This document shows positions 1 to 64,000 of a stretch of DNA of 64,000 nt, piece after piece (the stretch's first letter is position 1; the number at the start of each line of letters is the position of its first letter). The notes beneath the pieces were generated by a model. The model had not been told where the DNA came from. It saw only the letters and a list, made by a program, of their open reading frames with translations, and searched no databases. The position numbers and the translations under genes were made by a program. Source of the DNA: Euglena gracilis (Eukaryota); NCBI GenBank assembly GCA_039621445.1, contig CP154954.1, forward strand, positions 45,735,847 to 45,799,846, read 5' to 3'.

Positions 1-73
1 TCACTGCTTGTGTTTGCCGAAAAAACAACAACTTCAAAACAAACAAGAAGACGAACCAGAATATGTGAAGTGA

Positions 74-148
74 CGGTTTTGGCCACCACCTGTGGCCCAG
101 CCAAAACTGGCCACGACCTGTGGTCCAAAACTGGCCACCCCCTGTGGC
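74..148. repeat. 24-bp-unit repeat (CCCAAAACTGGCCACGACCTGTGG)
   Basis: About 3 units, the same unit as at 15509-15805. Confidence 0.75.
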
Positions 149-157
149 CAGGGTGGG
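149..157. mobile_element. Candidate hAT terminal inverted repeat (CAGGGTGGG) downstream of the transposase; partner TIR not found
   Basis: Resembles the CAGGGTTGG termini at 15940, 16801 and 18292, and is followed by GTTTAAAAC subterminal repeats. Confidence 0.4.
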
Positions 158-891
158 TCGTCGTCTTTTATTACTCGTTTAAAACATCGTTTAAAACCAG
201 TTTAAAACCGTCGTCATAAACCAAAAAGACAGGTTTTCGACGTATGGAAAAAGACCTATTAAAGTTTGGCGAAGCGCCAGTACCGGCAACGACCGGCGTG
301 TTCCCGCCAACGAGTGCAGTGTCATGCAAGATTGTTCATCGGCGCCGAAAAGTCCGTTCCGGAGCCCGTGGAAAACCTAAGGCAGGTATTTTATTCCCGC
401 CCACCTCGGAACGGCAACAGTGGCCCTTTTTTTGTGTTTGTTTGGAGCTGTTGGAGGTAACCCTGTAAAATGCAACGCTGAAAACCCGTTTTGTGCGCCC
501 GATTTTGGTATCAAATGCAACAGAAGACAACTTCAGAAACTTCTTTTTTTGCGATTTCTCAGTCCGGGGCGCGCGCCGCAGCAGACGGCGTGCGTGCAGA
601 GGATACACGTGCCGAAAAACACGTGGGTGCACCCCGTGGCTGCTGTGCATCTGGAGGGGGGGGGGGGGGCTCAATCTGAAAAAGGGGGACCAAAGCCAAA
701 GGGGTCAGGGGGGGGCCGAAGGTGGTCGAAGGCAGACCCATTTAGCGAGAAAGATGGTGGCCCTTTGCTGAAAACGGAGGGAAACCAGCAGTGCAGGTGG
801 TAATAGCAAAGGGGGGGGGGGCAGCCAAGGGGTGAATGATGCCGGACACATTACGCACGATTGAAACGTAAAGGGAAGGGGAGGAGGTGGT

Positions 892-3800
892 TTAAACTGC
901 CTCGTCCTCCTCGGCAGTATTCCAATGGGGAATGTTCCTGTTCAGCTCCCGTGACAGGAACGACAGCCGGTGCCAAGCTTCGTTTTAAGACTGTCAGGGG
1001 GGGGGACGAACCCCGGCCGGCCCTGGACCGCGCAACCGGGGGGGGATGAGGGTGCCTTCAGACTTAAAACGAAGGCTGGCCGGTGCGCCCTCTCCAAGCC
1101 AAGTCTGGGGCGTACATCTGTCTAAGCCCCGGGGGGGGGGGGGGGGGGTTCTGGGCTGGGGACAGAAAAGTGGGGTGGCTGAAAAATCGGGCTGGCAAAC
1201 CCGCCCCCACCCCCTCGTGCAGGCGGAACCACGCGGAACCTGAACTGCTGAGAGGTGGACGGAAAGCGGAAAAATGCCTAAAAAAAACACATTCCGGTCG
1301 CAACCTTGAAGAACTGATGCATGGGGGGAATCACTGGACCCTAAAGAGATGTACGGTCTGGTGCGCAGCACCCCGTACGTCAGCTTCAGGGTGCTGAGCT
1401 GGCAGCATTCCGGTGCTCAAGGGGTCAGGGGGCCCGGGGGGGGGGGGCTGCCTTTTTTATAAAAAACCAGGCAGTCACGTGTTTTCGGGTAACAGGTGAG
1501 TCAGTCCCCCCCCTGGACGCATCAGAATTTGACTGGGAATATCGTCTTCTGTTGACAAACACCCGCAGGAGGGACAGTCAGAGCACAGGGTTGATTGCCG
1601 CTCCAATGTGGCGCTGGTCGCCGCCGCACCATGGAGGCGCAGAGCCAGGTCTGTCATCTTCGGGGGAAATCCATGACAGGTTCCCCGGCCAATTTTTTTT
1701 CCGAACCCCCCCGGCGATGGGGTCGGATCAGTTTGATGAAAACCGGACTGCCACTCACTTTCAGTAGAGCAATCAGACAAAAAAAATGTGCAACCCAGAC
1801 TGCCACTGGCCACTACCAACCAAAAAATAAGGTACACAGTTTAAACACCCCACCTGACTGCGAAACCTGGAACCAAACGCCTCCCCGCTGACCACCACGT
1901 ACACTCGTCAACGTCCGTCTCCATTCGATCTGCTGTGAACGGCGCGGCCTGCCCCAGCCACATGGTGATGGCCCCGTCCTCGACCCGTTCCCCGATCCAC
2001 TTGGTAGCCACGGTGACCTGGTCGGTGGACAAGTTCCGTCCCACGTACCGGTGATGCAGCAGGTACGCGGACAGAAAGACGGGATTGTCCTTGCCAGGGT
2101 TACAGTCGCATGGCTGGGGGGGGGGGGCAGAATAGCAGACTGTACCACCAGCACTGTGGGGGACAGGCTTTTTTTTTAACGAAAAGAAACCCTGCACCAA
2201 AGCCAGTGCTGCACGTTGTTGAACGTGCTTCCATCCTGCTTTGAAGTTGTCCTCTTCAGGCCCCCCCCCCCACCAAAGGCGCAAAGGCTGTCCGGGTCAG
2301 GCTTCTTTTTAAGACCCCCGGGGGGGAGGGGAGTGTACGTCCCCTGACTCTATTCCCACTGCCTGTCGTCCTACTTACACCCTCCCGTGGGAACAGAACC
2401 AGGAGAGTAACAAAAAAGAAAATCTTTCACTTAACTATTAGTTTTTATTGCCTTTGGACTTATGCAGAGCACAAGGCAAACCAGAGGGTTTCTTTGGAAA
2501 CTAGTTCCACAAGTGTTCTCCTATCGGAGACTTGACCTTGAAATTGCCTTTGATTAGGCAAATGAACTCAAGAATAAAATAATACCACCTGTGAAAGGGA
2601 AGGCAGATCCGAGATAGGATAGGCTATTCCTAATTCTGCAATTTGTATTGCAGAACTTGGAATAGTACTATCTGGCATGACATTGTACATTTCGCAGTCT
2701 GCTGCTATGCACAGTGCCATGTTCATGCTGCCTGGTACACATCCCCCTCCCAGGGCTTTGCCCGATTTCCTTACTGGACCAGGCCAGCAAGGATTCAAGC
2801 GTAGCTCTAAGACTGAGGAATGTACACCAGGAAAGCATATCTTGGGTCTGCTTCTCCATCACAAGGTAAAAAACCAGAAAGGGAAGGAAGAAAGAGAGGG
2901 GAACCCAAAAACCCAAAACGCGCAAAAGAGGTTACCCGCTTATGCGGCTACCTACTTATTGCGGTAAAGGGGTGGAAGTGGAAGAGCCCATTGGAAAATT
3001 GGGCTGGAAGGTTTCCATTCCAGAGAGTCCCATCCGCCCGGTTTGGGGTGTGCCTATGGCACTTGTGGTGGTCTCATTCCATGATCGGAAAAGATTGTAG
3101 AGGTAGGGTGTGGAAGGAGGGGCACCTGGCCAGTCCTACCTGACCAGGGAAGAAAGCCTATTTACAAAACCAACTGCCGACGACAGCGATTTTGCCCGGG
3201 GGGAAAGGGGAGAGGGGTGGGGGGCTGGTCTAAAGACCTTACAAAGAATTTTTGCTGTCTGGCAGTCTTATGGGGGCCTTAAGGCCGAAAAGTAACAAGT
3301 TGGGAACTATTATTACGGTGTGCGCGCTGTGCGCTGTGCGTCTTCTTAATGGCGGCCTATACCGCTGGGGAAGACTTCGCAGCGCGGCACGGACACGATG
3401 TTGCCGATGGGGTATCCCCAGAGGCTTATACCTCGGAATAGCGGGCAGTAGCCCTAAAAAATGTAGATTTGGCATTTGTGCCTTGGGTGTGCAGCCTGTA
3501 GGCTGAAGGGTTGGCCTTAGCCAAAAATAATGGGAGGGGTAGGCTTTATCGCCCAAAAACCTTGCCTTGCGGAATATGCATGGCACAAAAGTACTACTGG
3601 GTGTATACCCGAATCAAAAAAAAAAACCGGCATATTGCCAAATAGCTCATTCTGAGGTGTAAAACCGCAGAAAAAATGCGGAATTGTGGCAGGCTGCTGC
3701 CAATTCACAGAACAACTGTGGTTGGTGTGGCTTATACCACTTTGAAAAACCGCAAATGAACTGTGAATGCACATAAAAGGATGGAACATTGTTCCTGTGC

Positions 3801-4283
3801 GGCGAAATTCAACACTCTGTACCTTTCAGTACAATCAGAGGCATGATACCTCAAAAAGTAAAGTGTGCGTATGAAAAATTGTGGGTATCCCCATATTGCG
3901 CACAAGAAAAGAAAAATATCACAAAAAATGCACAGATCAGAACACCACTTTGATGATGGTGGTCTGGCAGGCATGTTCTGTGATAAGCGTGAACTCAATC
4001 GAGCTTTTTTTTCTTTTTTCGACAAGTTGGCCGTAAAGCCGTCACTGGAGTGGGTGGTGGCACATACCACTAAAAAAAATACTAAAAATCTCTGTTTTTG
4101 TGTTGCAAAGCGGCTAGTAAAAAAAACAAAAGAACATAGTGCCGATTGTGAAACCAGCCGATTGGCTTAAATCATTGGTACCATATCGGTATGCACCACT
4201 ATGTGGTTTTGGACTGTCCCATTAGGACTAACATCTCACCTAGAACGGTGACACTGCACACAAAAATCTTCTACGGCTATAAG

Positions 4284-4320
<37 letters not shown>

Positions 4321-4324
4321 AAAA

Positions 4325-4373
<49 letters not shown>

Positions 4374-7300
4374 AAAAAAAAAAAAATAAAAACACAAAAA
4401 AAAAATTTTGATTCCACTGAAAATTCTAGAAAGAACCAGAAAAATATTCACGTTGTGAGAGAGCAATTGGCTCAAAAATTGCACCATGCCGGTGGAATGT
4501 AAGATATTTCGCCGAACAGCGATTGTGGATGCATAAATGTGAAAGTGGGAGTTGATTCTCCGGCACACAAACTTCTCTATGAGAAAAATAACGGTACATG
4601 CACACTTAAGTCATCTTGATCGATGACCCAGAAAATGCAATGTGGTTCAAGCACTGTAATTATCCGCCAGAATTGGGTGGCTATCGCCACAAATGAGGCG
4701 GTAACGATAAAAGTGTGGATATCACCACTGAAAAATGAAAAATTTGGAAAACAACAAATAAATGAAACATTCTTCGCATTAGCGGTATGCCACAAAAAAA
4801 TATAGTTTTTTGGAAATGCAGCGTATACTGCATCACATCACTAGTGTAATGAGATATTCTCTCGCCAACAAAAAAAAACCTGAAATTGCACATGTACGCA
4901 TATTACGCACACGTGGTCAAAATCGCATATTGCGACACTGAGTTCAGACCAATAGGTCACAAATGACAAAAATGCATGAGAAACGGGGGGGCTGCACAAA
5001 ACGACCAATCATCAATGAATATGGTGCTATGGCACGCACCATTTGATGATTCGCTCTGAAATTTTGAACACATTTGCGAAATATTCGCTGAACACGTGGC
5101 GATTGATCCACATTCAGAAAATTTGCGGATGATCTGCACACGGTATCCCAAATGTGGGTCAAAAAAGAGCTGGATTTCACCATTTCTGAGCTATGGTTCG
5201 TATAAACCTTGCATAATGACACCATTGGTGTTGCAGTTGACGACCATTGGGTCCTCCGAATTATATCGGTAAGGGGATCCCACTTGATGAAGCGGGGGGG
5301 GGGGCAAGACTGCCATTCGTGACGAAATCTCATCATTTGTGACTATGCCACTGAGAAAAACTGACTTTTGATAAGATATTTGGGGAAATCCCTTTCAGGA
5401 TTTAGGGCAGAAATGCAGATTCTGAGTCGGGAATTGCATTTTTGTAACCAAAAGTGCAACTTTGTTGCATTTGAGTCATTTAAGACTGCAAATTTGCCAA
5501 GTGCACATAGTGCTTGTTGAGAGTGTCCAATAACACTGCATTGTTGCTGTTGTGTAGTTTTTGGGATTTGGGTGTCCAATAACACCACATCACCCAAAAA
5601 GCTGTAAAATTGTGCAAAAATATAGCAAAAAAGGAAAAATACGCTTGAAAATACAAGTAAAACATGTCTATGACATGTTGAGCAAAGGAAAAATTGCCAT
5701 TATCAGCATATCCCTTTGCATTCCAATCTGGCATATTGCCTCGTGGTCATTCCCATTAGGGATATGGGTGCCAGAATAGGGAAAACTCACCAAAAAGTGC
5801 AGAAAACCAATGATTTAAATGAAAATTTGCACATAAGTGCTCCTAAAAATGATTCTAGTGAGTCGAAATGGCTCCAAATTGTGGGCTATAGCCCTCTGAA
5901 CTGTACCAGGCCTTATAGCCCATACAGAGGGGGTAATGGGCAGAATGCTGCCAAAGGTACTGAAAAATGGCCATTAGCCAAACTGGTAACCAATGGTAAT
6001 TAGCCATCAGAAACGATGTAGGGTACAGTATAGAAGCCTTTCAGGCTGATTTGCCAGTCTGGTACACGATCGTACAACATCTGGCTCAAATAATTGGGTT
6101 TGGCCAAATTGGCTGGGCTTAATTCAATTTTTCACGATCTCTCCAAATAAGAGTACCGTGCAGAGTCACAGCGATCTGATAGCATCGCTGGACGGCTCGT
6201 CCAACGAGCTTTCGAATGAGGGGTAACATGGCCTATCGGCCAGCTACAGGCGCTGAGATACGTCTTTGATCTTTTGCCTGTGTGAGTGAGCTTTTGCTAT
6301 AAGCTCCCATAATTTATTCTACAAAGACAACTTTTGGTTTCTATCTCATAGGCACTACTACGTACAGTCAAAACCTCATGGCACGAGGTGCCAGAAATTT
6401 TGAAGCTTTTGTGGTGGTTTTGAGGCTATGCCAAAGTGACACTTATGCAAATCTGCATGAAAAAAGCCTATTTGGCTTGTTTTGGCCAAATCAGCCACTT
6501 TCAGCCATGTAATATGGCTTTTTGTGCCATTTTTTGAAGTCCCATGGACTTTTCACTTTATAATATGGATGTGTGGACCTTTAGTCCTTTTGGTCCTTGC
6601 ATTTTGTGCAAATTGGTCCTATGGACCCATGGACCACATGGGTAATGGCCCATAGGCCTTGCACATCATAGGGGGTATTGGTCACATAGACCAAACGTCA
6701 AGTCCACAAAAATTCATGTTTGAATGAATTTTCTTCATTTTTGTTTGGGGGGGGCAACTATGTTGCACATTTTCTCAAGGAATTCAACTTATTTCCCTAT
6801 CGGGACTCACTTCTGCAAGAAGAAAAAGGCCATTTTGTTAACAAAATAGCTGTTCTTCACAAAGCTGTGCAAGTTTATGGGAAAAATGCAGTATTTGCAA
6901 TGTATCCCAAAAACTTATCACACACCTTGTGTTTTTGCAAATAACTTTGAAGTGAGCACAATTGTGCGCTTGAACGATCAAAACACCTTTGGTGTTTGCC
7001 AATTTGACCAACAAGTTCGTGGTCAAAGAGGGGGGGGGGGGCGGCTACTTTTGTTGCTGAAGTAAACCAAATCTGCATTTTGAGCATGTGGTTTACATAT
7101 CAACAACAAAAATGCCATCATGAAATATGTACACAAACATCTTTGGGACCTATTCCCAAAAGAATATGGTTGGGTTGGGCAGATACCCATTTGTAAGATA
7201 TACGCAATTATGCGAGATTTGTGCTATGCACGGGTGGGGGGTGGGGGGGGGGGCATCTTGTGGGGGGGGGCTGTTTGCGGGCTGCGCACCATGCGCGGTG

Positions 7301-10300
7301 GGGAGGTGCGCTATGCGCGGTGTGCAAAACAATTATGAGCGCCATGCGCGTGGGGAGCGCAATATGCGCGGGGGTGTGAGCGCCATAGGCGCGGTGGTTG
7401 GGGGCGCCATAAGCGGGGGGGGCATTATGCGCAAGATTTGCGCTATGCGCGAGGGTGGGTGGCGCCATAGGCGCAGCGTCTGTGCTGTACGCACTTTGCG
7501 CAATATGCGCAGGGAGGCGCCAAAGGCGCGGGGGGTGGTGGGTGCCATTGGCGCTTGAGTGGCGGGGGCGCCATAGGCGCGGGGGGTGGTGGTTAGTTTT
7601 GGTTTCAGTTATTTCCTTTTGTGTTTGGTTGTTGGTTGTGTGGAAATTTCTCCCAGAGTGCACACCTTGGGGGGAGGTGCTGAGTAGTTGTCCTTGTCGC
7701 GCATGTTGGTCTGGGGGGGGAGTGTGTAAGAAAAATTGTATGCGAATTTGAGCTGCGGGGGGTGTACAGGATTGTCTGCAATCGACAAACCTGGTGGAAA
7801 ACGAAAAATGAAAGCAGCTGGGCGACTACTCGACACCATTCGAATTTCAGGCCATAGGGCTTTCGTCTTGGAACCCAGTGAAACGCTGGGGGGTTAAGCT
7901 ACTTGTTACCCCTACCGCATGTGGAACGTTTGTGGATATGCGGTGGGTAGGGGGGGCACTTTCTCTTTACCCCTAGGTTGAAAACGGTGTTGGTGTTGTG
8001 GAAAACGGTGTTGCTGTCATCGAAAACGGTATGTAAAAATGATGAGTAGTGGAAGTTTTTTGGGGGGGGGAAGAAGTTTGCGGAGCTGTGTGCATCCTTG
8101 GAGCGTAAATCCATTCAACCACAAGTGACACACATGGGGTATCCCCTAGTGCATCAACAACCGTTAAACACAAACACTATCTATGGGTCAGAGATTCGGA
8201 AAAATTTTGAGTGGCGGGAACCAATAATCCTTGAACACTGACCAGAAAGGTTACTGGGCAGGCGATGACTAGGGTCGCGACTCCTGTCACCTCCTTTCTA
8301 GCAACCCCTGTAGTCTGCATCCTTGGATTTCGGGAACCTTTACTCAAAATCCGAACTGGTGGCCATATCAGCCTTCGACTTTCTTGACGCATATACGTCT
8401 CTGAATTTACGATCTGTCAAGCGGGGATGATGCTCCTTCTTAAAAGGGGTCTCATCCCCCTCCCTGCCCCAAGCCGGGTCATTTTCCTCGATAGAGGACT
8501 TTTCAAAAACAGACTTCTGCCTTTTGGCTGAGGAATGTTCTTTTGAACTGCGATTTATATCGCGGTGACATCGGCTTGAGTGGGGAGATGTCGCATAGCG
8601 ACAATTAGATGAATGGTGGTTATAGGATCCACAATGCGAATATTTGGATCGCGAGTGCGGATATTTATTGGTATCAAACCTGTTTTGTGATTTCTGCGAT
8701 TGCGCAGATTGTGAAGAATGCGAACTCCAGGAAGAAAGGGATCCTCGGGGGCTCTTACTGCGCTTTCGCGCTTGGGGATTCGGACATTCGCGAGACATAT
8801 GTCCCGGTTGATTACACAAAAAGCACACTTTGTCCGAAAATTGATCAGAAGAGCGCGAATAGCGCGGTTTGGATTCCCGTGTGGGGGATTTAGGGTTTGA
8901 GCGCGGATAGCGCGTTTTGGAATCACTCGATGGTGATTTTGGTGATTTTGGGGAAGTAGTCCGTTGGACTGCATGTACCGAACCGGTGGGTGCACCAGCA
9001 CTGGGGTGGTGGTGGTACGCCGATTCGATCTGACCCAGAAGTTGTGATAACTTCATTTGTTTGGAAACATAGTTCCATCTCTCATCGAGACTCAAAAAGT
9101 GTCCCGCAAGTTCTTCGCGTTTAATTTCTTTGATGAGTTTGGGGATGTACCGCAGTAATACCGCATCAAATTGTTCTTTGATTTGCGTTTCCCCTAACTC
9201 ATCAACTTCGGCTGCCAATGCAAGCCACTTTGAGTACCACAAGTCTATCGACTTCCATTTGCGGTCCGGGGGGGTAAATTGCCGCCATTTGTTTTCCAGA
9301 CTGATTCTGGAAACCAAACTTGAGCATGATGAAGCATATTGCTCGACCAATTCCTCAAAAGAAATGCGCCTGCCTATGACCAATTGTCTGGCGCGTTCTT
9401 TTTCAACCCTTGGGAGGCAATCGATGAATTCCATCTTGATTCCCTCGGGGTTGTCATCTTGGGTGGGTCCCTTCAAATCCCAATAATATTCCCAGTCACG
9501 GAAAAATTGTTTCCATGTAGTGGGGTCACCGTCCCATTGGGGCTTCACCTTGTTCGCTATCGCGATGGTGCCTTTAAAATCTTTCTGAGAAACCCGTGGC
9601 CCTTCGGTGGTATTCATGCGGGGTGGGCCCGGGTGCGAAATCGCACCACGTGCAGGTACTCCTGTGGTTGCACTAAGGGTATTGTTCGGGTAATTTTGCG
9701 AATGCGCATGGAACATACCACTTAGTGTACCATAGGTACCATACAAATTTGGGGAATCGCGATTGCGCGAATGGTGATGCGGTTGCGCATGTGGGGGTGG
9801 CGTATCACATGGTTGCACCATTGGTGCTACTAAGCGTATTTGGGAGGTATGACCAATTCCCGGTGTGGGGGTGCGGATCATACCGCGAATTAGTTCGGAA
9901 TCCCGAATCTCTTGATTTAAGAGGGGGGTGGGTCTGGTTTTCGTTTGAAAACCCGACTCATCATCCGAAAACGCGTCCATTGGGACTGGTAATGCTAATG
10001 GGGGGACCACCGCATGAGCGGAAACGCGGTTTGGTGGCAATGTGCCTGTGGACTCGGGGATTGGTGCGCGAATAGCGCTTTTTGAGCTAGAAGATGCGGC
10101 AAGTGTGCCAACTACACCCGATTGCGGGTTTTGGTAGGTGGAACGCAATTGTGCGTGAATTTGGTCCAAGTTTGTTGCAAATTCATGCACACTTTGCTCC
10201 AAATGGTCTACAACCTGCCAATTGTCGGTTATCCGACCCACATCCTCCTGCAAACGCTTAATCCGCCTACGGTATGAGGGTAGCTCATCCAAAAGCGGGA

Positions 10301-13300
10301 TTTTGTCGGAAATCGACTGAAAATCTTGCGAAATTGCACCAAAACCTGTGTCCAATTCCTGTACTCTTGTCACCAAAGCGCGCATCGCGCTGGTAATGTT
10401 CTCCAATTGTGGAGATGGCTTGGTGGGTTGTTCCGAATGCGGATCTTGGACTTTTTCAGCCATTGGCTGTTCCTTCAACACTGAAACTTGCGCGGATAGC
10501 GCGGTAATGTCATTTTGCAGTTGTGTGACATCCTGCTTCACCGTTTTCTCGGTGTTCATGAGACTATCACAAAATCCTTGCATGATTTTGTGATTTTCGT
10601 TGCGCATTTCAGCGCAAATCTGCTCCAAGTGTGTGATTGGGAATGTGGGGGTAGGTGTCGGTGACGGCAATGTGCCTTGGGGTGGTGATTGCACCTGAAG
10701 CATTTTTGTGCTTAATTCTTGCATGCGTTTGTACAAATCCGCTATCGCGGTTTGAATGCCGGTAACATCCGGGATCCTACCAGCTACTTCCGCATAGCGG
10801 GTGTGCAACTTAGCCAATGCGGCTTCAATGTTACCCACATCCTGTTGCAACTGTTTGTGCAAATCAGCCATGGTGGCCTTGAGTCCGCTAATATCCGGTG
10901 ATGGTGCACGGGGTGTCACATTGCGGTTCTGCAAATCCGCGATTGCGGTTCGGATTTCCACTGTGTCATTTTGCCACTGTTGTTGCAAATTCTCAGTCCT
11001 ATTCGCGATATTCGCGATTTGGGTGTGAAAACTTGCAATTTCAGCGGGAATTTCACCACACTGGCAGGATTTCTGCTCCAATTTAGAAAGTCTTTCCTCC
11101 AAGTGTTGCACATACGTGCGGGGGGCAAAACTTTCATTGGCTTGGGCAGAAAAGTGGGAAAATTTCGCGGAATCACCGCTCAACTGGAAAATGCGCTGTT
11201 GCGCTTCCTGAAATGCGGATGCAAGTGGGGAGAATTGTTCCAATGTGGTAAATTGTCCCATATCGGGATGTTTGATGGGGGGTTCATGCAATTTTTGTTG
11301 CAATTGTGGAAAAATTGCCATAATTGGCTCCAATTGATGAGATAAGGCTTGCAAACTATGTTGCATGTTGGAAAAAATCGCATCATTGCGGGATTGTGTC
11401 TCACACATGGCTTCACTCACTTTTTGGAAGTGTTGTGGCAAATGTGCCTGCAAATGTGTGTCCAAACCATGCCGCAAAGTTGCTACATCCACATTAGTAG
11501 ATTGAAAATTCGTTTGGCAATATTGGCCAACATCACGCAAATAACTCCAGAGGTAATCTAGCTTGTGTTCTACAACCTTTTGGTTGTTTTCATCAAAATC
11601 CAAAACCTTGTTAAGCGTCATAGCGCAATCCGCTACACAATTGTGGACATGGGAAATTTGCCGCGTTAGCGGGTGTTCCATTGGGAGATTTGCGACTATG
11701 CGCTGAATAACTGTAACGGGTTGTGGGGCAATTGTTTCCAATTCTTCCGTGTCACTACTCATGGACTCCGTGGGGCTCGTATAAGCCGGAACTGTCAAAC
11801 GCATCTCCGGGTGCCATGGCAATGATGGAAAAGGACCCGTATCGGGTGGTGGGGGTAATTGTCCAATCGGACTTGTGGGGGGGAGCATTGGCGGGGGTTG
11901 GAAGAAACAGGGTGCTTCTAACCCACCTTCCACAAACAGTTGCCGTGGCGTATGCGCCTCAGAGTCAAATGTGCCTATCGGCACCAGTGCGAAATCTCGC
12001 CGGGGGGAATGGGTGTTAGCCGATCGGCTTTCCAACAAAAGGGGTTGTGCCTGTTGGGCATTGGGCTGCTCTATAGAGCTTGACACCGATAGGTGTGGGG
12101 GTGCCCATTGGGCGGAGGTTTGCTCTATAGAGCTGGACACCGGCAGGTGTGGGGGTGCCCATTGGGCGGGGGAAGGATTACTCGACACAGACACCGATAG
12201 GTGTGACACACGCGGGGAAGGAGGATTACCTTTGAAGTGAGTCAATGATTGAGTACCCCTATGGGGTTGAGAATGCTCATTAGAGCTCGTCAATGATGCC
12301 GCAGGTTCAAGTCCACGAAGTGAACCAATCAATGCAGCATAGTCAATGGGGGTTGTGCTCTGCATTTTTAAGGCAAAAACACAAAAACCAAGTGTAAATT
12401 GTGGGGTAAAATGCAGAAACAAGTGCAAAAAGAGGGGAAAGTATAAGAAGTAAGCAGAGACCCGAACTCTGAGGTTTGACGCAGCGTATACTGCGAACCG
12501 TCAGAGGACGTGTCCGTGCGTACGGCTTTGGCCGGAAACGGCTTGTAGTGCCTGTGATCGCCTATAGGCGGGGCACCACACGACCGTTTGCGGTCAAAAG
12601 GATCGAAAACCTAAACTGCTACCAAGTGTACGTCCCCTGACTCTATTCCCACTGCCTGTCGTCCTACTTACACCCTCCCGTGGGAACAGAACCAGGAGAG
12701 TAACAAAAAAGAAAATCTTTCACTTAACTATTAGTTTTTATTGCCTTTGGACTTATGCAGAGCACAAGGCAAACCAGAGGGTTTCTTTGGAAACTAGTTC
12801 CACAAGTGTTCTCCTATCGGAGACTTGACCTTGAAATTGCCTTTGATTAGGCAAATGAACTCAAGAATAAAATAATACCACCTGTGAAAGGGAAGGCAGA
12901 TCCGAGATAGGATAGGCTATTCCTAATTCTGCAATTTGTATTGCAGAACTTGGAATAGTACTATCTGGCATGACATTGTACATTTCGCAGTCTGCTGCTA
13001 TGCACAGTGCCATGTTCATGCTGCCTGGTACACAAGGGGGTGGTCCCCCCCACCCACCCAGGGTGGCGCGGGACCCCCCCGCGGGGGGGGGGGGGGGCGG
13101 GGCCCCCCCCCCCCCCCAAAACCGGGCCCGCTAAAGGGGGGGGGGGGGTCCGGGTCTGGGCCAAACAAAAAATACCCAACCCTGCCTTTTCTTGGGAAAG
13201 GCCCTGGCTGCGCGGGAAGGCGGCCATGAGGCTGAGCCAAATGCTGACTGCGTCGGCAATGGTTGTGCCGTTGGCCTGCATATTGTCCAGCGCCACCGCC

Positions 13301-15360
13301 ACCGGCTGCAGCTGGAGGAAGAAATCCTCCGATGCCCGGCGCACTCCCAGATTCTCCAAATCGCGCCGCTGTGGTTCGCCGACTTCAAGCCACCGCAACA
13401 GGTTGCCGGGGGGGGGGGGAACTTTCCGAAATTCAGTGCAATTTAAACACGAGGCAGTCAACCATTTTCCAAAAACCAGGCCCTCACCATCACCACAGCA
13501 TGCACCAAACCAGCCCATCACCATGCAGTGCGTTGCAGTCAGCAATTAACGCAGAACCCCACCCACCTGCAGGAAATGTGACGGCCTGGGCTGGTCGCTG
13601 CAGGGTCGCGGTGATCTCCACCAGAGTCGACCAATTCCGGTTATAGTACTCGAGGGCATGAAAATGACTCCCCCACCGCACTTCTGTGGGGATGATCACA
13701 GAGGTTTTTTTGGACAGCGGGGGGGGGAGAGGGCCAGAGAGTCCAGAAAAAAGAATTCCAGAAATATCAGTACCATGAACCTAAAGCATAAAACCGGTGC
13801 AAACAGGAAACTGGAAGCAATTCAATGTGCTAACTGTAACGCACAAAAAGAACCCCACCCCGGGTTCCCAGAACAAAAAAAAAGTCTCTGATTGGGTGGT
13901 AACACGAGGCCACGGGTCACCAGCCCAGCATGCGCAGCGTGGTTCTGTGTAAACCACCGCAGCACGCCGATTACCCGGGATAGCATCTCACTCTGCGGTA
14001 CCAGATCGCGTGAAAGGAGATGCAACCAGTGTGCCTGGCAAGGCACGGGGATGATCTCCGGCACGGTGGCGGCGGTGAAGTTTTCTCTCATTCTGGTCAT
14101 ATTTGACGCCGAATCGGTTGTCAATGCGACCACCGTGACCTGCATCTCGGACGTGACCTTGTCATAGTACTCCTTCGTGATGCTTTCCAAGTAGGCAGCA
14201 GCTGCGGGGATTCTTTCAACCCGCCACAGGAAAACGGCAGTGCGTGAAAGGGGGGGGGTCAGCATTCCAAAAAATCTCCGACTGGTATGCGGCACGCCCG
14301 TCGTGTCCTCACAACCCACAAGGAATGAATCCATGCCCGCCTTCAGGCCCCCTTCCCAAAGGCCAAACCAAAAGGGGGGAACAATGTTTACGCACCTTGG
14401 GACAGAAGCCTGCATACGGCAACCGACACGGCCACCACTGGTTCGTTGGCCCCCGTGGACCAGCCATCCACCATGAGGGTGCCCGTACGGCCGCGAATCT
14501 GTCTCACCACCTTGCCAAACTCCATTTCGTAGATGGAGTTCAGCAATGGTCCTCGCCACACTCCACCTCCACCATCTCTGAATGCAATTGCCTGCATTGA
14601 CCACATTTGAAATCATTTTGCACATTCACATTCGACACATTCCAGAACCAGCCTTCGAATCTGCATTGCATGATTCCATACATTGACACCATTTGGAATG
14701 ACACAACCAACCTGTGAATCTGTAAACTCCAGTCGATGATGCTTACATGGATACGTTTGGAATGACAGGCGCAGCCATTTGGAGGAGGGGCGTGTCCCAG
14801 CAACCTGCTTGCGGCTGGGAACCTTGTACCCCGGACGCAGCGTGTTCATCAGGGTCACGAAGTTGGGGTTCTCCACTGCACGGAATGGTAGCCGACAGCC
14901 AACCACGAAGCGCGCCACCATCAGGTCCAACTTCTGGCGGGTGCGGTTGTCTGTAATTATGGGCTATGGGCAGGGCACCAGGTTGTGACAGAGAAAAAAC
15001 ACGAAGAAAAAAATGGTGCCCTGGTCGCAGGGTGTGTTGGCGGAATACTTTCTTCGCTGGTGGTGGGGTACCATCGGCAGCATCGGCGTCGACCACATCC
15101 AACGACATGGTGCCTGTGCCCTGGGAGCTGTTGCTGCCGCTACTGCTTCCACTCGCACTTTCTCCGTCGGTAATCTGCACCGTCTCCAGCAGGCCCACAG
15201 CGATAAGGCCGGGACAGCTCTCGGCGTGCCGCCACAATCGGCTGACCACAGCACTCTGTTCAGCTCCGCATCCACGACAGGTGGCTTGTACACGTCCCGT
15301 AGGGTCCATACTTCGTGTATAATGGTTCCATACTGTGTCCAGCCGCCGACCGCCAGGCAT
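892..15360 (-). CDS. hAT-superfamily transposase (BED finger, DDE core, C-terminal dimerisation domain), 13 exons, 585 aa, open frame after splicing
   Basis: Inferred exons (minus): 15360-15027, 14965-14799, 14552-14416, 14338-14284, 14199-13894, 13693-13600, 13385-13210, 2251-2198, 2089-1873, 1671-1597, 1400-1359, 1105-1082, 968-892, total 1758 nt. Motifs: VWNHY..CRGC..LWRHAESC (BED), LPFRAVENP..PSRKQV, MVDGWS, TTDSASNM, CQAHWLHL, EVRWGS, WWS..LALRL..TSATLERQLS..LRTRL. Confidence 0.88.
2332..2741 (-). repeat. 3' LTR of element 1
   Basis: Preceded on the minus strand by the PPT GGGAGGGGGA (2742-2751). Confidence 0.95.
4260..4405. repeat. Interrupted poly(A) tract
   Basis: About 140 nt of almost pure A. 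Confidence 0.9.
7200..7590. repeat. Low-complexity TATGCGCG / GCGCCAT repeat
   Basis: Recurrent ATGCGC and GGCGCCATAGGCGC motifs among G runs. Confidence 0.6.
8340..12365 (-). CDS. gag: Gag of element 1 (1341 aa): long coiled-coil N-terminal region, capsid-like region, CCHC zinc knuckle
   Basis: Starts at MQSTTP; contains KPQWDGDPTTWKQFFRDWEYYW and CFLCNQPGHMSRECP; collinear with the Gag of element 2. Confidence 0.88.
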   Translation of the reverse strand: MQSTTPIDYAALIGSLRGLEPAASLTSSNEHSQPHRGTQSLTHFKGNPPSPRVSHLSVSVSSNPSPAQWAPPHLPVSSSIEQTSAQWAPPHLSVSSSIEQPNAQQAQPLLLESRSANTHSPRRDFALVPIGTFDSEAHTPRQLFVEGGLEAPCFFQPPPMLPPTSPIGQLPPPPDTGPFPSLPWHPEMRLTVPAYTSPTESMSSDTEELETIAPQPVTVIQRIVANLPMEHPLTRQISHVHNCVADCAMTLNKVLDFDENNQKVVEHKLDYLWSYLRDVGQYCQTNFQSTNVDVATLRHGLDTHLQAHLPQHFQKVSEAMCETQSRNDAIFSNMQHSLQALSHQLEPIMAIFPQLQQKLHEPPIKHPDMGQFTTLEQFSPLASAFQEAQQRIFQLSGDSAKFSHFSAQANESFAPRTYVQHLEERLSKLEQKSCQCGEIPAEIASFHTQIANIANRTENLQQQWQNDTVEIRTAIADLQNRNVTPRAPSPDISGLKATMADLHKQLQQDVGNIEAALAKLHTRYAEVAGRIPDVTGIQTAIADLYKRMQELSTKMLQVQSPPQGTLPSPTPTPTFPITHLEQICAEMRNENHKIMQGFCDSLMNTEKTVKQDVTQLQNDITALSAQVSVLKEQPMAEKVQDPHSEQPTKPSPQLENITSAMRALVTRVQELDTGFGAISQDFQSISDKIPLLDELPSYRRRIKRLQEDVGRITDNWQVVDHLEQSVHEFATNLDQIHAQLRSTYQNPQSGVVGTLAASSSSKSAIRAPIPESTGTLPPNRVSAHAVVPPLALPVPMDAFSDDESGFQTKTRPTPLLNQEIRDSELIRGMIRTPTPGIGHTSQIRLVAPMVQPCDTPPPHAQPHHHSRNRDSPNLYGTYGTLSGMFHAHSQNYPNNTLSATTGVPARGAISHPGPPRMNTTEGPRVSQKDFKGTIAIANKVKPQWDGDPTTWKQFFRDWEYYWDLKGPTQDDNPEGIKMEFIDCLPRVEKERARQLVIGRRISFEELVEQYASSCSSLVSRISLENKWRQFTPPDRKWKSIDLWYSKWLALAAEVDELGETQIKEQFDAVLLRYIPKLIKEIKREELAGHFLSLDERWNYVSKQMKLSQLLGQIESAYHHHPSAGAPTGSVHAVQRTTSPKSPKSPSSDSKTRYPRSNPKSPTRESKPRYSRSSDQFSDKVCFLCNQPGHMSRECPNPQARKRSKSPRGSLSSWSSHSSQSAQSQKSQNRFDTNKYPHSRSKYSHCGSYNHHSSNCRYATSPHSSRCHRDINRSSKEHSSAKRQKSVFEKSSIEENDPAWGREGDETPFKKEHHPRLTDRKFRDVYASRKSKADMATSSDFE
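12600..12624 (-). promoter_or_regulatory. Primer-binding site complementary to the initiator tRNA-Met 3' end
   Basis: TGGTAGCAGTTTAGGTTTTCGATCC directly abuts the LTR; eukaryotic tRNA-iMet typically ends ...GGAUCGAAACC...CUGCUACCA. Confidence 0.8.
12625..13034 (-). repeat. 5' LTR of element 1
   Basis: Matches 2332-2741; termini TGTGTACC...CGTACACT. Confidence 0.95.
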
Positions 15361-15367
15361 GGGGCAC

Positions 15368-15390
15368 CTGAGTGACAGGGCAGAAAAGGA
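15368..15390 (-). promoter_or_regulatory. Candidate trans-splice acceptor: pyrimidine tract plus CAG, 7 nt upstream of the hAT ATG
   Basis: Minus strand reads TCCTTTTCTGCCCTGTCACTCAG|GTGCCCCATG. Euglenozoan mRNAs receive a spliced leader; use of this site is inferred. Confidence 0.4.
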
Positions 15391-15508
15391 CACGCCGTGA
15401 GCGCGAGGGCAAGCAGATCCTACTTTGAGTTTCCGACAGTTTCCGACAGCATTTCGACATTTTTGACGTTTTATTCCTTGTCGAAATGGTCTTTTTGTCT
15501 TTTTCCTA

Positions 15509-15805
15509 GGGCCACAGATCGTGGCAGTTTTGGGCCACAGGTCGTGGCCAGTTTTGGGCCACAGGCAGTGTGGAGTTAAGTGTCTTTTACTACAAAAGTT
15601 TCAAAATTGGCCACCCAAAACTGGGCAGCACATCGGGCCCAAAAATGGCCAGATGTCGTGGCCAGTTTTGGGCCTGCCCAAAACTGGCCACGACCTGTGG
15701 CCCAAAACTGGGCAGCACATCTGGCCCAAAACTGGCCAGATGTGCTGGCCAGTTTTGGGCCAGATGTGCTGCCCAGTTTTGGGGCCAGCCCAAAACTGGC
15801 CACCA
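15509..15805. repeat. Array of 24-bp CCCAAAACTGG(C/G)CA units in mixed orientations
   Basis: About 10 units in direct and inverted orientation; they explain the overlapping repetitive ORFs here. Confidence 0.8.
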
Positions 15806-15939
15806 AAACAACATCAGAGTGCACCAGAACACCATTTTGCAAACAAGGACGGACAAACCTTCTAACAAAACTTGTAAACAAAACCTTCTAACTTCAAGTC
15901 ACAGCAACAAGAATCAGAAAATACACACGTTGTCTCCGC

Positions 15940-16801
15940 CAGGGTTGGATGGTTAATCGAAAAACGGTTAATCGCTTGTGACCCCCCCAGTTAATCGATC
16001 GTTTGTGGGGGGGACAATTAACCATGGTTAATCGAAAAACGGTTAATCGCGTGTGCCCCCCCAGTTAATCGACCTTTTTTTTGGCGGAAATCAAACATGT
16101 CTTGGGTTTAGGAACATTTCTCTACCCTTTGGGGACTTACCATGCCCCCCCATATAAGACCCCCCCCCCCCTGGCCGACCAAAGGCCGGCCCTTTGGCCG
16201 GGCCTGGGGGGCCTAGGCCCCCCCCAGGATTTTGGCTCCCGAGGGGGGGTTTTATATGGGGGGGGCATGGTAGACACCGGGTGGGGATGGACCCCGTTGT
16301 GTGTGGTCATTGAAATTCCCTTTTGGAAAAGAGGCACTTTTCAACTGCAACACCCAACATAACCCTTCGGAGGAGGGGTGGTAATTGTCATCGGATAAAA
16401 GAAGCTGTGACCCCAGTGATTTGCGCAATCGCCATAGTGATTGCTCCGTTGATGCGCTCGTGTTTGTGCAAATGAATTTACGCCAACTTGGCTATCTGAC
16501 CCATTAGACAGGCAACGGAGATCCGTGTGGTTTTCATTTTTTTGGTTTGTTTTGGCTCATGATCCATCCAATGAATGAGAGTCCGAGCTCTGGTTTGGGG
16601 ATGATGTTTTCAAGCACCAATTTGGCAAGGTGTACAACACTACTCAAGGGTAGGGACACTTTGAATTTTTTTGTGGTGGTTAATCGAAATTAATCGAGGG
16701 AAAGGCACAGTTAATCGAAAATTGGTTAATCGCTCGTTGACCCCCAGTTAACCATGGTTAATCGCTTGACCCCAAAAATAACGGTTAATTGCCCAACCCT
16801 G
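15940..16801. mobile_element. hAT-like MITE
   Basis: TIR CAGGGTTGG...CCAACCCTG; flanking duplication TCTCCGC (7 bp, or 8 bp if the terminal G is shared); GGTTAATCG subterminal repeats at both ends. Confidence 0.82.
16140..16270. mobile_element. Tc1/mariner-type MITE nested in the hAT-like MITE
   Basis: TA|CCATGCCCCCCCATATAA...TTATATGGGGGGGGCATGG|TA. Confidence 0.75.
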
Positions 16802-17459
16802 TCTCCGCAACGAATACAAAATGGAGCAGTTTTGCAGGGACATGCTCAGGTCCAGATTATCAATCTTTCCGATGACTCATCATCATGTCCTTCCAATAAA
16901 CTTCGACAACTGTGAGATCTGTAGCAGAGAAAAATGAACATTCACTGACAGAATTGTTTGGCAAACCTTTGTCATGGGGAGCTTGACAATGCAAATCCCA
17001 CTCAAAGTTTTCAATATCTCCTCAAATTTCTTTAGCCTCATCTGTGGCAGGCTGTCACAGTGTTGCAGTCAATGACTTTCCCATAACGTCATTTATGAAG
17101 TTGAACTCCAGAACCACCACTTTGTAGCCTGGCATCTGGGAGAAGAGAATTTGGGTCGCGAAATCCTAATTTCGCGATTTTTGAAATTTCCGGAAATTTC
17201 CAATTTCCGGAAATTAAATTAAACAAATTTCGGAAATTTGCCCAATGCTAACTCTAAACGTCCTGGAGTTTACCATAATACCATGGGGGGAGGGGTTCTG
17301 TAAATTGCACATTTTGCATTTTTTTGCAGCATCCAAAAATCCTGGAAATTTGCATTCTTGATGTAAAATTTTCTAATCTGTCTCGGGGAGGTCGGCACTA
17401 GGGGGGGGGGGCAAAAAATCCCAACAAAAAAGGGGGGGGAGGGGGGGTCTACTGGATTG

Positions 17460-17998
17460 CCAACGCTCCTGGAAAGAGTTCCAAAAAAACAAGGGGGCTA
17501 TCCAGTGATTTTGGAACGAAGCAAACAGGCACTTTCTTGTCCGTTTTCTTTGCTTGCAAATGTGTTAGACCATCGATTTTGTGGGAAGAGTCTGACGCCA
17601 TCCACTTCTTGGTGGCAGGCCGGGCGTCTCTCGGGCTTCCCTGACCCCCTTGTGTCTGTTGCCTTGCGATTGTGTGCGTGCATATGTTCCACGGCCAACT
17701 TGGAACGTAATTTTTCAACCATGGGGTCAATGCAACAATTCGGTGTTCATGGGCAAAAACATGTTGATTCAAACTGGTGCAAATCCAGCAATGAGATTTT
17801 TTTCAAGGAGTCACTTGGCAGCTTCATCAAACAAAAGAGTGCTCTGGGAGGTTCAAGAAAAGGAATTGTTGCATTTCATCACACGTGTATGGTAAACTGC
17901 GTTCTCGCCTGTCAGTTGACAAGGCGAACAAGCTCACTTTCCTTTACCGCTGTTTCAATGCGTTCGGTTGCGACGAGCAATTGGACAACGAGGAGTGA
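17460..17998 (+). pseudogene. C-terminal fragment of a second hAT transposase, with one hairpin intron (17726-17880) and an internal deletion
   Basis: LANVLDHRFCGKSLT..SWWQAGRLSGFP..VALRLCACICSTANLERNFSTMG|HVYGKLRSRLSVDKANKLTFLYR aligns by eye to the C-terminus of the first hAT; TIR-like CCAACCCTG at 18284-18292. Confidence 0.8.
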
Positions 17999-18675
17999 AC
18001 CCTATGAAATACAGCGGCCTTTCAAATGTGCCATGCCTTGATTCACTTGGTAGGTTTTTTTTTTGGATGGAGATTTGTGGCATCAATTAAAAAAAAGAAT
18101 GGAAAAAAATGCCATTTTCTCGTTCATCTCCCTCGAAGATGTTTTCGACTTTTCCCCCGAAAGGGCGATTTTCAAAAAAAAACACAAGAATTTTGCATTT
18201 TCAAAAAAAACATGTTTTTTATTGCGTTTTTTTTTAAAAAAAAACACGTTTTTTTGTTTTTTTTAAAAAAACAAAAAAAAACGCCAACCCTGAAAAAAAG
18301 TGCGCTTGTGGTGAACGTCACCGGTGAAGTTCACCGTTGGCGTAAGGTTGAGGGAGGGAGAGAGGAGGACCACCAGTGCAGTTTCAAACGGTAAGCTTCA
18401 CCGTTGGTGGGGGATCCAACTGGCCAAACTTTGCTGATGTTTCAGGGTTTCTAAGGTCCGAAATTTCGCTGCTTTCTGATACTTCCTACCTCAAGTCACC
18501 TTTTCACACGAGACTTGGTTTATTTGAGTAATTTTTTCTTTGGTTTGGTTTGGTTTGACCATTTCAGAGTGACATAGAGGGTGAGATAGAGGTAGAGGTA
18601 GAGGTGGAGGTCCACAATGTAGAGGTAGAGTCTTTCGACCTCTACCTCTACCTCTATCCAGCCCTGCATGGTGTA

Positions 18676-19238
18676 CCACCCCCCCCCCTTTATTTGCCCC
18701 CCCCCCTTACCATCCCCCCCCCCATTATGCACCTCCCCCGGGAGGCCGAAATTGGGGGGGAGGTACACAATGGGGGGGGAGGTACACAATGGGGGGGTAC
18801 CCAGGTCCCATTCCCAGACCCGACCGAACAGCCCCAAAAGGGGTCATTTTTGGCAACTTTTTGGATGTTCACAATAAATGGTCAATTTTCAGCACATTTG
18901 CCAAATATCACTTTTTGAAAACGTCTCAAAAACGTCGATTTTTGAGCACTTTTTTGGGAAATTCTTTAGAAAAAGTGTTATGACAGTGAGCTACCATCCC
19001 CCCCCATTGTGTACCTCCCCCCCAGGGGGTACACAATGGGGGGGGTACATAATGGGGGGGGATGGTAATTGAGCATTTGGGTCTGGGGAAAATTTTCTTT
19101 CATGCACCGAAGGCGCCGATAATTTTTTTGCCCTTTTTATAAAGGAATTTTTGACCCCCCCTTGTTTGACCCCCCCCCCCTTATTTGAGCATTTGGGGGG
19201 TCCGTTGGCCCATGGGTGTGCTCAAATAAAGGGGGGGG
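18676..19238. mobile_element. TA-flanked MITE containing a nested TA-flanked MITE (18710-19065)
   Basis: Outer TIR CCCCCCCCTTTATTTG/CAAATAAAGGGGGGGG; inner TIR CCATCCCCCC..CATTATG/CATAATGGGGGGGGATGG. Confidence 0.65.
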
Positions 19239-19563
19239 TATCCATGTTCAAAAGCAACCTTTCTTTGGATTTTCTCTCCACCCAACAACCCAGTTCCATC
19301 GGCTCTCTTACTCCCGCTGTCTAGCCAAAACAAACTCCAGTGCTTGAATATAATTTTTTTTGAGAGGGAGCTTTGCCAGGATATTCTTATCGACTTTTTT
19401 AGAGGACAAGATTTTTGGGGGTGTTCCCCCCATCACCCCCCGTGATCTGAGACCCTTTTTGGCCAAAATTTTTGGAAACAAATTTTGCCGGTGATGCCTA
19501 CCATGCCCCCCCCCCCCGAGCTGTCCCCCCCCCCCCTGAGCTATTCCCACAGGGGGGACGGTA

Positions 19564-20009
19564 CAGTCCCTCGGCGTAAATTGTCCCCCCCGAAAATTTT
19601 CCCCCTTGAAATTTCGGAATTTTCCTGGATTTGCAAAAGGCTCCGAAACGGTCGAAAATTTCCTCCCCCCCCTTCAGCCCCAGAGGAACGGCAAAGACAG
19701 GTGGGTTGTGACTTTTTTTTATTTGTATGATGTGAACCCTCAACGCATATTCTTGCAATACCCAAGCCTTGAAGCCATTGGTGGCAGAGCAATAAGACCC
19801 ACCTCCCTGAAAAGAGGTGTTTGGGAATATATCACAACCACAATATACGGCAAATGAATTCCGAATGCCGGCAGGCTTCATGGCTTGAAAGAAAAGAAGA
19901 CACTAGGGAGGGACAGGGCAAAGTGTCCGAAACGGCCGAAAATTCCTCCCCCCCCTGGTCAAGAGCCCAAAAAACCCTCCCTGGGGGGGAAATTTATGCC
20001 CAGGGACTG
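19564..20009. mobile_element. Tc1/pogo-like MITE
   Basis: TA|CAGTCCCTCGGCGTAAATT...AATTTATGCCCAGGGACTG|TA. Confidence 0.75.
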
Positions 20010-20367
20010 TAATAGCTCACTGTCATGGCACTTGTTATAAAGAACTTCTCAAAAAACTGAATCGAGCCACCAAAAATGTGGTGTTCCCCCAGGCCCCCCC
20101 CCCCCCCCGTGACCCGAACCACCCCCTCAGCCATTTTTGGGTGTGAATGTGCATTGGGCAGAACAAGGAGACGGTAATGGCTTGTGAAACTTCACTTTTT
20201 AAAGAAACCGCTCTGGTTATGATACCCAGAATGGTGGTGTCCCCGCGTCCTCCCCCCGCGCCCCCCCCCCCGCGTCCCCAACACCCCCGAAGTGTCCACG
20301 GGGGCTCAACAAAAATGTCTATCGTTTTGTTGAAACCGGGTGCGGGGCTCCCAAACTCTATATCAAG

Positions 20368-20490
20368 AACTGCGTCTTAAACGCAGACTCTGACCTGAGT
20401 CTGCGTTTCGAAACGCAGACTCAGGCCTTCGGCCTGAGTCTGCGTTTCGAAACGCAGACTCAGGTCAGAGTCTGCGTTTAAGACGCAGTT
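20368..20490. repeat. 123-bp perfect palindrome built from nested palindromes
   Basis: AACTGCGTCTTAAACGCAGACTC...GGCC-TTC-GGCC...GAGTCTGCGTTTAAGACGCAGTT. Confidence 0.9.
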
Positions 20491-20580
20491 ATTTAAGGCT
20501 GTGTTTATAAAGCAACATGGCTTTGGTCAAAGTCTGTGTTTCAGAACCTCGACGAAGGACGGCAGACTGACGACATATTT

Positions 20581-23500
20581 TTATAGGTGCCGCCCCGGCG
20601 GCGCGAATGTCAGTAGGATTTGGGGGAGGGTCCCCGAATCCACAGACGAGCAGTTAACGCTACTGGGAAAACTTTGAATAAAAAAATTTTCGGGTATCTC
20701 AAATCGATCAATTTCCGGACGGGAATGTCCCCCTGCTGCCCGGAGGCTCAAATCGGCTCCGTACGGAAGATCGGCCGCCCGTCAGATATGTGATGCGCAT
20801 TCCTAAACTGCACATGGTGATATAAGAATTTGGTTCTAACTCGCTTTGTAGCGGGAGATAGGGCTCGCATTCGGCAAACGGGCGGCCGCGATTGACGGCG
20901 ATGCAGACTGGAGGACTGGAATGAACACAAGAAGGTGTCAACCATCTATTTATTTTCCATCCAGATCACAGTGCAATCCAAAGAAGTCATTTGTAACTAT
21001 CAATTATTTTTTTTGAGCCGAAATGGTGATTATGTTTTTTTTGATGCTTTTCACTTCACAGTTGAGGTATGATCCCTGTCACTTGTTCTTTGCGGAGTTG
21101 ATCTTTTCAAGTTGCTGCTGAAATTAGGCTGTGTTGATCTTTTCCGCAGTTGTGCTGGTGAAAACTTTTGTTGAGAAAATCTGTCACGCACACGTCACAT
21201 GATTTCACAGGATAATGTCAAAATGTCTGTGTTAAAAACGAATTTTCCTTCTTCTTTTGCTTTCATTTTCTTCAGTTCCTTCACCTTTATCTCAATTCCC
21301 TGATTAAGGAATTCGACACACAACATCAACTCTGGGCTGTGTTGGAAGCTGGGGGGTGAGCAGTGTATCCTGAGGAATCATGATGCATGAAATGTGTGAG
21401 ATGTTGCAGGAATGATCGTTGTCACAGATACCCAGATGAAACGTTCAGGATTTTTTGTTTGGAATATTGTCCTTGAAAAGGTCCTTATGAAACAGCTACA
21501 TGCCACAGACTTAATTATTATGCCTCCTACTTGCATATTTTGCCAAACACCAGGTGAAGACGGTCTGCATCCGTAAAAACACAAGCACTGCAACTGAAAA
21601 CAAACAGGCACTATGATACAAAAATACAAAAAAATGCAAATTTGAAATTGAAATGAAATGCTCAGCCAGTTATGGACCACTGGTTTTATCGTTGGATGGA
21701 AAGTGTTGTTTTCCGTTCACAGATTTTCACAACATTTTTTGAATGGCAGCCTTCCCCCCCCCCCCCCGTCTTTGGGGCATCCCCTGAAATACTTTTTTTT
21801 AAGGCAGCCCCCCAGGTTTTGGGCACAGTATGTACTCCTCAGTTTTTGGGCCACAGTCCGTCATTTTTTTTTAAAGGCAGCCCCCTTGAAAAATTTCGGC
21901 CTTGGTCCTTTCTTTTTACCCCCCCCGCCGCGATCCGTGCTTTTTTTTGGGCAGCCCAGGTGATAAATTAGGGCCACGGTCCGTACTTCGGGAACCCCCC
22001 CCCCCCGAAACATCTGGTACGCACGAGAAAACGGCAGCCCAGTTAAAAAAAAAAGGGCCGCAATCTGTGTTTTGTGAGCCCCCCCCGTAAATTTAGACTA
22101 CGATCTGTACTTTTTCATGGCAGCCCAGCCAAGGTTGACAGTTTTTTTTTCTCTCAAAAAAAAAACATCTTTTATAATGCCAATTAAAATAAAATAAAAA
22201 GTCACCAAGAGCCTCGAGAAATTTTTTTTGAAGGATTTCTTCGACAAAACTGCTGGATATCACTAATTTTGGTGCTAAAAGCCCACTTTAACTTCAATTT
22301 TTTTAAAAAAAATGTTCAAAAATCTTAACTTGGGATTTGGCCCAACAACTCCATCGGCAGTTTCTCAAAAAAAAAAGACCAAAAAATGGATTTTTTGTCG
22401 ATTTCTGGAAAAAGATTGAAGTTTTTGAAAAATTGGTGTTTTTCACCGAAAACAGGCATTTTTTGCATTTTCAAAAAAAAAACAACGCGTTTTTAGAAAG
22501 CATCTCAGAATTTTGGGACACAATCCGTATTTTTTTGGCAACCCAACTGAAATCCAGCGGTTCCGGCCTTTTTTTTGGGTAGCTCAGCTGAACATCTAGG
22601 GCCACAATCAGTGTCTTTGGGGGGGGGGGGGGCAGCTGAAAATTCAGGACCACAATCCATGCTTTTGTTCCCCCCCCCGAAAATTTGGACCACACTCTGT
22701 ACTTTTTTTTGGTCACCCCTCATCCCCTCTCGAATTTAGGGCCACAATCCGCACTTTTTTTCGGGCAGCCCCAGCTGAAAATTCAGGGCCACGATCCCCC
22801 ACCTTTTTTCAGGGGCAATCCCCCGAAACATCGGGGCCACACTCCGTATTTTTGGGGGGGCAGCCCAGCTGAAAATTTGGGGCCACAATCCTTGCTGTTT
22901 CTTTGGGCAGCCAGCTGAAAATTTAGGGCCACGATCCGCACTTTTTGGGTCTGGGGGGGGGTTGAACAAAAACCCCAGGTTCGCACATCTGGAAAACCCC
23001 AAGGTGCAACAAAAATTTACCCTAATTCTGAAGAAAAACCCCCAAAAAAGTGCGGATAGATGGACCCTAACCCTACTAAAATTTTCAGCTGGGGTGCTCA
23101 AAAACAGTATGCGTCGCGGCCCATTGCGTTGGGGGGGGGGTGCCCAAAAACAGTTCCCAGAATTCAGCTAGCTGGCAGCCCAGCTGAAAATTTAGGGCGA
23201 AATCCGTGCACAAAAAAACCCACCGAAAAACCATAAATCTGGGAATCCCCAAGCAGTGCAACAAAAATTTACCAACCGCAATCACCCTTACCCCCCCCCA
23301 TTTGGCAAATACCCGGGCTCATTCAGACCCTCAAGTAGACAATCAGGGGGGGGGGGGTTCGAGGACCCCGACCCCCTAATTTTTTATGTGCAAAATTTGT
23401 CGGTTTTCTGTACATAGTCATGACTTTTTCTAATCGGACAAATCCTAAAATTTTCGAAACGGACGTTTTTGGAGGATTTTCCAGCCCTTTTTGCAGCCTT

Positions 23501-26500
23501 ACCGAAGCTGGCCGGTCTTGTCCCGGAGGCCAATTAACCAATCAGGGGGTGAGGGTATGAAAAAACCCAAAAATGGGTTTTTTCATCCGTGCTTTCAAAA
23601 AAGCTTTGTTCCCCCCCCCCAGCAGCTCAGTTGAGAATTAAGGGCCACAATCTGCATTTTTTGTGCAGCCCCCATCCCCGAAATATTTGTGCTGCAATCC
23701 ATACTGTTTTCGGGCAGCCCAGGTAAAAATGTTAGGTTAACGATCCGTACTTTTTTTTGGTCAGCGCCCCCCCCCCAATTTGGGGCACAATGGCTGCTTT
23801 TTTTGGGAAGCCCACTGGAAATTTTGGGCCATGATCTGCTGGGGCACCCCCCCCAAATATCTGTGCAATGATCCGTACTGTTTTTTGAGCAGCCCAGCTG
23901 AAAATTCAGGGCCGCGATCCACATTTGTAATTTTTGTTGGACCCCGGGTTTTTCAGATTTATGGTTGGTAATTTTGTTGGACCCCCCCCGGGGTTTTTTT
24001 GGAATCACCGTTGGTGGTAGTTTTTTGTTGGACCCCCGGGTTTTCCCAGCTTTAACCCCCTGGGTTTTTGGGTCATGGTTGGTAAATTTTGTTGGATCCC
24101 CCCCGGGTTTCACAATAAATGGATATTTTTCACACAGACAGCATGTTCACTCTCTATGCGATCGGTGGCATTCAGGGATTCCTGTGTTTTCTTTTCAGGG
24201 TCGCTGAACATCACAAAGGAAGAAGTCATTTTTAAGTATGTTCAACAATCATGCTCACCAGGGATTGAGATTCAGGAAGTGAAGGTGAAGTGTGTTGCAT
24301 CTTTGTTAGAAGGTAATCTGTTGAAGCGTTTCGTTTTTACCTTACTTTTTGCTGTGTGCATCAGTCCGTGGTTGGCTTGTAAATTTGGTTGTAGATTTCA
24401 TTAGACACAAATTCCCTGGACTTTTGCCCTTTTTTTTACAGAATTACCGTTGGTAAATGGACCCCCAGGGATTTTTCAAAATTGCGGTTGGCAAATTTTC
24501 TTTGGACCCCTGCTGGGATTTTTCAAATTTATGGCTTGGAAATTTCTATTGGAACCCCCCTGTGTTTTCAGAAGTGCGGTTGGGGAATTTATATGTAAGA
24601 CCCCCCTGGGTTTTTTCAGAATTACGGTTGAGAAATTTTTGTTGGACCCCCTGGGTTTTTTTTCGGTTGGTAAATTTTTTGGGTCTGTTAAGGTACGACG
24701 GACCCCCCCCCTCCCTTTCAGTTATATTGCGCCGCCCTTTAAATGGTCAGAGACCCGCATGCCGGTGTGGTTTTTGTGGTTATTGCCACGTTGATTGCCA
24801 CATTTTTGTTGGGGGTTTTCCTCCTTGCCCCCCCCCCCCCCGTGGTTTATCAACTGTAATTCTGAAAAACCCAGAAGGGGTCCAACAAAATTTGAACCGA
24901 AGGGGGTCCAACAAAAATTTGCAAACAGGGGTTCCAAAGAAAATTCACCAACCGTAAATTTCTGAAAAAAGCCTGGGGCCTCACACACAATGGCCAACCG
25001 TGAAACTGCGAAAACCCAGAAGGGTTCCAACAAAATTTCACCAATGGTAATTCTGAAAAAACCCTTGGGGAGGTCCAACAAAAATTTGCCATCATAATTC
25101 TAAAAAAACCCAGGGCCATAATTCATAAAAAAAACCCCAGGGGGTGCAACAGAAATTGGTATTTATCCGTTATGGTGGGACGGGACCCTTTCGGTTGTGG
25201 TGCAACGCCTTCTTTTCCTCTTAACTGTGACTGTGCAGGGTTATTTGGAGGAATGGTGTTTGGAGGAAAATGCCTCCATGTTCAGGATGGCAAATCCCCT
25301 TTCGGGGGCCGGAGGGTTGGTGGGCTTTATCTTTCTTCACCCCCTGTTCATCTGAAAAAATCCTGGGAGGGTTTTCGACATTTAACGAAAGGGACAACAA
25401 AATTTAACGACCATTCTAAAAAAACGTAGGGGGGGACAACAAAATTTACCATCTTTTTGCATTCCGCAGAACAATGGTTGGGGAATTTTCGGTCCCCCCC
25501 TCCGGGTTTTTCCAGGTTTACAGTTGGTGAGTATTTGTTCGACCCCCCCCCTGGGGTTTTTTCAGAATTACAGTTGACAATTTTTTGTTGGAACCCGTCT
25601 GCGTTCCCAGACTTGCGGGTTGGCCAATTTTGGTGGACCCCCCCTGGGTTTTTCAGAATTACGGTTGGAAAAGTCTTGTTGGCCCCCCGTGGGTTTTTTT
25701 CAGAATTATTACGGTTGTGAATTTTTGTAGAACCCCCCCCTGGGTTTTCTCAGAATCACGGTTTGGAAGTTTTAGTTGGACACCTCCTTGCTTTTTTCAG
25801 ATTTACAGTTGGCAGTTTTTCGTTGACACCCCCAAGGTTTTTTTCAGAATTACGGTTGGCAATTTTTTTGGCCCACTGGAATTTTTGTGGCACCCCCTGG
25901 GTTTTTTTTAAAAAGTTTAAAAGAATATGGTTGGTTTTTTTTCTCAGAATTACGGTTGTTCAATTTTCCCTGTGTATTTTCCATAATTACGGTTGCTGAA
26001 TTTTTGTTGGACCCCTGAATTGTTTCAGGCAGACGTTTGTTGGACCCCCGTGCTGGGTTTTTTTCCAGAATTTATTTTTGTTGCAATCCCTGTGGTTTTT
26101 TTTACAATTATCATTGATGAATTTATGTTGGACCCGACCCCCCTGGGTTTTTCAAAATTGCAGTTGGGAAATTTGTGTTGGACCCCCTGGATTTTAACAA
26201 AATGACGGTTGGTTTTTTTTTAGAATTGCAGTGGTAAATTTTTGTTGCATCCCCTGGGGTTGAAAAAACCCAGATTTTCGGCTGACAAATTTTTGTTGGA
26301 CCTCCCCAGAGGCTTTTTCAGAATTACGGTTGGAAGTTTTTGTCAGACCCCCCGAGGTTTTTTCAGAATCACCGTTGGCAAATTTTTGTTGGACCCCCCC
26401 CCCCCGGGTTTTTTCACAAGTGCGGTTGCGAAATCTTTGTTGATGATGCCCCCAGTGGTTTTCTCGGAATTGCCCCCGGGTTTTGCGGTATTGCGGTATT

Positions 26501-29250
26501 TAAATTTTTGTCAAACCCCCTGGGTTTTTGTTCAAAATTACATTTGCTATTTTCATAAATACGGGTTGTAAATTTTTGTAGCACTCCTTGGGTTGGCAAA
26601 TTTTGTTGGACCCCCCTTGTCTTCCCCCAGATGTACAGTTGGTAATTCTTCATTGGCATCGCCCCTGGGTTTTTCAGAATTACGGTTGGCAAAAAAATTC
26701 TTATGCTCCGTGCTTTTTTTTTCAGACACAGTTTGCCAATTTTGTCGGACCCCCCCCCTGGGTTTTTTGTTGGAACCCCCCTGGGTTCTTTTTTTCAGAA
26801 TCACCGTTGGCAATTTTTTGTTGGCTGATGTGTTTTCAGAATTACGGTTGGCAAAGTTGAAAAGAAGGGTGGCCTCGGTGCTTTCGTTTTGATGCTTGAT
26901 TGTCTTTTGCATTTTTTTTGGTTCTGCAGGTTCAATTGAGCTTTTTTTGACGGAATTCTAGACTTGCGGCGATTGTGAGCATTTATTGAATTTTTTTGTT
27001 GCTCTCAAATTTTTTGCTTTGTCTCTCAATGTGCCAAAAAAACCAGCAGTTAAAAATCAAACAGCAGCAAAAAAAGCAGGATCAAACGTTTTCCATGATT
27101 TTGCATGCTAAAGATCGTAAAAAATTTTGTTGCACCCCACACCACCACATTCATTAGAAGTACGACACCGCGGGCTCCGCACTTCCCTTTTGAGGCCATG
27201 CCAAGTAGCTTCCCAGGTTTTCCCTTTGGCAAATACTTTCAACAAATTCGGCAAAACCCCCACCTGCACCCCTCCTTTCTTTCATGTCAATGTTAAGACC
27301 CCCCCGGAAAAAAGGGCCCGAATTAGAAATGTCAAAATTTTAAAAAATCGCCCTTTTGGAGCCCTCGTCTGCCAGGGAATTTTCTTTTCGACGATAAAAC
27401 CAAAGATAAAAAATTTAAAATTTAAAAAATTGAAAAATCAATTTCATCTTCGACCTCCATAACCCGCCTTCTTTGAAAAAAAGGGAGGGGAAAAAAGGGG
27501 GAATTTTAATAAATTCAGGTTTTAAATAATCACCCTTTCTGACGCCCCGAAAAAAAAAAAGGCTGGCGCCTGTCGCAAAGGCGGGTAGCTTCGAAAAAGG
27601 CACGGGAAAAAAGGACGCCCCAAAAACAGCCTGAAAAACACTGTGTATATCCTCCCATGCAAATCATCGGCATCCCTCCCTTCCGCTCTCTTCGAAATTG
27701 CGCGGATAGCGTACTCTCCAAGGAAAAATGAATGCGTTTAGTCCCGCGCGAAGCTGTGCCCCCTCAAGCGGAGGCCGCCTCTTAGGTCTTTTTGGGGCAC
27801 TGGCAAATTCTAAAAACGCAGCGGCGGCTCTGAAACCGCTCTCCAAAACAGTCCCATTCTTTCACAACGGAAAAAAAGGATAGCTCCACAGCACTTCACT
27901 TCGTTCGACCGTAGCATAGCAACAACTGAAACTTAAGACGGACCATCCAAGCTCCGCACTTCGAGATCGCTTTCCTTGCCGGTTCTTGTGCTTCGCCCTC
28001 TTGGTCCCTTCCTCCCCCTCCCTGTGTCGTGGGAGTCCGATTGAGAATCCAAAATGGGAATCGTTCACGCACCGACTCGCCTTCAAAATCAAACACCTCG
28101 GGCTCCGAAATGGCGATGTTTGGACCAAACTTTCATTTGGGGTGAAAATTTTGTACACGAGTACGTTTGCGTGTACCACCGTCAACGTGTACATTTTGTA
28201 CATTCAACGCCCCCCAAAGTCCCTGCACCCACTCAAACCTTGGGACAATGTACAATGTACACGTGTAACCCGTTGGAGCACCATGAACACAAACGGTGCA
28301 CGCTGGTGAATATATTTTGGATCCTTCAAGGAGCATCCAAAACATGAAAAAAAATCGAAAAAGGCCAAACTCGGTTGTCTTTTTCTAGATCCATCGAAAT
28401 TGAAGAGAATCAGGACCCAACACAGAATTACAGCTTCAACTGCAAAGTGGCCAACACAAACCAGGCCCAAACAGAATGTTCATTCTGTGTTGTTTTGCAG
28501 TGTTTGTGAAGTCGTTGAAGCATTTTTACAATCAAAACTTCTTTGTGTTTCATGCATATGCAATATCTCTTCTGTGGCACGCAGATCTGTCATCACAACA
28601 ATCCATCAGATCCTATTAACGTCTTCTGGGTATTTTCTGTACCACCATTCATCTCGTTACAACCTCTCATATCATATGTGGCACACAAACCGAACATTTT
28701 CCTTTTGCTCAATTGTGGGTGGTAAACCAAATCTTTGCTCAGACATTTGCATGTTGCCTTCGTTGTGGCATCGTGCCTATTTGTTTGGCTCTGCTTCTTT
28801 TATGTTTTTGTGTTTTGTAAGTGTTATAGACAAGTGATATTGCCCTGAGACGTCGTCATGCAAATTTCAAATTGAAATGAAATGAAATGCACCACTTATG
28901 CAAACCTGCTCTTTGTTTGACCTAATCCTCCAAATAGTGGATTCATTCACGTTTTTTGGGGGTAAGGTCAGAAGTCTTTTTCACTGCTGAGAATTTTTTG
29001 CATTCAACAAAATCTATTCTTTTTGGGTTTTCCCCTCTAAAGTGGAACCATTCCTCCTGAGCTGCCTTTTATTTCGCGGAAACACAAAAAAGACGAACCA
29101 CAAGAAGGATGTCAAGGCTTGTGGTGAAAATCTTCTCAGGATTATCCCCCCCTCCAATAAGTTCGCAGTGCCCTAATTGTGTGCAGTGCCCTAATAAGTG
29201 CACACACCCCAGGGTCTGAAACTGCCACCCTAAAAAGTCCGCACCCCCCC
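20581..29250. mobile_element. Large unclassified interspersed repeat, copy A (right end undefined)
   Basis: Collinear and highly similar to 53261-62189 and 50235-52210; all three start TTATAGGTGCCGCCCCGGCGGC. Confidence 0.8.
21780..26860. repeat. Degenerate ~45-bp minisatellite arrays inside copy A; equivalent arrays at about 54380-59745 in copy C
   Basis: Units GGGCAGCCCAGCTGAAAATTTAGGGCCACGATCCG and GTTGGACCCCCCTGGGTTTTTTCAGAATTACGGTTGG; inverted block at about 24850-25150. Confidence 0.8.
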
Positions 29251-30786
29251 CCTTAAAGGATAAATCACTGTCACGTCTCAGGTCGGAAAGCACACAATTC
29301 TCAAAACTCTCCTTCTCAAACCAACCATTTCTATCGTCCAAGGCCAAATTTGACGCGTAATCACTTGACTCATAGCTTGAAATCACAAAATAGGGGGAAA
29401 ATTGAAAAAAAGTGGTGGTAAGGTGACCATTTTTGCCTTTGTCGTGAAAAGTGCGCACCGCCGTAGTAAGTGCACACCCCTTGGGGTCAGAAACTACGTC
29501 CTTAAAATGCGCGCACCCGTGCACTTATTAGGTGGGGGGGTACTGAAAATTGCACATTACCATCCCATGAGACTTCGTTCACCTTGTGGAGGGAACCTGG
29601 TGCAAGTGGAAGAGCAACAAAGAGTGATCCAAAAGACCTTTTGGCACAACCCGTGAACGCTAAGAAAGCACAAAAACTGCCGCAGCTCGTGGATTTCTTG
29701 GACACCATATGGAAACATATGACGCCACCTTGGAGAGTGTGGTTGCAGGTGGTAATCCAACTTTGAATCGCGGCCTTGGAGGAACACTTCGAACCGAAGT
29801 TCTCAAGGGGCAAGTTGAAAGTACAGCGGACGGAAGTTGTCGTGGTTATATGAAGGTAAGGAACTGTAAAACAGGGGATGAATTGTACAAATATATTAGG
29901 ATACCGAAAGGCTGTTCTGGTCTTAGATTCTTGTGAACACAATGTAATCAGAGTTTGGGAAGCGTCATGTTCAAATTACTAAACTCCCTCAAGCTTTCAT
30001 GCTTTCCACATCCTTGTGGTAAGTATTTAAGAGCTAAACTCCTTGATCTTAGATTGTGCTGAGTAGAGAAAAAAGAGGTGTGAGAGAGGTTGTGTTTGAC
30101 GCATCGTCCTTCTGTGCCCGGGCTAGTCCAGGTGTGGCACCTGCCGAACGAATCACTAATTAGCACATGACGAAAGTGACGTATTACAGGACCGGAAGCT
30201 CTGACCAAGAATGGTGGGTCGTAAGGAACATCTCGCAAGCGCTTGTTCCCGCCCATGAGTGTTTCATTTCGGCTTTTCGGCTTTTTGACACATTTTTTGC
30301 GGCTTTTCGGCTTTTTAGCCGTTGTCCTTCGGCTTTTCAGCGATTATGCCGTTCACTTTTGACTTTTTGGCTTTTTTGCCACTCGTTTTTGGCAATTCGC
30401 CTTTTTAGCCGTATTCTTCTCTTTGATCCTTCTTCCGTGCGTGCTGATCTTCCTTGTCTTGCTTTTTTTTTTAAGGAATTCCTTATTTCGGACGTGAAAC
30501 ATTCTGCACAAGACATTCATTTTTCATTTCCATTCAGTTCACCATGGCACAAAGCAGGAAGTTTTTTTTCCTGGATTTATGTTCCCCGTTGGCCTTGAAA
30601 TGACGCCTGAAGGTGAAGGAGCTGAAGGTTATAGAAGTGGTGGCATGGTGGCCATAAGTCCAAGGACTTTGTGAGAGGAATTTTGGCTTTTTTTTCAGTC
30701 TTCCCACTTCTCAAAACCGCAACCTTGCCATCCAAGACTTGCAAAAACAACCATTAGATGCATTTTTCGCAAGATGAATATCTCAC

Positions 30787-31215
30787 TGTGTACCAGGCAC
30801 GTCCCAGCTCTGTAGGATATCTGCAGAGTGGGTTCTGTGACGGTCGCACCACTGTGGAAACCCACAGCTGGTAAGATCGTGGCAGACCCTTCTGGGATCT
30901 GCCCCTGGACACGTCAGCACTTTTCTCTCCTTCCCCCACAGGTGGTATTATTTACTCTCACAATCTCCAAGTTTCACCTTTGGATTTGTCAGAGGGAAAA
31001 ACCCTCAGAACAATCAACTTTGATCTCAGAAGAAAACTTCTGAATCTTTGCTTTGTGCTTTGCCTCTTGGGGAATTGGGAAGAAAAGGGGAAAACCACTT
31101 TTCGTTACTCCAAAGACTTTTCCCTACCATAAGTAGGCTGCGCACCAAGGCGAAAGCGAAAGGCTTTTACAGAAAGTCCCAAAAAGGGAAAAAGGGAAAG
31201 CTTTGGACGTACACT
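30787..31215 (+). repeat. 5' LTR of element 2
   Basis: TGTGTACCAGG...GGACGTACACT followed by the PBS TGGTAGCAG. Confidence 0.95.
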
Positions 31216-31410
31216 TGGTAGCAGAATAGGTCAAAGATCCTACAGAAAGAAAGGCTACCAGGTAATACACTTGGTAGCAGAATAGGTCAAAGATCCTACA
31301 GAAAGAAAGGCTACCAGGTAATACACTTGGTAGCAGAATAGGTCAAAGATCCTACAGAAAGAAAGGCTACCAGGTAATACACTTGGTAGCAGATTTAGGC
31401 AACGATCCTA
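31210..31410 (+). repeat. 56-bp tandem repeat carrying four tRNA-iMet primer-binding sites
   Basis: TGGTAGCAG at 31216, 31272, 31328 and 31384. Confidence 0.92.
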
Positions 31411-31637
31411 CACAGACGTTCCACACAGAGAAACTCTGTGGTTGACTGGTGGTGAGGATCGTACTGAGCCGTGAAACACGGTGAAAGTACTGTTCCTGGC
31501 CCCTAGCCAACCTTTAAGCAAGGATACAGGTCTCAGAAGGCTCTGTTCGGTAATCGCCGATACAACCTTTCTGGTCCCTGTTTCTCTGCTTATTTGTGTG
31601 AATTTTTGGGTTTTTGCCTTTTTACCCATCTCAAAAG

Positions 31638-34600
31638 ATGCAGAGCACAAGCCCCAACCCCAAATTTGATTATGACTTGTTGATGAGTTCATTGAGCAAT
31701 TGTGATGAAGATTGCGGGGATTGGAACGGTTTGAATGAAACAAGTTCCAATTCCCGACCCCCCAAGCAAGAAGAAGGCAATTTGACTCATTTGTCATTGT
31801 CAAAAGGCGAAACGCCTTTATCATTGCATGGGGGTAATGAACCCTCTTCATCATCTTTGTCATTGATTGTCCGGGATGTAGGTGGCAAAATGCCTTCCTC
31901 CATCCCGATTCACCCATCATTGATGCGGCGAGGGGATGAACCCCTTGCACCCCCACACTTGGTTACTCATGTTACCCATGAACAAAGTGAGGGGTATTTG
32001 CCCTTTGCTCTGTTCACACCCAAAAGATCCCCGGTGGAAGCACCGGTGGGCCTTTTGGAGTGCAACTCGGTGGAAACACCGTGTTTTTTCCAACCCCCCC
32101 CTCAATTACCACCCCCCACACCATTTCACGCTTTGCCGGGATTACCCGCGGAAGCTGCGGTTTTCCCTGCATTGCCATGGAACCCAGATATGCGTCTGGT
32201 GGTGCCGGAAATCTCTGGTGCCGTTTCTATTGTGGAGGACTATGAGGAAGATTTGAGGGATAACCTCACCCCCGGTGATGTTTTCCGAATTCTCGGTCAA
32301 CTTCCAGCGGATCACCCGCTTAGCAAGCAAATTTTGCATGTCCACCAATGCGTTGCGGAATGCGCAACCATGCTCAACAAAGTTTTGCAGTTTGATGAGG
32401 ACAATCAAAGGGTTGTCAACACCAAACTGGAATGTTGCTGGAATTATTTGCAGGAAATCGGCAAATATTGCCAACACAATTTTGAAAATGCGGGGAAAGA
32501 CCTTCAGCATTTTCGAGAAAGTGTTGACAGTATTTTGCGCATCCAACTTCCACAAAATTTCCAACAAATCAGCGAAATGCTGCATGAAGCGGAAACGCGG
32601 AATGATTCCAAGTTTCTGCATGTGCAGGATGGTATGAGCCATCTTTTTGCCCAATTGGAATCCTGTTCAACCATGTTACTGCAATTGCAGCAGCAGTTAC
32701 AAGCGCAAAATGCCACCCCCAAAATGCCGGAAATCGGTAACTTTGTCGCGGTTGAGCATTTTGCCACACTTACCACTTCTTTTCAAGAAGCGCAACAACG
32801 GATTTTGCATCTTGGCTCGGAAATCGAGCACTTGAAGCAATTTCAAGCGAAAGTGCAAGAGAATTTTGTTCCCCGTTCGCAAATCCAGTTTTGGAGGAAC
32901 GAATTTTACACTTGGAGCAAAAATCCTGCCATTGTGCCGCAAATCAGGATGGATTAACCACCTTGAACGCGAAAATCGCAGATTGCGCACAACGGTTGGA
33001 TTTTACGCAACAACAAATGCAAACGGACATTGGCGGTATTAATGCCACCGTTGTCGGTTTGCAGGAGCATGTTTTCGCACTTTCCAAGCGAATTCCCGAC
33101 ATTAGTGGTATTCAAGCCGCTATTGGGGAATTGCAAACCCGTTGCACCTTGTTGTCTACCACAGTGACGGAAATCCGCTCACTACCCCCCATTTCGCGTG
33201 CTCGGATATCCGAGTCACCGGAATTTCGCTCATTTTATGACAAAGTGCTTGGTGACAACAAGGAAACCTTGCAAGCATTTTGTACAAGTTTGCTCCAAAT
33301 CGAGGAAAGCGTGAATCGGAATGCCCGATCCATGCAAGATGAGGTTTCTCGGTTGGATGGACGAATTTCTGCGTTGTTGGAAAAGCCAACCGCGGAAAAT
33401 TCGCGCACCACCGTGGAAACCCCCACAAAGTCACTCCACCAATTGCAAACCGTCTCAAATGCGGTAAAAGCGCTTGCGGGTCAACTCCGGAATGTGGAGG
33501 AGTCCCAAGGAAATCTTGCCCAAGAATTACAATTGGTTTCTGAAAAGATGCCACACTTGGAAGATTTTTCCCGTTACCGCAAACGCGTTAGGCATTTGGA
33601 GACTGAGGTTGACCGTATTTGCGGCCAACTCCAGTTGGTGGAACATTTGGAAGAAACGGTGCATGACTTGTCCGCGAGTCTGGATAAAATGTCCACTCCG
33701 GTACCGGTTGTGCCACCATCCACCGCGGTAAGCGCTGCGGTTGGTATTCCAAATGTCCCGGAATCGCGTTCTCAAATTACCATTTCTGGAGTAGGAATCC
33801 CTACATCCACTGCGAATTTGGTACAACCACCCGCGAAAACGCGAATTGTACCACCTTTGCATTTGCCAACACCACAAACACACTCTTCGCACGACATTTC
33901 CGATGAGGAAATTGGCCCCCCACTCGAAAATTCGAGTCTCCACCAAGAAATTCAACATTCCAACCTTGTACGAGGTATGTGCCAACACCCCACACCTGGT
34001 ATTGGTCATGTGTCGCATTCGCGATCATACCAACAACCGACGGGTTCTGGAATGCCAGACCACCCATCGGATTTTCGGCGGGAAACCCGCCCCACTGGGG
34101 GAATTTCACCACATTTTCCGCGTTTCCCGCAGGAAAATCCTGCCAACCTTACACTTGGTGCGGGAAATCCTGCACGGGTTACACATGGAGCGGAAAATCC
34201 GCGAAACGCGTTTGGTGTTAAGAATTACCCTGACCCAAACCCCTGGAATACCACCGAGGGTCAGCGGGTTACTCAGAGAGACTTCAAGGGCACCATCGCA
34301 ATCGCGAACAAGGTGAAACCCCAATGGGACGGGGATCCAACCACATGGAGACAATTTTTTCGGGATTGGGAGTACTACTGGGCACTAAAAGGACCCACCC
34401 AAGACCCGAATCCCGAGGTAGTCAAGATGGAATTCATCGATTGCCTACCGAGGGAGGAGCGAGAACGCGCACGCAATTTGGTGATACGTAATGGCGTATC
34501 ATTCGATGACCTGGTTGAGCAATACGCTTCAACCAATTCAAGTCTGGTCACCAGGATTACCCTGGAGAAGAAGTGGCGACAAAGCGCGCCATCGGATCGC

Positions 34601-35713
34601 AAATGGAAATCCATTGACCTTTGGTATGCCAAATGGTTAGCACTTGCTTCCGAAGTTGATGAACTTAGCGAGAAGCAAATGCGTGAACAATTCGATGCGG
34701 TTTTGTTGCATTTCACACCATCCCTCGTGAAGGATATCCATCGCGAGGAGTTGGCAGGGCATGAGATGACTCTTGCCCAACGTTGGAATTATGTGTCAAA
34801 GCAACTCAAGCTCACACAAGTTTTAGGACAAATACAGTCCGCTTTCCAAACGCATCCCACCGCGGGAATCCCTGCGGGTGCGGTTAATGCATTGCAAAAA
34901 TCACCCATGTCACCAAGATCACCCACCACGGGACCGAAAACGCGGAATCAGCGTTCTTCGGACCAGGGCACGGATAAACTGTGCTTTTTGTGCAACAAAT
35001 CTGGTCACATGTCTCGGGAATGCCCGAATCCCGATGCGCGAAAGCGTATTGGAAGCCCAAGGGGCTCGACCTCCTCACGGGGATCGGGTTCCTCGGCGTT
35101 TTCACGTCAATCGGCAGTTTCACGGTCTTCGGAGAACCGCTTTAGCGGTAGTAGGCCCAAGTCACCATCGCGTGATGGTCGGGAAACCCGTCCTTCTCGC
35201 GGTCGGTCACCTGGCCCCCCTGCCCGAAAACGGGATTTCAACCGCGATTCTTCACGATCTCGTTCGCGAAGTGGATCATCCTCTTCACGCGAGTCAACGG
35301 GGAAGTCCCGATACACCGGTCATGGTCGACGGGAAACCCGTTCACCACGACGGTTTGACGGAAAAACGGAATACCGTTCCCCCCGTTATGCGGAATCCCG
35401 CCACAAATCCCGTTGTTCACTTTGCGGTTCCAAAGATCACCACGCATCCAAATGTCCCAGATCTCGTTCCCCCCGGCCCGGCTACGGAAATCGCGGTAAG
35501 CGCCGCGATGACCGTGGTTACTCCTCCAACCGGCAAAAGGTCGGTTTCAAGATATCTTGTTTGGAGGAGGACACCCCGGCTTCGGGCAGGGAGGGGGATG
35601 AGACCTCGGACGGGGAATTTAATGAGGCCCGAATGGCGGTGCGCTCATTGAATTCCATCTATTCCACCAAAAAGTCCGTCGCCGGCTATGCGGCCGGTTC
35701 GGACTTGGAGTAG
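31638..35713 (+). CDS. gag: Gag of element 2 (~1350 aa), one frameshift in the T-run near 32890
   Basis: ORFs 31614-32957 and 32891-35713 join by homology to the Gag of element 1 (VQHLEERL versus IQF/LEERI); knuckles CFLCNKSGHMSRECP and CSLCGSKDHHASKCP. Confidence 0.88.
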
Positions 35714-35865
35714 GGGAGCCCGAGGTCCGAGGGCACGGACCTCTGGGCTGATGAACAGATGGAGGTAAGACCTGATCAACCTTACCCCCCTGCCCATCCG
35801 CCTTCACGGTCAGTACCCGGAATTATTTCGGGTCCCCTACCCCCCACTCCACATTTCCGCTCGGA

Positions 35866-38800
35866 ATGCTGAGCAAAGTGGGAAAGGGTTCATGGGAGAG
35901 CTGGCATGCAAACGTATTTCCGCCAGACCCTTCACTTTGCGTACCACCAATGGAATTACTCGTCCAAGCGGAAATCCGCATCCAAAATTTCTCCACTAAA
36001 GTTAAAATTCTCATTGACACTGGTTGTCGCATAGCACTGCTCTTTCGGTTGGGGTTGATACCGACCCCGCTCTTGGTAAGCGCCAAGAAACCGATCAAAA
36101 TTACAACCGCGGATAACACCCCCATGTGTGGTGGTGATTTGGGATGTGTGCTCGAGATACTCTTGCCCATCATTCCGAAGCATCACTCACAACCCCCACA
36201 ATTACAACATTTCACCAATATTTGGGGTTACGAGTCCGGAATTCACGGGTCTGACGTAATCTTGGGATACCCATTTTTACGCCAGTACCGATTGGTTGTG
36301 GATTGCCACTCCCACGGTTTGCGCACAGCACCCACCACTTCATTGACACCCAAACCACCATCACCGTTGTCATCCACTATGATGACCACCGCTTTGCCCA
36401 CACCGTTACCCACAATGGCAACACCGTTACCCACCACACCAACAACCGTTTTCCACACCCGGGGTACGGAGAAAGCCTCCCCCCTGCCCAATGACACACC
36501 AACATGCGTTCCACATGAGGCAGGGCAAGCGAGTAGCGGTACCCCCACCGTTCCACTGGGTTACAAGACGAAAGCCCAAAGGCCTGAAGTAATTACGGTG
36601 TCGAGTAGTCGCCCAGCTACACCACCACTCCGTTTCCCACCAGTTGTGCCGAATCCAGGCACACCTGTACAAGACTCACCGGCTAATGCCATCGACACCC
36701 ACTTTCACGCACACCCGTCACACCATCACACTTCCTTCCAATGTGTGCACTGCAGGAGAATTTCCACCCAATCGGATTTCGATTGTGGATGTTTAGTTCA
36801 AAATCCGACACTAATCGCAATTCCGAAAACGGAATCCACCACCCATGATACACTTGGTTGTAGCCCGCAATGCGCGGAGATACACCGAGTACTCCAACAA
36901 CGCGGATTAGCCTCGTTGTTCGGAACCGCGAAAAGCGCGATTCCTAATTACAATCGCGATCACCCTTGGTACGGATTTGATGCGGAATGGGGAAACCCCC
37001 AACCTGTCCAAACTCCCTTGGGATCAACCCTTGTGGTAGTGGAAGACAGCCCGCATGTTTGTGGATCCATTCATTGTGTTTCTACCCTTCAACCCGAAAA
37101 TCGGGTGCATGAATACGCGAAACGCGTATGGAATGCTTTCAATTTCGGTCAATATCGCATTTTGGAACGATGGTTTTCCAAAATCGCGACATTGGCAGAT
37201 TCTTTTGATTTGGCATTGGAAATCGATGCCTTCTCATCCAATGCACATGCCCGTTTGCCACGTCATTGGTCACAACACTCCAACGCATTTGATAAATTTT
37301 GGGGTGATACGGTGTTATGGATGCACCCTCCCCCAAAACTTATCGAATGTGCGGTTGAGAAAATTCTGCGGGATGAAGCCCGTGGAGTTATTCTCATACC
37401 CATCATTCCGGAAGCGGAATGGTTCACCCAACTATCGTATGTATGTTTTCATTGGTGGGATTTACCCACTAATGTACCGATTTTTGAGGATTTTTGTGGT
37501 AAAATATTACCACCCTTGCAAGAAATCATTTTTCGCGTATGTTTCTTCGATGCATTCGGAATATCCGAATTCGCGGTGCCGAGGAAGCTCGGTAGCCCCA
37601 GGGATACCCTGGCGGTTTCCGCAGTCATCGAGAGTGCAGGTCAGCATCCTAAATCAGCCGAATTCTGTTCGCGGATTACCCGCGAATTCCACGGTGTGCT
37701 GGAAAATCCAGTATACGCGTGCGACATCGACCCCGCGATACGCGGTCCGTTCGGTGTTTGTAAGATCGAGCTTAAGGATGGAGCAAAGCCAATGCACCGG
37801 AAATTTTTTCGTTGTTCGGGAGAACGCGAACAAGCTCTCAATGAAATGATTGAGAAGCTTATTCAGCGCAAGTGGATTGTACCCTCGAAAAGCGAGTGGA
37901 CATCCCAGGCATTTGTTGTTCCTAAACCCCCAGACCCCTCAGGTCAGAAGAAATGGAGGCTGGTGCTGGATTACCGGTACCTGAACTCCCAAACAAGGGA
38001 TGATCCCTTCCCGCTCCCCCTTGATCGAGGATTTGATCACCAAACAATCGGAAAACCGGTTGTGGTCAATTTTCGATCTGGAGGACGGTTTTCACCAAAT
38101 GCACTTACACCCTGACTCCCAACCATACACGGCATTCGTGACATCCAAGGGTGTGTACCAATGGACGGTACTCCCCATGGGTGTTAAGAATGGCCCAGCC
38201 ATGTTTCAGCGCATGATACAATGGGTTCTACGCGATTTACCGTTTGCCATTGTGTACATTGATGATGTGCTGGTGGGAACACCACCACCATCCGCACAAT
38301 CGAGCGAGGATATCCTCGTCACACACTTCCACCATGTTTGTGCGGTATTAACCGCTTTTCAAAAACATGTGCTTTTCGCGAAAGGCGCAAAAATGCATTT
38401 GTTTCGGATTCTCATAAAATTTTGCGGGCACATCCTCAGCAATGGACAGCGGAAAGCCGCTCCGAGTAAACTCGAAGCCATTAAGAAATGGACCCCTGAG
38501 GTAATCAAAACGATTACTCACCTCAAAGGATTTTTGGGATTAGCCCAATACTACGCGATTTATATGAAGGACTTCGCGAAAATCGCGGTGCCCCTCACCA
38601 AACAGCTCAAAAACCGGGCTGTTGACAACACCAAAGTCATTTGGGATGCCCAAATGCGCGAGGCCCTTGAGAAAATCAAGGTTTTGCTTTTGGAGAATGT
38701 TGTCCTCGAAATCGCGGACCCGTACAAACCATACGTGTTGGAAGTCGACAGCAGCGATTACGCTGTTGGCGGAGTTCTTAGCCAGCATAATGCGGCGAAT

Positions 38801-40813
38801 GAGCTCCGACCTGTGGCTTTCTTCAGCAGAAAGTTACAGGGCGACGATGGAAAAGGGCAAGTCAAATGGAGTATACGCGAGAAGGAAACCTACGCAATCG
38901 TGCTTATACTCCAGAAATTCCGAAGCTGGGTAGCCAGCAGCCTCGTCCAGATCCTCGTCAAGACCGACCATGAGAGTCTCCAACACTGGTACACCGAGGA
39001 TTTGAACAAGGCCATGTCATCGGTCGGAAGGCGATGCAGATGGCATGAGTTCTTGAGTCAATTCAACCTTGTGGTTATCTATACCCCTGGTCACACACAA
39101 AAAGTAGCGGATCCGCTCAGTCGGGCCCCTTGGTATTACCCTGGGAACCCGGATGAGGGAGACGCGACTTTTCATGGAAGTCAGGAAGCTGACGACTACG
39201 CACGTCGAAACGACGCTGCGGATAATCTTTTGGATTCTTTTCCCGTTTCACAACTATTCCTGGTCGCACCAGTGCGAGGAAGGCGCCGACGTGGAAGCAC
39301 GTCCGGGCCCCGGCGTATTACGCGCACGGAGTCCCCTTCTCCACTGTTCTTTCGCGAATGGGATTATAGTCGTGATCCGGTGTATGACACCATTGTCACC
39401 AGACTTCGTAATGGCGAAGTGCTGGACAATTACACTCTTTCACCTTTACGGTTGGTTTTTCGCAATGAATCGGGTTACAAATATTGTATCCCCCAGGACC
39501 TGGTTGATGATGTGATTTTGTGTTATCACAACCATGGTCACCCTGGGGCCCCCAAACTTCTTTCGTTGGTGGGCCGCAGGTACTGTACAACCCTGAACGA
39601 AAAAGAGCTTTACTCACGCTGTTTGCGAATAGCGCAACGGTGTCAAATTTGTCAAGCGGTAAAACCCCGCAGAGGTACCCCCCCTGGTACGATGGACTTT
39701 TTTCCCGTACCCCCTGACATTTTTACATCCCTCTGCATGGATTTTCTGGAATTAGAACCGTGCAAAGGAACAGACGACAAAATTTACGATTACGTTTTTG
39801 TTGTCGTCTGCAGGCTGAGTGGGTACATTGTAGCCATTCCATGCCAGAAGTCAGGGTTGACTGCCCAAAGTTTGGCAACTATATTTTTGGAGAAATGTAT
39901 TTGCTTGATGGGTTTACCGAATGAAATCGTGAGTGATCAAGACCATTTGATTTCTTCAAGGTTTTTCACCACTTTGTGCGGTTTACTCGGAATCGAGCAA
40001 CATTTTTCCATTATATACCGACCCAAAGGCAATGGTAGAGCCGAGGCAGCCGTGAAATCCGTCGTGAATATGCTTCGCCTTTCACTGGCTGACTCGCGCA
40101 GCAACTGGATATCAGTTCTACCATGGTCTTTGTTTTATATCAATACCCTACCAGGGTTGGTTTTACCTCACTCCCCCTATAAATTAGTTTTCGGACGGGA
40201 CCCTCCGGCCATAGGGGATGTCCCTTCGGAGAGACCCGCCCGAACGAGTGTCAGTTGCGAGACCTGGTTTGCGGAAGTAGAAAATCTACGTTCTGCAGTC
40301 CAGAAGCGCGTCACTGATATTCATGCAGCAAAACGGAAATCGTTTTTGCAGAATTTCAAGTCACCTGTTTACAGTCCCGGTGACCGCGTGTGGGTACGGA
40401 ATAGCCGTACTCGCATGCAGTCTTCCAAGCTGGACCCCCTCTGGCTCGGCCCCTGTGAAATCCTAGAAAGACTAGGTACCAGCGGGCGTTACAAGGTTGC
40501 ATTACCGAATGGTGTTGAGGACGTTCATATGGACGACTTCAAACCATACCTGTCGCCACCGGATGGGAAACCCATCCCGTGTTTGCACTTCAAACCCCGT
40601 TCCAGATTACCTGAGACGGACGACTTTGTAGTCGATAAAATTATCGATCACAAAATCGACAAAGGTATGCACCTTTGGAAGGTCCGCTGGAAAGGGTATG
40701 GGCCCGAGGAGGACACTTGGGAGCCAGCAACCAGTTTTGTTGGGTATGTCCAGCAAGATTGGAAGCTGTGGAACAAGAAACATAACATTGATGTTTCCAT
40801 GACAAGTTTTTGA
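35866..40813 (+). CDS. pol: Pol: aspartic protease, Dam-like MTase, RT, RNase H, integrase, chromodomain; one frameshift in the C-run near 38018
   Basis: ILIDTG; LDYRYLN..FPLP; LPMGVKNGP..YIDDVL; EVDSSDYAVGGVL..VAFFSRKL..TDHESL; HNHGH..CQIC; MDF..SDQD..AEA; WLGPCEI; VDKIIDH..WKVRWKGYGPEEDTWEP. Confidence 0.93.
37150..37560 (+). other. Dam-like (DIRS/phage-type) N6-adenine methyltransferase domain inside Pol
   Basis: IDAFSS-NAHARLPRHWS-NAFDKFW-LWMHPPPKLI-AVEKI-GVILIP-EWF follows the recalled DIRS MT pattern DLFA..N..LP.Y.S..DAF...W..(N/F)PP..I...L.KI...IL.P....WF. Confidence 0.72.
40625..40785 (+). other. Chromodomain at the integrase C-terminus
   Basis: FVVDKIIDHK..WKVRWKGYGPEEDTWEPATSF; aromatic-cage residues F, W and Y are present. 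Confidence 0.9.
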
Positions 40814-40834
40814 GAACGCATGGGAAACCCATGT

Positions 40835-40884
40835 TGTTTTCTCTTCTTTTTATCATTGATTCTTATCATTCTTTCTTTCCGCAG
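40835..40884 (+). promoter_or_regulatory. Candidate splice or trans-splice acceptor for ORF3
   Basis: About 50-nt pyrimidine-rich tract ending CTTTCTTTCCGCAG, with no ATG between it and the ORF3 start at 40976. Confidence 0.5.
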
Positions 40885-40975
40885 ACTTTTTACCAAATAA
40901 TACTCAAGCGGTTACCCTCACACACCTTACAACCAACAACCCAAACATCCCACCGTACCGACCCCGGGCTGTATC

Positions 40976-43900
40976 ATGCTGCCCGGCGGAAGGGAGCCAG
41001 GCGGAGGACCGCCTTACCACCCCACCACTCACCCTCAACCTGACCAGTATGCGTACCGATACGGTACGCAGCCACCTGCACGGACTGCGGCTCAGGGAAA
41101 CCCTGAAGCCAGCAGCAGTAGCAGGATGACCCAGATGCCCGCGGAAGCGCGGCCATCTCAGCCATCAGGCTCTCGTCGCCTCCCACCGTATGCGGGTGTG
41201 ATGATCCACCGCACGGCGGAGACGATGAACCGGGTTATGCGTATGAGCGCAAACCCGGCACCAGACCAACTCACACAGGCATTGTGGGATGACCACTGCC
41301 GTAAAGTTTTGACCATCGCGAATACCCCTCCAGCCCTGTGGTGTATGTGCGCCCAGGCGACGATGACCGGTCTGGTGTATTACACCGACCCGGACGCGTC
41401 GGGTTTCGCGGCAGACATTACCATGCGTGACCTGGGCGTGGAAGTCCCGCCACAGGTCGCCAGGCAGGTACCACCTGTTGGCACTTACACTGCACATTTT
41501 CGTGCTCACTCCCCCGGATTACCCGAGGAAGAGACGGTGGAAGCACCTGTCCGGAGTGAACACCCACGTGTAAAAGAAAGCATTTTTCGATCCCCTGAGC
41601 GCGTGCCCCGGCGGGATTATCCTGCGCAGGAGCCTGTGTCTCAGTATACCGTCTCTGGGGATTACCCCCAGCAGGCGCCAATGCCACGGGATCAGTACGT
41701 ATATCCACCTCAACCCCACCCAACCATACCTGACCCTATCCCACGACGTCCTGCGGAGGGAAATCCTCCCCCGACGTCTGACTCTGCCCGAAGCGCTCGT
41801 CCGCGGGAAGCCGCGACAGCGCCTCGTGCGGCACCAGTTCCCCCGGCACGGGATGAACCCGTTAACCCGTGGACTGGTCGGCCGTTCGAGACTGAGGAGG
41901 ACCGTCAACAGTATGAATATGCTGTGACGATCCAACGACAAATCGCACGTCGCCCCCCTGTTTCCGCTGGCCAGGGATACCCTGCCCGGGCGGAAATGAC
42001 ACGGGAAGAGCGCCAGCAGTATGATGCTGCTGTGTCGGCTCTCACAGGAGTGCCAGCTCCATCACGGTCAAGTCAACCAGCGCAACAGCGGGACGTGGCT
42101 GTGGCGGAAGCGCCACCAACACGACCCACAAGCTCTGCCGCCGGCAAACGTGACCGCGGCCCGGAAAATCTGACGCCGCAGCCACAACGCCGCTCGCCGA
42201 GGTCGGAAAATCCGCCCGCGGCGATGCGCGTCGACGCTGAGGAGGAAGCTCCGCCAGCGCCCGACGTGACGGCAGAACGGGCACGTCGGGAAACCCGACC
42301 ATCCCCAGTCGCACCGGTTTACTCGAATCGTGGTGATGCTGAGCAGGAATTTGCTCGAACACCAAGCACGGAATCCGTGACTTATCCTGTGTATACAGAA
42401 GAAGACCCAGAATACTGGGAATATTGGGACCCATATCGGGCGACGATAGAATGGCTGTCCAACACGAAGGGCAAGGGTAAAGGAAAAGGCAAGGGTAAGG
42501 GTAAAGGTAAAGGCCAGGAGAAAGGTGGGAAAGCCCCATCTGGGAAAGGCGGAAAACCCGCTGGACCACCTCCAGGCAAAGGCGGAAAATCTGCCGGACC
42601 CCCAGCAGGAAAAGGCGGAAAAGCCGCCGAACCTTCGAAAACGAAGGATTACGACGCTGACCAGCTGTTCGATTACCTGGATGAAATCTGGCCGAAAATC
42701 GACCAGGATCTCGAAAAGTACACGCGTGCTGGCAACGTGATCCACCGACCACCGGAAGCGGTGCTCGCAGTGGTGCAGGATCGTATGCACGATCACTGCA
42801 AACGATTCATCTACAGTACCGAACTTCATCCGTTTGAGGGATACCCTCATTCGGATGAAATGGTCCTGGACCAGATGTCTGGTTTCTGGGAACTCTGGTT
42901 CTGGTTGGGATATCCCTGCCAGAACTTTGGCATTTTCACCGACCGAAACGGTCTGACATACATCGATTGTTTGAACACATGTGAAGACGATGAAACATTC
43001 GTAGCACAGTTGAAGGAAATCTTCAACCACATGTATTCCGTCAGCGCACTGGGAATCCAGTGGAAATATTACCCCCTGCCGGAGAAACTCCAGGCGCAGG
43101 CTGCGGTAATGTTCACAAACAACCTCCAAGTATTCTTGGACAGCATGTATGGCATGCTGTTCAAGGTACTGGACGTGGACCTCGCCTACCCTCAACGATA
43201 CAAACTGGAATGCCGGTTTTGCAAGGAAGTCCACATTGTTGACTTCTGGGGTTTTGGGGAGCGCGGAAAACCGCCTCCGACTGCCGAGAATGCCGGCAGC
43301 CCACCGACCAGGAGATTCCTCCTGCACCAGTGCCGGAAACCCCAGATCGGAACGCAAGACCGGAAGGTGCTGAAACAGCACCGGCAGAAAATATTTCTGC
43401 TCCAACAATACTGGCACAGGGCGTGGATTACCTACGTCCTGGAAGTATATATATTTCCTGGAACAGATGACCACCGATGTGGATATCCACAGGAAGTGGA
43501 TACCTCGGGGATACACCGAGGTAGATGCCAGACCGTATGATCCAGACCGACGCAGGATAAACCTGCGGCCGGACTGGACGGGGGCAGAAATCGGCCTCCG
43601 GGAACACCTGCAGAGCCAGTTCGGGGAAATCCTGGACTGGCAGGAGTTCGAAGTGTTCTTCGCTCCCCGCGAGCTAACCCAACCTCGCTACGCAGTACCA
43701 CTGCCAGCTTTCCTGGAAGAAACGGGAGAGTACGGTATGGGTGAGACTCGTCGATCGCAGTGGGAAGACCTCTGCCTGATCAACGAGGATGAGCCTCAAC
43801 CTCCACCCGGAAGCTGGGTGCGAGCGTCGTGGCCACCTCCATACCCCAACTCTGACAGGAGTGAAAGTATTAGCTTTTTCCGCCTGTCAAATGCCCAAGG

Positions 43901-46418
43901 GTGCTACAGAAGCAGGGAAGACCCGCGTTCTGCAGCCCAACTACACACAGAGGAGTCCCCTCTGGAAGCGGAGGAGACAGGAGAAGCGGTCCCAATGGCC
44001 GAGGATGAACCTCTGCCTGCGGAACCCCCGGCACGGGAAACCCGTAGCCCGTCGGTCGTGATGCTGGACACTGTGGCGGAAACCGCCCAGCGCCCAGGAT
44101 CACCGAGAGGTGAACTGACGCCTGTCCCACTGTCACCATCCTCGCTGGGTACGCCTGGCGGACCGACCCCTCCGCGGGAAAACCCGCCGGAGACGGTAAC
44201 CCCTACGCCTGAGGTATTACGCCTCAAGCTTCCTGTCCCCGGGGAAATCCCGACGACAGAGGAGCCAGTGGAGGAGCCCACTTCAGGGGAAGGACCTGAA
44301 CGGCGCCCCTCACTGGGCGGACGTGTACTCGGCGGTTTGCGATCACTGATCGCAGTTGTCACACCACGTGGCACTGCGGCTAGTTCTTCCACTGCTGTGG
44401 CGGAAACGGCCCAGCCAGCGGACGAAACAACTGAAGCTGCAGCCATGGAGGAGGATGAACTTCCCCCAATAGCCGCGCCACCGTCGGTGTCGGAAACGAC
44501 ACGGACGGAGGGCGAACCAACGGCAATGTCAGTGGTGACAACGCTACCCGTGCCAGTGCAGGATGAACCTGCATCAGCACCGGTAGCGACATCAGAGGCA
44601 CGGGATGAGCCCGTAGCTCCACACACATCGGCCACTGCACCGAAGCGTGCGGACACACGGACACCGGCACCTGAAAAACAGGCTGCACGGACATCCATGC
44701 CCCCACCACAAACTCAGCCAACGCGGAGTGCAGCGGCGACGCCCACACCCACACCGTCCCCCAAGGCTGCTCCTGGGAAACCCACGAGCGCAGCGAAAGA
44801 ACGCGTAGGGCGACCCTCAGCTCGGGAAACCCCTGCTGAAGGTCAACGACGCTCGGTGTCGGGGAAAAGACCCCCGGCCCAGCCGTCACCACGCACCTGG
44901 TCAAGCAAGCGTGACGCCGAACGGCGACCCTCGGATGCTCCGGAAAGCGGAAGTCCGAAGGCCCCGGCCAAATCAAAACCCGGTGCCGCGCCTTGCAAAC
45001 CCTCACCTAAGACAGGTGATCAGCCCCCACCGAAAGGCGGTGGTGGTGCTGGAGGCCAGGGTGCATCTTCTTCTCGAGGATCAGCCTCGGGAGGAGGATT
45101 CACACAGGTCACATCATCCGGCTATGGGAAAACCTCACCGCCGGAACCACCTACGAAGGGGCAGGGAAAATCCCGCGCCTCTACAATTACGACACCTTCG
45201 GAAGGCGAAGTTGTCATCGACTGGAATGCGATGACTCAGGATGATCCTGAGACTCATGACCTGAAAAACAGGTACATGATGATCGAACACAAGCTGCGAA
45301 CAGACCAATGTCTTAATCGGTGGATTGAACCACTGTTCTGTCAAGGACGGAAATGGTCCTTTGACCAGAATGTCACCTGGAATTATTACAATTCCAGATC
45401 ACCACGTGTTTTGGCCCAATACTTTGGCGAGGAATTCCTCGTCGACAGCACATCGGAAAACCGATTTGTGTGGCTTTGCACTGTTTGCCACAGGATGTAC
45501 AACAGTGCTCCTGACTTGGGATTACCCCTCGTCCATGTGTGCAACCCTGTGGAGCGGAAATCGTTCCACAAGGATATGTACATACCCAACTGTGCCGCCT
45601 TGGTATGCGCCAAGTGCGTGGACAGTTGGACCCACAAGCACAATTTTAGCTACACGGACCGAGATGGTACGAATGTACCAGTACTCTGCGTCAACTGCCT
45701 GCGAGGTACCTTCTGGCACACTGCGGAAGGCGCAGTTCGCACAATCGTGCCGAGTGCCGAGAAGCCACTGGAGGAATACTCCACCTTGAACAAAAAGTTC
45801 AAGGACTTCTTCAAGTATGCCAACCTCAAGCTGGACGACTACCGCCACACGGGAATGGCCCGTGGGTGGCAGATCGACAGTGGGGCGATACGCCTCGCTG
45901 CTGAGGAGGCAGGGGTAAGATTACCTTACCTCTGGGAGACAGCAGACAGGGAAAAGATACTTTTCCGCCTGTTCACAACCCAGGACCGAAACGGTCGCTG
46001 GTGCCTACCACAATGGCCGCCCGAAAAACACGGGATGACCTGGAAGGACTGGCTAGGGGCCGTATTGCGACCCCATACCGTCCGGGCGGAATGCGCCTAT
46101 CACGTTCCCATTGACTTCCACCCGGGGAATGCCCCGCAGGTGTCAGCCAACCACCCTCGGAGAAACTACTTCATCTGGCCAGCGACTTTGCCCAGGAAAT
46201 TCTGGGAGAAGCTGCAGTGGTTTCTCGCGGAAAGAGCGAGTGCCACCAAGCAGACAGTACCCGAAGGATGGGTTCGGGACTGGATCGCACCTGATTTCGA
46301 CTATGACTCGCCAGAAACCTGGCTTGTCGACAGGCCACAGCCACCACAATTCCAGATGGTCCTTGTGGAAGATCCCTTGGACTCCCGCCATGACTATTGG
46401 CGGCTGGAGCGGATGTAA
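40976..46418 (+). CDS. ORF3 of element 2, unknown function, ~1810 aa if the 854-aa and 983-aa ORFs are joined near 43455
   Basis: Removing one T from ATATTTCCTGGAACAGATG gives YIFLEQMTTDV and fuses the ORFs; the C-terminus is homologous to 63323-64000. Confidence 0.8.
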
Positions 46419-48300
46419 TGCCGAAACGGCATTACCAAGCCCATGTAAGGTAAGCGCCTTCATGGAGCTCATACACTATATATATATATACACTGGAAGC
46501 GGAAATCGCTAAACAGCCCTGGGATGAACCTGGGTCTGTGTCCCTCAGCGCTATGGATGGAAGCATCCAAGAGCCCCCCCCCCCCAACCCATTATACCAG
46601 TGACCATGCGGACGGAAACCGTCTGCGGGAGGTAATCGCCTCTTATTGCGTCGTGAAGGAGCTACTGCTGTGAAGACCTTGGCAGCCGGGAAACCTGGCA
46701 AGCCGCTAAGTGACGCACAGCACACAGCGCGCACGCCGTAATAATAGGCCAACTTGTCACTTTTCGGCCCTAAGGCCCTTAAGGCTGCCAGACAGCAAAA
46801 ATTCTGTTCTGGCCTAAGCCAGCCCCCCTCTCCTCCCTACTTTCCCCCCACCCCCGCAAAGCTGTCGCCGGCAGTCGGTTTTGTAAGTAGGCTTTTGTTT
46901 CCTAGTGCGGATATGACCGCCTAGGAGCCTTATCCGGGTATGACCAGGATAAGAGCCTGCCCCCCCCCTTCCACACCTCTCCCTTGGGTTTTCAGCGAAT
47001 CGCTTGACCAACCCCGCGTGCCTTTGGCACACCCAAACTGGGTGGATGGGACACTTTGTCAGGAAACCTGCCAAGCCCCGTTTCCCACAGTGGGCTTCTT
47101 CACACCCCACCTAAGCCGAAACGGCTAATAGGTAACCGCGAAACGCGGCTAACCTTTTGCGCGTTTTTGGGCTTTGGGTGGATGCCACTGTGCGGAAAGG
47201 AGAGACACCCTCCACAAATGACTTACATTTTCCCCTTTCTTTTCATCCCAAAGCCATCTGGTTTTAATTTATTTGGCGATTTCTTCTTGGTTGTGTGATT
47301 GCTTTTTCAAGTTCCGTGTGGGAGGTATCATGCATCCAATCCCGTCACAAGATATGCATTGTTTTCCACAACTTTCGATTAAAAGACGTTGGAGTAAAAG
47401 AGAATCACATACGCAGGGAAACATTCAAAGGAAAAGTTTCATCGTTTTGAAATCACCGCTTCGATTACACAATAGACATATTTATGCTACATTTGCATTC
47501 ACAAGCATTTGGGTGGTATTTTGATTTTTGTCCAACTCATTTGAAAAACCGGAATCAACTACCACTTTTTTAAAGACAAAATCAAATTGACTCGGTGAAA
47601 TCATTGAATTTGAAGAAATCATCATTTGCACTTTGAACAAAGCTTGTCGTGATCACTTTAAAGTTGAAGGTATGATCCTGCTATTGGTCCTTTTGTGTTC
47701 TTTCACGGTTTTTGCAAACCTCCGAGACCTTTTGTAAGCCAAGCAACTAAGTTTAGGAATGCACGACGAGGATATGATCATCATTTCGTAACTGATTTGA
47801 GCCTCCGGGAAAGGGACGTTCTCGTTCTGAAATAGAACATTTCAAGATACCCGAAACGTTTTACACCCAAAGTTTTGCCCATAACGTAAACTACCCAAAT
47901 GTGAATTCAGGGCTACCAAATTCTGCTATATAAAATTCACGCCTCTGAGGAGGCACAAATTAAAGTGAACACTTTTTACTTGAATGTATCAATGTTTATG
48001 CAACTTATTTGTTCAGTAAGGGACTTGAATGAATATCTCGAGCCCGCCGACATTCACAAACCCAAGTCATCACTGACAATCACCATTTAGGCTTCAAGTT
48101 ACTTTGCATGAACCTCTTTACACCTGACAGGACACCATATAAAAAAAACCATGGTTCAAGAAAGCGAAGGAAAAGCAGCTTGAGTGCGAAGGAGGAAGGG
48201 AAAAGCAGGCGCCCCGTGCCGTCCCGCCCTTGCGCCAGAGGCGCAAGGGCGGGACATGCACGGGACCTACATGTCTATCGTCATACCATCACTGGGTGAG

Positions 48301-48729
48301 AGTGTACGTCCAAAGCTTTCCCTTTTTCCCTTTTTGGGACTTTCTGTAAAAGCCTTTCGCTTTCGCCTTGGTGCGCAGCCTACTTATGGTAGGGAAAAGT
48401 CTTTGGAGTAACGAAAAGTGGTTTTCCCCTTTTCTTCCCAATTCCCCAAGAGGCAAAGCACAAAGCAAAGATTCAGAAGTTTTCTTCTGAGATCAAAGTT
48501 GATTGTTCTGAGGGTTTTTCCCTCTGACAAATCCAAAGGTGAAACTTGGAGATTGTGAGAGTAAAGAATACCACCTGTGGGGGAAGGAGAGAAAAGTGCT
48601 GACGTGTCCAGGGGCAGATCCCAGAAGGGTCTGCCACGATCTTACCAGCTGTGGGTTTCCACAGTGGTGCGACCGTCACAGAACCCACTCTGCAGATATC
48701 CTACAGAGCTGGGACGTGCCTGGTACACA
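48301..48729 (-). repeat. 3' LTR of element 2, inverted
   Basis: Reverse complement of the 5' LTR; PPT GGGAGGGGGA on the minus strand at 48730-48739. Confidence 0.93.
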
Positions 48730-49439
48730 TCCCCCTCCCAGGGCTACGCCCGATTTCCTTCATGGACCAGGGTTTCCCAGTCCAGTCAGGATATCTGACG
48801 CTGCCCCAGGTGGGGTTCACTTCTCCATGGAGGTCAGAATTAATTTGTAACATAGGAGACATTTGGTTTATTTTTTTTGGTTATGTTTCAAAATTTTAGG
48901 GCATGATGCACAAATCAAATTCCTGGTGAACATTCTTCTTTTTGGAAAAGTATTGCAAATTTTATTTTTAAAGAGATGATACTTACGCGTAGCTCTGCTT
49001 CTGTTTGATGGGTTTGTCCAAAAAAGGTGATCGCAACATTTCTCTTTGTTTGATGAAAATTACCTGACTCGGAAAAAGTATTCTTTCCTTTGATTCTCCC
49101 TCCAAAAGTTAGCGTTTGCAATTCTCCTCATTTTTTTTTTAACCAATTCGGAAAAAAGTTGTCCAAAACAGGGTTTTAGGTGACACAAATGGTGGAATTA
49201 TCTCCTTCCTTCCTCTCTAAACCGCAATTCATCCCATTTCGCAAAATTATTCCGCGCACGCGCAGTTCTGTAATGGCCGTTTCCCAAACAGCGGCATTTA
49301 AGGGCTGTATTTTCCATATGGTTGAAAATGCTTCTAGCGGACGTGGCAAAACCTACATCACTTCAGAACGACTTCTTGCAACAACTTCAAATCTCCCAGG
49401 CACCAGCCGGAATCTATAGGCACGGCTTGTGCGTCTCGT

Positions 49440-49625
49440 TTGTGTGTGTGTGTGTGGTGTGTGTGCGTGCGCGCGTGTGTGTGTGTGCCTGCGTGCGTCT
49501 CGGGTGTGTGTGTGTGTGTGTGTGTGTGTCTGTGTGTGTGCGTGCGTGCGTGTGCCTGCCTGCCTTCGTGCGTGCGCGCGTGCATGCGAGCTTGTGTGTG
49601 CTTGTGTTCCTGTGTGTCCGTGTGT
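49440..49625. repeat. (TG)n/(TGCG)n microsatellite
   Basis: Seen directly. Confidence 0.95.
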
Positions 49626-50234
49626 TTGGAAAACACCTTGTGCAAGTCGAGGAGCACTAAGGGGAGGCTTGCAGGCTTGAGATCCTGAGGATAAGGCGTG
49701 TAACTTGGCAAAATTGGTGGATCCTGAAGTAGAGGCACGGAGAAGGCCAAAGGAAGACAAGCAAAAACAAGTTATTTGTGGCATAGGAAATCACGCCAAA
49801 CAATGACTCTTTTAAATACGGCCATTTTAGAAACTTTCGCAACGTGGAACGTGGTCTTGACACCCTGCACAATGAAGATAGGACGAGAGGCCCCGCCCCT
49901 GCACCACAAAAGGTAGGCCGTGAAAGGGTGATTGGTGAGAGGGGGGAACGGGGCACCATCCTGTCTCGGCAAAAGCTCCTTTTTGAATTAAGTTTTCTTT
50001 TTGTATTTCTTCTGAATTAAGTTTTCTTTTTTTACTTCTTCTGAATATGTTTGCCGTTATTTGCATCAGGCCTGCCGTTCCGAAAGTTAACGTCAAGAGG
50101 TGGGTGTAAATGAAAACTTCAAAGAAGAAAGTGACGATCTGGGTGAGCGATGCTTCATTTTAATGTGACCTTGAACCAGGCACCCATTTCGATTCTCAAA
50201 ATGTTCGTAGTCTTGTCCTCCGTTCCTACTCTAG

Positions 50235-52210
50235 TTATAGGTGCCGCCCCGGCGGCGCGAATGTCAGTAGGATTTGGGGGAGGGGCCCCGAATCCACAGA
50301 CGAGCAGTTAACGCTACTGGGAAAACTTTGAATAAAAAAAATGGGGGTATCTCAAATCGATCAGTTTCCGGACGGGAATGTCCCCCTGCTGTCCGGAGGC
50401 TCAAATCGGCTCCGTACGGAAGATCGGCCGCCCGTCAGATATGTGGTGCGCATTCCTAAACTGCACGTGGTGGTATAAGAATTTGGTTCTAACTCGCTTT
50501 GTAGCGGGAGATAGGGCTCGCATTCGGCAGACGGGCGGCCGCGATTGACGGCGATGCAGACTGGAGGACTGGAAAGAGAGAAAAAAAAAAGGACTGGAAT
50601 GAACACAAGAAGGTTTGTCAACCATCTATTTATTTTCCATCCAGATCACAGCGCAATCTAAAGAATTCATTTGTAACTATCAATTATTTTTTTTGAAACG
50701 AAATGGTGATTATGTTTTTTTTGATGCTTTGCACTTCACAGTTGAGGTATGATCCCTGTCACTTGTTCTTTGCGGAGTTGATCTTTTCAAGTTGCTGCTG
50801 AAAATAGGCTGTGTTGATCTTTTCCGCAGTTGTGCTGGTGAAAACTTTTGAGAAAATCTGTCACTCACACGTCACATGATTTCGCAGGATAATGTCAAAA
50901 TGTCTGTGTTAAAACGACTTTTCCTACTTCTTTTGCTTTCATTTTCTTCAGTTCCTTCACCTTTATCTCAATTCCCTGATGAAGGAATTCGACACACAAC
51001 ATCAACTCTGGGCTGTGTTGGAAGCTGGGGGGTGAGCAGGGTGTATCCTGAGGAATCATGATGCATGAAATGTGTGAGATGTTGCAGGAATGATCGTTGT
51101 CACAGATACCCAGATGAAACGTTCAGGATTTTTTGTTTGGAATATTGTTCTTGAAAAGGTCCTTATGAAACAGCTACATGCCACAGACTTAATTATTATG
51201 CCTCCTACTTGCATATTTTGCCAAACACCAGGTGAAGACGGTCTGCATCTGTAAAAACACAAGCACTGCAACTGAAAACAAACAGGCACTATGTTACAAA
51301 AATACAAAAAAATGCAAATTTGAAATTGAAATGAAATGCTCAGCCAGTTATGGACCACTGGTCTTTTCGGTACTTGTCTGTTATCGCACGACATACCCCC
51401 CCCCCCTTTTGGTTATCGCACGACACCTTATTTTTAGTCTTATTAGGTTATTTTAAGGAGTAGGGTTAGGTGCGCTCAGGCAATGTTGCGCTACATGGCC
51501 ATGTTGCGCTACATGGCCATGTAGCGCAACATGGCCATGTAGCGCAACATTGCCTGAGCGCACCTAACCCTACTCCTTCAATAACCCCATATAAACCAAA
51601 AAAAGGGCGTCGTGCGATAACCAAAAGGGGGGGGGGGTATGTCGTGCGATAACAGACAAGTACTGTCTTTTCTTTGATCTGTTTCTCCAAACATTGTTGT
51701 TTTTTTGTTTCTTTTATCGTTGGATGGAAACTCTTTTTTTCCGTTCACAGATTTTCACAACATTTTTTGAATGGCAGCCTTCCCCCCCAGTCTTTGGGGC
51801 ATCCCCTGAAATATTTTTTTTTAAGGCAGCCCCCCAGGTTTTGGGCACAGTCCGTACTCCTCCTCAGTTTTTGGGCCACGCAGCCCCTTTCTTTTTACCC
51901 CCCCCCCACGACCGCGATCCGTGCTTTTTTTGGGCAGCCCAGGTGATAAATTAGGGCCACGGTCCGTACTTCGGGCATCCCCCCCCCCGAAACATCTGGT
52001 GCGTACGAGAAAACGGCAGCCCAGTTGAAAAAAAAATGGGCCGCAATCTGTGTTTTGTGAGCCCCCCCCCCCGTAAATTTAGACTACGATCTGTACTTTT
52101 TCATGGCAGCCCAGGTTGACAGTTTTTTTTCAAAAAAAAAACATCTTTTATAATGCCACTTTTTTAAAATAAAATAAAAAGTCATCAAGAGCCTCGAGAA
52201 ATTTTTTTTA
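50235..52210. mobile_element. Large repeat, copy B (truncated)
   Basis: Same start as copy A; similarity ends after GAGCCTCGAGAAATTTTTTT. Confidence 0.8.
51373..51660. mobile_element. Foldback MITE with TA duplication, present only in copy B
   Basis: TA|CTTGTCTGTTATCGCACGACATACCCC...GGGGTATGTCGTGCGATAACAGACAAG|TA; central palindrome of 18-bp units; absent from copies A and C. Confidence 0.85.
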
Positions 52211-52213
52211 TAC

Positions 52214-52326
52214 ACAAATTGTGGCTGAGCCCAGATTTCAGCCTGAAAACGTGTTCAGCCAGGGGCCCCCGAAGGGGGCCCCTGAACACGTTTTCAGGCT
52301 GAAATCTGGGCTCAGCCACAATTTGT
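52214..52326. repeat. 113-bp near-perfect palindrome with a GAA loop
   Basis: ACAAATTGTGGCTGAGCCCAG...GGGGCCCCC-GAA-GGGGGCCCC...CTGGGCTCAGCCACAATTTGT. Confidence 0.9.
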
Positions 52327-52437
52327 TTAAAAACGTTTTCAGAGCCCGCCAAATGCCTGCCCTGAAATTCGTGGTCATGATTCACGCAAGGGGTCAAAAA
52401 CGCCAATTTGTGAAATTCGGACCCAAAAAACGGCGCC

Positions 52438-52577
52438 CTCACTGAAAACGTGCCTGAACCCGGATGCCTTCACTGAAAACGTGTCATTGACACAAATGCC
52501 CTCACTGAAAACGTGCCTGAACCCGGATGCCTTCACTGAAAACGTTGCATTGCCACAAATGCCCTCACTGAAAACGT
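52438..52577. repeat. 63-bp tandem repeat made of CACTGAAAACGT subunits
   Basis: Units start at 52438, 52501 and (partial) 52564. Confidence 0.8.
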
Positions 52578-53151
52578 GTCACCCCCCCCCTTTTTTTCTT
52601 TTTTTCTTTTTTCCCGCAGCCCTGCCAATATGGCCAAACGCACGGCAAACTTTGTGAATGGTCTTTTGCCACCTCCCCCTAGGACGGACCCCCTTCATGG
52701 CACCTTGCTGGCACAGGGCAACACAAAGAAAAAGTCCGGCTCCGTAGGTGCAGAGCTTGCTGCTGTTGCCAACTGTTTGGAGTTCGCCAAACTGTGTCAA
52801 CATCGGCAAGCCTCTTATCCTGAGCTGGATGCTTTCTTTGTTGCCTGGACGGGATGGGAGCTGGAACCCAGCCTGTTGTTCGATGAGGCGAGCGTCATCG
52901 AACAGTGTGTGGTCCCCTGACCAACCCCCTGTGCCTCGTGCTGTGTCCCGACTGCCAATAAAACACGAGAAATGTGGTTTTTGTGGTGTTGCCATTCCCA
53001 AAAATCCAAATTGTGTGGAGCTGAACAAAGTTGTCTGTGACGCCAAACAAACAAAGTTGTCTGTGAACAAAGTTGTCTGTGATTGGCATATCATTTTCAT
53101 TGCCAAGATTTGGCAAAAGAGCCAAAGTATGGCTCTTTTGTGTCAAGAAAC

Positions 53152-53251
53152 TGTGTTCGGGCCAAGACTTAGGGGGAGCCCAGGGGCGGGGACCGCGACG
53201 CCGAAGGCGCCGCGGTCGCCCCTGGCCCCCCCTAAACCTTGGCCCAAAACA
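53152..53251. repeat. Imperfect 100-bp hairpin with a CC-GAA-GG cap
   Basis: GGGCCAAG..TTAGGGGG..GACCGCG-CGCC-GAA-GGCG-CGCGGTC..CCCCCTAA..CTTGGCCC. Confidence 0.75.
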
Positions 53252-53260
53252 CTGTTCTTG

Positions 53261-56200
53261 TTATAGGTGCCGCCCCGGCGGCGCGAATGTCAGTAGGATT
53301 TGGGGGAGGGGCCCCGAATCCACAGACGAGCAGTTAACGCTATGGGGAAAACTTTGAATAAAATTTTTTTCGGGTATCTCAAATCGATCAATTTCCGGAC
53401 GGGAATGTCCCCCTGCTGCCCGGAGGCTCAAATCGGCTCCGTACGGAAGATCGGCTGCCCGTCAGATATGTGATGCGCATTCCTAAATTGCGCATGGTGA
53501 TATAAGAATTTGGTTCTAACTCGCTTTGTAGCGGGAGATAGGGCTCGCATTCGGCAGACGGGCGGCCGCGATTGACGGCGATGCAGACTGGAGGACTGGA
53601 ATGAACACAAGAAGGTGTCAACCATCTATTTATTTTCCATCCAGATCACAGTGCAATCCAAAGAAGTCATTTGTAACTATCAATTATTTTTTTTAAGCCG
53701 AAATGGTGATTATGTTTTTTTTGATGCTTTTCACTTCACAGTTGAGGTATGATCCCTGTCACTTGTTCTTTGCGGAGTTGATCTTTTCAAGTTGCTGCTG
53801 AAATTAGGCTGTGTTGATCTTTTCCGCACAGGATAATGTCAAAATGTCTGTGTTAAAAACGACTTTTCCTTCTTCTTTTGCTTTCATTTTCTTCAGTTCC
53901 TTCACCTTTATCTCAATTCCCTGATGAAGGAATTCGACACACAACATCAACTCTGGGCTGTGTTGGAAGCTGGGGGGTGAGCAGTGTATCCTGAGGAATC
54001 ATGATGCATGAAATGTGTGAGATGTTGCAGGAATGATCGTTGTCACAGATACCCAGATGAAACGTTCAGGATTTTTTGTTTGGAATATTGTTCTTGAAAA
54101 GGTCCTTATGAACAGCTACATGCCACAGACTTAATTATGCCTCCTACTTGCATATTTGCCAAACACCAGGTGAAGACGGTCTGCATCTGTAAAAACACAA
54201 GCACTGCAACTGAAAACAAACAGGCACTATGATACAAAAATACAAAAAATGCAAATTTGAAATTGAAATGAAATGCTCAGCCAGTTATGGACCACTGGTT
54301 TTATCGTTGGATGGAAAGTGTTTTTTTCCGTTCACAGATTTTCACAACATTTTTTGAATGGCAGCCTTCCCCCCCCCAGTTTTTGGGCACAGCCTTCCCC
54401 CCCCAGCAGCCCCCCAGGTTTTGGGCACAGTATGTACTCCTCCTCAGTTTTTGGGCCACAGTCCGGCATTTTTTTTTAAAGGCAGCCCCCTTGAAAAATT
54501 TCGGCCTTGGTCCTTTCTTTTTACCCCCCCCCCCCACCGCGATAGGTGCTTTTTTTGGGCAGCCCAGGTGATAAATTAGGGCCACGGTCCGTACTTCGGG
54601 CATCCCCCCCCCGGAAACATCTGGTACGCACGAGAAAACGGCAGCCAGTTGAAAAAAAAATGGGCCGCAATCTGTGTTTTGTGAGCCCCCCCCGTAAATT
54701 TAGACTACGATCTGTACTTTTTCATGGCAGCCCAGCCAAGGTTGACAGTTTTTTTTCTTCAAAAAAACATCTTTTATAATGCCAAGTAAAATAAAATAAA
54801 AAGTCACCAAGAGCCTCGAGAAATTTTTTTAAAGGATTTCTTCGACAAAACTGCTGGATATCACTAATTTTGGTGCCAAAAGCCCACTTTAACTTCAATT
54901 TTTTAAAAAAACTGTTCAAAAATCTTAACTTGGGATTTGGCCCAACAACTCCATCGGCAGTTTCTCAAAAAAAAAAAGCCAAAAAATGGATTTTTTGTCG
55001 ATTTCTGGAAAAAGATTGAAGTTTTTGAAAAATTGGTGTTCTTCACCAAAAACAGGCATTTTTTGCATTTTCAAAAAAAAAACAACGCGTTTTTAAAAAA
55101 GCATCTCAGAATTTTGGGACACAATCCGTATTTTTTTGGCAACCCAACTGAAATCCAGCGGTTCCGGCCTTTTTTTTGGGTTGCTCAGCTGAACATCTAG
55201 GGCCACAATCAGTGTCTTTGGGGGGGGGGGGCAGCTGAAAATTCAGGACCACAATCCATGCTTTTGTTCCCCCCGAAAATTTGGACCACACGGGGGTTGG
55301 TACACCCCTCCCCCCCCCCCATCTCCGAGGGCCTCGCCACGCCATTTACCCCCCCTCCCCCCCCCCTAGCCGGACCCCCTCGCCACGCCACCGGCGATTT
55401 TCGCGTTTTTTTGAACGAAAATTTTGTTGGAAAACCATGATACACCCCTCCCCCCCCCTGGTCGCCGACCCCCTCGCCACGCCATTTACCCCCCCCCCCC
55501 CCCCCCCCCTATTCGGACCCCCTCGCCACTGTACTTTTTTTTGGTCACCCCTCATCCCCTCTCGAATTTAGGGCCACAATCCGCACTTTTTTTCGGGCAG
55601 CCCCAGCTGAAAATTCAGGGCCACGATCCCCCACCTTTTTTCAGGGGCAACCCCCCGAAACATCGGGGCCACACTCCGTATCTTTGGGGGGGCAGCCCAG
55701 CTGAAAATTTGGGGCCACAATCCTTGCTGTTTCTTTGGGCAGAAAGCTGAAAATTTAGGGCCACGATCCGCACTTTTTGGGTCCGGGGGGGTTGAACAAA
55801 AACACCAGGTTCGCACATCTGGAAAACCCCAAGGTGCAACAAAAGTTTACCCTAATTCTGAAGAAAAACCCCCAAAAAAGTGCGGATAGATGGACCCTAA
55901 CCCTACTAAAATTTTCAGCTGGGGTGCTCAAAAACAGCATGCGTCGCGGCCCATTGCGTTGGGGGGGGGGGTGCCCAAAAACAGTTCCCAGAATTCAGCT
56001 AGCTGGCAGCCCAGCTGAAAATTTAGGGCGAAATCCGTGCACAAAAAAACCCACCGAAAAACCATAAATCTGGGAATCCCCAAGCAGTGCAACAAAAATT
56101 TACCAACCGCAATCACCCTTACCCCCCCCCCCCCAATTTGGCAAATGCCAAGGCTCATTCAGACCCTCAAGTGGACAATCAGGGGGGGGGTTCGAGGACC

Positions 56201-59200
56201 CCGACCCCCTAATTTTTATGTGCAAAATTTGTCGGTTTTCTGTACATATTTGGATTCGTCATGACTTTTTCTAATCGGACAAATCCTGAAATTTTCGAAA
56301 CGGACGTTTTTGGAGGATTTTCCAGCCCTTTTTGCAGCCTTACCGAAGCTGGCCGGTCTTGTCCCGGAGGCCAATTAACCAATCAGGGGGTGAGGGTATG
56401 AAAAAACCCAAAAATGGGTTTTTTCATCCGTGCTTTCAAAAAAGCTTTGTTCCCCCCCCCCCCAGCAGCTCAGTTGAGAATTAAGGGCCACAATCTGCAT
56501 TTTTTGTGCAGCCCCCATCCCCGAAATATTTGTGCTGCAATCCATACTGTTTTCGGGCAGCCCAGGTAAAAATGTTGGGTTAACGATCCGTACTTTTTTT
56601 TTGGTCAGCGCCCCCCCCCCCAATTTGGGGCCACAATGCATGCTTTTTTGGGCAGCCCAGCTGAAAATTTTGGGCCATGATCTGCTGGGGCACCTCCCCC
56701 CAAATATCTGTGCAATGATCCGTACTGTTTTTTGAGCAGCCCAGCTGAAAATTCAGGGCCGCGATCCACATTTGTAATTTTTGTTGGACCCCGGGTTTTT
56801 CAGATTTATGGTTGGTAATTTTGTTGGACCCCCCCCCCCCGGGGTTTTTTTGGAATCACCGTTGGTGGTAGTTTTTTGTTGGACCCCGGGTTTTCCCAGC
56901 TTTAACCCCCTGGGTTTTTGGGTCATGGTTGGTAAATTTTGTTGGATCCCCCCCGGGTTTCACAATAAATGGATATTTTTCACACAGACAGCATGTTCAC
57001 TCTCTATGCGATCGGTGGCATTCAGGGATTCCTGTGTTTTCTTTTCAGGGTCGCTGAACATCACAAAGGAAGAAGTCATTTTTAAGTATGTTCAACAATC
57101 ATGCTCACCAGGGATTGAGATTCAGGAAGTGAAGGTGAAGTGTGTTGCATCTTTGTTAGAAGGTAATCTGTTGAAGCGTTTCATTTTTACCTTACTTTTT
57201 GCTGTGTGCATCAGTCCGTGGTTGGCTTGTAAATTTGGTTGTGGATTTCATTAGACACAAATTCCCTGGACTTTTGCCCTTTTTTTTTTTTACAGAATTA
57301 CCGTTGGTAAATGGACCCCCAGGGATTTTTCAAAATTGCGGTTGGCAAATTTTCTTTGGACCCCTGCTGGGATTTTTCAAATTTATGGCTTGGAAATTTC
57401 TATTGGAACCCCCCTGTGTTTTCAGAAGTGCGGTTGGGGAATTTATATGTAAGACCCCCCTGGGTTTTTTCAGAATTACGGTTGAGAAATTTTTGTTGGA
57501 CCCCTGGGTTTTTTTTCGGTTGGTAAATTTTTTGGGTCTGTTAAGATACGACGGACCCCCCCCGCTCCCTTTCAGTTATATTGCGCCGCCCTTTAAATGG
57601 TCAGAGACCCGCATGCCGGTGTGGTTTTTGTGGTTATTGCCACGTTGCCACATTTTGACACAATTGCCACATTTTGTTGGGGGTGTTCCTCCTTGAACCC
57701 CCCCCCCCCCGTGGTTTATCAACTGTAATTCTGAAAAACCCAGAAGGGGTCCAACAAAATTTGAACCGAAGGGGGTCCAACAAAAATTTGCAAACAGGGG
57801 TTCCAAAGAAAATTCACCAACCGTAAATTTCTGAAAAAAGCCTGGGGCCTCACACGCAATGGCCAACCGTGAAACTGCGAAAACCCAGAAGGGTTCCAAC
57901 AAAATTTCACCAATGGTAATTCTGAAAAAACCCTTGGGGAGGTCCAACAAAAATTTGCCATCATAATTCTAAAAAAACCCAGGGCCATAATTCATGAAAA
58001 AACCCCAGGGGGTGCAACAGAAATTGGTATTTATCCGTTATGGTGGGACGGGACCCTTTCGGTTGTGGTGCAACGCCTTCTTTTCCTCTTAACTGTGACT
58101 GTGCAGGGTTATTTGGAGGAATGGTGTTTGGAGGAAAATGCCTCCATGTTCAGGATGGCAAATGTTCAGGATGGCAAATCCCCTTTTGGGGGCCGGAGGG
58201 TTGGCGGGCTTTATCTTTCTTCACCCCCTGTTCATCTGAAAAAATCCTGGGAGGGTTTTTGACATTTAACGAAAGGGACAACAAAATTTAACGACCATTC
58301 TAAAAAAACGTAGGGGGGGACAACAAAATTTACCATCTTTTTGCATTCCGCAGAACAATGGTTGGGGAATTTTCGGTCCCCCCCCCCCCCCGGGGTTTTC
58401 CAGGTTTACAGTTGGTGAGTATTTGTTCGACCCCCCCCCCTGGGTTTTTTTCAGAATTACAGTTGACAATTTTTTGTTGGAACCCGTCTGGGTTCCCAGA
58501 CTTGCGGGTTGGCCAATTTTGGTGGCCCCCCCCCCCGGGTTTTTCAGAATTACGGTTGGAAAAGTCTTGTTGGCCCCCCGTGGGTTTTTTTTCAGAATTA
58601 TTACGGTTGTGAATTTTTGTAGAGCCCCCCCCCCTGGGTTTTCTCAGAATCACGGTTTGGAAGTTTTAGTTGGACACCTCCTTGCTTTTTTCAGATTTAC
58701 AGTTGGCAGTTTTTCGTTGACACCCCCAAGGTTTTTTTCAGAATTACGGTTGGCAATTTTTTTGGCCCACTGGAATTTTTGTGGCACCCCCTGGGTTTTT
58801 TTTAAAAAGTTCAAAAGAATATGGTTTTTTTTTCTCAGAATTAATTTTCCCTGTGTATTTTCCATAATTACGGTTGCTGAATTTTTGTTGGACCCCTGAA
58901 TTGTTTCAGGCAGACGTTTGTTGGACCCCCGTGCTGGGTTTTTTTCCAGAATTTATTTTTGTTGCGATCCCTGTGGTTTTTTTTACAATTATCATTGATG
59001 AATTTATGTTGGACCCGACCCCCCTGGGTTTTTGAAAATTGCAGTTGGGAAATTTGTGTTGGACCCCCTGGATTTTAACAAAATGACGGTTGGTTTTTTT
59101 TTTAGAATTGCAGTGGTAAATTTTTTGTTGCATCCCCTGGGGTTGAAAAAACCCAGATTTTCGGCTGACAAATTTTTGTTGGACCTCCCCAGAGGCTTTT

Positions 59201-62189
59201 TCAGAATTACGGTTGGAAGTTTTTGTCAGACCCCCCCCCCGATGTTTTTTCAGAATCACCGTTAGCAAATTTTTGTTGGTCCCCCCCCCCGGGTTTTTTC
59301 ACAAGTGCGGTTGCGAAATCTTTGTTGATGATGCCCCCAGTGGTTTTCTCGGAATTGCCCCCGGGTTTTGCGGTATTGCAGTATTTAAATTTTTGTCAAA
59401 CCCCCTGGGTTCTTGTTCAAAATCACATTTGCTATTTTCATAAATACGGGTTGTAAATTTTTGTAGCACTCCTTGGGTTGGCAAATTTTGTTGGACCCCC
59501 CCTGTCTTCCCCAGATGTACAGTTGGTAATTCTTCATTGGCATCGCCCCTGGGTTTTTCAGAATTACCTTTGGCAAAAAAATTCTTCTGCTCCCTGCTTT
59601 TTTTTTTCAGACACAGTTTGCCAATTTTGTCGGTCCCCCCCCCCCGGGTTTTTTGTTGGAACCCCCCTGGGTTCTTTTTTTCAGAATCACCGTTGGCAAT
59701 TTTTTGTTGGCTGATGTGTTTTCAGAATTACGGTTGGCAAAGTTGAAAAGAAGGGTGGCATTGGTGCTTTCGTTTTGATGCTTGATTGTCTTTTGCATTT
59801 TTTTGGTTCTGCAGGTTCAATTGAGCTTTTTTTGACGGAATTCTAGACTTGCGGCGATTGTGAGCATTTATTGAATTTTTTTGTTGCTCTCAACTTTTTT
59901 GCTTTGTCTCTCAATGTGCCAAAAAAAAAAAACAGCAGTTAAAAATCAAACAGCAGCAAAAAAAAAAAGGCTCAAAAGTTTTCCATGATTTTGCATGCTA
60001 AAGATCGTAAAAAATTTTGTTGCACCCCACACCACCACATTCATTAGAAGTACGACACCGCGGGCTCCGCACTTCCCTTTTGAGGCCATGCCAAGTAGCT
60101 TCCCAGGTTTTCCCTTTGACAAATACTTTCAACAAACTCGGCAAAACCCCCACCTCCTTTCTTTCATGTCAATGTTGAGACCCCCCCGGAAAAAAGGGCC
60201 AGACAAAAAACTTCCTTCCCAGACCCGAATTAGAAATGTCAAAATTTTAAAAAATCGCCCTTTTGGAGCCCTCGTCTGCCAGGGAATTTTCTTTTCGACG
60301 ATAAAACCAAAGATAAAAAATTGAAAAATCAATTTCATCTTCGACCTCCATAACCCGCCTTCTTTGAAAAAAAAAAGGGAGGGGGAAAAAGGGGGAATTT
60401 TAATAAATTCAGGTTTTAAATAATCACCCTTTCTGACGCCCCGAAAAAAAAAAGGCTGGCGCCTTTCGCAAAGGCGGGTAGCTTCGAAAAAGGCACGGGA
60501 AAAAAAGGACGCCCCAAAAACAGCCTGAAAAACACTGCGGGCAGCCTCCCATGAGAATCATCGGCTTCCCTCCCTCCCGCTCTCTTCGAAATTGCGCGGA
60601 TAGCGGACTCTCCAAGGAAATGAATGCGTTTAGTCCCGCGCGAAGCTGTGCCCCCTCAAGCGGAGGCCGCCTCGTAGGTCTTTTTTGGGCACTGGCCAAT
60701 TCTAAAAACGCAGCGGCGGCTCTGAAACCTCTCTCCAAAACAGTCCCATTCTTTCACCACCGGAGAAAAAGGATAGCTTCACAGCACCTCTCTTCGTTCG
60801 ACCGCAGCATAGCAACAACTGAAACTTAAGACGGACCATTCAAGCTCCGCACTTCGAGATCTCTTTCCTTTGCTGGTTCTTGTGCTTCGCCCTCCTGGTC
60901 CCTTCCTCCCCCTCCCTGTGTCGTGGGAGTCCGATTGAGAATCCAAAATGGGAATCGTTCACGCACCGACTCGCCTTCAAAATCAAACACCTCGGGCTCC
61001 GAAATGGCGATGTTTGGACCAAACTTTGATTTGGGGTGAAAATTTTCTGCACGAGTACATTTGCGTGTACCACCGTCACCGTGTACATTTTGTACATTCA
61101 ACGCCCCCAAAAGTCCCCTGCACCCACTCAAACCTTTGGACAATGTACAATGCACACGTGTAACCCGTTGGAGCACCATGAACACAAACGGTGCACGCTG
61201 GTTAATATATTTTGGATCCTTCAAGGAGCATCCAAGACATGAAAAAAATCGAAAAAGGCCAAACTCGGTTTTCTTTTTCTAGATCCATCAAAATTGAAGA
61301 GAATCAGGACCCAACACAGAATTACAGCTTCAACTGCAAAGTGGCCAACACACAAACCAGGCCCAAACAGAATGTTCATTCTGTGTTGTTTTGCAGTGTT
61401 TGTGAAGTCGTTGAAGCATTTTTACAATCAAAACTTCTTTGTGTTTCATGCATATGCAATATCATTTTCTTCTGTGGCACGCAGATCTGTCATCACAACA
61501 ATCCATCAGATCCTATGAACGTTTTCCTCTGGGTATTTTCTGTACCACCACTCACACACAAACCGAACATTTTCCTTTTGCTCAAATGTGGGTGGTAAAC
61601 CAAATCTTTGCTCAGACATTTGCACGTTGCCTTCGTTGTGGCATCATGCCTATTTGTTTGGCTCTGCTTCTTTTATGTTTTTGTGTTTTGTAAGTGTTGT
61701 AGACAAGTGATATTGCCCTGAGACGTCGTCATGCAAATTTCAAATTGAAATGAAATTAAGTGCACCACTTATGCAAACCTGCTCTTTGTTTGACCTAATC
61801 CTCCAAATAGTGGATTCATTCACGTTTTTGGGGGGTGAGGTCAGAAGTCTTTTTCACTGCTGAGAATTTTTTGCATTCAACAAAATCTATTCTTTTTGGG
61901 TTTTCCCCCTAAAGTGGAACCATTCCTCCTGAGCTGCCTTTTATTTCGCGGAAACACAAGAAGGACGAACCCCAAGAAGGATGTTAAGGCTCGTGGTGGA
62001 AATCATCTCAGGATTATAACCCCCCTCCAATAAGTTCGCAGTGCCCTAATTGTGTGCAGTGTGTGAGTCAGGGGTGCCGTCCCCGAGGAACTGAAAACCC
62101 AGGGACAGGCACCACGGTTACAACAAGTGCCCTAATAAGAGCACACACCCCAGGGGTCTGAAACTGCCACCCTAAAAAGTCCGCACCCC
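53261..62189. mobile_element. Large repeat, copy C (interrupted by LTR element 3)
   Basis: Collinear with copy A up to AAAAAGTCCGCACCCC. Confidence 0.82.
62062..62125. mobile_element. 64-bp TG...CA insertion with an AGTG duplication
   Basis: Absent at the matching site in copy A (29185-29188); internal hairpin GGTGCCGTCCC/GGGACAGGCACC. Confidence 0.75.
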
Positions 62190-64000
62190 AGTGTACGTCT
62201 GATTCCCAATTCCCCTTTCCCAATTCCCAAAAGCCTTCGCTTTCGCCTTGGCGCACCTACTTGGGAACTGAAAATCAGAGTAACAGTGAAAACCCTTTTC
62301 CCACTTCCCAAGAAGCAAAGCACGGAGCAATGCAGGGAGGACGGACTGGAAATCCAAGTCCGGTCCAAGGAAAAGGTATAAGAAGAATAAGAATACCACC
62401 TGTGGAGAGAAGGGGCACCCATTAGGAAATCCTAATAGGATCTGCTTCCATCCTAACTTCCTCAACGGAAGGGGACAGAAGCATACGCCTGGTACACATC
62501 CCCCTCCCAGGGCTATGCCCGATTTCCCCTTTGGACCAGGCATTCTGGCCACAGGGATTTCGGACACAGACCTGGTCTGTGGGAGGTGCACCCTGGCGCA
62601 TCCACAGGGGCCCTTTCCGTCGCACAGGGGTCCACTCAAAGGGGGGGGGCGGAAAGGAGGGGACCCAAAACCCAAAAACCGGCAAATGGGTTTCACCTAT
62701 TCTGCGGTGGCTTATGGGTATATAGTATATTATAGCCCATTGAGGAAAATGGGGCTGGCAGGTTTCCTTGCCAAGCAAACCCATCCACCCAGTTTGGGTG
62801 TGCCCAAGGCACTTGGGGTTGGTCCATGGGCATTCCAGGAAAACCCATGGGGAGGGTGTGGAAGGAGGGGGCCTCTGACCAGTCAAACCTGGGCAGGGCG
62901 CATGGCCAGTCAAACCTGACCACGCAAAAGGAAATCCTACTCTACAAAACCAACTGCCGGCGACAGCATTTGCCCCGGGGGGGAAAGTAGAGAGGAGTGG
63001 GGGGTTGGCTTAGGCCAGAAAAGTTGTGCTGTCTGGCAGCCTTAAGGCCTCAAACGGCCGAAAAGAAAAGAAAGGGAAAGGAAAAGGGGCCGTCGGCCCT
63101 GTGCGCTGCGTGTCGCACGCCCGCGAGAGGGGAGAGGGGAGAGGGGTGTGCATGCATGCGCACGGAATCCTGCACATGGCAGCATCCCGGTGGGAACTTA
63201 CTAGCGGCGAATACCGCAAAGGGTCTTCGAAGGGGCTGTTCGGGCGAATACCCAAACAGGGTGTCAGGCGAATACCTGACGAGGGTGCTGAAAGACGCCG
63301 CATTGGCGCTGACAGAGACACCTCACCTGCCTTTATTGGCTGGACGTTCGCGGACCTCACGCCAGTAGTCGTGTTGGGGGTCCCCTAATGGGTCCTCAAC
63401 CAACTCCAGTTGGCGTGGGGAACGCGGCGGAGCTGATTCACTCCGAATGGTGTTGAGCTCCGGATCGTTGACATCAAAGGAAGGGGTCTCCCAGTCCTTG
63501 ATCCAATTATCCGGCAGCTTCTCCCTGGTACGTTCAGCATGATGCTGAAGATACCGTTGGAGTTGCTCCCAGAAAATTCTGGGCAGCATCACCGGCCAGA
63601 TGATGTAATTCATCCGGGGGTGATTCGCAGGCACCTGCGGGGGCATCCCCGGGGTCTGCTTGAAGTTGATGTCATACATCCACCTCGCTGTCCGAACTCT
63701 TGCGGTATGGGGCCGTAATACAGCCGCCAACCAACCTCTGAAGTCCACCAAATCGTGTTCTTCAGGAGGCCACAGTGGCAAGGCGTATCCGCCATGCTGA
63801 CGCTTGGAGAACAGGGGGTAAACCTGTGTCTCCCAGTCGCCATCAGTCCAGAGGTAAGGCATTCTTACCTTGGCGTGTTCCTCGACGGCGAGGCGCATTG
63901 CCCCAGCGTCGATCTGGAACTCACGGGCCATTCCCGTGTGGCGGTAGCTTTCTACCTTTTTGAAGTCGGAGTGCTTCAGGCGTCCTTCCACCTGCTTGTA
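62190..64000 (-). mobile_element. 3' end of LTR element 3 (LTR 62190-62498, PPT 62499-62508, 3' UTR, ORF3 C-terminus)
   Basis: Same termini and PPT as elements 1 and 2; shared 3' UTR blocks; empty site near 29245 in copy A. Confidence 0.9.
63323..64000 (-). CDS. C-terminal part of the ORF3 homologue of element 3 (runs off the window)
   Basis: YRHTGMAR..QID.GA.RLA, PYLW, LP.WPPE.H, WL.AVLRPHT, PQV.ANHPR.NY.IWP..LPR.FWE.LQ and LVEDPL..HDYWR are shared with element 2. Confidence 0.85.
   Translation of the reverse strand, partial: YKQVEGRLKHSDFKKVESYRHTGMAREFQIDAGAMRLAVEEHAKVRMPYLWTDGDWETQVYPLFSKRQHGGYALPLWPPEEHDLVDFRGWLAAVLRPHTARVRTARWMYDINFKQTPGMPPQVPANHPRMNYIIWPVMLPRIFWEQLQRYLQHHAERTREKLPDNWIKDWETPSFDVNDPELNTIRSESAPPRSPRQLELVEDPLGDPQHDYWREVRERPANKGR

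Follow-up and report, generated by a model that had tools for sequence, protein, structure and literature searches.

The window that we analysed, a stretch of 64,000 nucleotides from contig CP154954.1 of Euglena gracilis, contains three LTR elements; LTR retrotransposons are reported to account for between one fifth and one third of the genome of this species (PMC11252322). Element 2, which carries the gene studied here (ORF3), shows the following features outside that gene:

30787-31215 (429 bp), plus strand: 5' LTR, 99.8% identical to 48729-48301
31602-35713, plus strand: gag, with a coiled-coil N-terminal part and a CCHC zinc knuckle
35776-40813, plus strand: pol, with protease region, Dam-like segment, RT, RNase H, integrase and chromodomain (from Pfam, PHROG_111 and a three-frame reading)
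37192-37431, plus strand: weak Dam-like methyltransferase segment within pol
40834-40884, plus strand: pyrimidine-rich tract of 49 nt with a terminal AG, located after the pol stop codon and before ORF3, a candidate 3' splice or trans-splice acceptor
46712-47179, plus strand: conserved 3' UTR, common to all three elements in the window
48301-48771, minus strand: polypurine tract junction and 3' LTR, in inverted orientation

The element has LTRs with TG..CA-type ends, a polypurine tract, a primer-binding site that lies 3' of the 5' LTR and starts with TGGTAGCAG, and a 5-bp target-site duplication, of which the copy CTCAC directly precedes the 5' LTR. Because this duplication fits only once the 3' LTR segment is reverse-complemented, we read that segment as inverted. 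The pol frame 37985-40813 (stop codon at 40811-40813) matches, in this order, RVT_1 (E 1e-19), RT_RNaseH (E 5e-23), rve (E 7e-10) and Chromo (E 5e-10), that is, the RT, RNase H, integrase and C-terminal chromodomain that define a chromovirus, and the ORF3-bearing element is thus a chromovirus-type Ty3/gypsy LTR retrotransposon. The Dam-like segment matches PF05869 below the Pfam cut-off (E 9.2e-4; 19.4 bits vs. 28.1) and, over the same residues 473-552, PHROG_111 'DNA methyltransferase' (E 1.3e-4); a PDB sequence search with it gave no match, and a Pfam search found no DNMT in element 2. The 3' UTR is 70% identical to 3342-2903, and its part at 46760-47096 is 77% identical to 63065-62734.

ORF3 is a sense-strand coding stretch of 5.4 kb (40976-46418). 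It occupies the interval from pol to the 3' UTR, where an env gene would be expected, as the initial annotation had recorded. In the window copy, it is divided between two plus-strand open reading frames that follow pol directly, 40976-43540 (854 aa, frame 2) and 43467-46418 (983 aa, frame 3), which overlap by 74 nt (43467-43540); the start at 40976 is the first ATG after the pyrimidine tract and its AG, and the stop codon is at 46416-46418.

40976-43445, plus strand: first part of ORF3 (frame 2), with a Pro/Ala/Glu-rich disordered region, a Lys-Gly tract and the start of block 1
43446-43453, plus strand: (TA)4 run, site of the frame change, two bases longer in other copies
43446-46418, plus strand: second part of ORF3 (frame 3), with the rest of block 1, an acidic linker, a basic Ser/Pro/Lys linker and the C-terminal module
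45213-46415, plus strand: conserved C-terminal module (block 2, about 400-440 aa), common to 11 database proteins at 26-41% identity
45477-45698, plus strand: Cys/His cluster, C-x2-C-H-x14-H-x-C-x16-C-x4-C-x2-C-x23-C-x2-C
46122-46220, plus strand: most conserved stretch of the module, PG..PQ..ANHPR.N..IWP..LPR..W..LQ (invariant columns of alignment A2)

About 60% of the protein is charge-patterned disordered linker. The N-terminus is Pro/Gly-rich and is followed by the Lys-Gly tract (42470-42634; net charge +15 over 60 aa) and by block 1 (from 42638-43231 and on), which has 31 aromatic residues and 6 Cys in the 197 aa counted. The acidic linker (245 aa; net charge -25) contains neither Trp, Phe or Tyr nor Cys, the basic linker carries a net charge of +18 over 185 aa, and block 2 (403 aa) has 54 aromatic residues and 12 Cys, so that the alternation of Pro/Ala/Glu-rich linkers with aromatic- and Cys-rich blocks described in the initial annotation holds, as does its claim that a signal peptide and a transmembrane helix are absent (the highest mean Kyte-Doolittle hydropathy over 19 residues is 1.16). 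ORF3 is predicted to encode an intracellular protein that is not membrane-bound, in which two folded modules are joined by linkers. Neither half of ORF3 matches a Pfam family at E ≤ 0.01. For block 1, a comparison with PDB sequences gave no usable match, and the leads from Atlas (score 0.85, below the level that this tool treats as more than a lead) are bacterial hypothetical proteins, with DUF6076 in 31% of one cluster. An origin of the two blocks by internal duplication was considered and rejected, since they show no similarity to each other (best E 1.3).

A search among 1.84 billion representative proteins yielded 18 relatives at E ≤ 1e-3. The best of these, and the only matched cluster with a named source, is annotated as an E. 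gracilis transcript, a relative from the euglenozoans, the group in which the initial annotation had proposed to search; it looks like another ORF3 copy because it also has linker sequence just upstream of the module. Other relatives of the module are environmental proteins on short contigs (26-37% identity), one of which, P0016 (431 aa), resembles a stand-alone C-terminal module. With the C-terminal region as query, none of 1,596 candidates scored in a word-indexed search for homologues, and profile A1, run against 8,000 candidates, recovered only P0016 and P0001. Locus scans found no relatives among the pattern matches of profile A2, 141 of them in metagenome contigs and 70 in viral contigs, or among the 101 pattern matches of P0011.

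All ten Cys and His residues of the cluster are invariant in every homologue that covers them (5 of 5 to 7 of 7 per column). The AlphaFold2 model of block 2 is of middling confidence (mean pLDDT 61, pTM 0.58), and no fold match exceeded Z 3.4, the best value among 48,161 chains in VIA-align. Foldseek with this model gave no match at E ≤ 0.001 in the PDB or among the BFVD viral structures, PDB sequence searches with block 2 and profile A1 gave nothing usable, and the Cys/His region folded alone (mean pLDDT 45) was unusable for a structure search. The leads that emerged, from four tools, point weakly to cross-brace zinc fingers: RNF141 (E 0.61), Atlas scores of 0.76-0.80 for RING/ZZ, the Slx1 RING (Z 2.5; 64 residues, rmsd 3.7) and ZZ domains (Z 2.0-2.4) in VIA-align, and, at E > 1, the structures of baculovirus PE38/IE2 and an ascovirus RING protein. 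The Pfam RING, ZZ and PHD models had no match in 13 module members even at E ≤ 1. Like these cross-brace fingers, the ORF3 cluster has Cys/His pairs, four in series. In the RING consensus (C3HC4/C3H2C3), 2-3 residues separate the second and third ligand pairs, whereas in ORF3 about 21 residues lie between them and there are two extra invariant ligands. The C-terminal module represents a new family, with a putative zinc-binding, cross-brace-like cluster and a helical domain.

ORF3 is present in two of the three elements in the window. Element 3 retains the C-terminal part:

63359-64000, minus strand: C-terminal 215 codons of the element 3 copy of ORF3, truncated at the end of the window

The proteins of elements 2 and 3 are 47% identical over 215 aligned residues (E 4e-49; 63997-63359 on the minus strand), in agreement with the conservation that had been noted by eye, and on its own strand element 3 continues from the end of ORF3 to a 3' UTR, a polypurine tract and an LTR, the same order as in element 2, with an LTR of 309 bp (62190-62498) vs. 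429 bp. Element 1 is a gag-only derivative (a single 1386-aa ORF homologous to the gag of element 2) from which RT, integrase and ORF3 are absent; its LTRs are 100% identical over 410 bp. ORF3 sequence is highly repeated in DNA run X1, of which 19,805 contigs matched across all 30 bins. The proposal that ORF3 is family-wide thus stands as far as two of three elements, high repetition and diverged relatives go, and does not extend to the gag-only element 1.

Comparison of elements 2 and 3 over 206 codons gave dN 0.41 and dS 1.78 (dN/dS 0.23, an imprecise ratio because dS is near saturation) and pN/pS 0.46 (bootstrap 0.37-0.57). Identity is 46% at third codon positions and 66-69% at positions 1 and 2. 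Among 320 variants that separate the window copy from other genomic copies, we considered the 39 best-supported; 30 of them fall at codon position 3, and 28 leave the amino acid unchanged (binomial p = 3e-8). Third positions account for 10 of 16 variants in the disordered N-terminal part (40987-42228), 4 of 5 in 42997-43327, and 12 of 13 in block 2. Purifying selection acts along the whole length of ORF3, which upholds the initial description of a selected protein.

These properties are those of the 'additional ORFs' (aORFs) of plant LTR retrotransposons, described as sense ORFs between pol and the 3' LTR that occur in many copies, mostly have no known function and are dispensable for the basic gag-pol cycle (Vicient & Casacuberta 2020, PMC7264820): ORF3 is a non-gag, non-pol ORF inside the element and is conserved among copies, as its counterpart in element 3 demonstrates. 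In contrast to the plant cases, the host is a euglenid, the gene has about 1,814 codons and it carries a new Cys/His module; a Pfam search found no sequence relation to described families. ORF3 is a new variant of this known kind. LTR retrotransposons of bdelloid rotifers, a different host group, are likewise reported to have a third ORF besides gag and pol (PMC5408684).

A functional precedent is CERV of the Caenorhabditis elegans Ty3/gypsy element Cer1. This novel protein, which is not an env, is encoded 3' of pol and is reported to come from a spliced mRNA and to act in trans in the nucleus on Cer1's own RNA (PMC10309623). By analogy, ORF3 could be a nuclear RNA-export or expression factor, likewise translated from spliced mRNA, that allows the unspliced genomic RNA of its element out of the nucleus. 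The two genes share their position, the non-env, intracellular nature of the product and, for ORF3, a candidate acceptor upstream, and the basic tracts of ORF3 may bind RNA; ORF3 is known here from its sequence, and its size of about 1,814 aa and putative zinc module are without counterpart in the abstract on CERV (PMC10309623), so that we regard a CERV-like role as on the whole unlikely.

Alternatively, the C-terminal module or the whole of ORF3 may be a transduced host gene that plays no part in the life cycle of the element. The environmental homologues and the stand-alone appearance of P0016 are consistent with capture, and domain exchange and capture are reported for Euglena LTR elements (bioRxiv 10.64898/2026.05.21.726589). 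Against this, ORF3 occurs in two element lineages with different LTRs and strongly diverged proteins, evolves under purifying selection from end to end and is highly repeated, whereas transduced ORFs are typically found in one or few copies (PMC7264820), and the only match from a named source resembles another ORF3 copy. We therefore consider transduction quite unlikely; no match in Pfam, PDB or fold searches identified ORF3 as a known captured gene or, as also anticipated, as an env gene.

The single reading frame that the initial annotation had assumed across position 43455 is broken in the window copy at the (TA)4 run (43446-43453) and intact in other copies. The database protein P0021 (319 aa; ~90% identical) spans the break without interruption, with 94% identity to frame 2 up to 43456 and 75% to frame 3 from 43446. 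Two extra bases are found in 8 contigs of X1 ('TA' behind 43445; 49,296 of 194,052 summed depth), in 3 further X1 contigs ('AC' behind 43448) and in 1 contig of run X16 ('TT' behind 43451). Since P0021 reads through and the X1 contigs supply the missing bases, intact copies encode about 1,814 aa in a single ORF, and element 2, with its frames split at the TA run, cannot make the full protein. The gag of element 2 is also broken into two frames, around 32756-32957, and the three-frame reading places another frame change within RT, near 38000-38115. The window copy is a defective member of its family, in which the TA run is two bases shorter and the frame changes in gag and RT fit simple decay or assembly error. 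An intron in ORF3, or a pair of frameshifts, had been suggested by P0013 and P0020, which follow frames 2, 1 and 3 with about 150-180 nt missing; we rejected this idea because P0021 passes directly from frame 2 to frame 3 and the variants at 43255, 43303 and 43327, read in frame 2, hit third codon positions and change no amino acid. P0013 is probably the product of a degenerate copy.

About 63-75% of the X1 summed contig depth at the TA run is without an insertion, and the broken allele may thus outnumber the intact one; depth summed over contigs reflects copy number poorly. This proportion and the 74-nt frame overlap would suit a gene with two products, ORF3a by itself and, after slippage or +1 ribosomal frameshifting in the TA run, a fused ORF3a-b, with the 'broken' allele being functional. 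That the frames are joined in DNA in P0021 and 11 X1 contigs, and that gag and RT have frame changes of their own, makes such recoding highly improbable. Finally, although ORF3 lies between pol and the 3' LTR behind a candidate splice acceptor, a degenerate or unconventional envelope gene can practically be dismissed, given that the mostly disordered, Pro/Ala/Glu-rich product has no signal peptide or membrane span and resembles no envelope or fusion family in Pfam (E ≤ 0.01) or BFVD (E ≤ 0.001).

Taken together, these findings indicate that ORF3 is probably a genuine element-encoded, selected, non-env accessory gene. Its protein would be translated from a sub-genomic mRNA made by cis-splicing or spliced-leader trans-splicing at 40834-40884 and would act in trans, as a nuclear or cytoplasmic adaptor; action in trans is suggested by the gag-only element 1, which has identical LTRs without ORF3. 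As a putative zinc-finger adaptor whose basic tracts would tether it to chromatin or nucleic acid, it may help the element to be expressed, to handle its RNA or to integrate. This is the likeliest mechanism, and we put it forward tentatively. The anti-silencing or host-manipulation role that was initially proposed is a guess.

A wider reading takes into account the Euglena DAM-LTR/EpiLTR elements, chromovirus-like retrotransposons reported to collect epigenetic modules (bioRxiv 10.64898/2026.05.21.726589). Element 2 shares with them the host group, a Ty3-like architecture, a chromodomain and a possible Dam-like domain adjoining RT, and differs in that its Dam-like match is below the Pfam cut-off and DNMT is absent by Pfam; the main text of that preprint makes no mention of an additional or accessory ORF, ORF3, a zinc finger or RING. 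ORF3 could then be a RING/ZZ-like zinc-finger chromatin effector, possibly an adaptor of the ubiquitin-ligase type, in a kit with the Dam-like methyltransferase and the chromodomain that would escape or rewrite host silencing in a genome that is CG-methylated by default. Its mRNA would arise from full-length element RNA through spliced-leader trans-splicing, with 40883-40884 as the acceptor. The combination is unlikely to be right in all its parts.

If it is, trans-splicing would be a euglenozoan way to make a sub-genomic mRNA. ORF3, as a third, very large, selected gene with a protein module that family and structure libraries do not recognise, would be a further acquisition by these elements. 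The conserved putative zinc module and the candidate acceptor offer handles on how an element persists in a heavily methylated genome, and ORF3 adds a protist case to the few non-env third genes of LTR elements, few of which have a known role.

Element 2, on the plus strand, is a Ty3/gypsy chromovirus-type LTR retrotransposon with the following layout.

Features of element 2 (window positions, strand, feature)
30787-31215, +, 5′ LTR
31602-35713, +, gag with CCHC knuckle
35776-40813, +, pol, with RT, RNase H, integrase zinc-binding and core domains, SH3-like domain and chromodomain
40811-40813, +, pol stop
40976-43540, +, ORF3 first frame, 854 aa, after the pol stop
43467-46418, +, ORF3 second frame, 983 aa, in a different frame from the 854-aa ORF
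46712-47179, +, 3′ UTR, conserved across all three elements of the window

The element also has LTR ends, a primer-binding site (TGGTAGCAG), a purine tract and a target-site duplication of 5 bp. Its 3′ LTR and the adjoining polypurine junction (together 48301-48771) are inverted relative to the 5′ LTR (the two LTRs being 99.8% identical), and the target-site duplication, CTCAC, matches only once the 3′ LTR segment is reverse-complemented; the segment at about 47180-48771 represents either an inversion of roughly 1.5 kb after insertion or an assembly error. Elements 2 and 3 share 77% identity in the non-coding DNA that follows ORF3 (46760-47096 vs. 63065-62734) but 68% in the adjoining coding DNA, a difference that may point to a cis-acting signal. 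In gag, the coiled-coil region (33014-33181, +) matches Pfam NPV_P10 (36.7 bits vs. a cut-off of 29.8), more weakly in the gag of element 1, and this match is probably mere coiled-coil likeness. On both sides of element 2 lie the copies of an 8.6-kb direct duplication (20578-29188 and 53258-62061, 92-95% identical), a unit that holds internal repeats of about 100 nt and whose first 2 kb recur as a partial third copy at 50230-52208.

The initial annotation called for confirmation, at 43455, that ORF3 is a single reading frame. In the element 2 copy it is split, with the two frames meeting inside a (TA)4 run (43446-43453), whereas other copies carry it intact. The 319-aa protein P0021, from a 1,013-nt environmental contig, is a single protein with 94% identity to frame 2 up to 43456 and 75% identity to frame 3 from 43446. 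DNA contigs of sequencing run X1 have two added bases at 43445/43448 (“TA” in 8 contigs, “AC” in 3), and one contig of another run, X16, has “TT” added at 43451; two bases added in the TA run carry frame 2 into frame 3. Three variants (43255, 43303 and 43327) fall on third codon positions of frame 2 and leave its amino acids unchanged, so this is the coding frame as far as the TA run. Together, these sequence data show that ORF3 is continuous in other copies, with a predicted intact length of about 1,814 codons. The summed X1 contig depth with an insertion at the TA run was 49,296 + 17,268 of roughly 140,000-194,000, most of the depth being without insertion, so that the short, frame-breaking allele may be common and, if depth reflects copies, the commoner one. 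Element 2 also changes frame in gag (32756-32957) and in RT (about 38000-38115) despite its 99.8% identical LTRs, and these changes are either real or assembly indels; in element 1, the same gag is a single 1,386-aa ORF. A related 176-aa database protein (P0013/P0020) matches frames 2, then 1, then 3 across 43109-43766 and does not contain about 150-180 nt present in the window there; this type is probably a degenerate copy.

ORF3 is subject to purifying selection, as indicated by two independent lines of evidence, namely, dN/dS against element 3 and the positions of X1 variants. The end of ORF3 matches element 3 (minus strand, 63997-63359) with 47% identity (E = 4e-49), in agreement with the roughly one-half identity estimated by eye in the initial annotation. 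Over the last 206 codons, dN is 0.41 and dS is 1.78, giving a dN/dS of 0.23, a rough value because dS is near saturation; pN/pS for the same codons is 0.46 (bootstrap 0.37-0.57), and identity at codon positions 1, 2 and 3 is 66%, 69% and 46%, respectively. Comparison of the window to other X1 copies yielded 320 differences, of which the best-supported 40 were listed, 39 of them in ORF3. Among these 39 listed differences, 30 were at codon position 3 (binomial p = 3e-8 vs. the expected one third) and 28 were synonymous; the third-position share was 10/16 in the disordered N-terminal part and strongest, 12/13, in block 2. Heavy CG methylation is described in Euglena in the main text of a preprint (bioRxiv 10.64898/2026.05.21.726589); such methylation could inflate transitions, yet would not favor third over first codon positions. 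The third-position pattern also favors the sense frame over a 539-codon stop-free frame antisense to block 1 (42068-43687, −), for which there is no support as coding.

The ORF3 protein consists of six parts, with the two aromatic- and Cys-rich blocks and alternating linkers that had been recognized in the initial annotation borne out by composition.

Parts of the ORF3 protein, from the N-terminus
1, Pro-rich N-terminal region
2, Lys-Gly tract, +15 over 60 aa
3, block 1, 197 aa, 31 aromatics, 6 Cys
4, acidic Pro/Ala/Glu linker, −25 over 245 aa, no aromatics
5, basic Ser/Pro/Lys linker, +18 over 185 aa, four S/T-P-K-type motifs
6, block 2, 403 aa, 54 aromatics, 12 Cys

Comparison of block 1 with block 2 revealed no relation between them. 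The maximum 19-residue hydropathy is 1.16, and because there is no hydrophobic stretch, the protein is predicted to have no signal peptide or membrane anchor, as previously proposed. Judged from sequence, these observations show that ORF3 is a real, selected, non-env gene with a predicted intracellular product.

When the second half of ORF3 was searched with HMMER against a full set of 1.84 billion representatives (E <= 1e-3), 18 relatives were identified. Eight of these derive from run assemblies, namely seven linker fragments (55-68% identical) and P0013, which extends across the end of block 1; the remaining 10 cover the C-terminal module (26-41% identity) and include P0001 (an E. gracilis transcript), environmental proteins (ENA, JGI) and the 39-aa P0014. 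The best protein match to ORF3 carries the source label of a Euglena gracilis transcript, in keeping with the euglenozoan setting implied by the initial annotation. In P0001 the similarity to ORF3 extends into the short linker that immediately precedes the module, so P0001 probably represents another copy of ORF3, not a gene of the host. Ten Cys/His positions of the module are invariant in all covering sequences (5/5 to 7/7), with the spacing C-x2-C-H-x14-H-x-C-x16-C-x4-C-x2-C-x23-C-x2-C, and a second block is nearly invariant (PG..PQ..ANHPR.N..IWP..LPR..W..LQ).

Searches of Pfam with either ORF3 half (E <= 0.01), of PHROGs, and of PDB by sequence or profile produced no match, and Pfam searches with 13 module sequences (E <= 1) gave nothing consistent. 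The structure search proposed in the initial annotation yielded a model of the C-terminal module (AlphaFold2, mean pLDDT 61, pTM 0.58) but no fold match: Foldseek against PDB and viral models returned 0 matches at E <= 0.001, and the best VIA-align Z among 48,161 chains was only 3.4. Thus, ORF3 matched no known protein family, env or captured host gene in these searches. Weak leads to RING/ZZ-type zinc fingers were repeated in four tools. The RING consensus, however, has a ligand spacing that the Cys/His pattern does not fit, and the zinc-module region folded alone reached a pLDDT of 45, too low to use, so we refer to the module as cross-brace-like rather than RING.

The interval between pol and ORF3 contains a pyrimidine tract of 49 nt that terminates in AG (40834-40884), and ORF3 starts at the first ATG after it. 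Spliced-leader trans-splicing is general in euglenids, and this arrangement suggests that the ORF3 mRNA would be spliced, or trans-spliced, at this candidate acceptor. Element 1 (2332-13034, −) has 410-bp LTRs that are 100% identical to each other and a separate target-site duplication (CCCCT), yet it encodes only an intact gag (1,386 aa), RT, integrase and ORF3 all being absent. It appears to be a non-autonomous relative that inserted recently. The family therefore probably mobilizes its defective copies in trans, and any ORF3 function that this requires would likewise be supplied in trans. Element 1 includes an AT-rich stretch (GC 38% at 4001-6000), and beside it is a 267-aa open frame (13825-14625, −) whose weak similarity to DUF659 (E = 0.0075) falls short of the cut-off, possibly a transposase remnant.

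The position of ORF3 resembles that of plant aORFs (PMC7264820), Cer1 CERV (PMC10309623) and bdelloid third ORFs (PMC5408684), as these sources describe them, all located between pol and the 3′ LTR. CERV functions in genomic RNA export, and by analogy a CERV-like role would be the main functional alternative for ORF3. The Lys-Gly and Ser/Pro/Lys basic tracts and the putative zinc module suggest, instead, that ORF3 is an adaptor that attaches to nucleic acid or chromatin. A weak Dam-type N6-adenine methyltransferase segment is present in element 2 (37192-37431, +; PF05869, E = 9.2e-4, below the Pfam cut-off; PHROG_111, E = 1.3e-4), where it separates the protease region from RT. Both this segment and the overall architecture fit the Euglena “DAM-LTR” elements of the 2026 preprint (bioRxiv 10.64898/2026.05.21.726589), the main text of which does not contain “ORF3”, “additional ORF”, “accessory”, “zinc finger”, “RING” or “unknown function”; a literature search on Euglena LTR retrotransposons with an additional ORF found no paper describing ORF3. 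Given the Dam-like segment and the chromodomain, a chromatin-related role for ORF3 is the most economical guess, if a rather doubtful one. A third ORF in the interval between pol and the 3′ LTR is of a known kind; ORF3 is new in its host, its size and its protein family.
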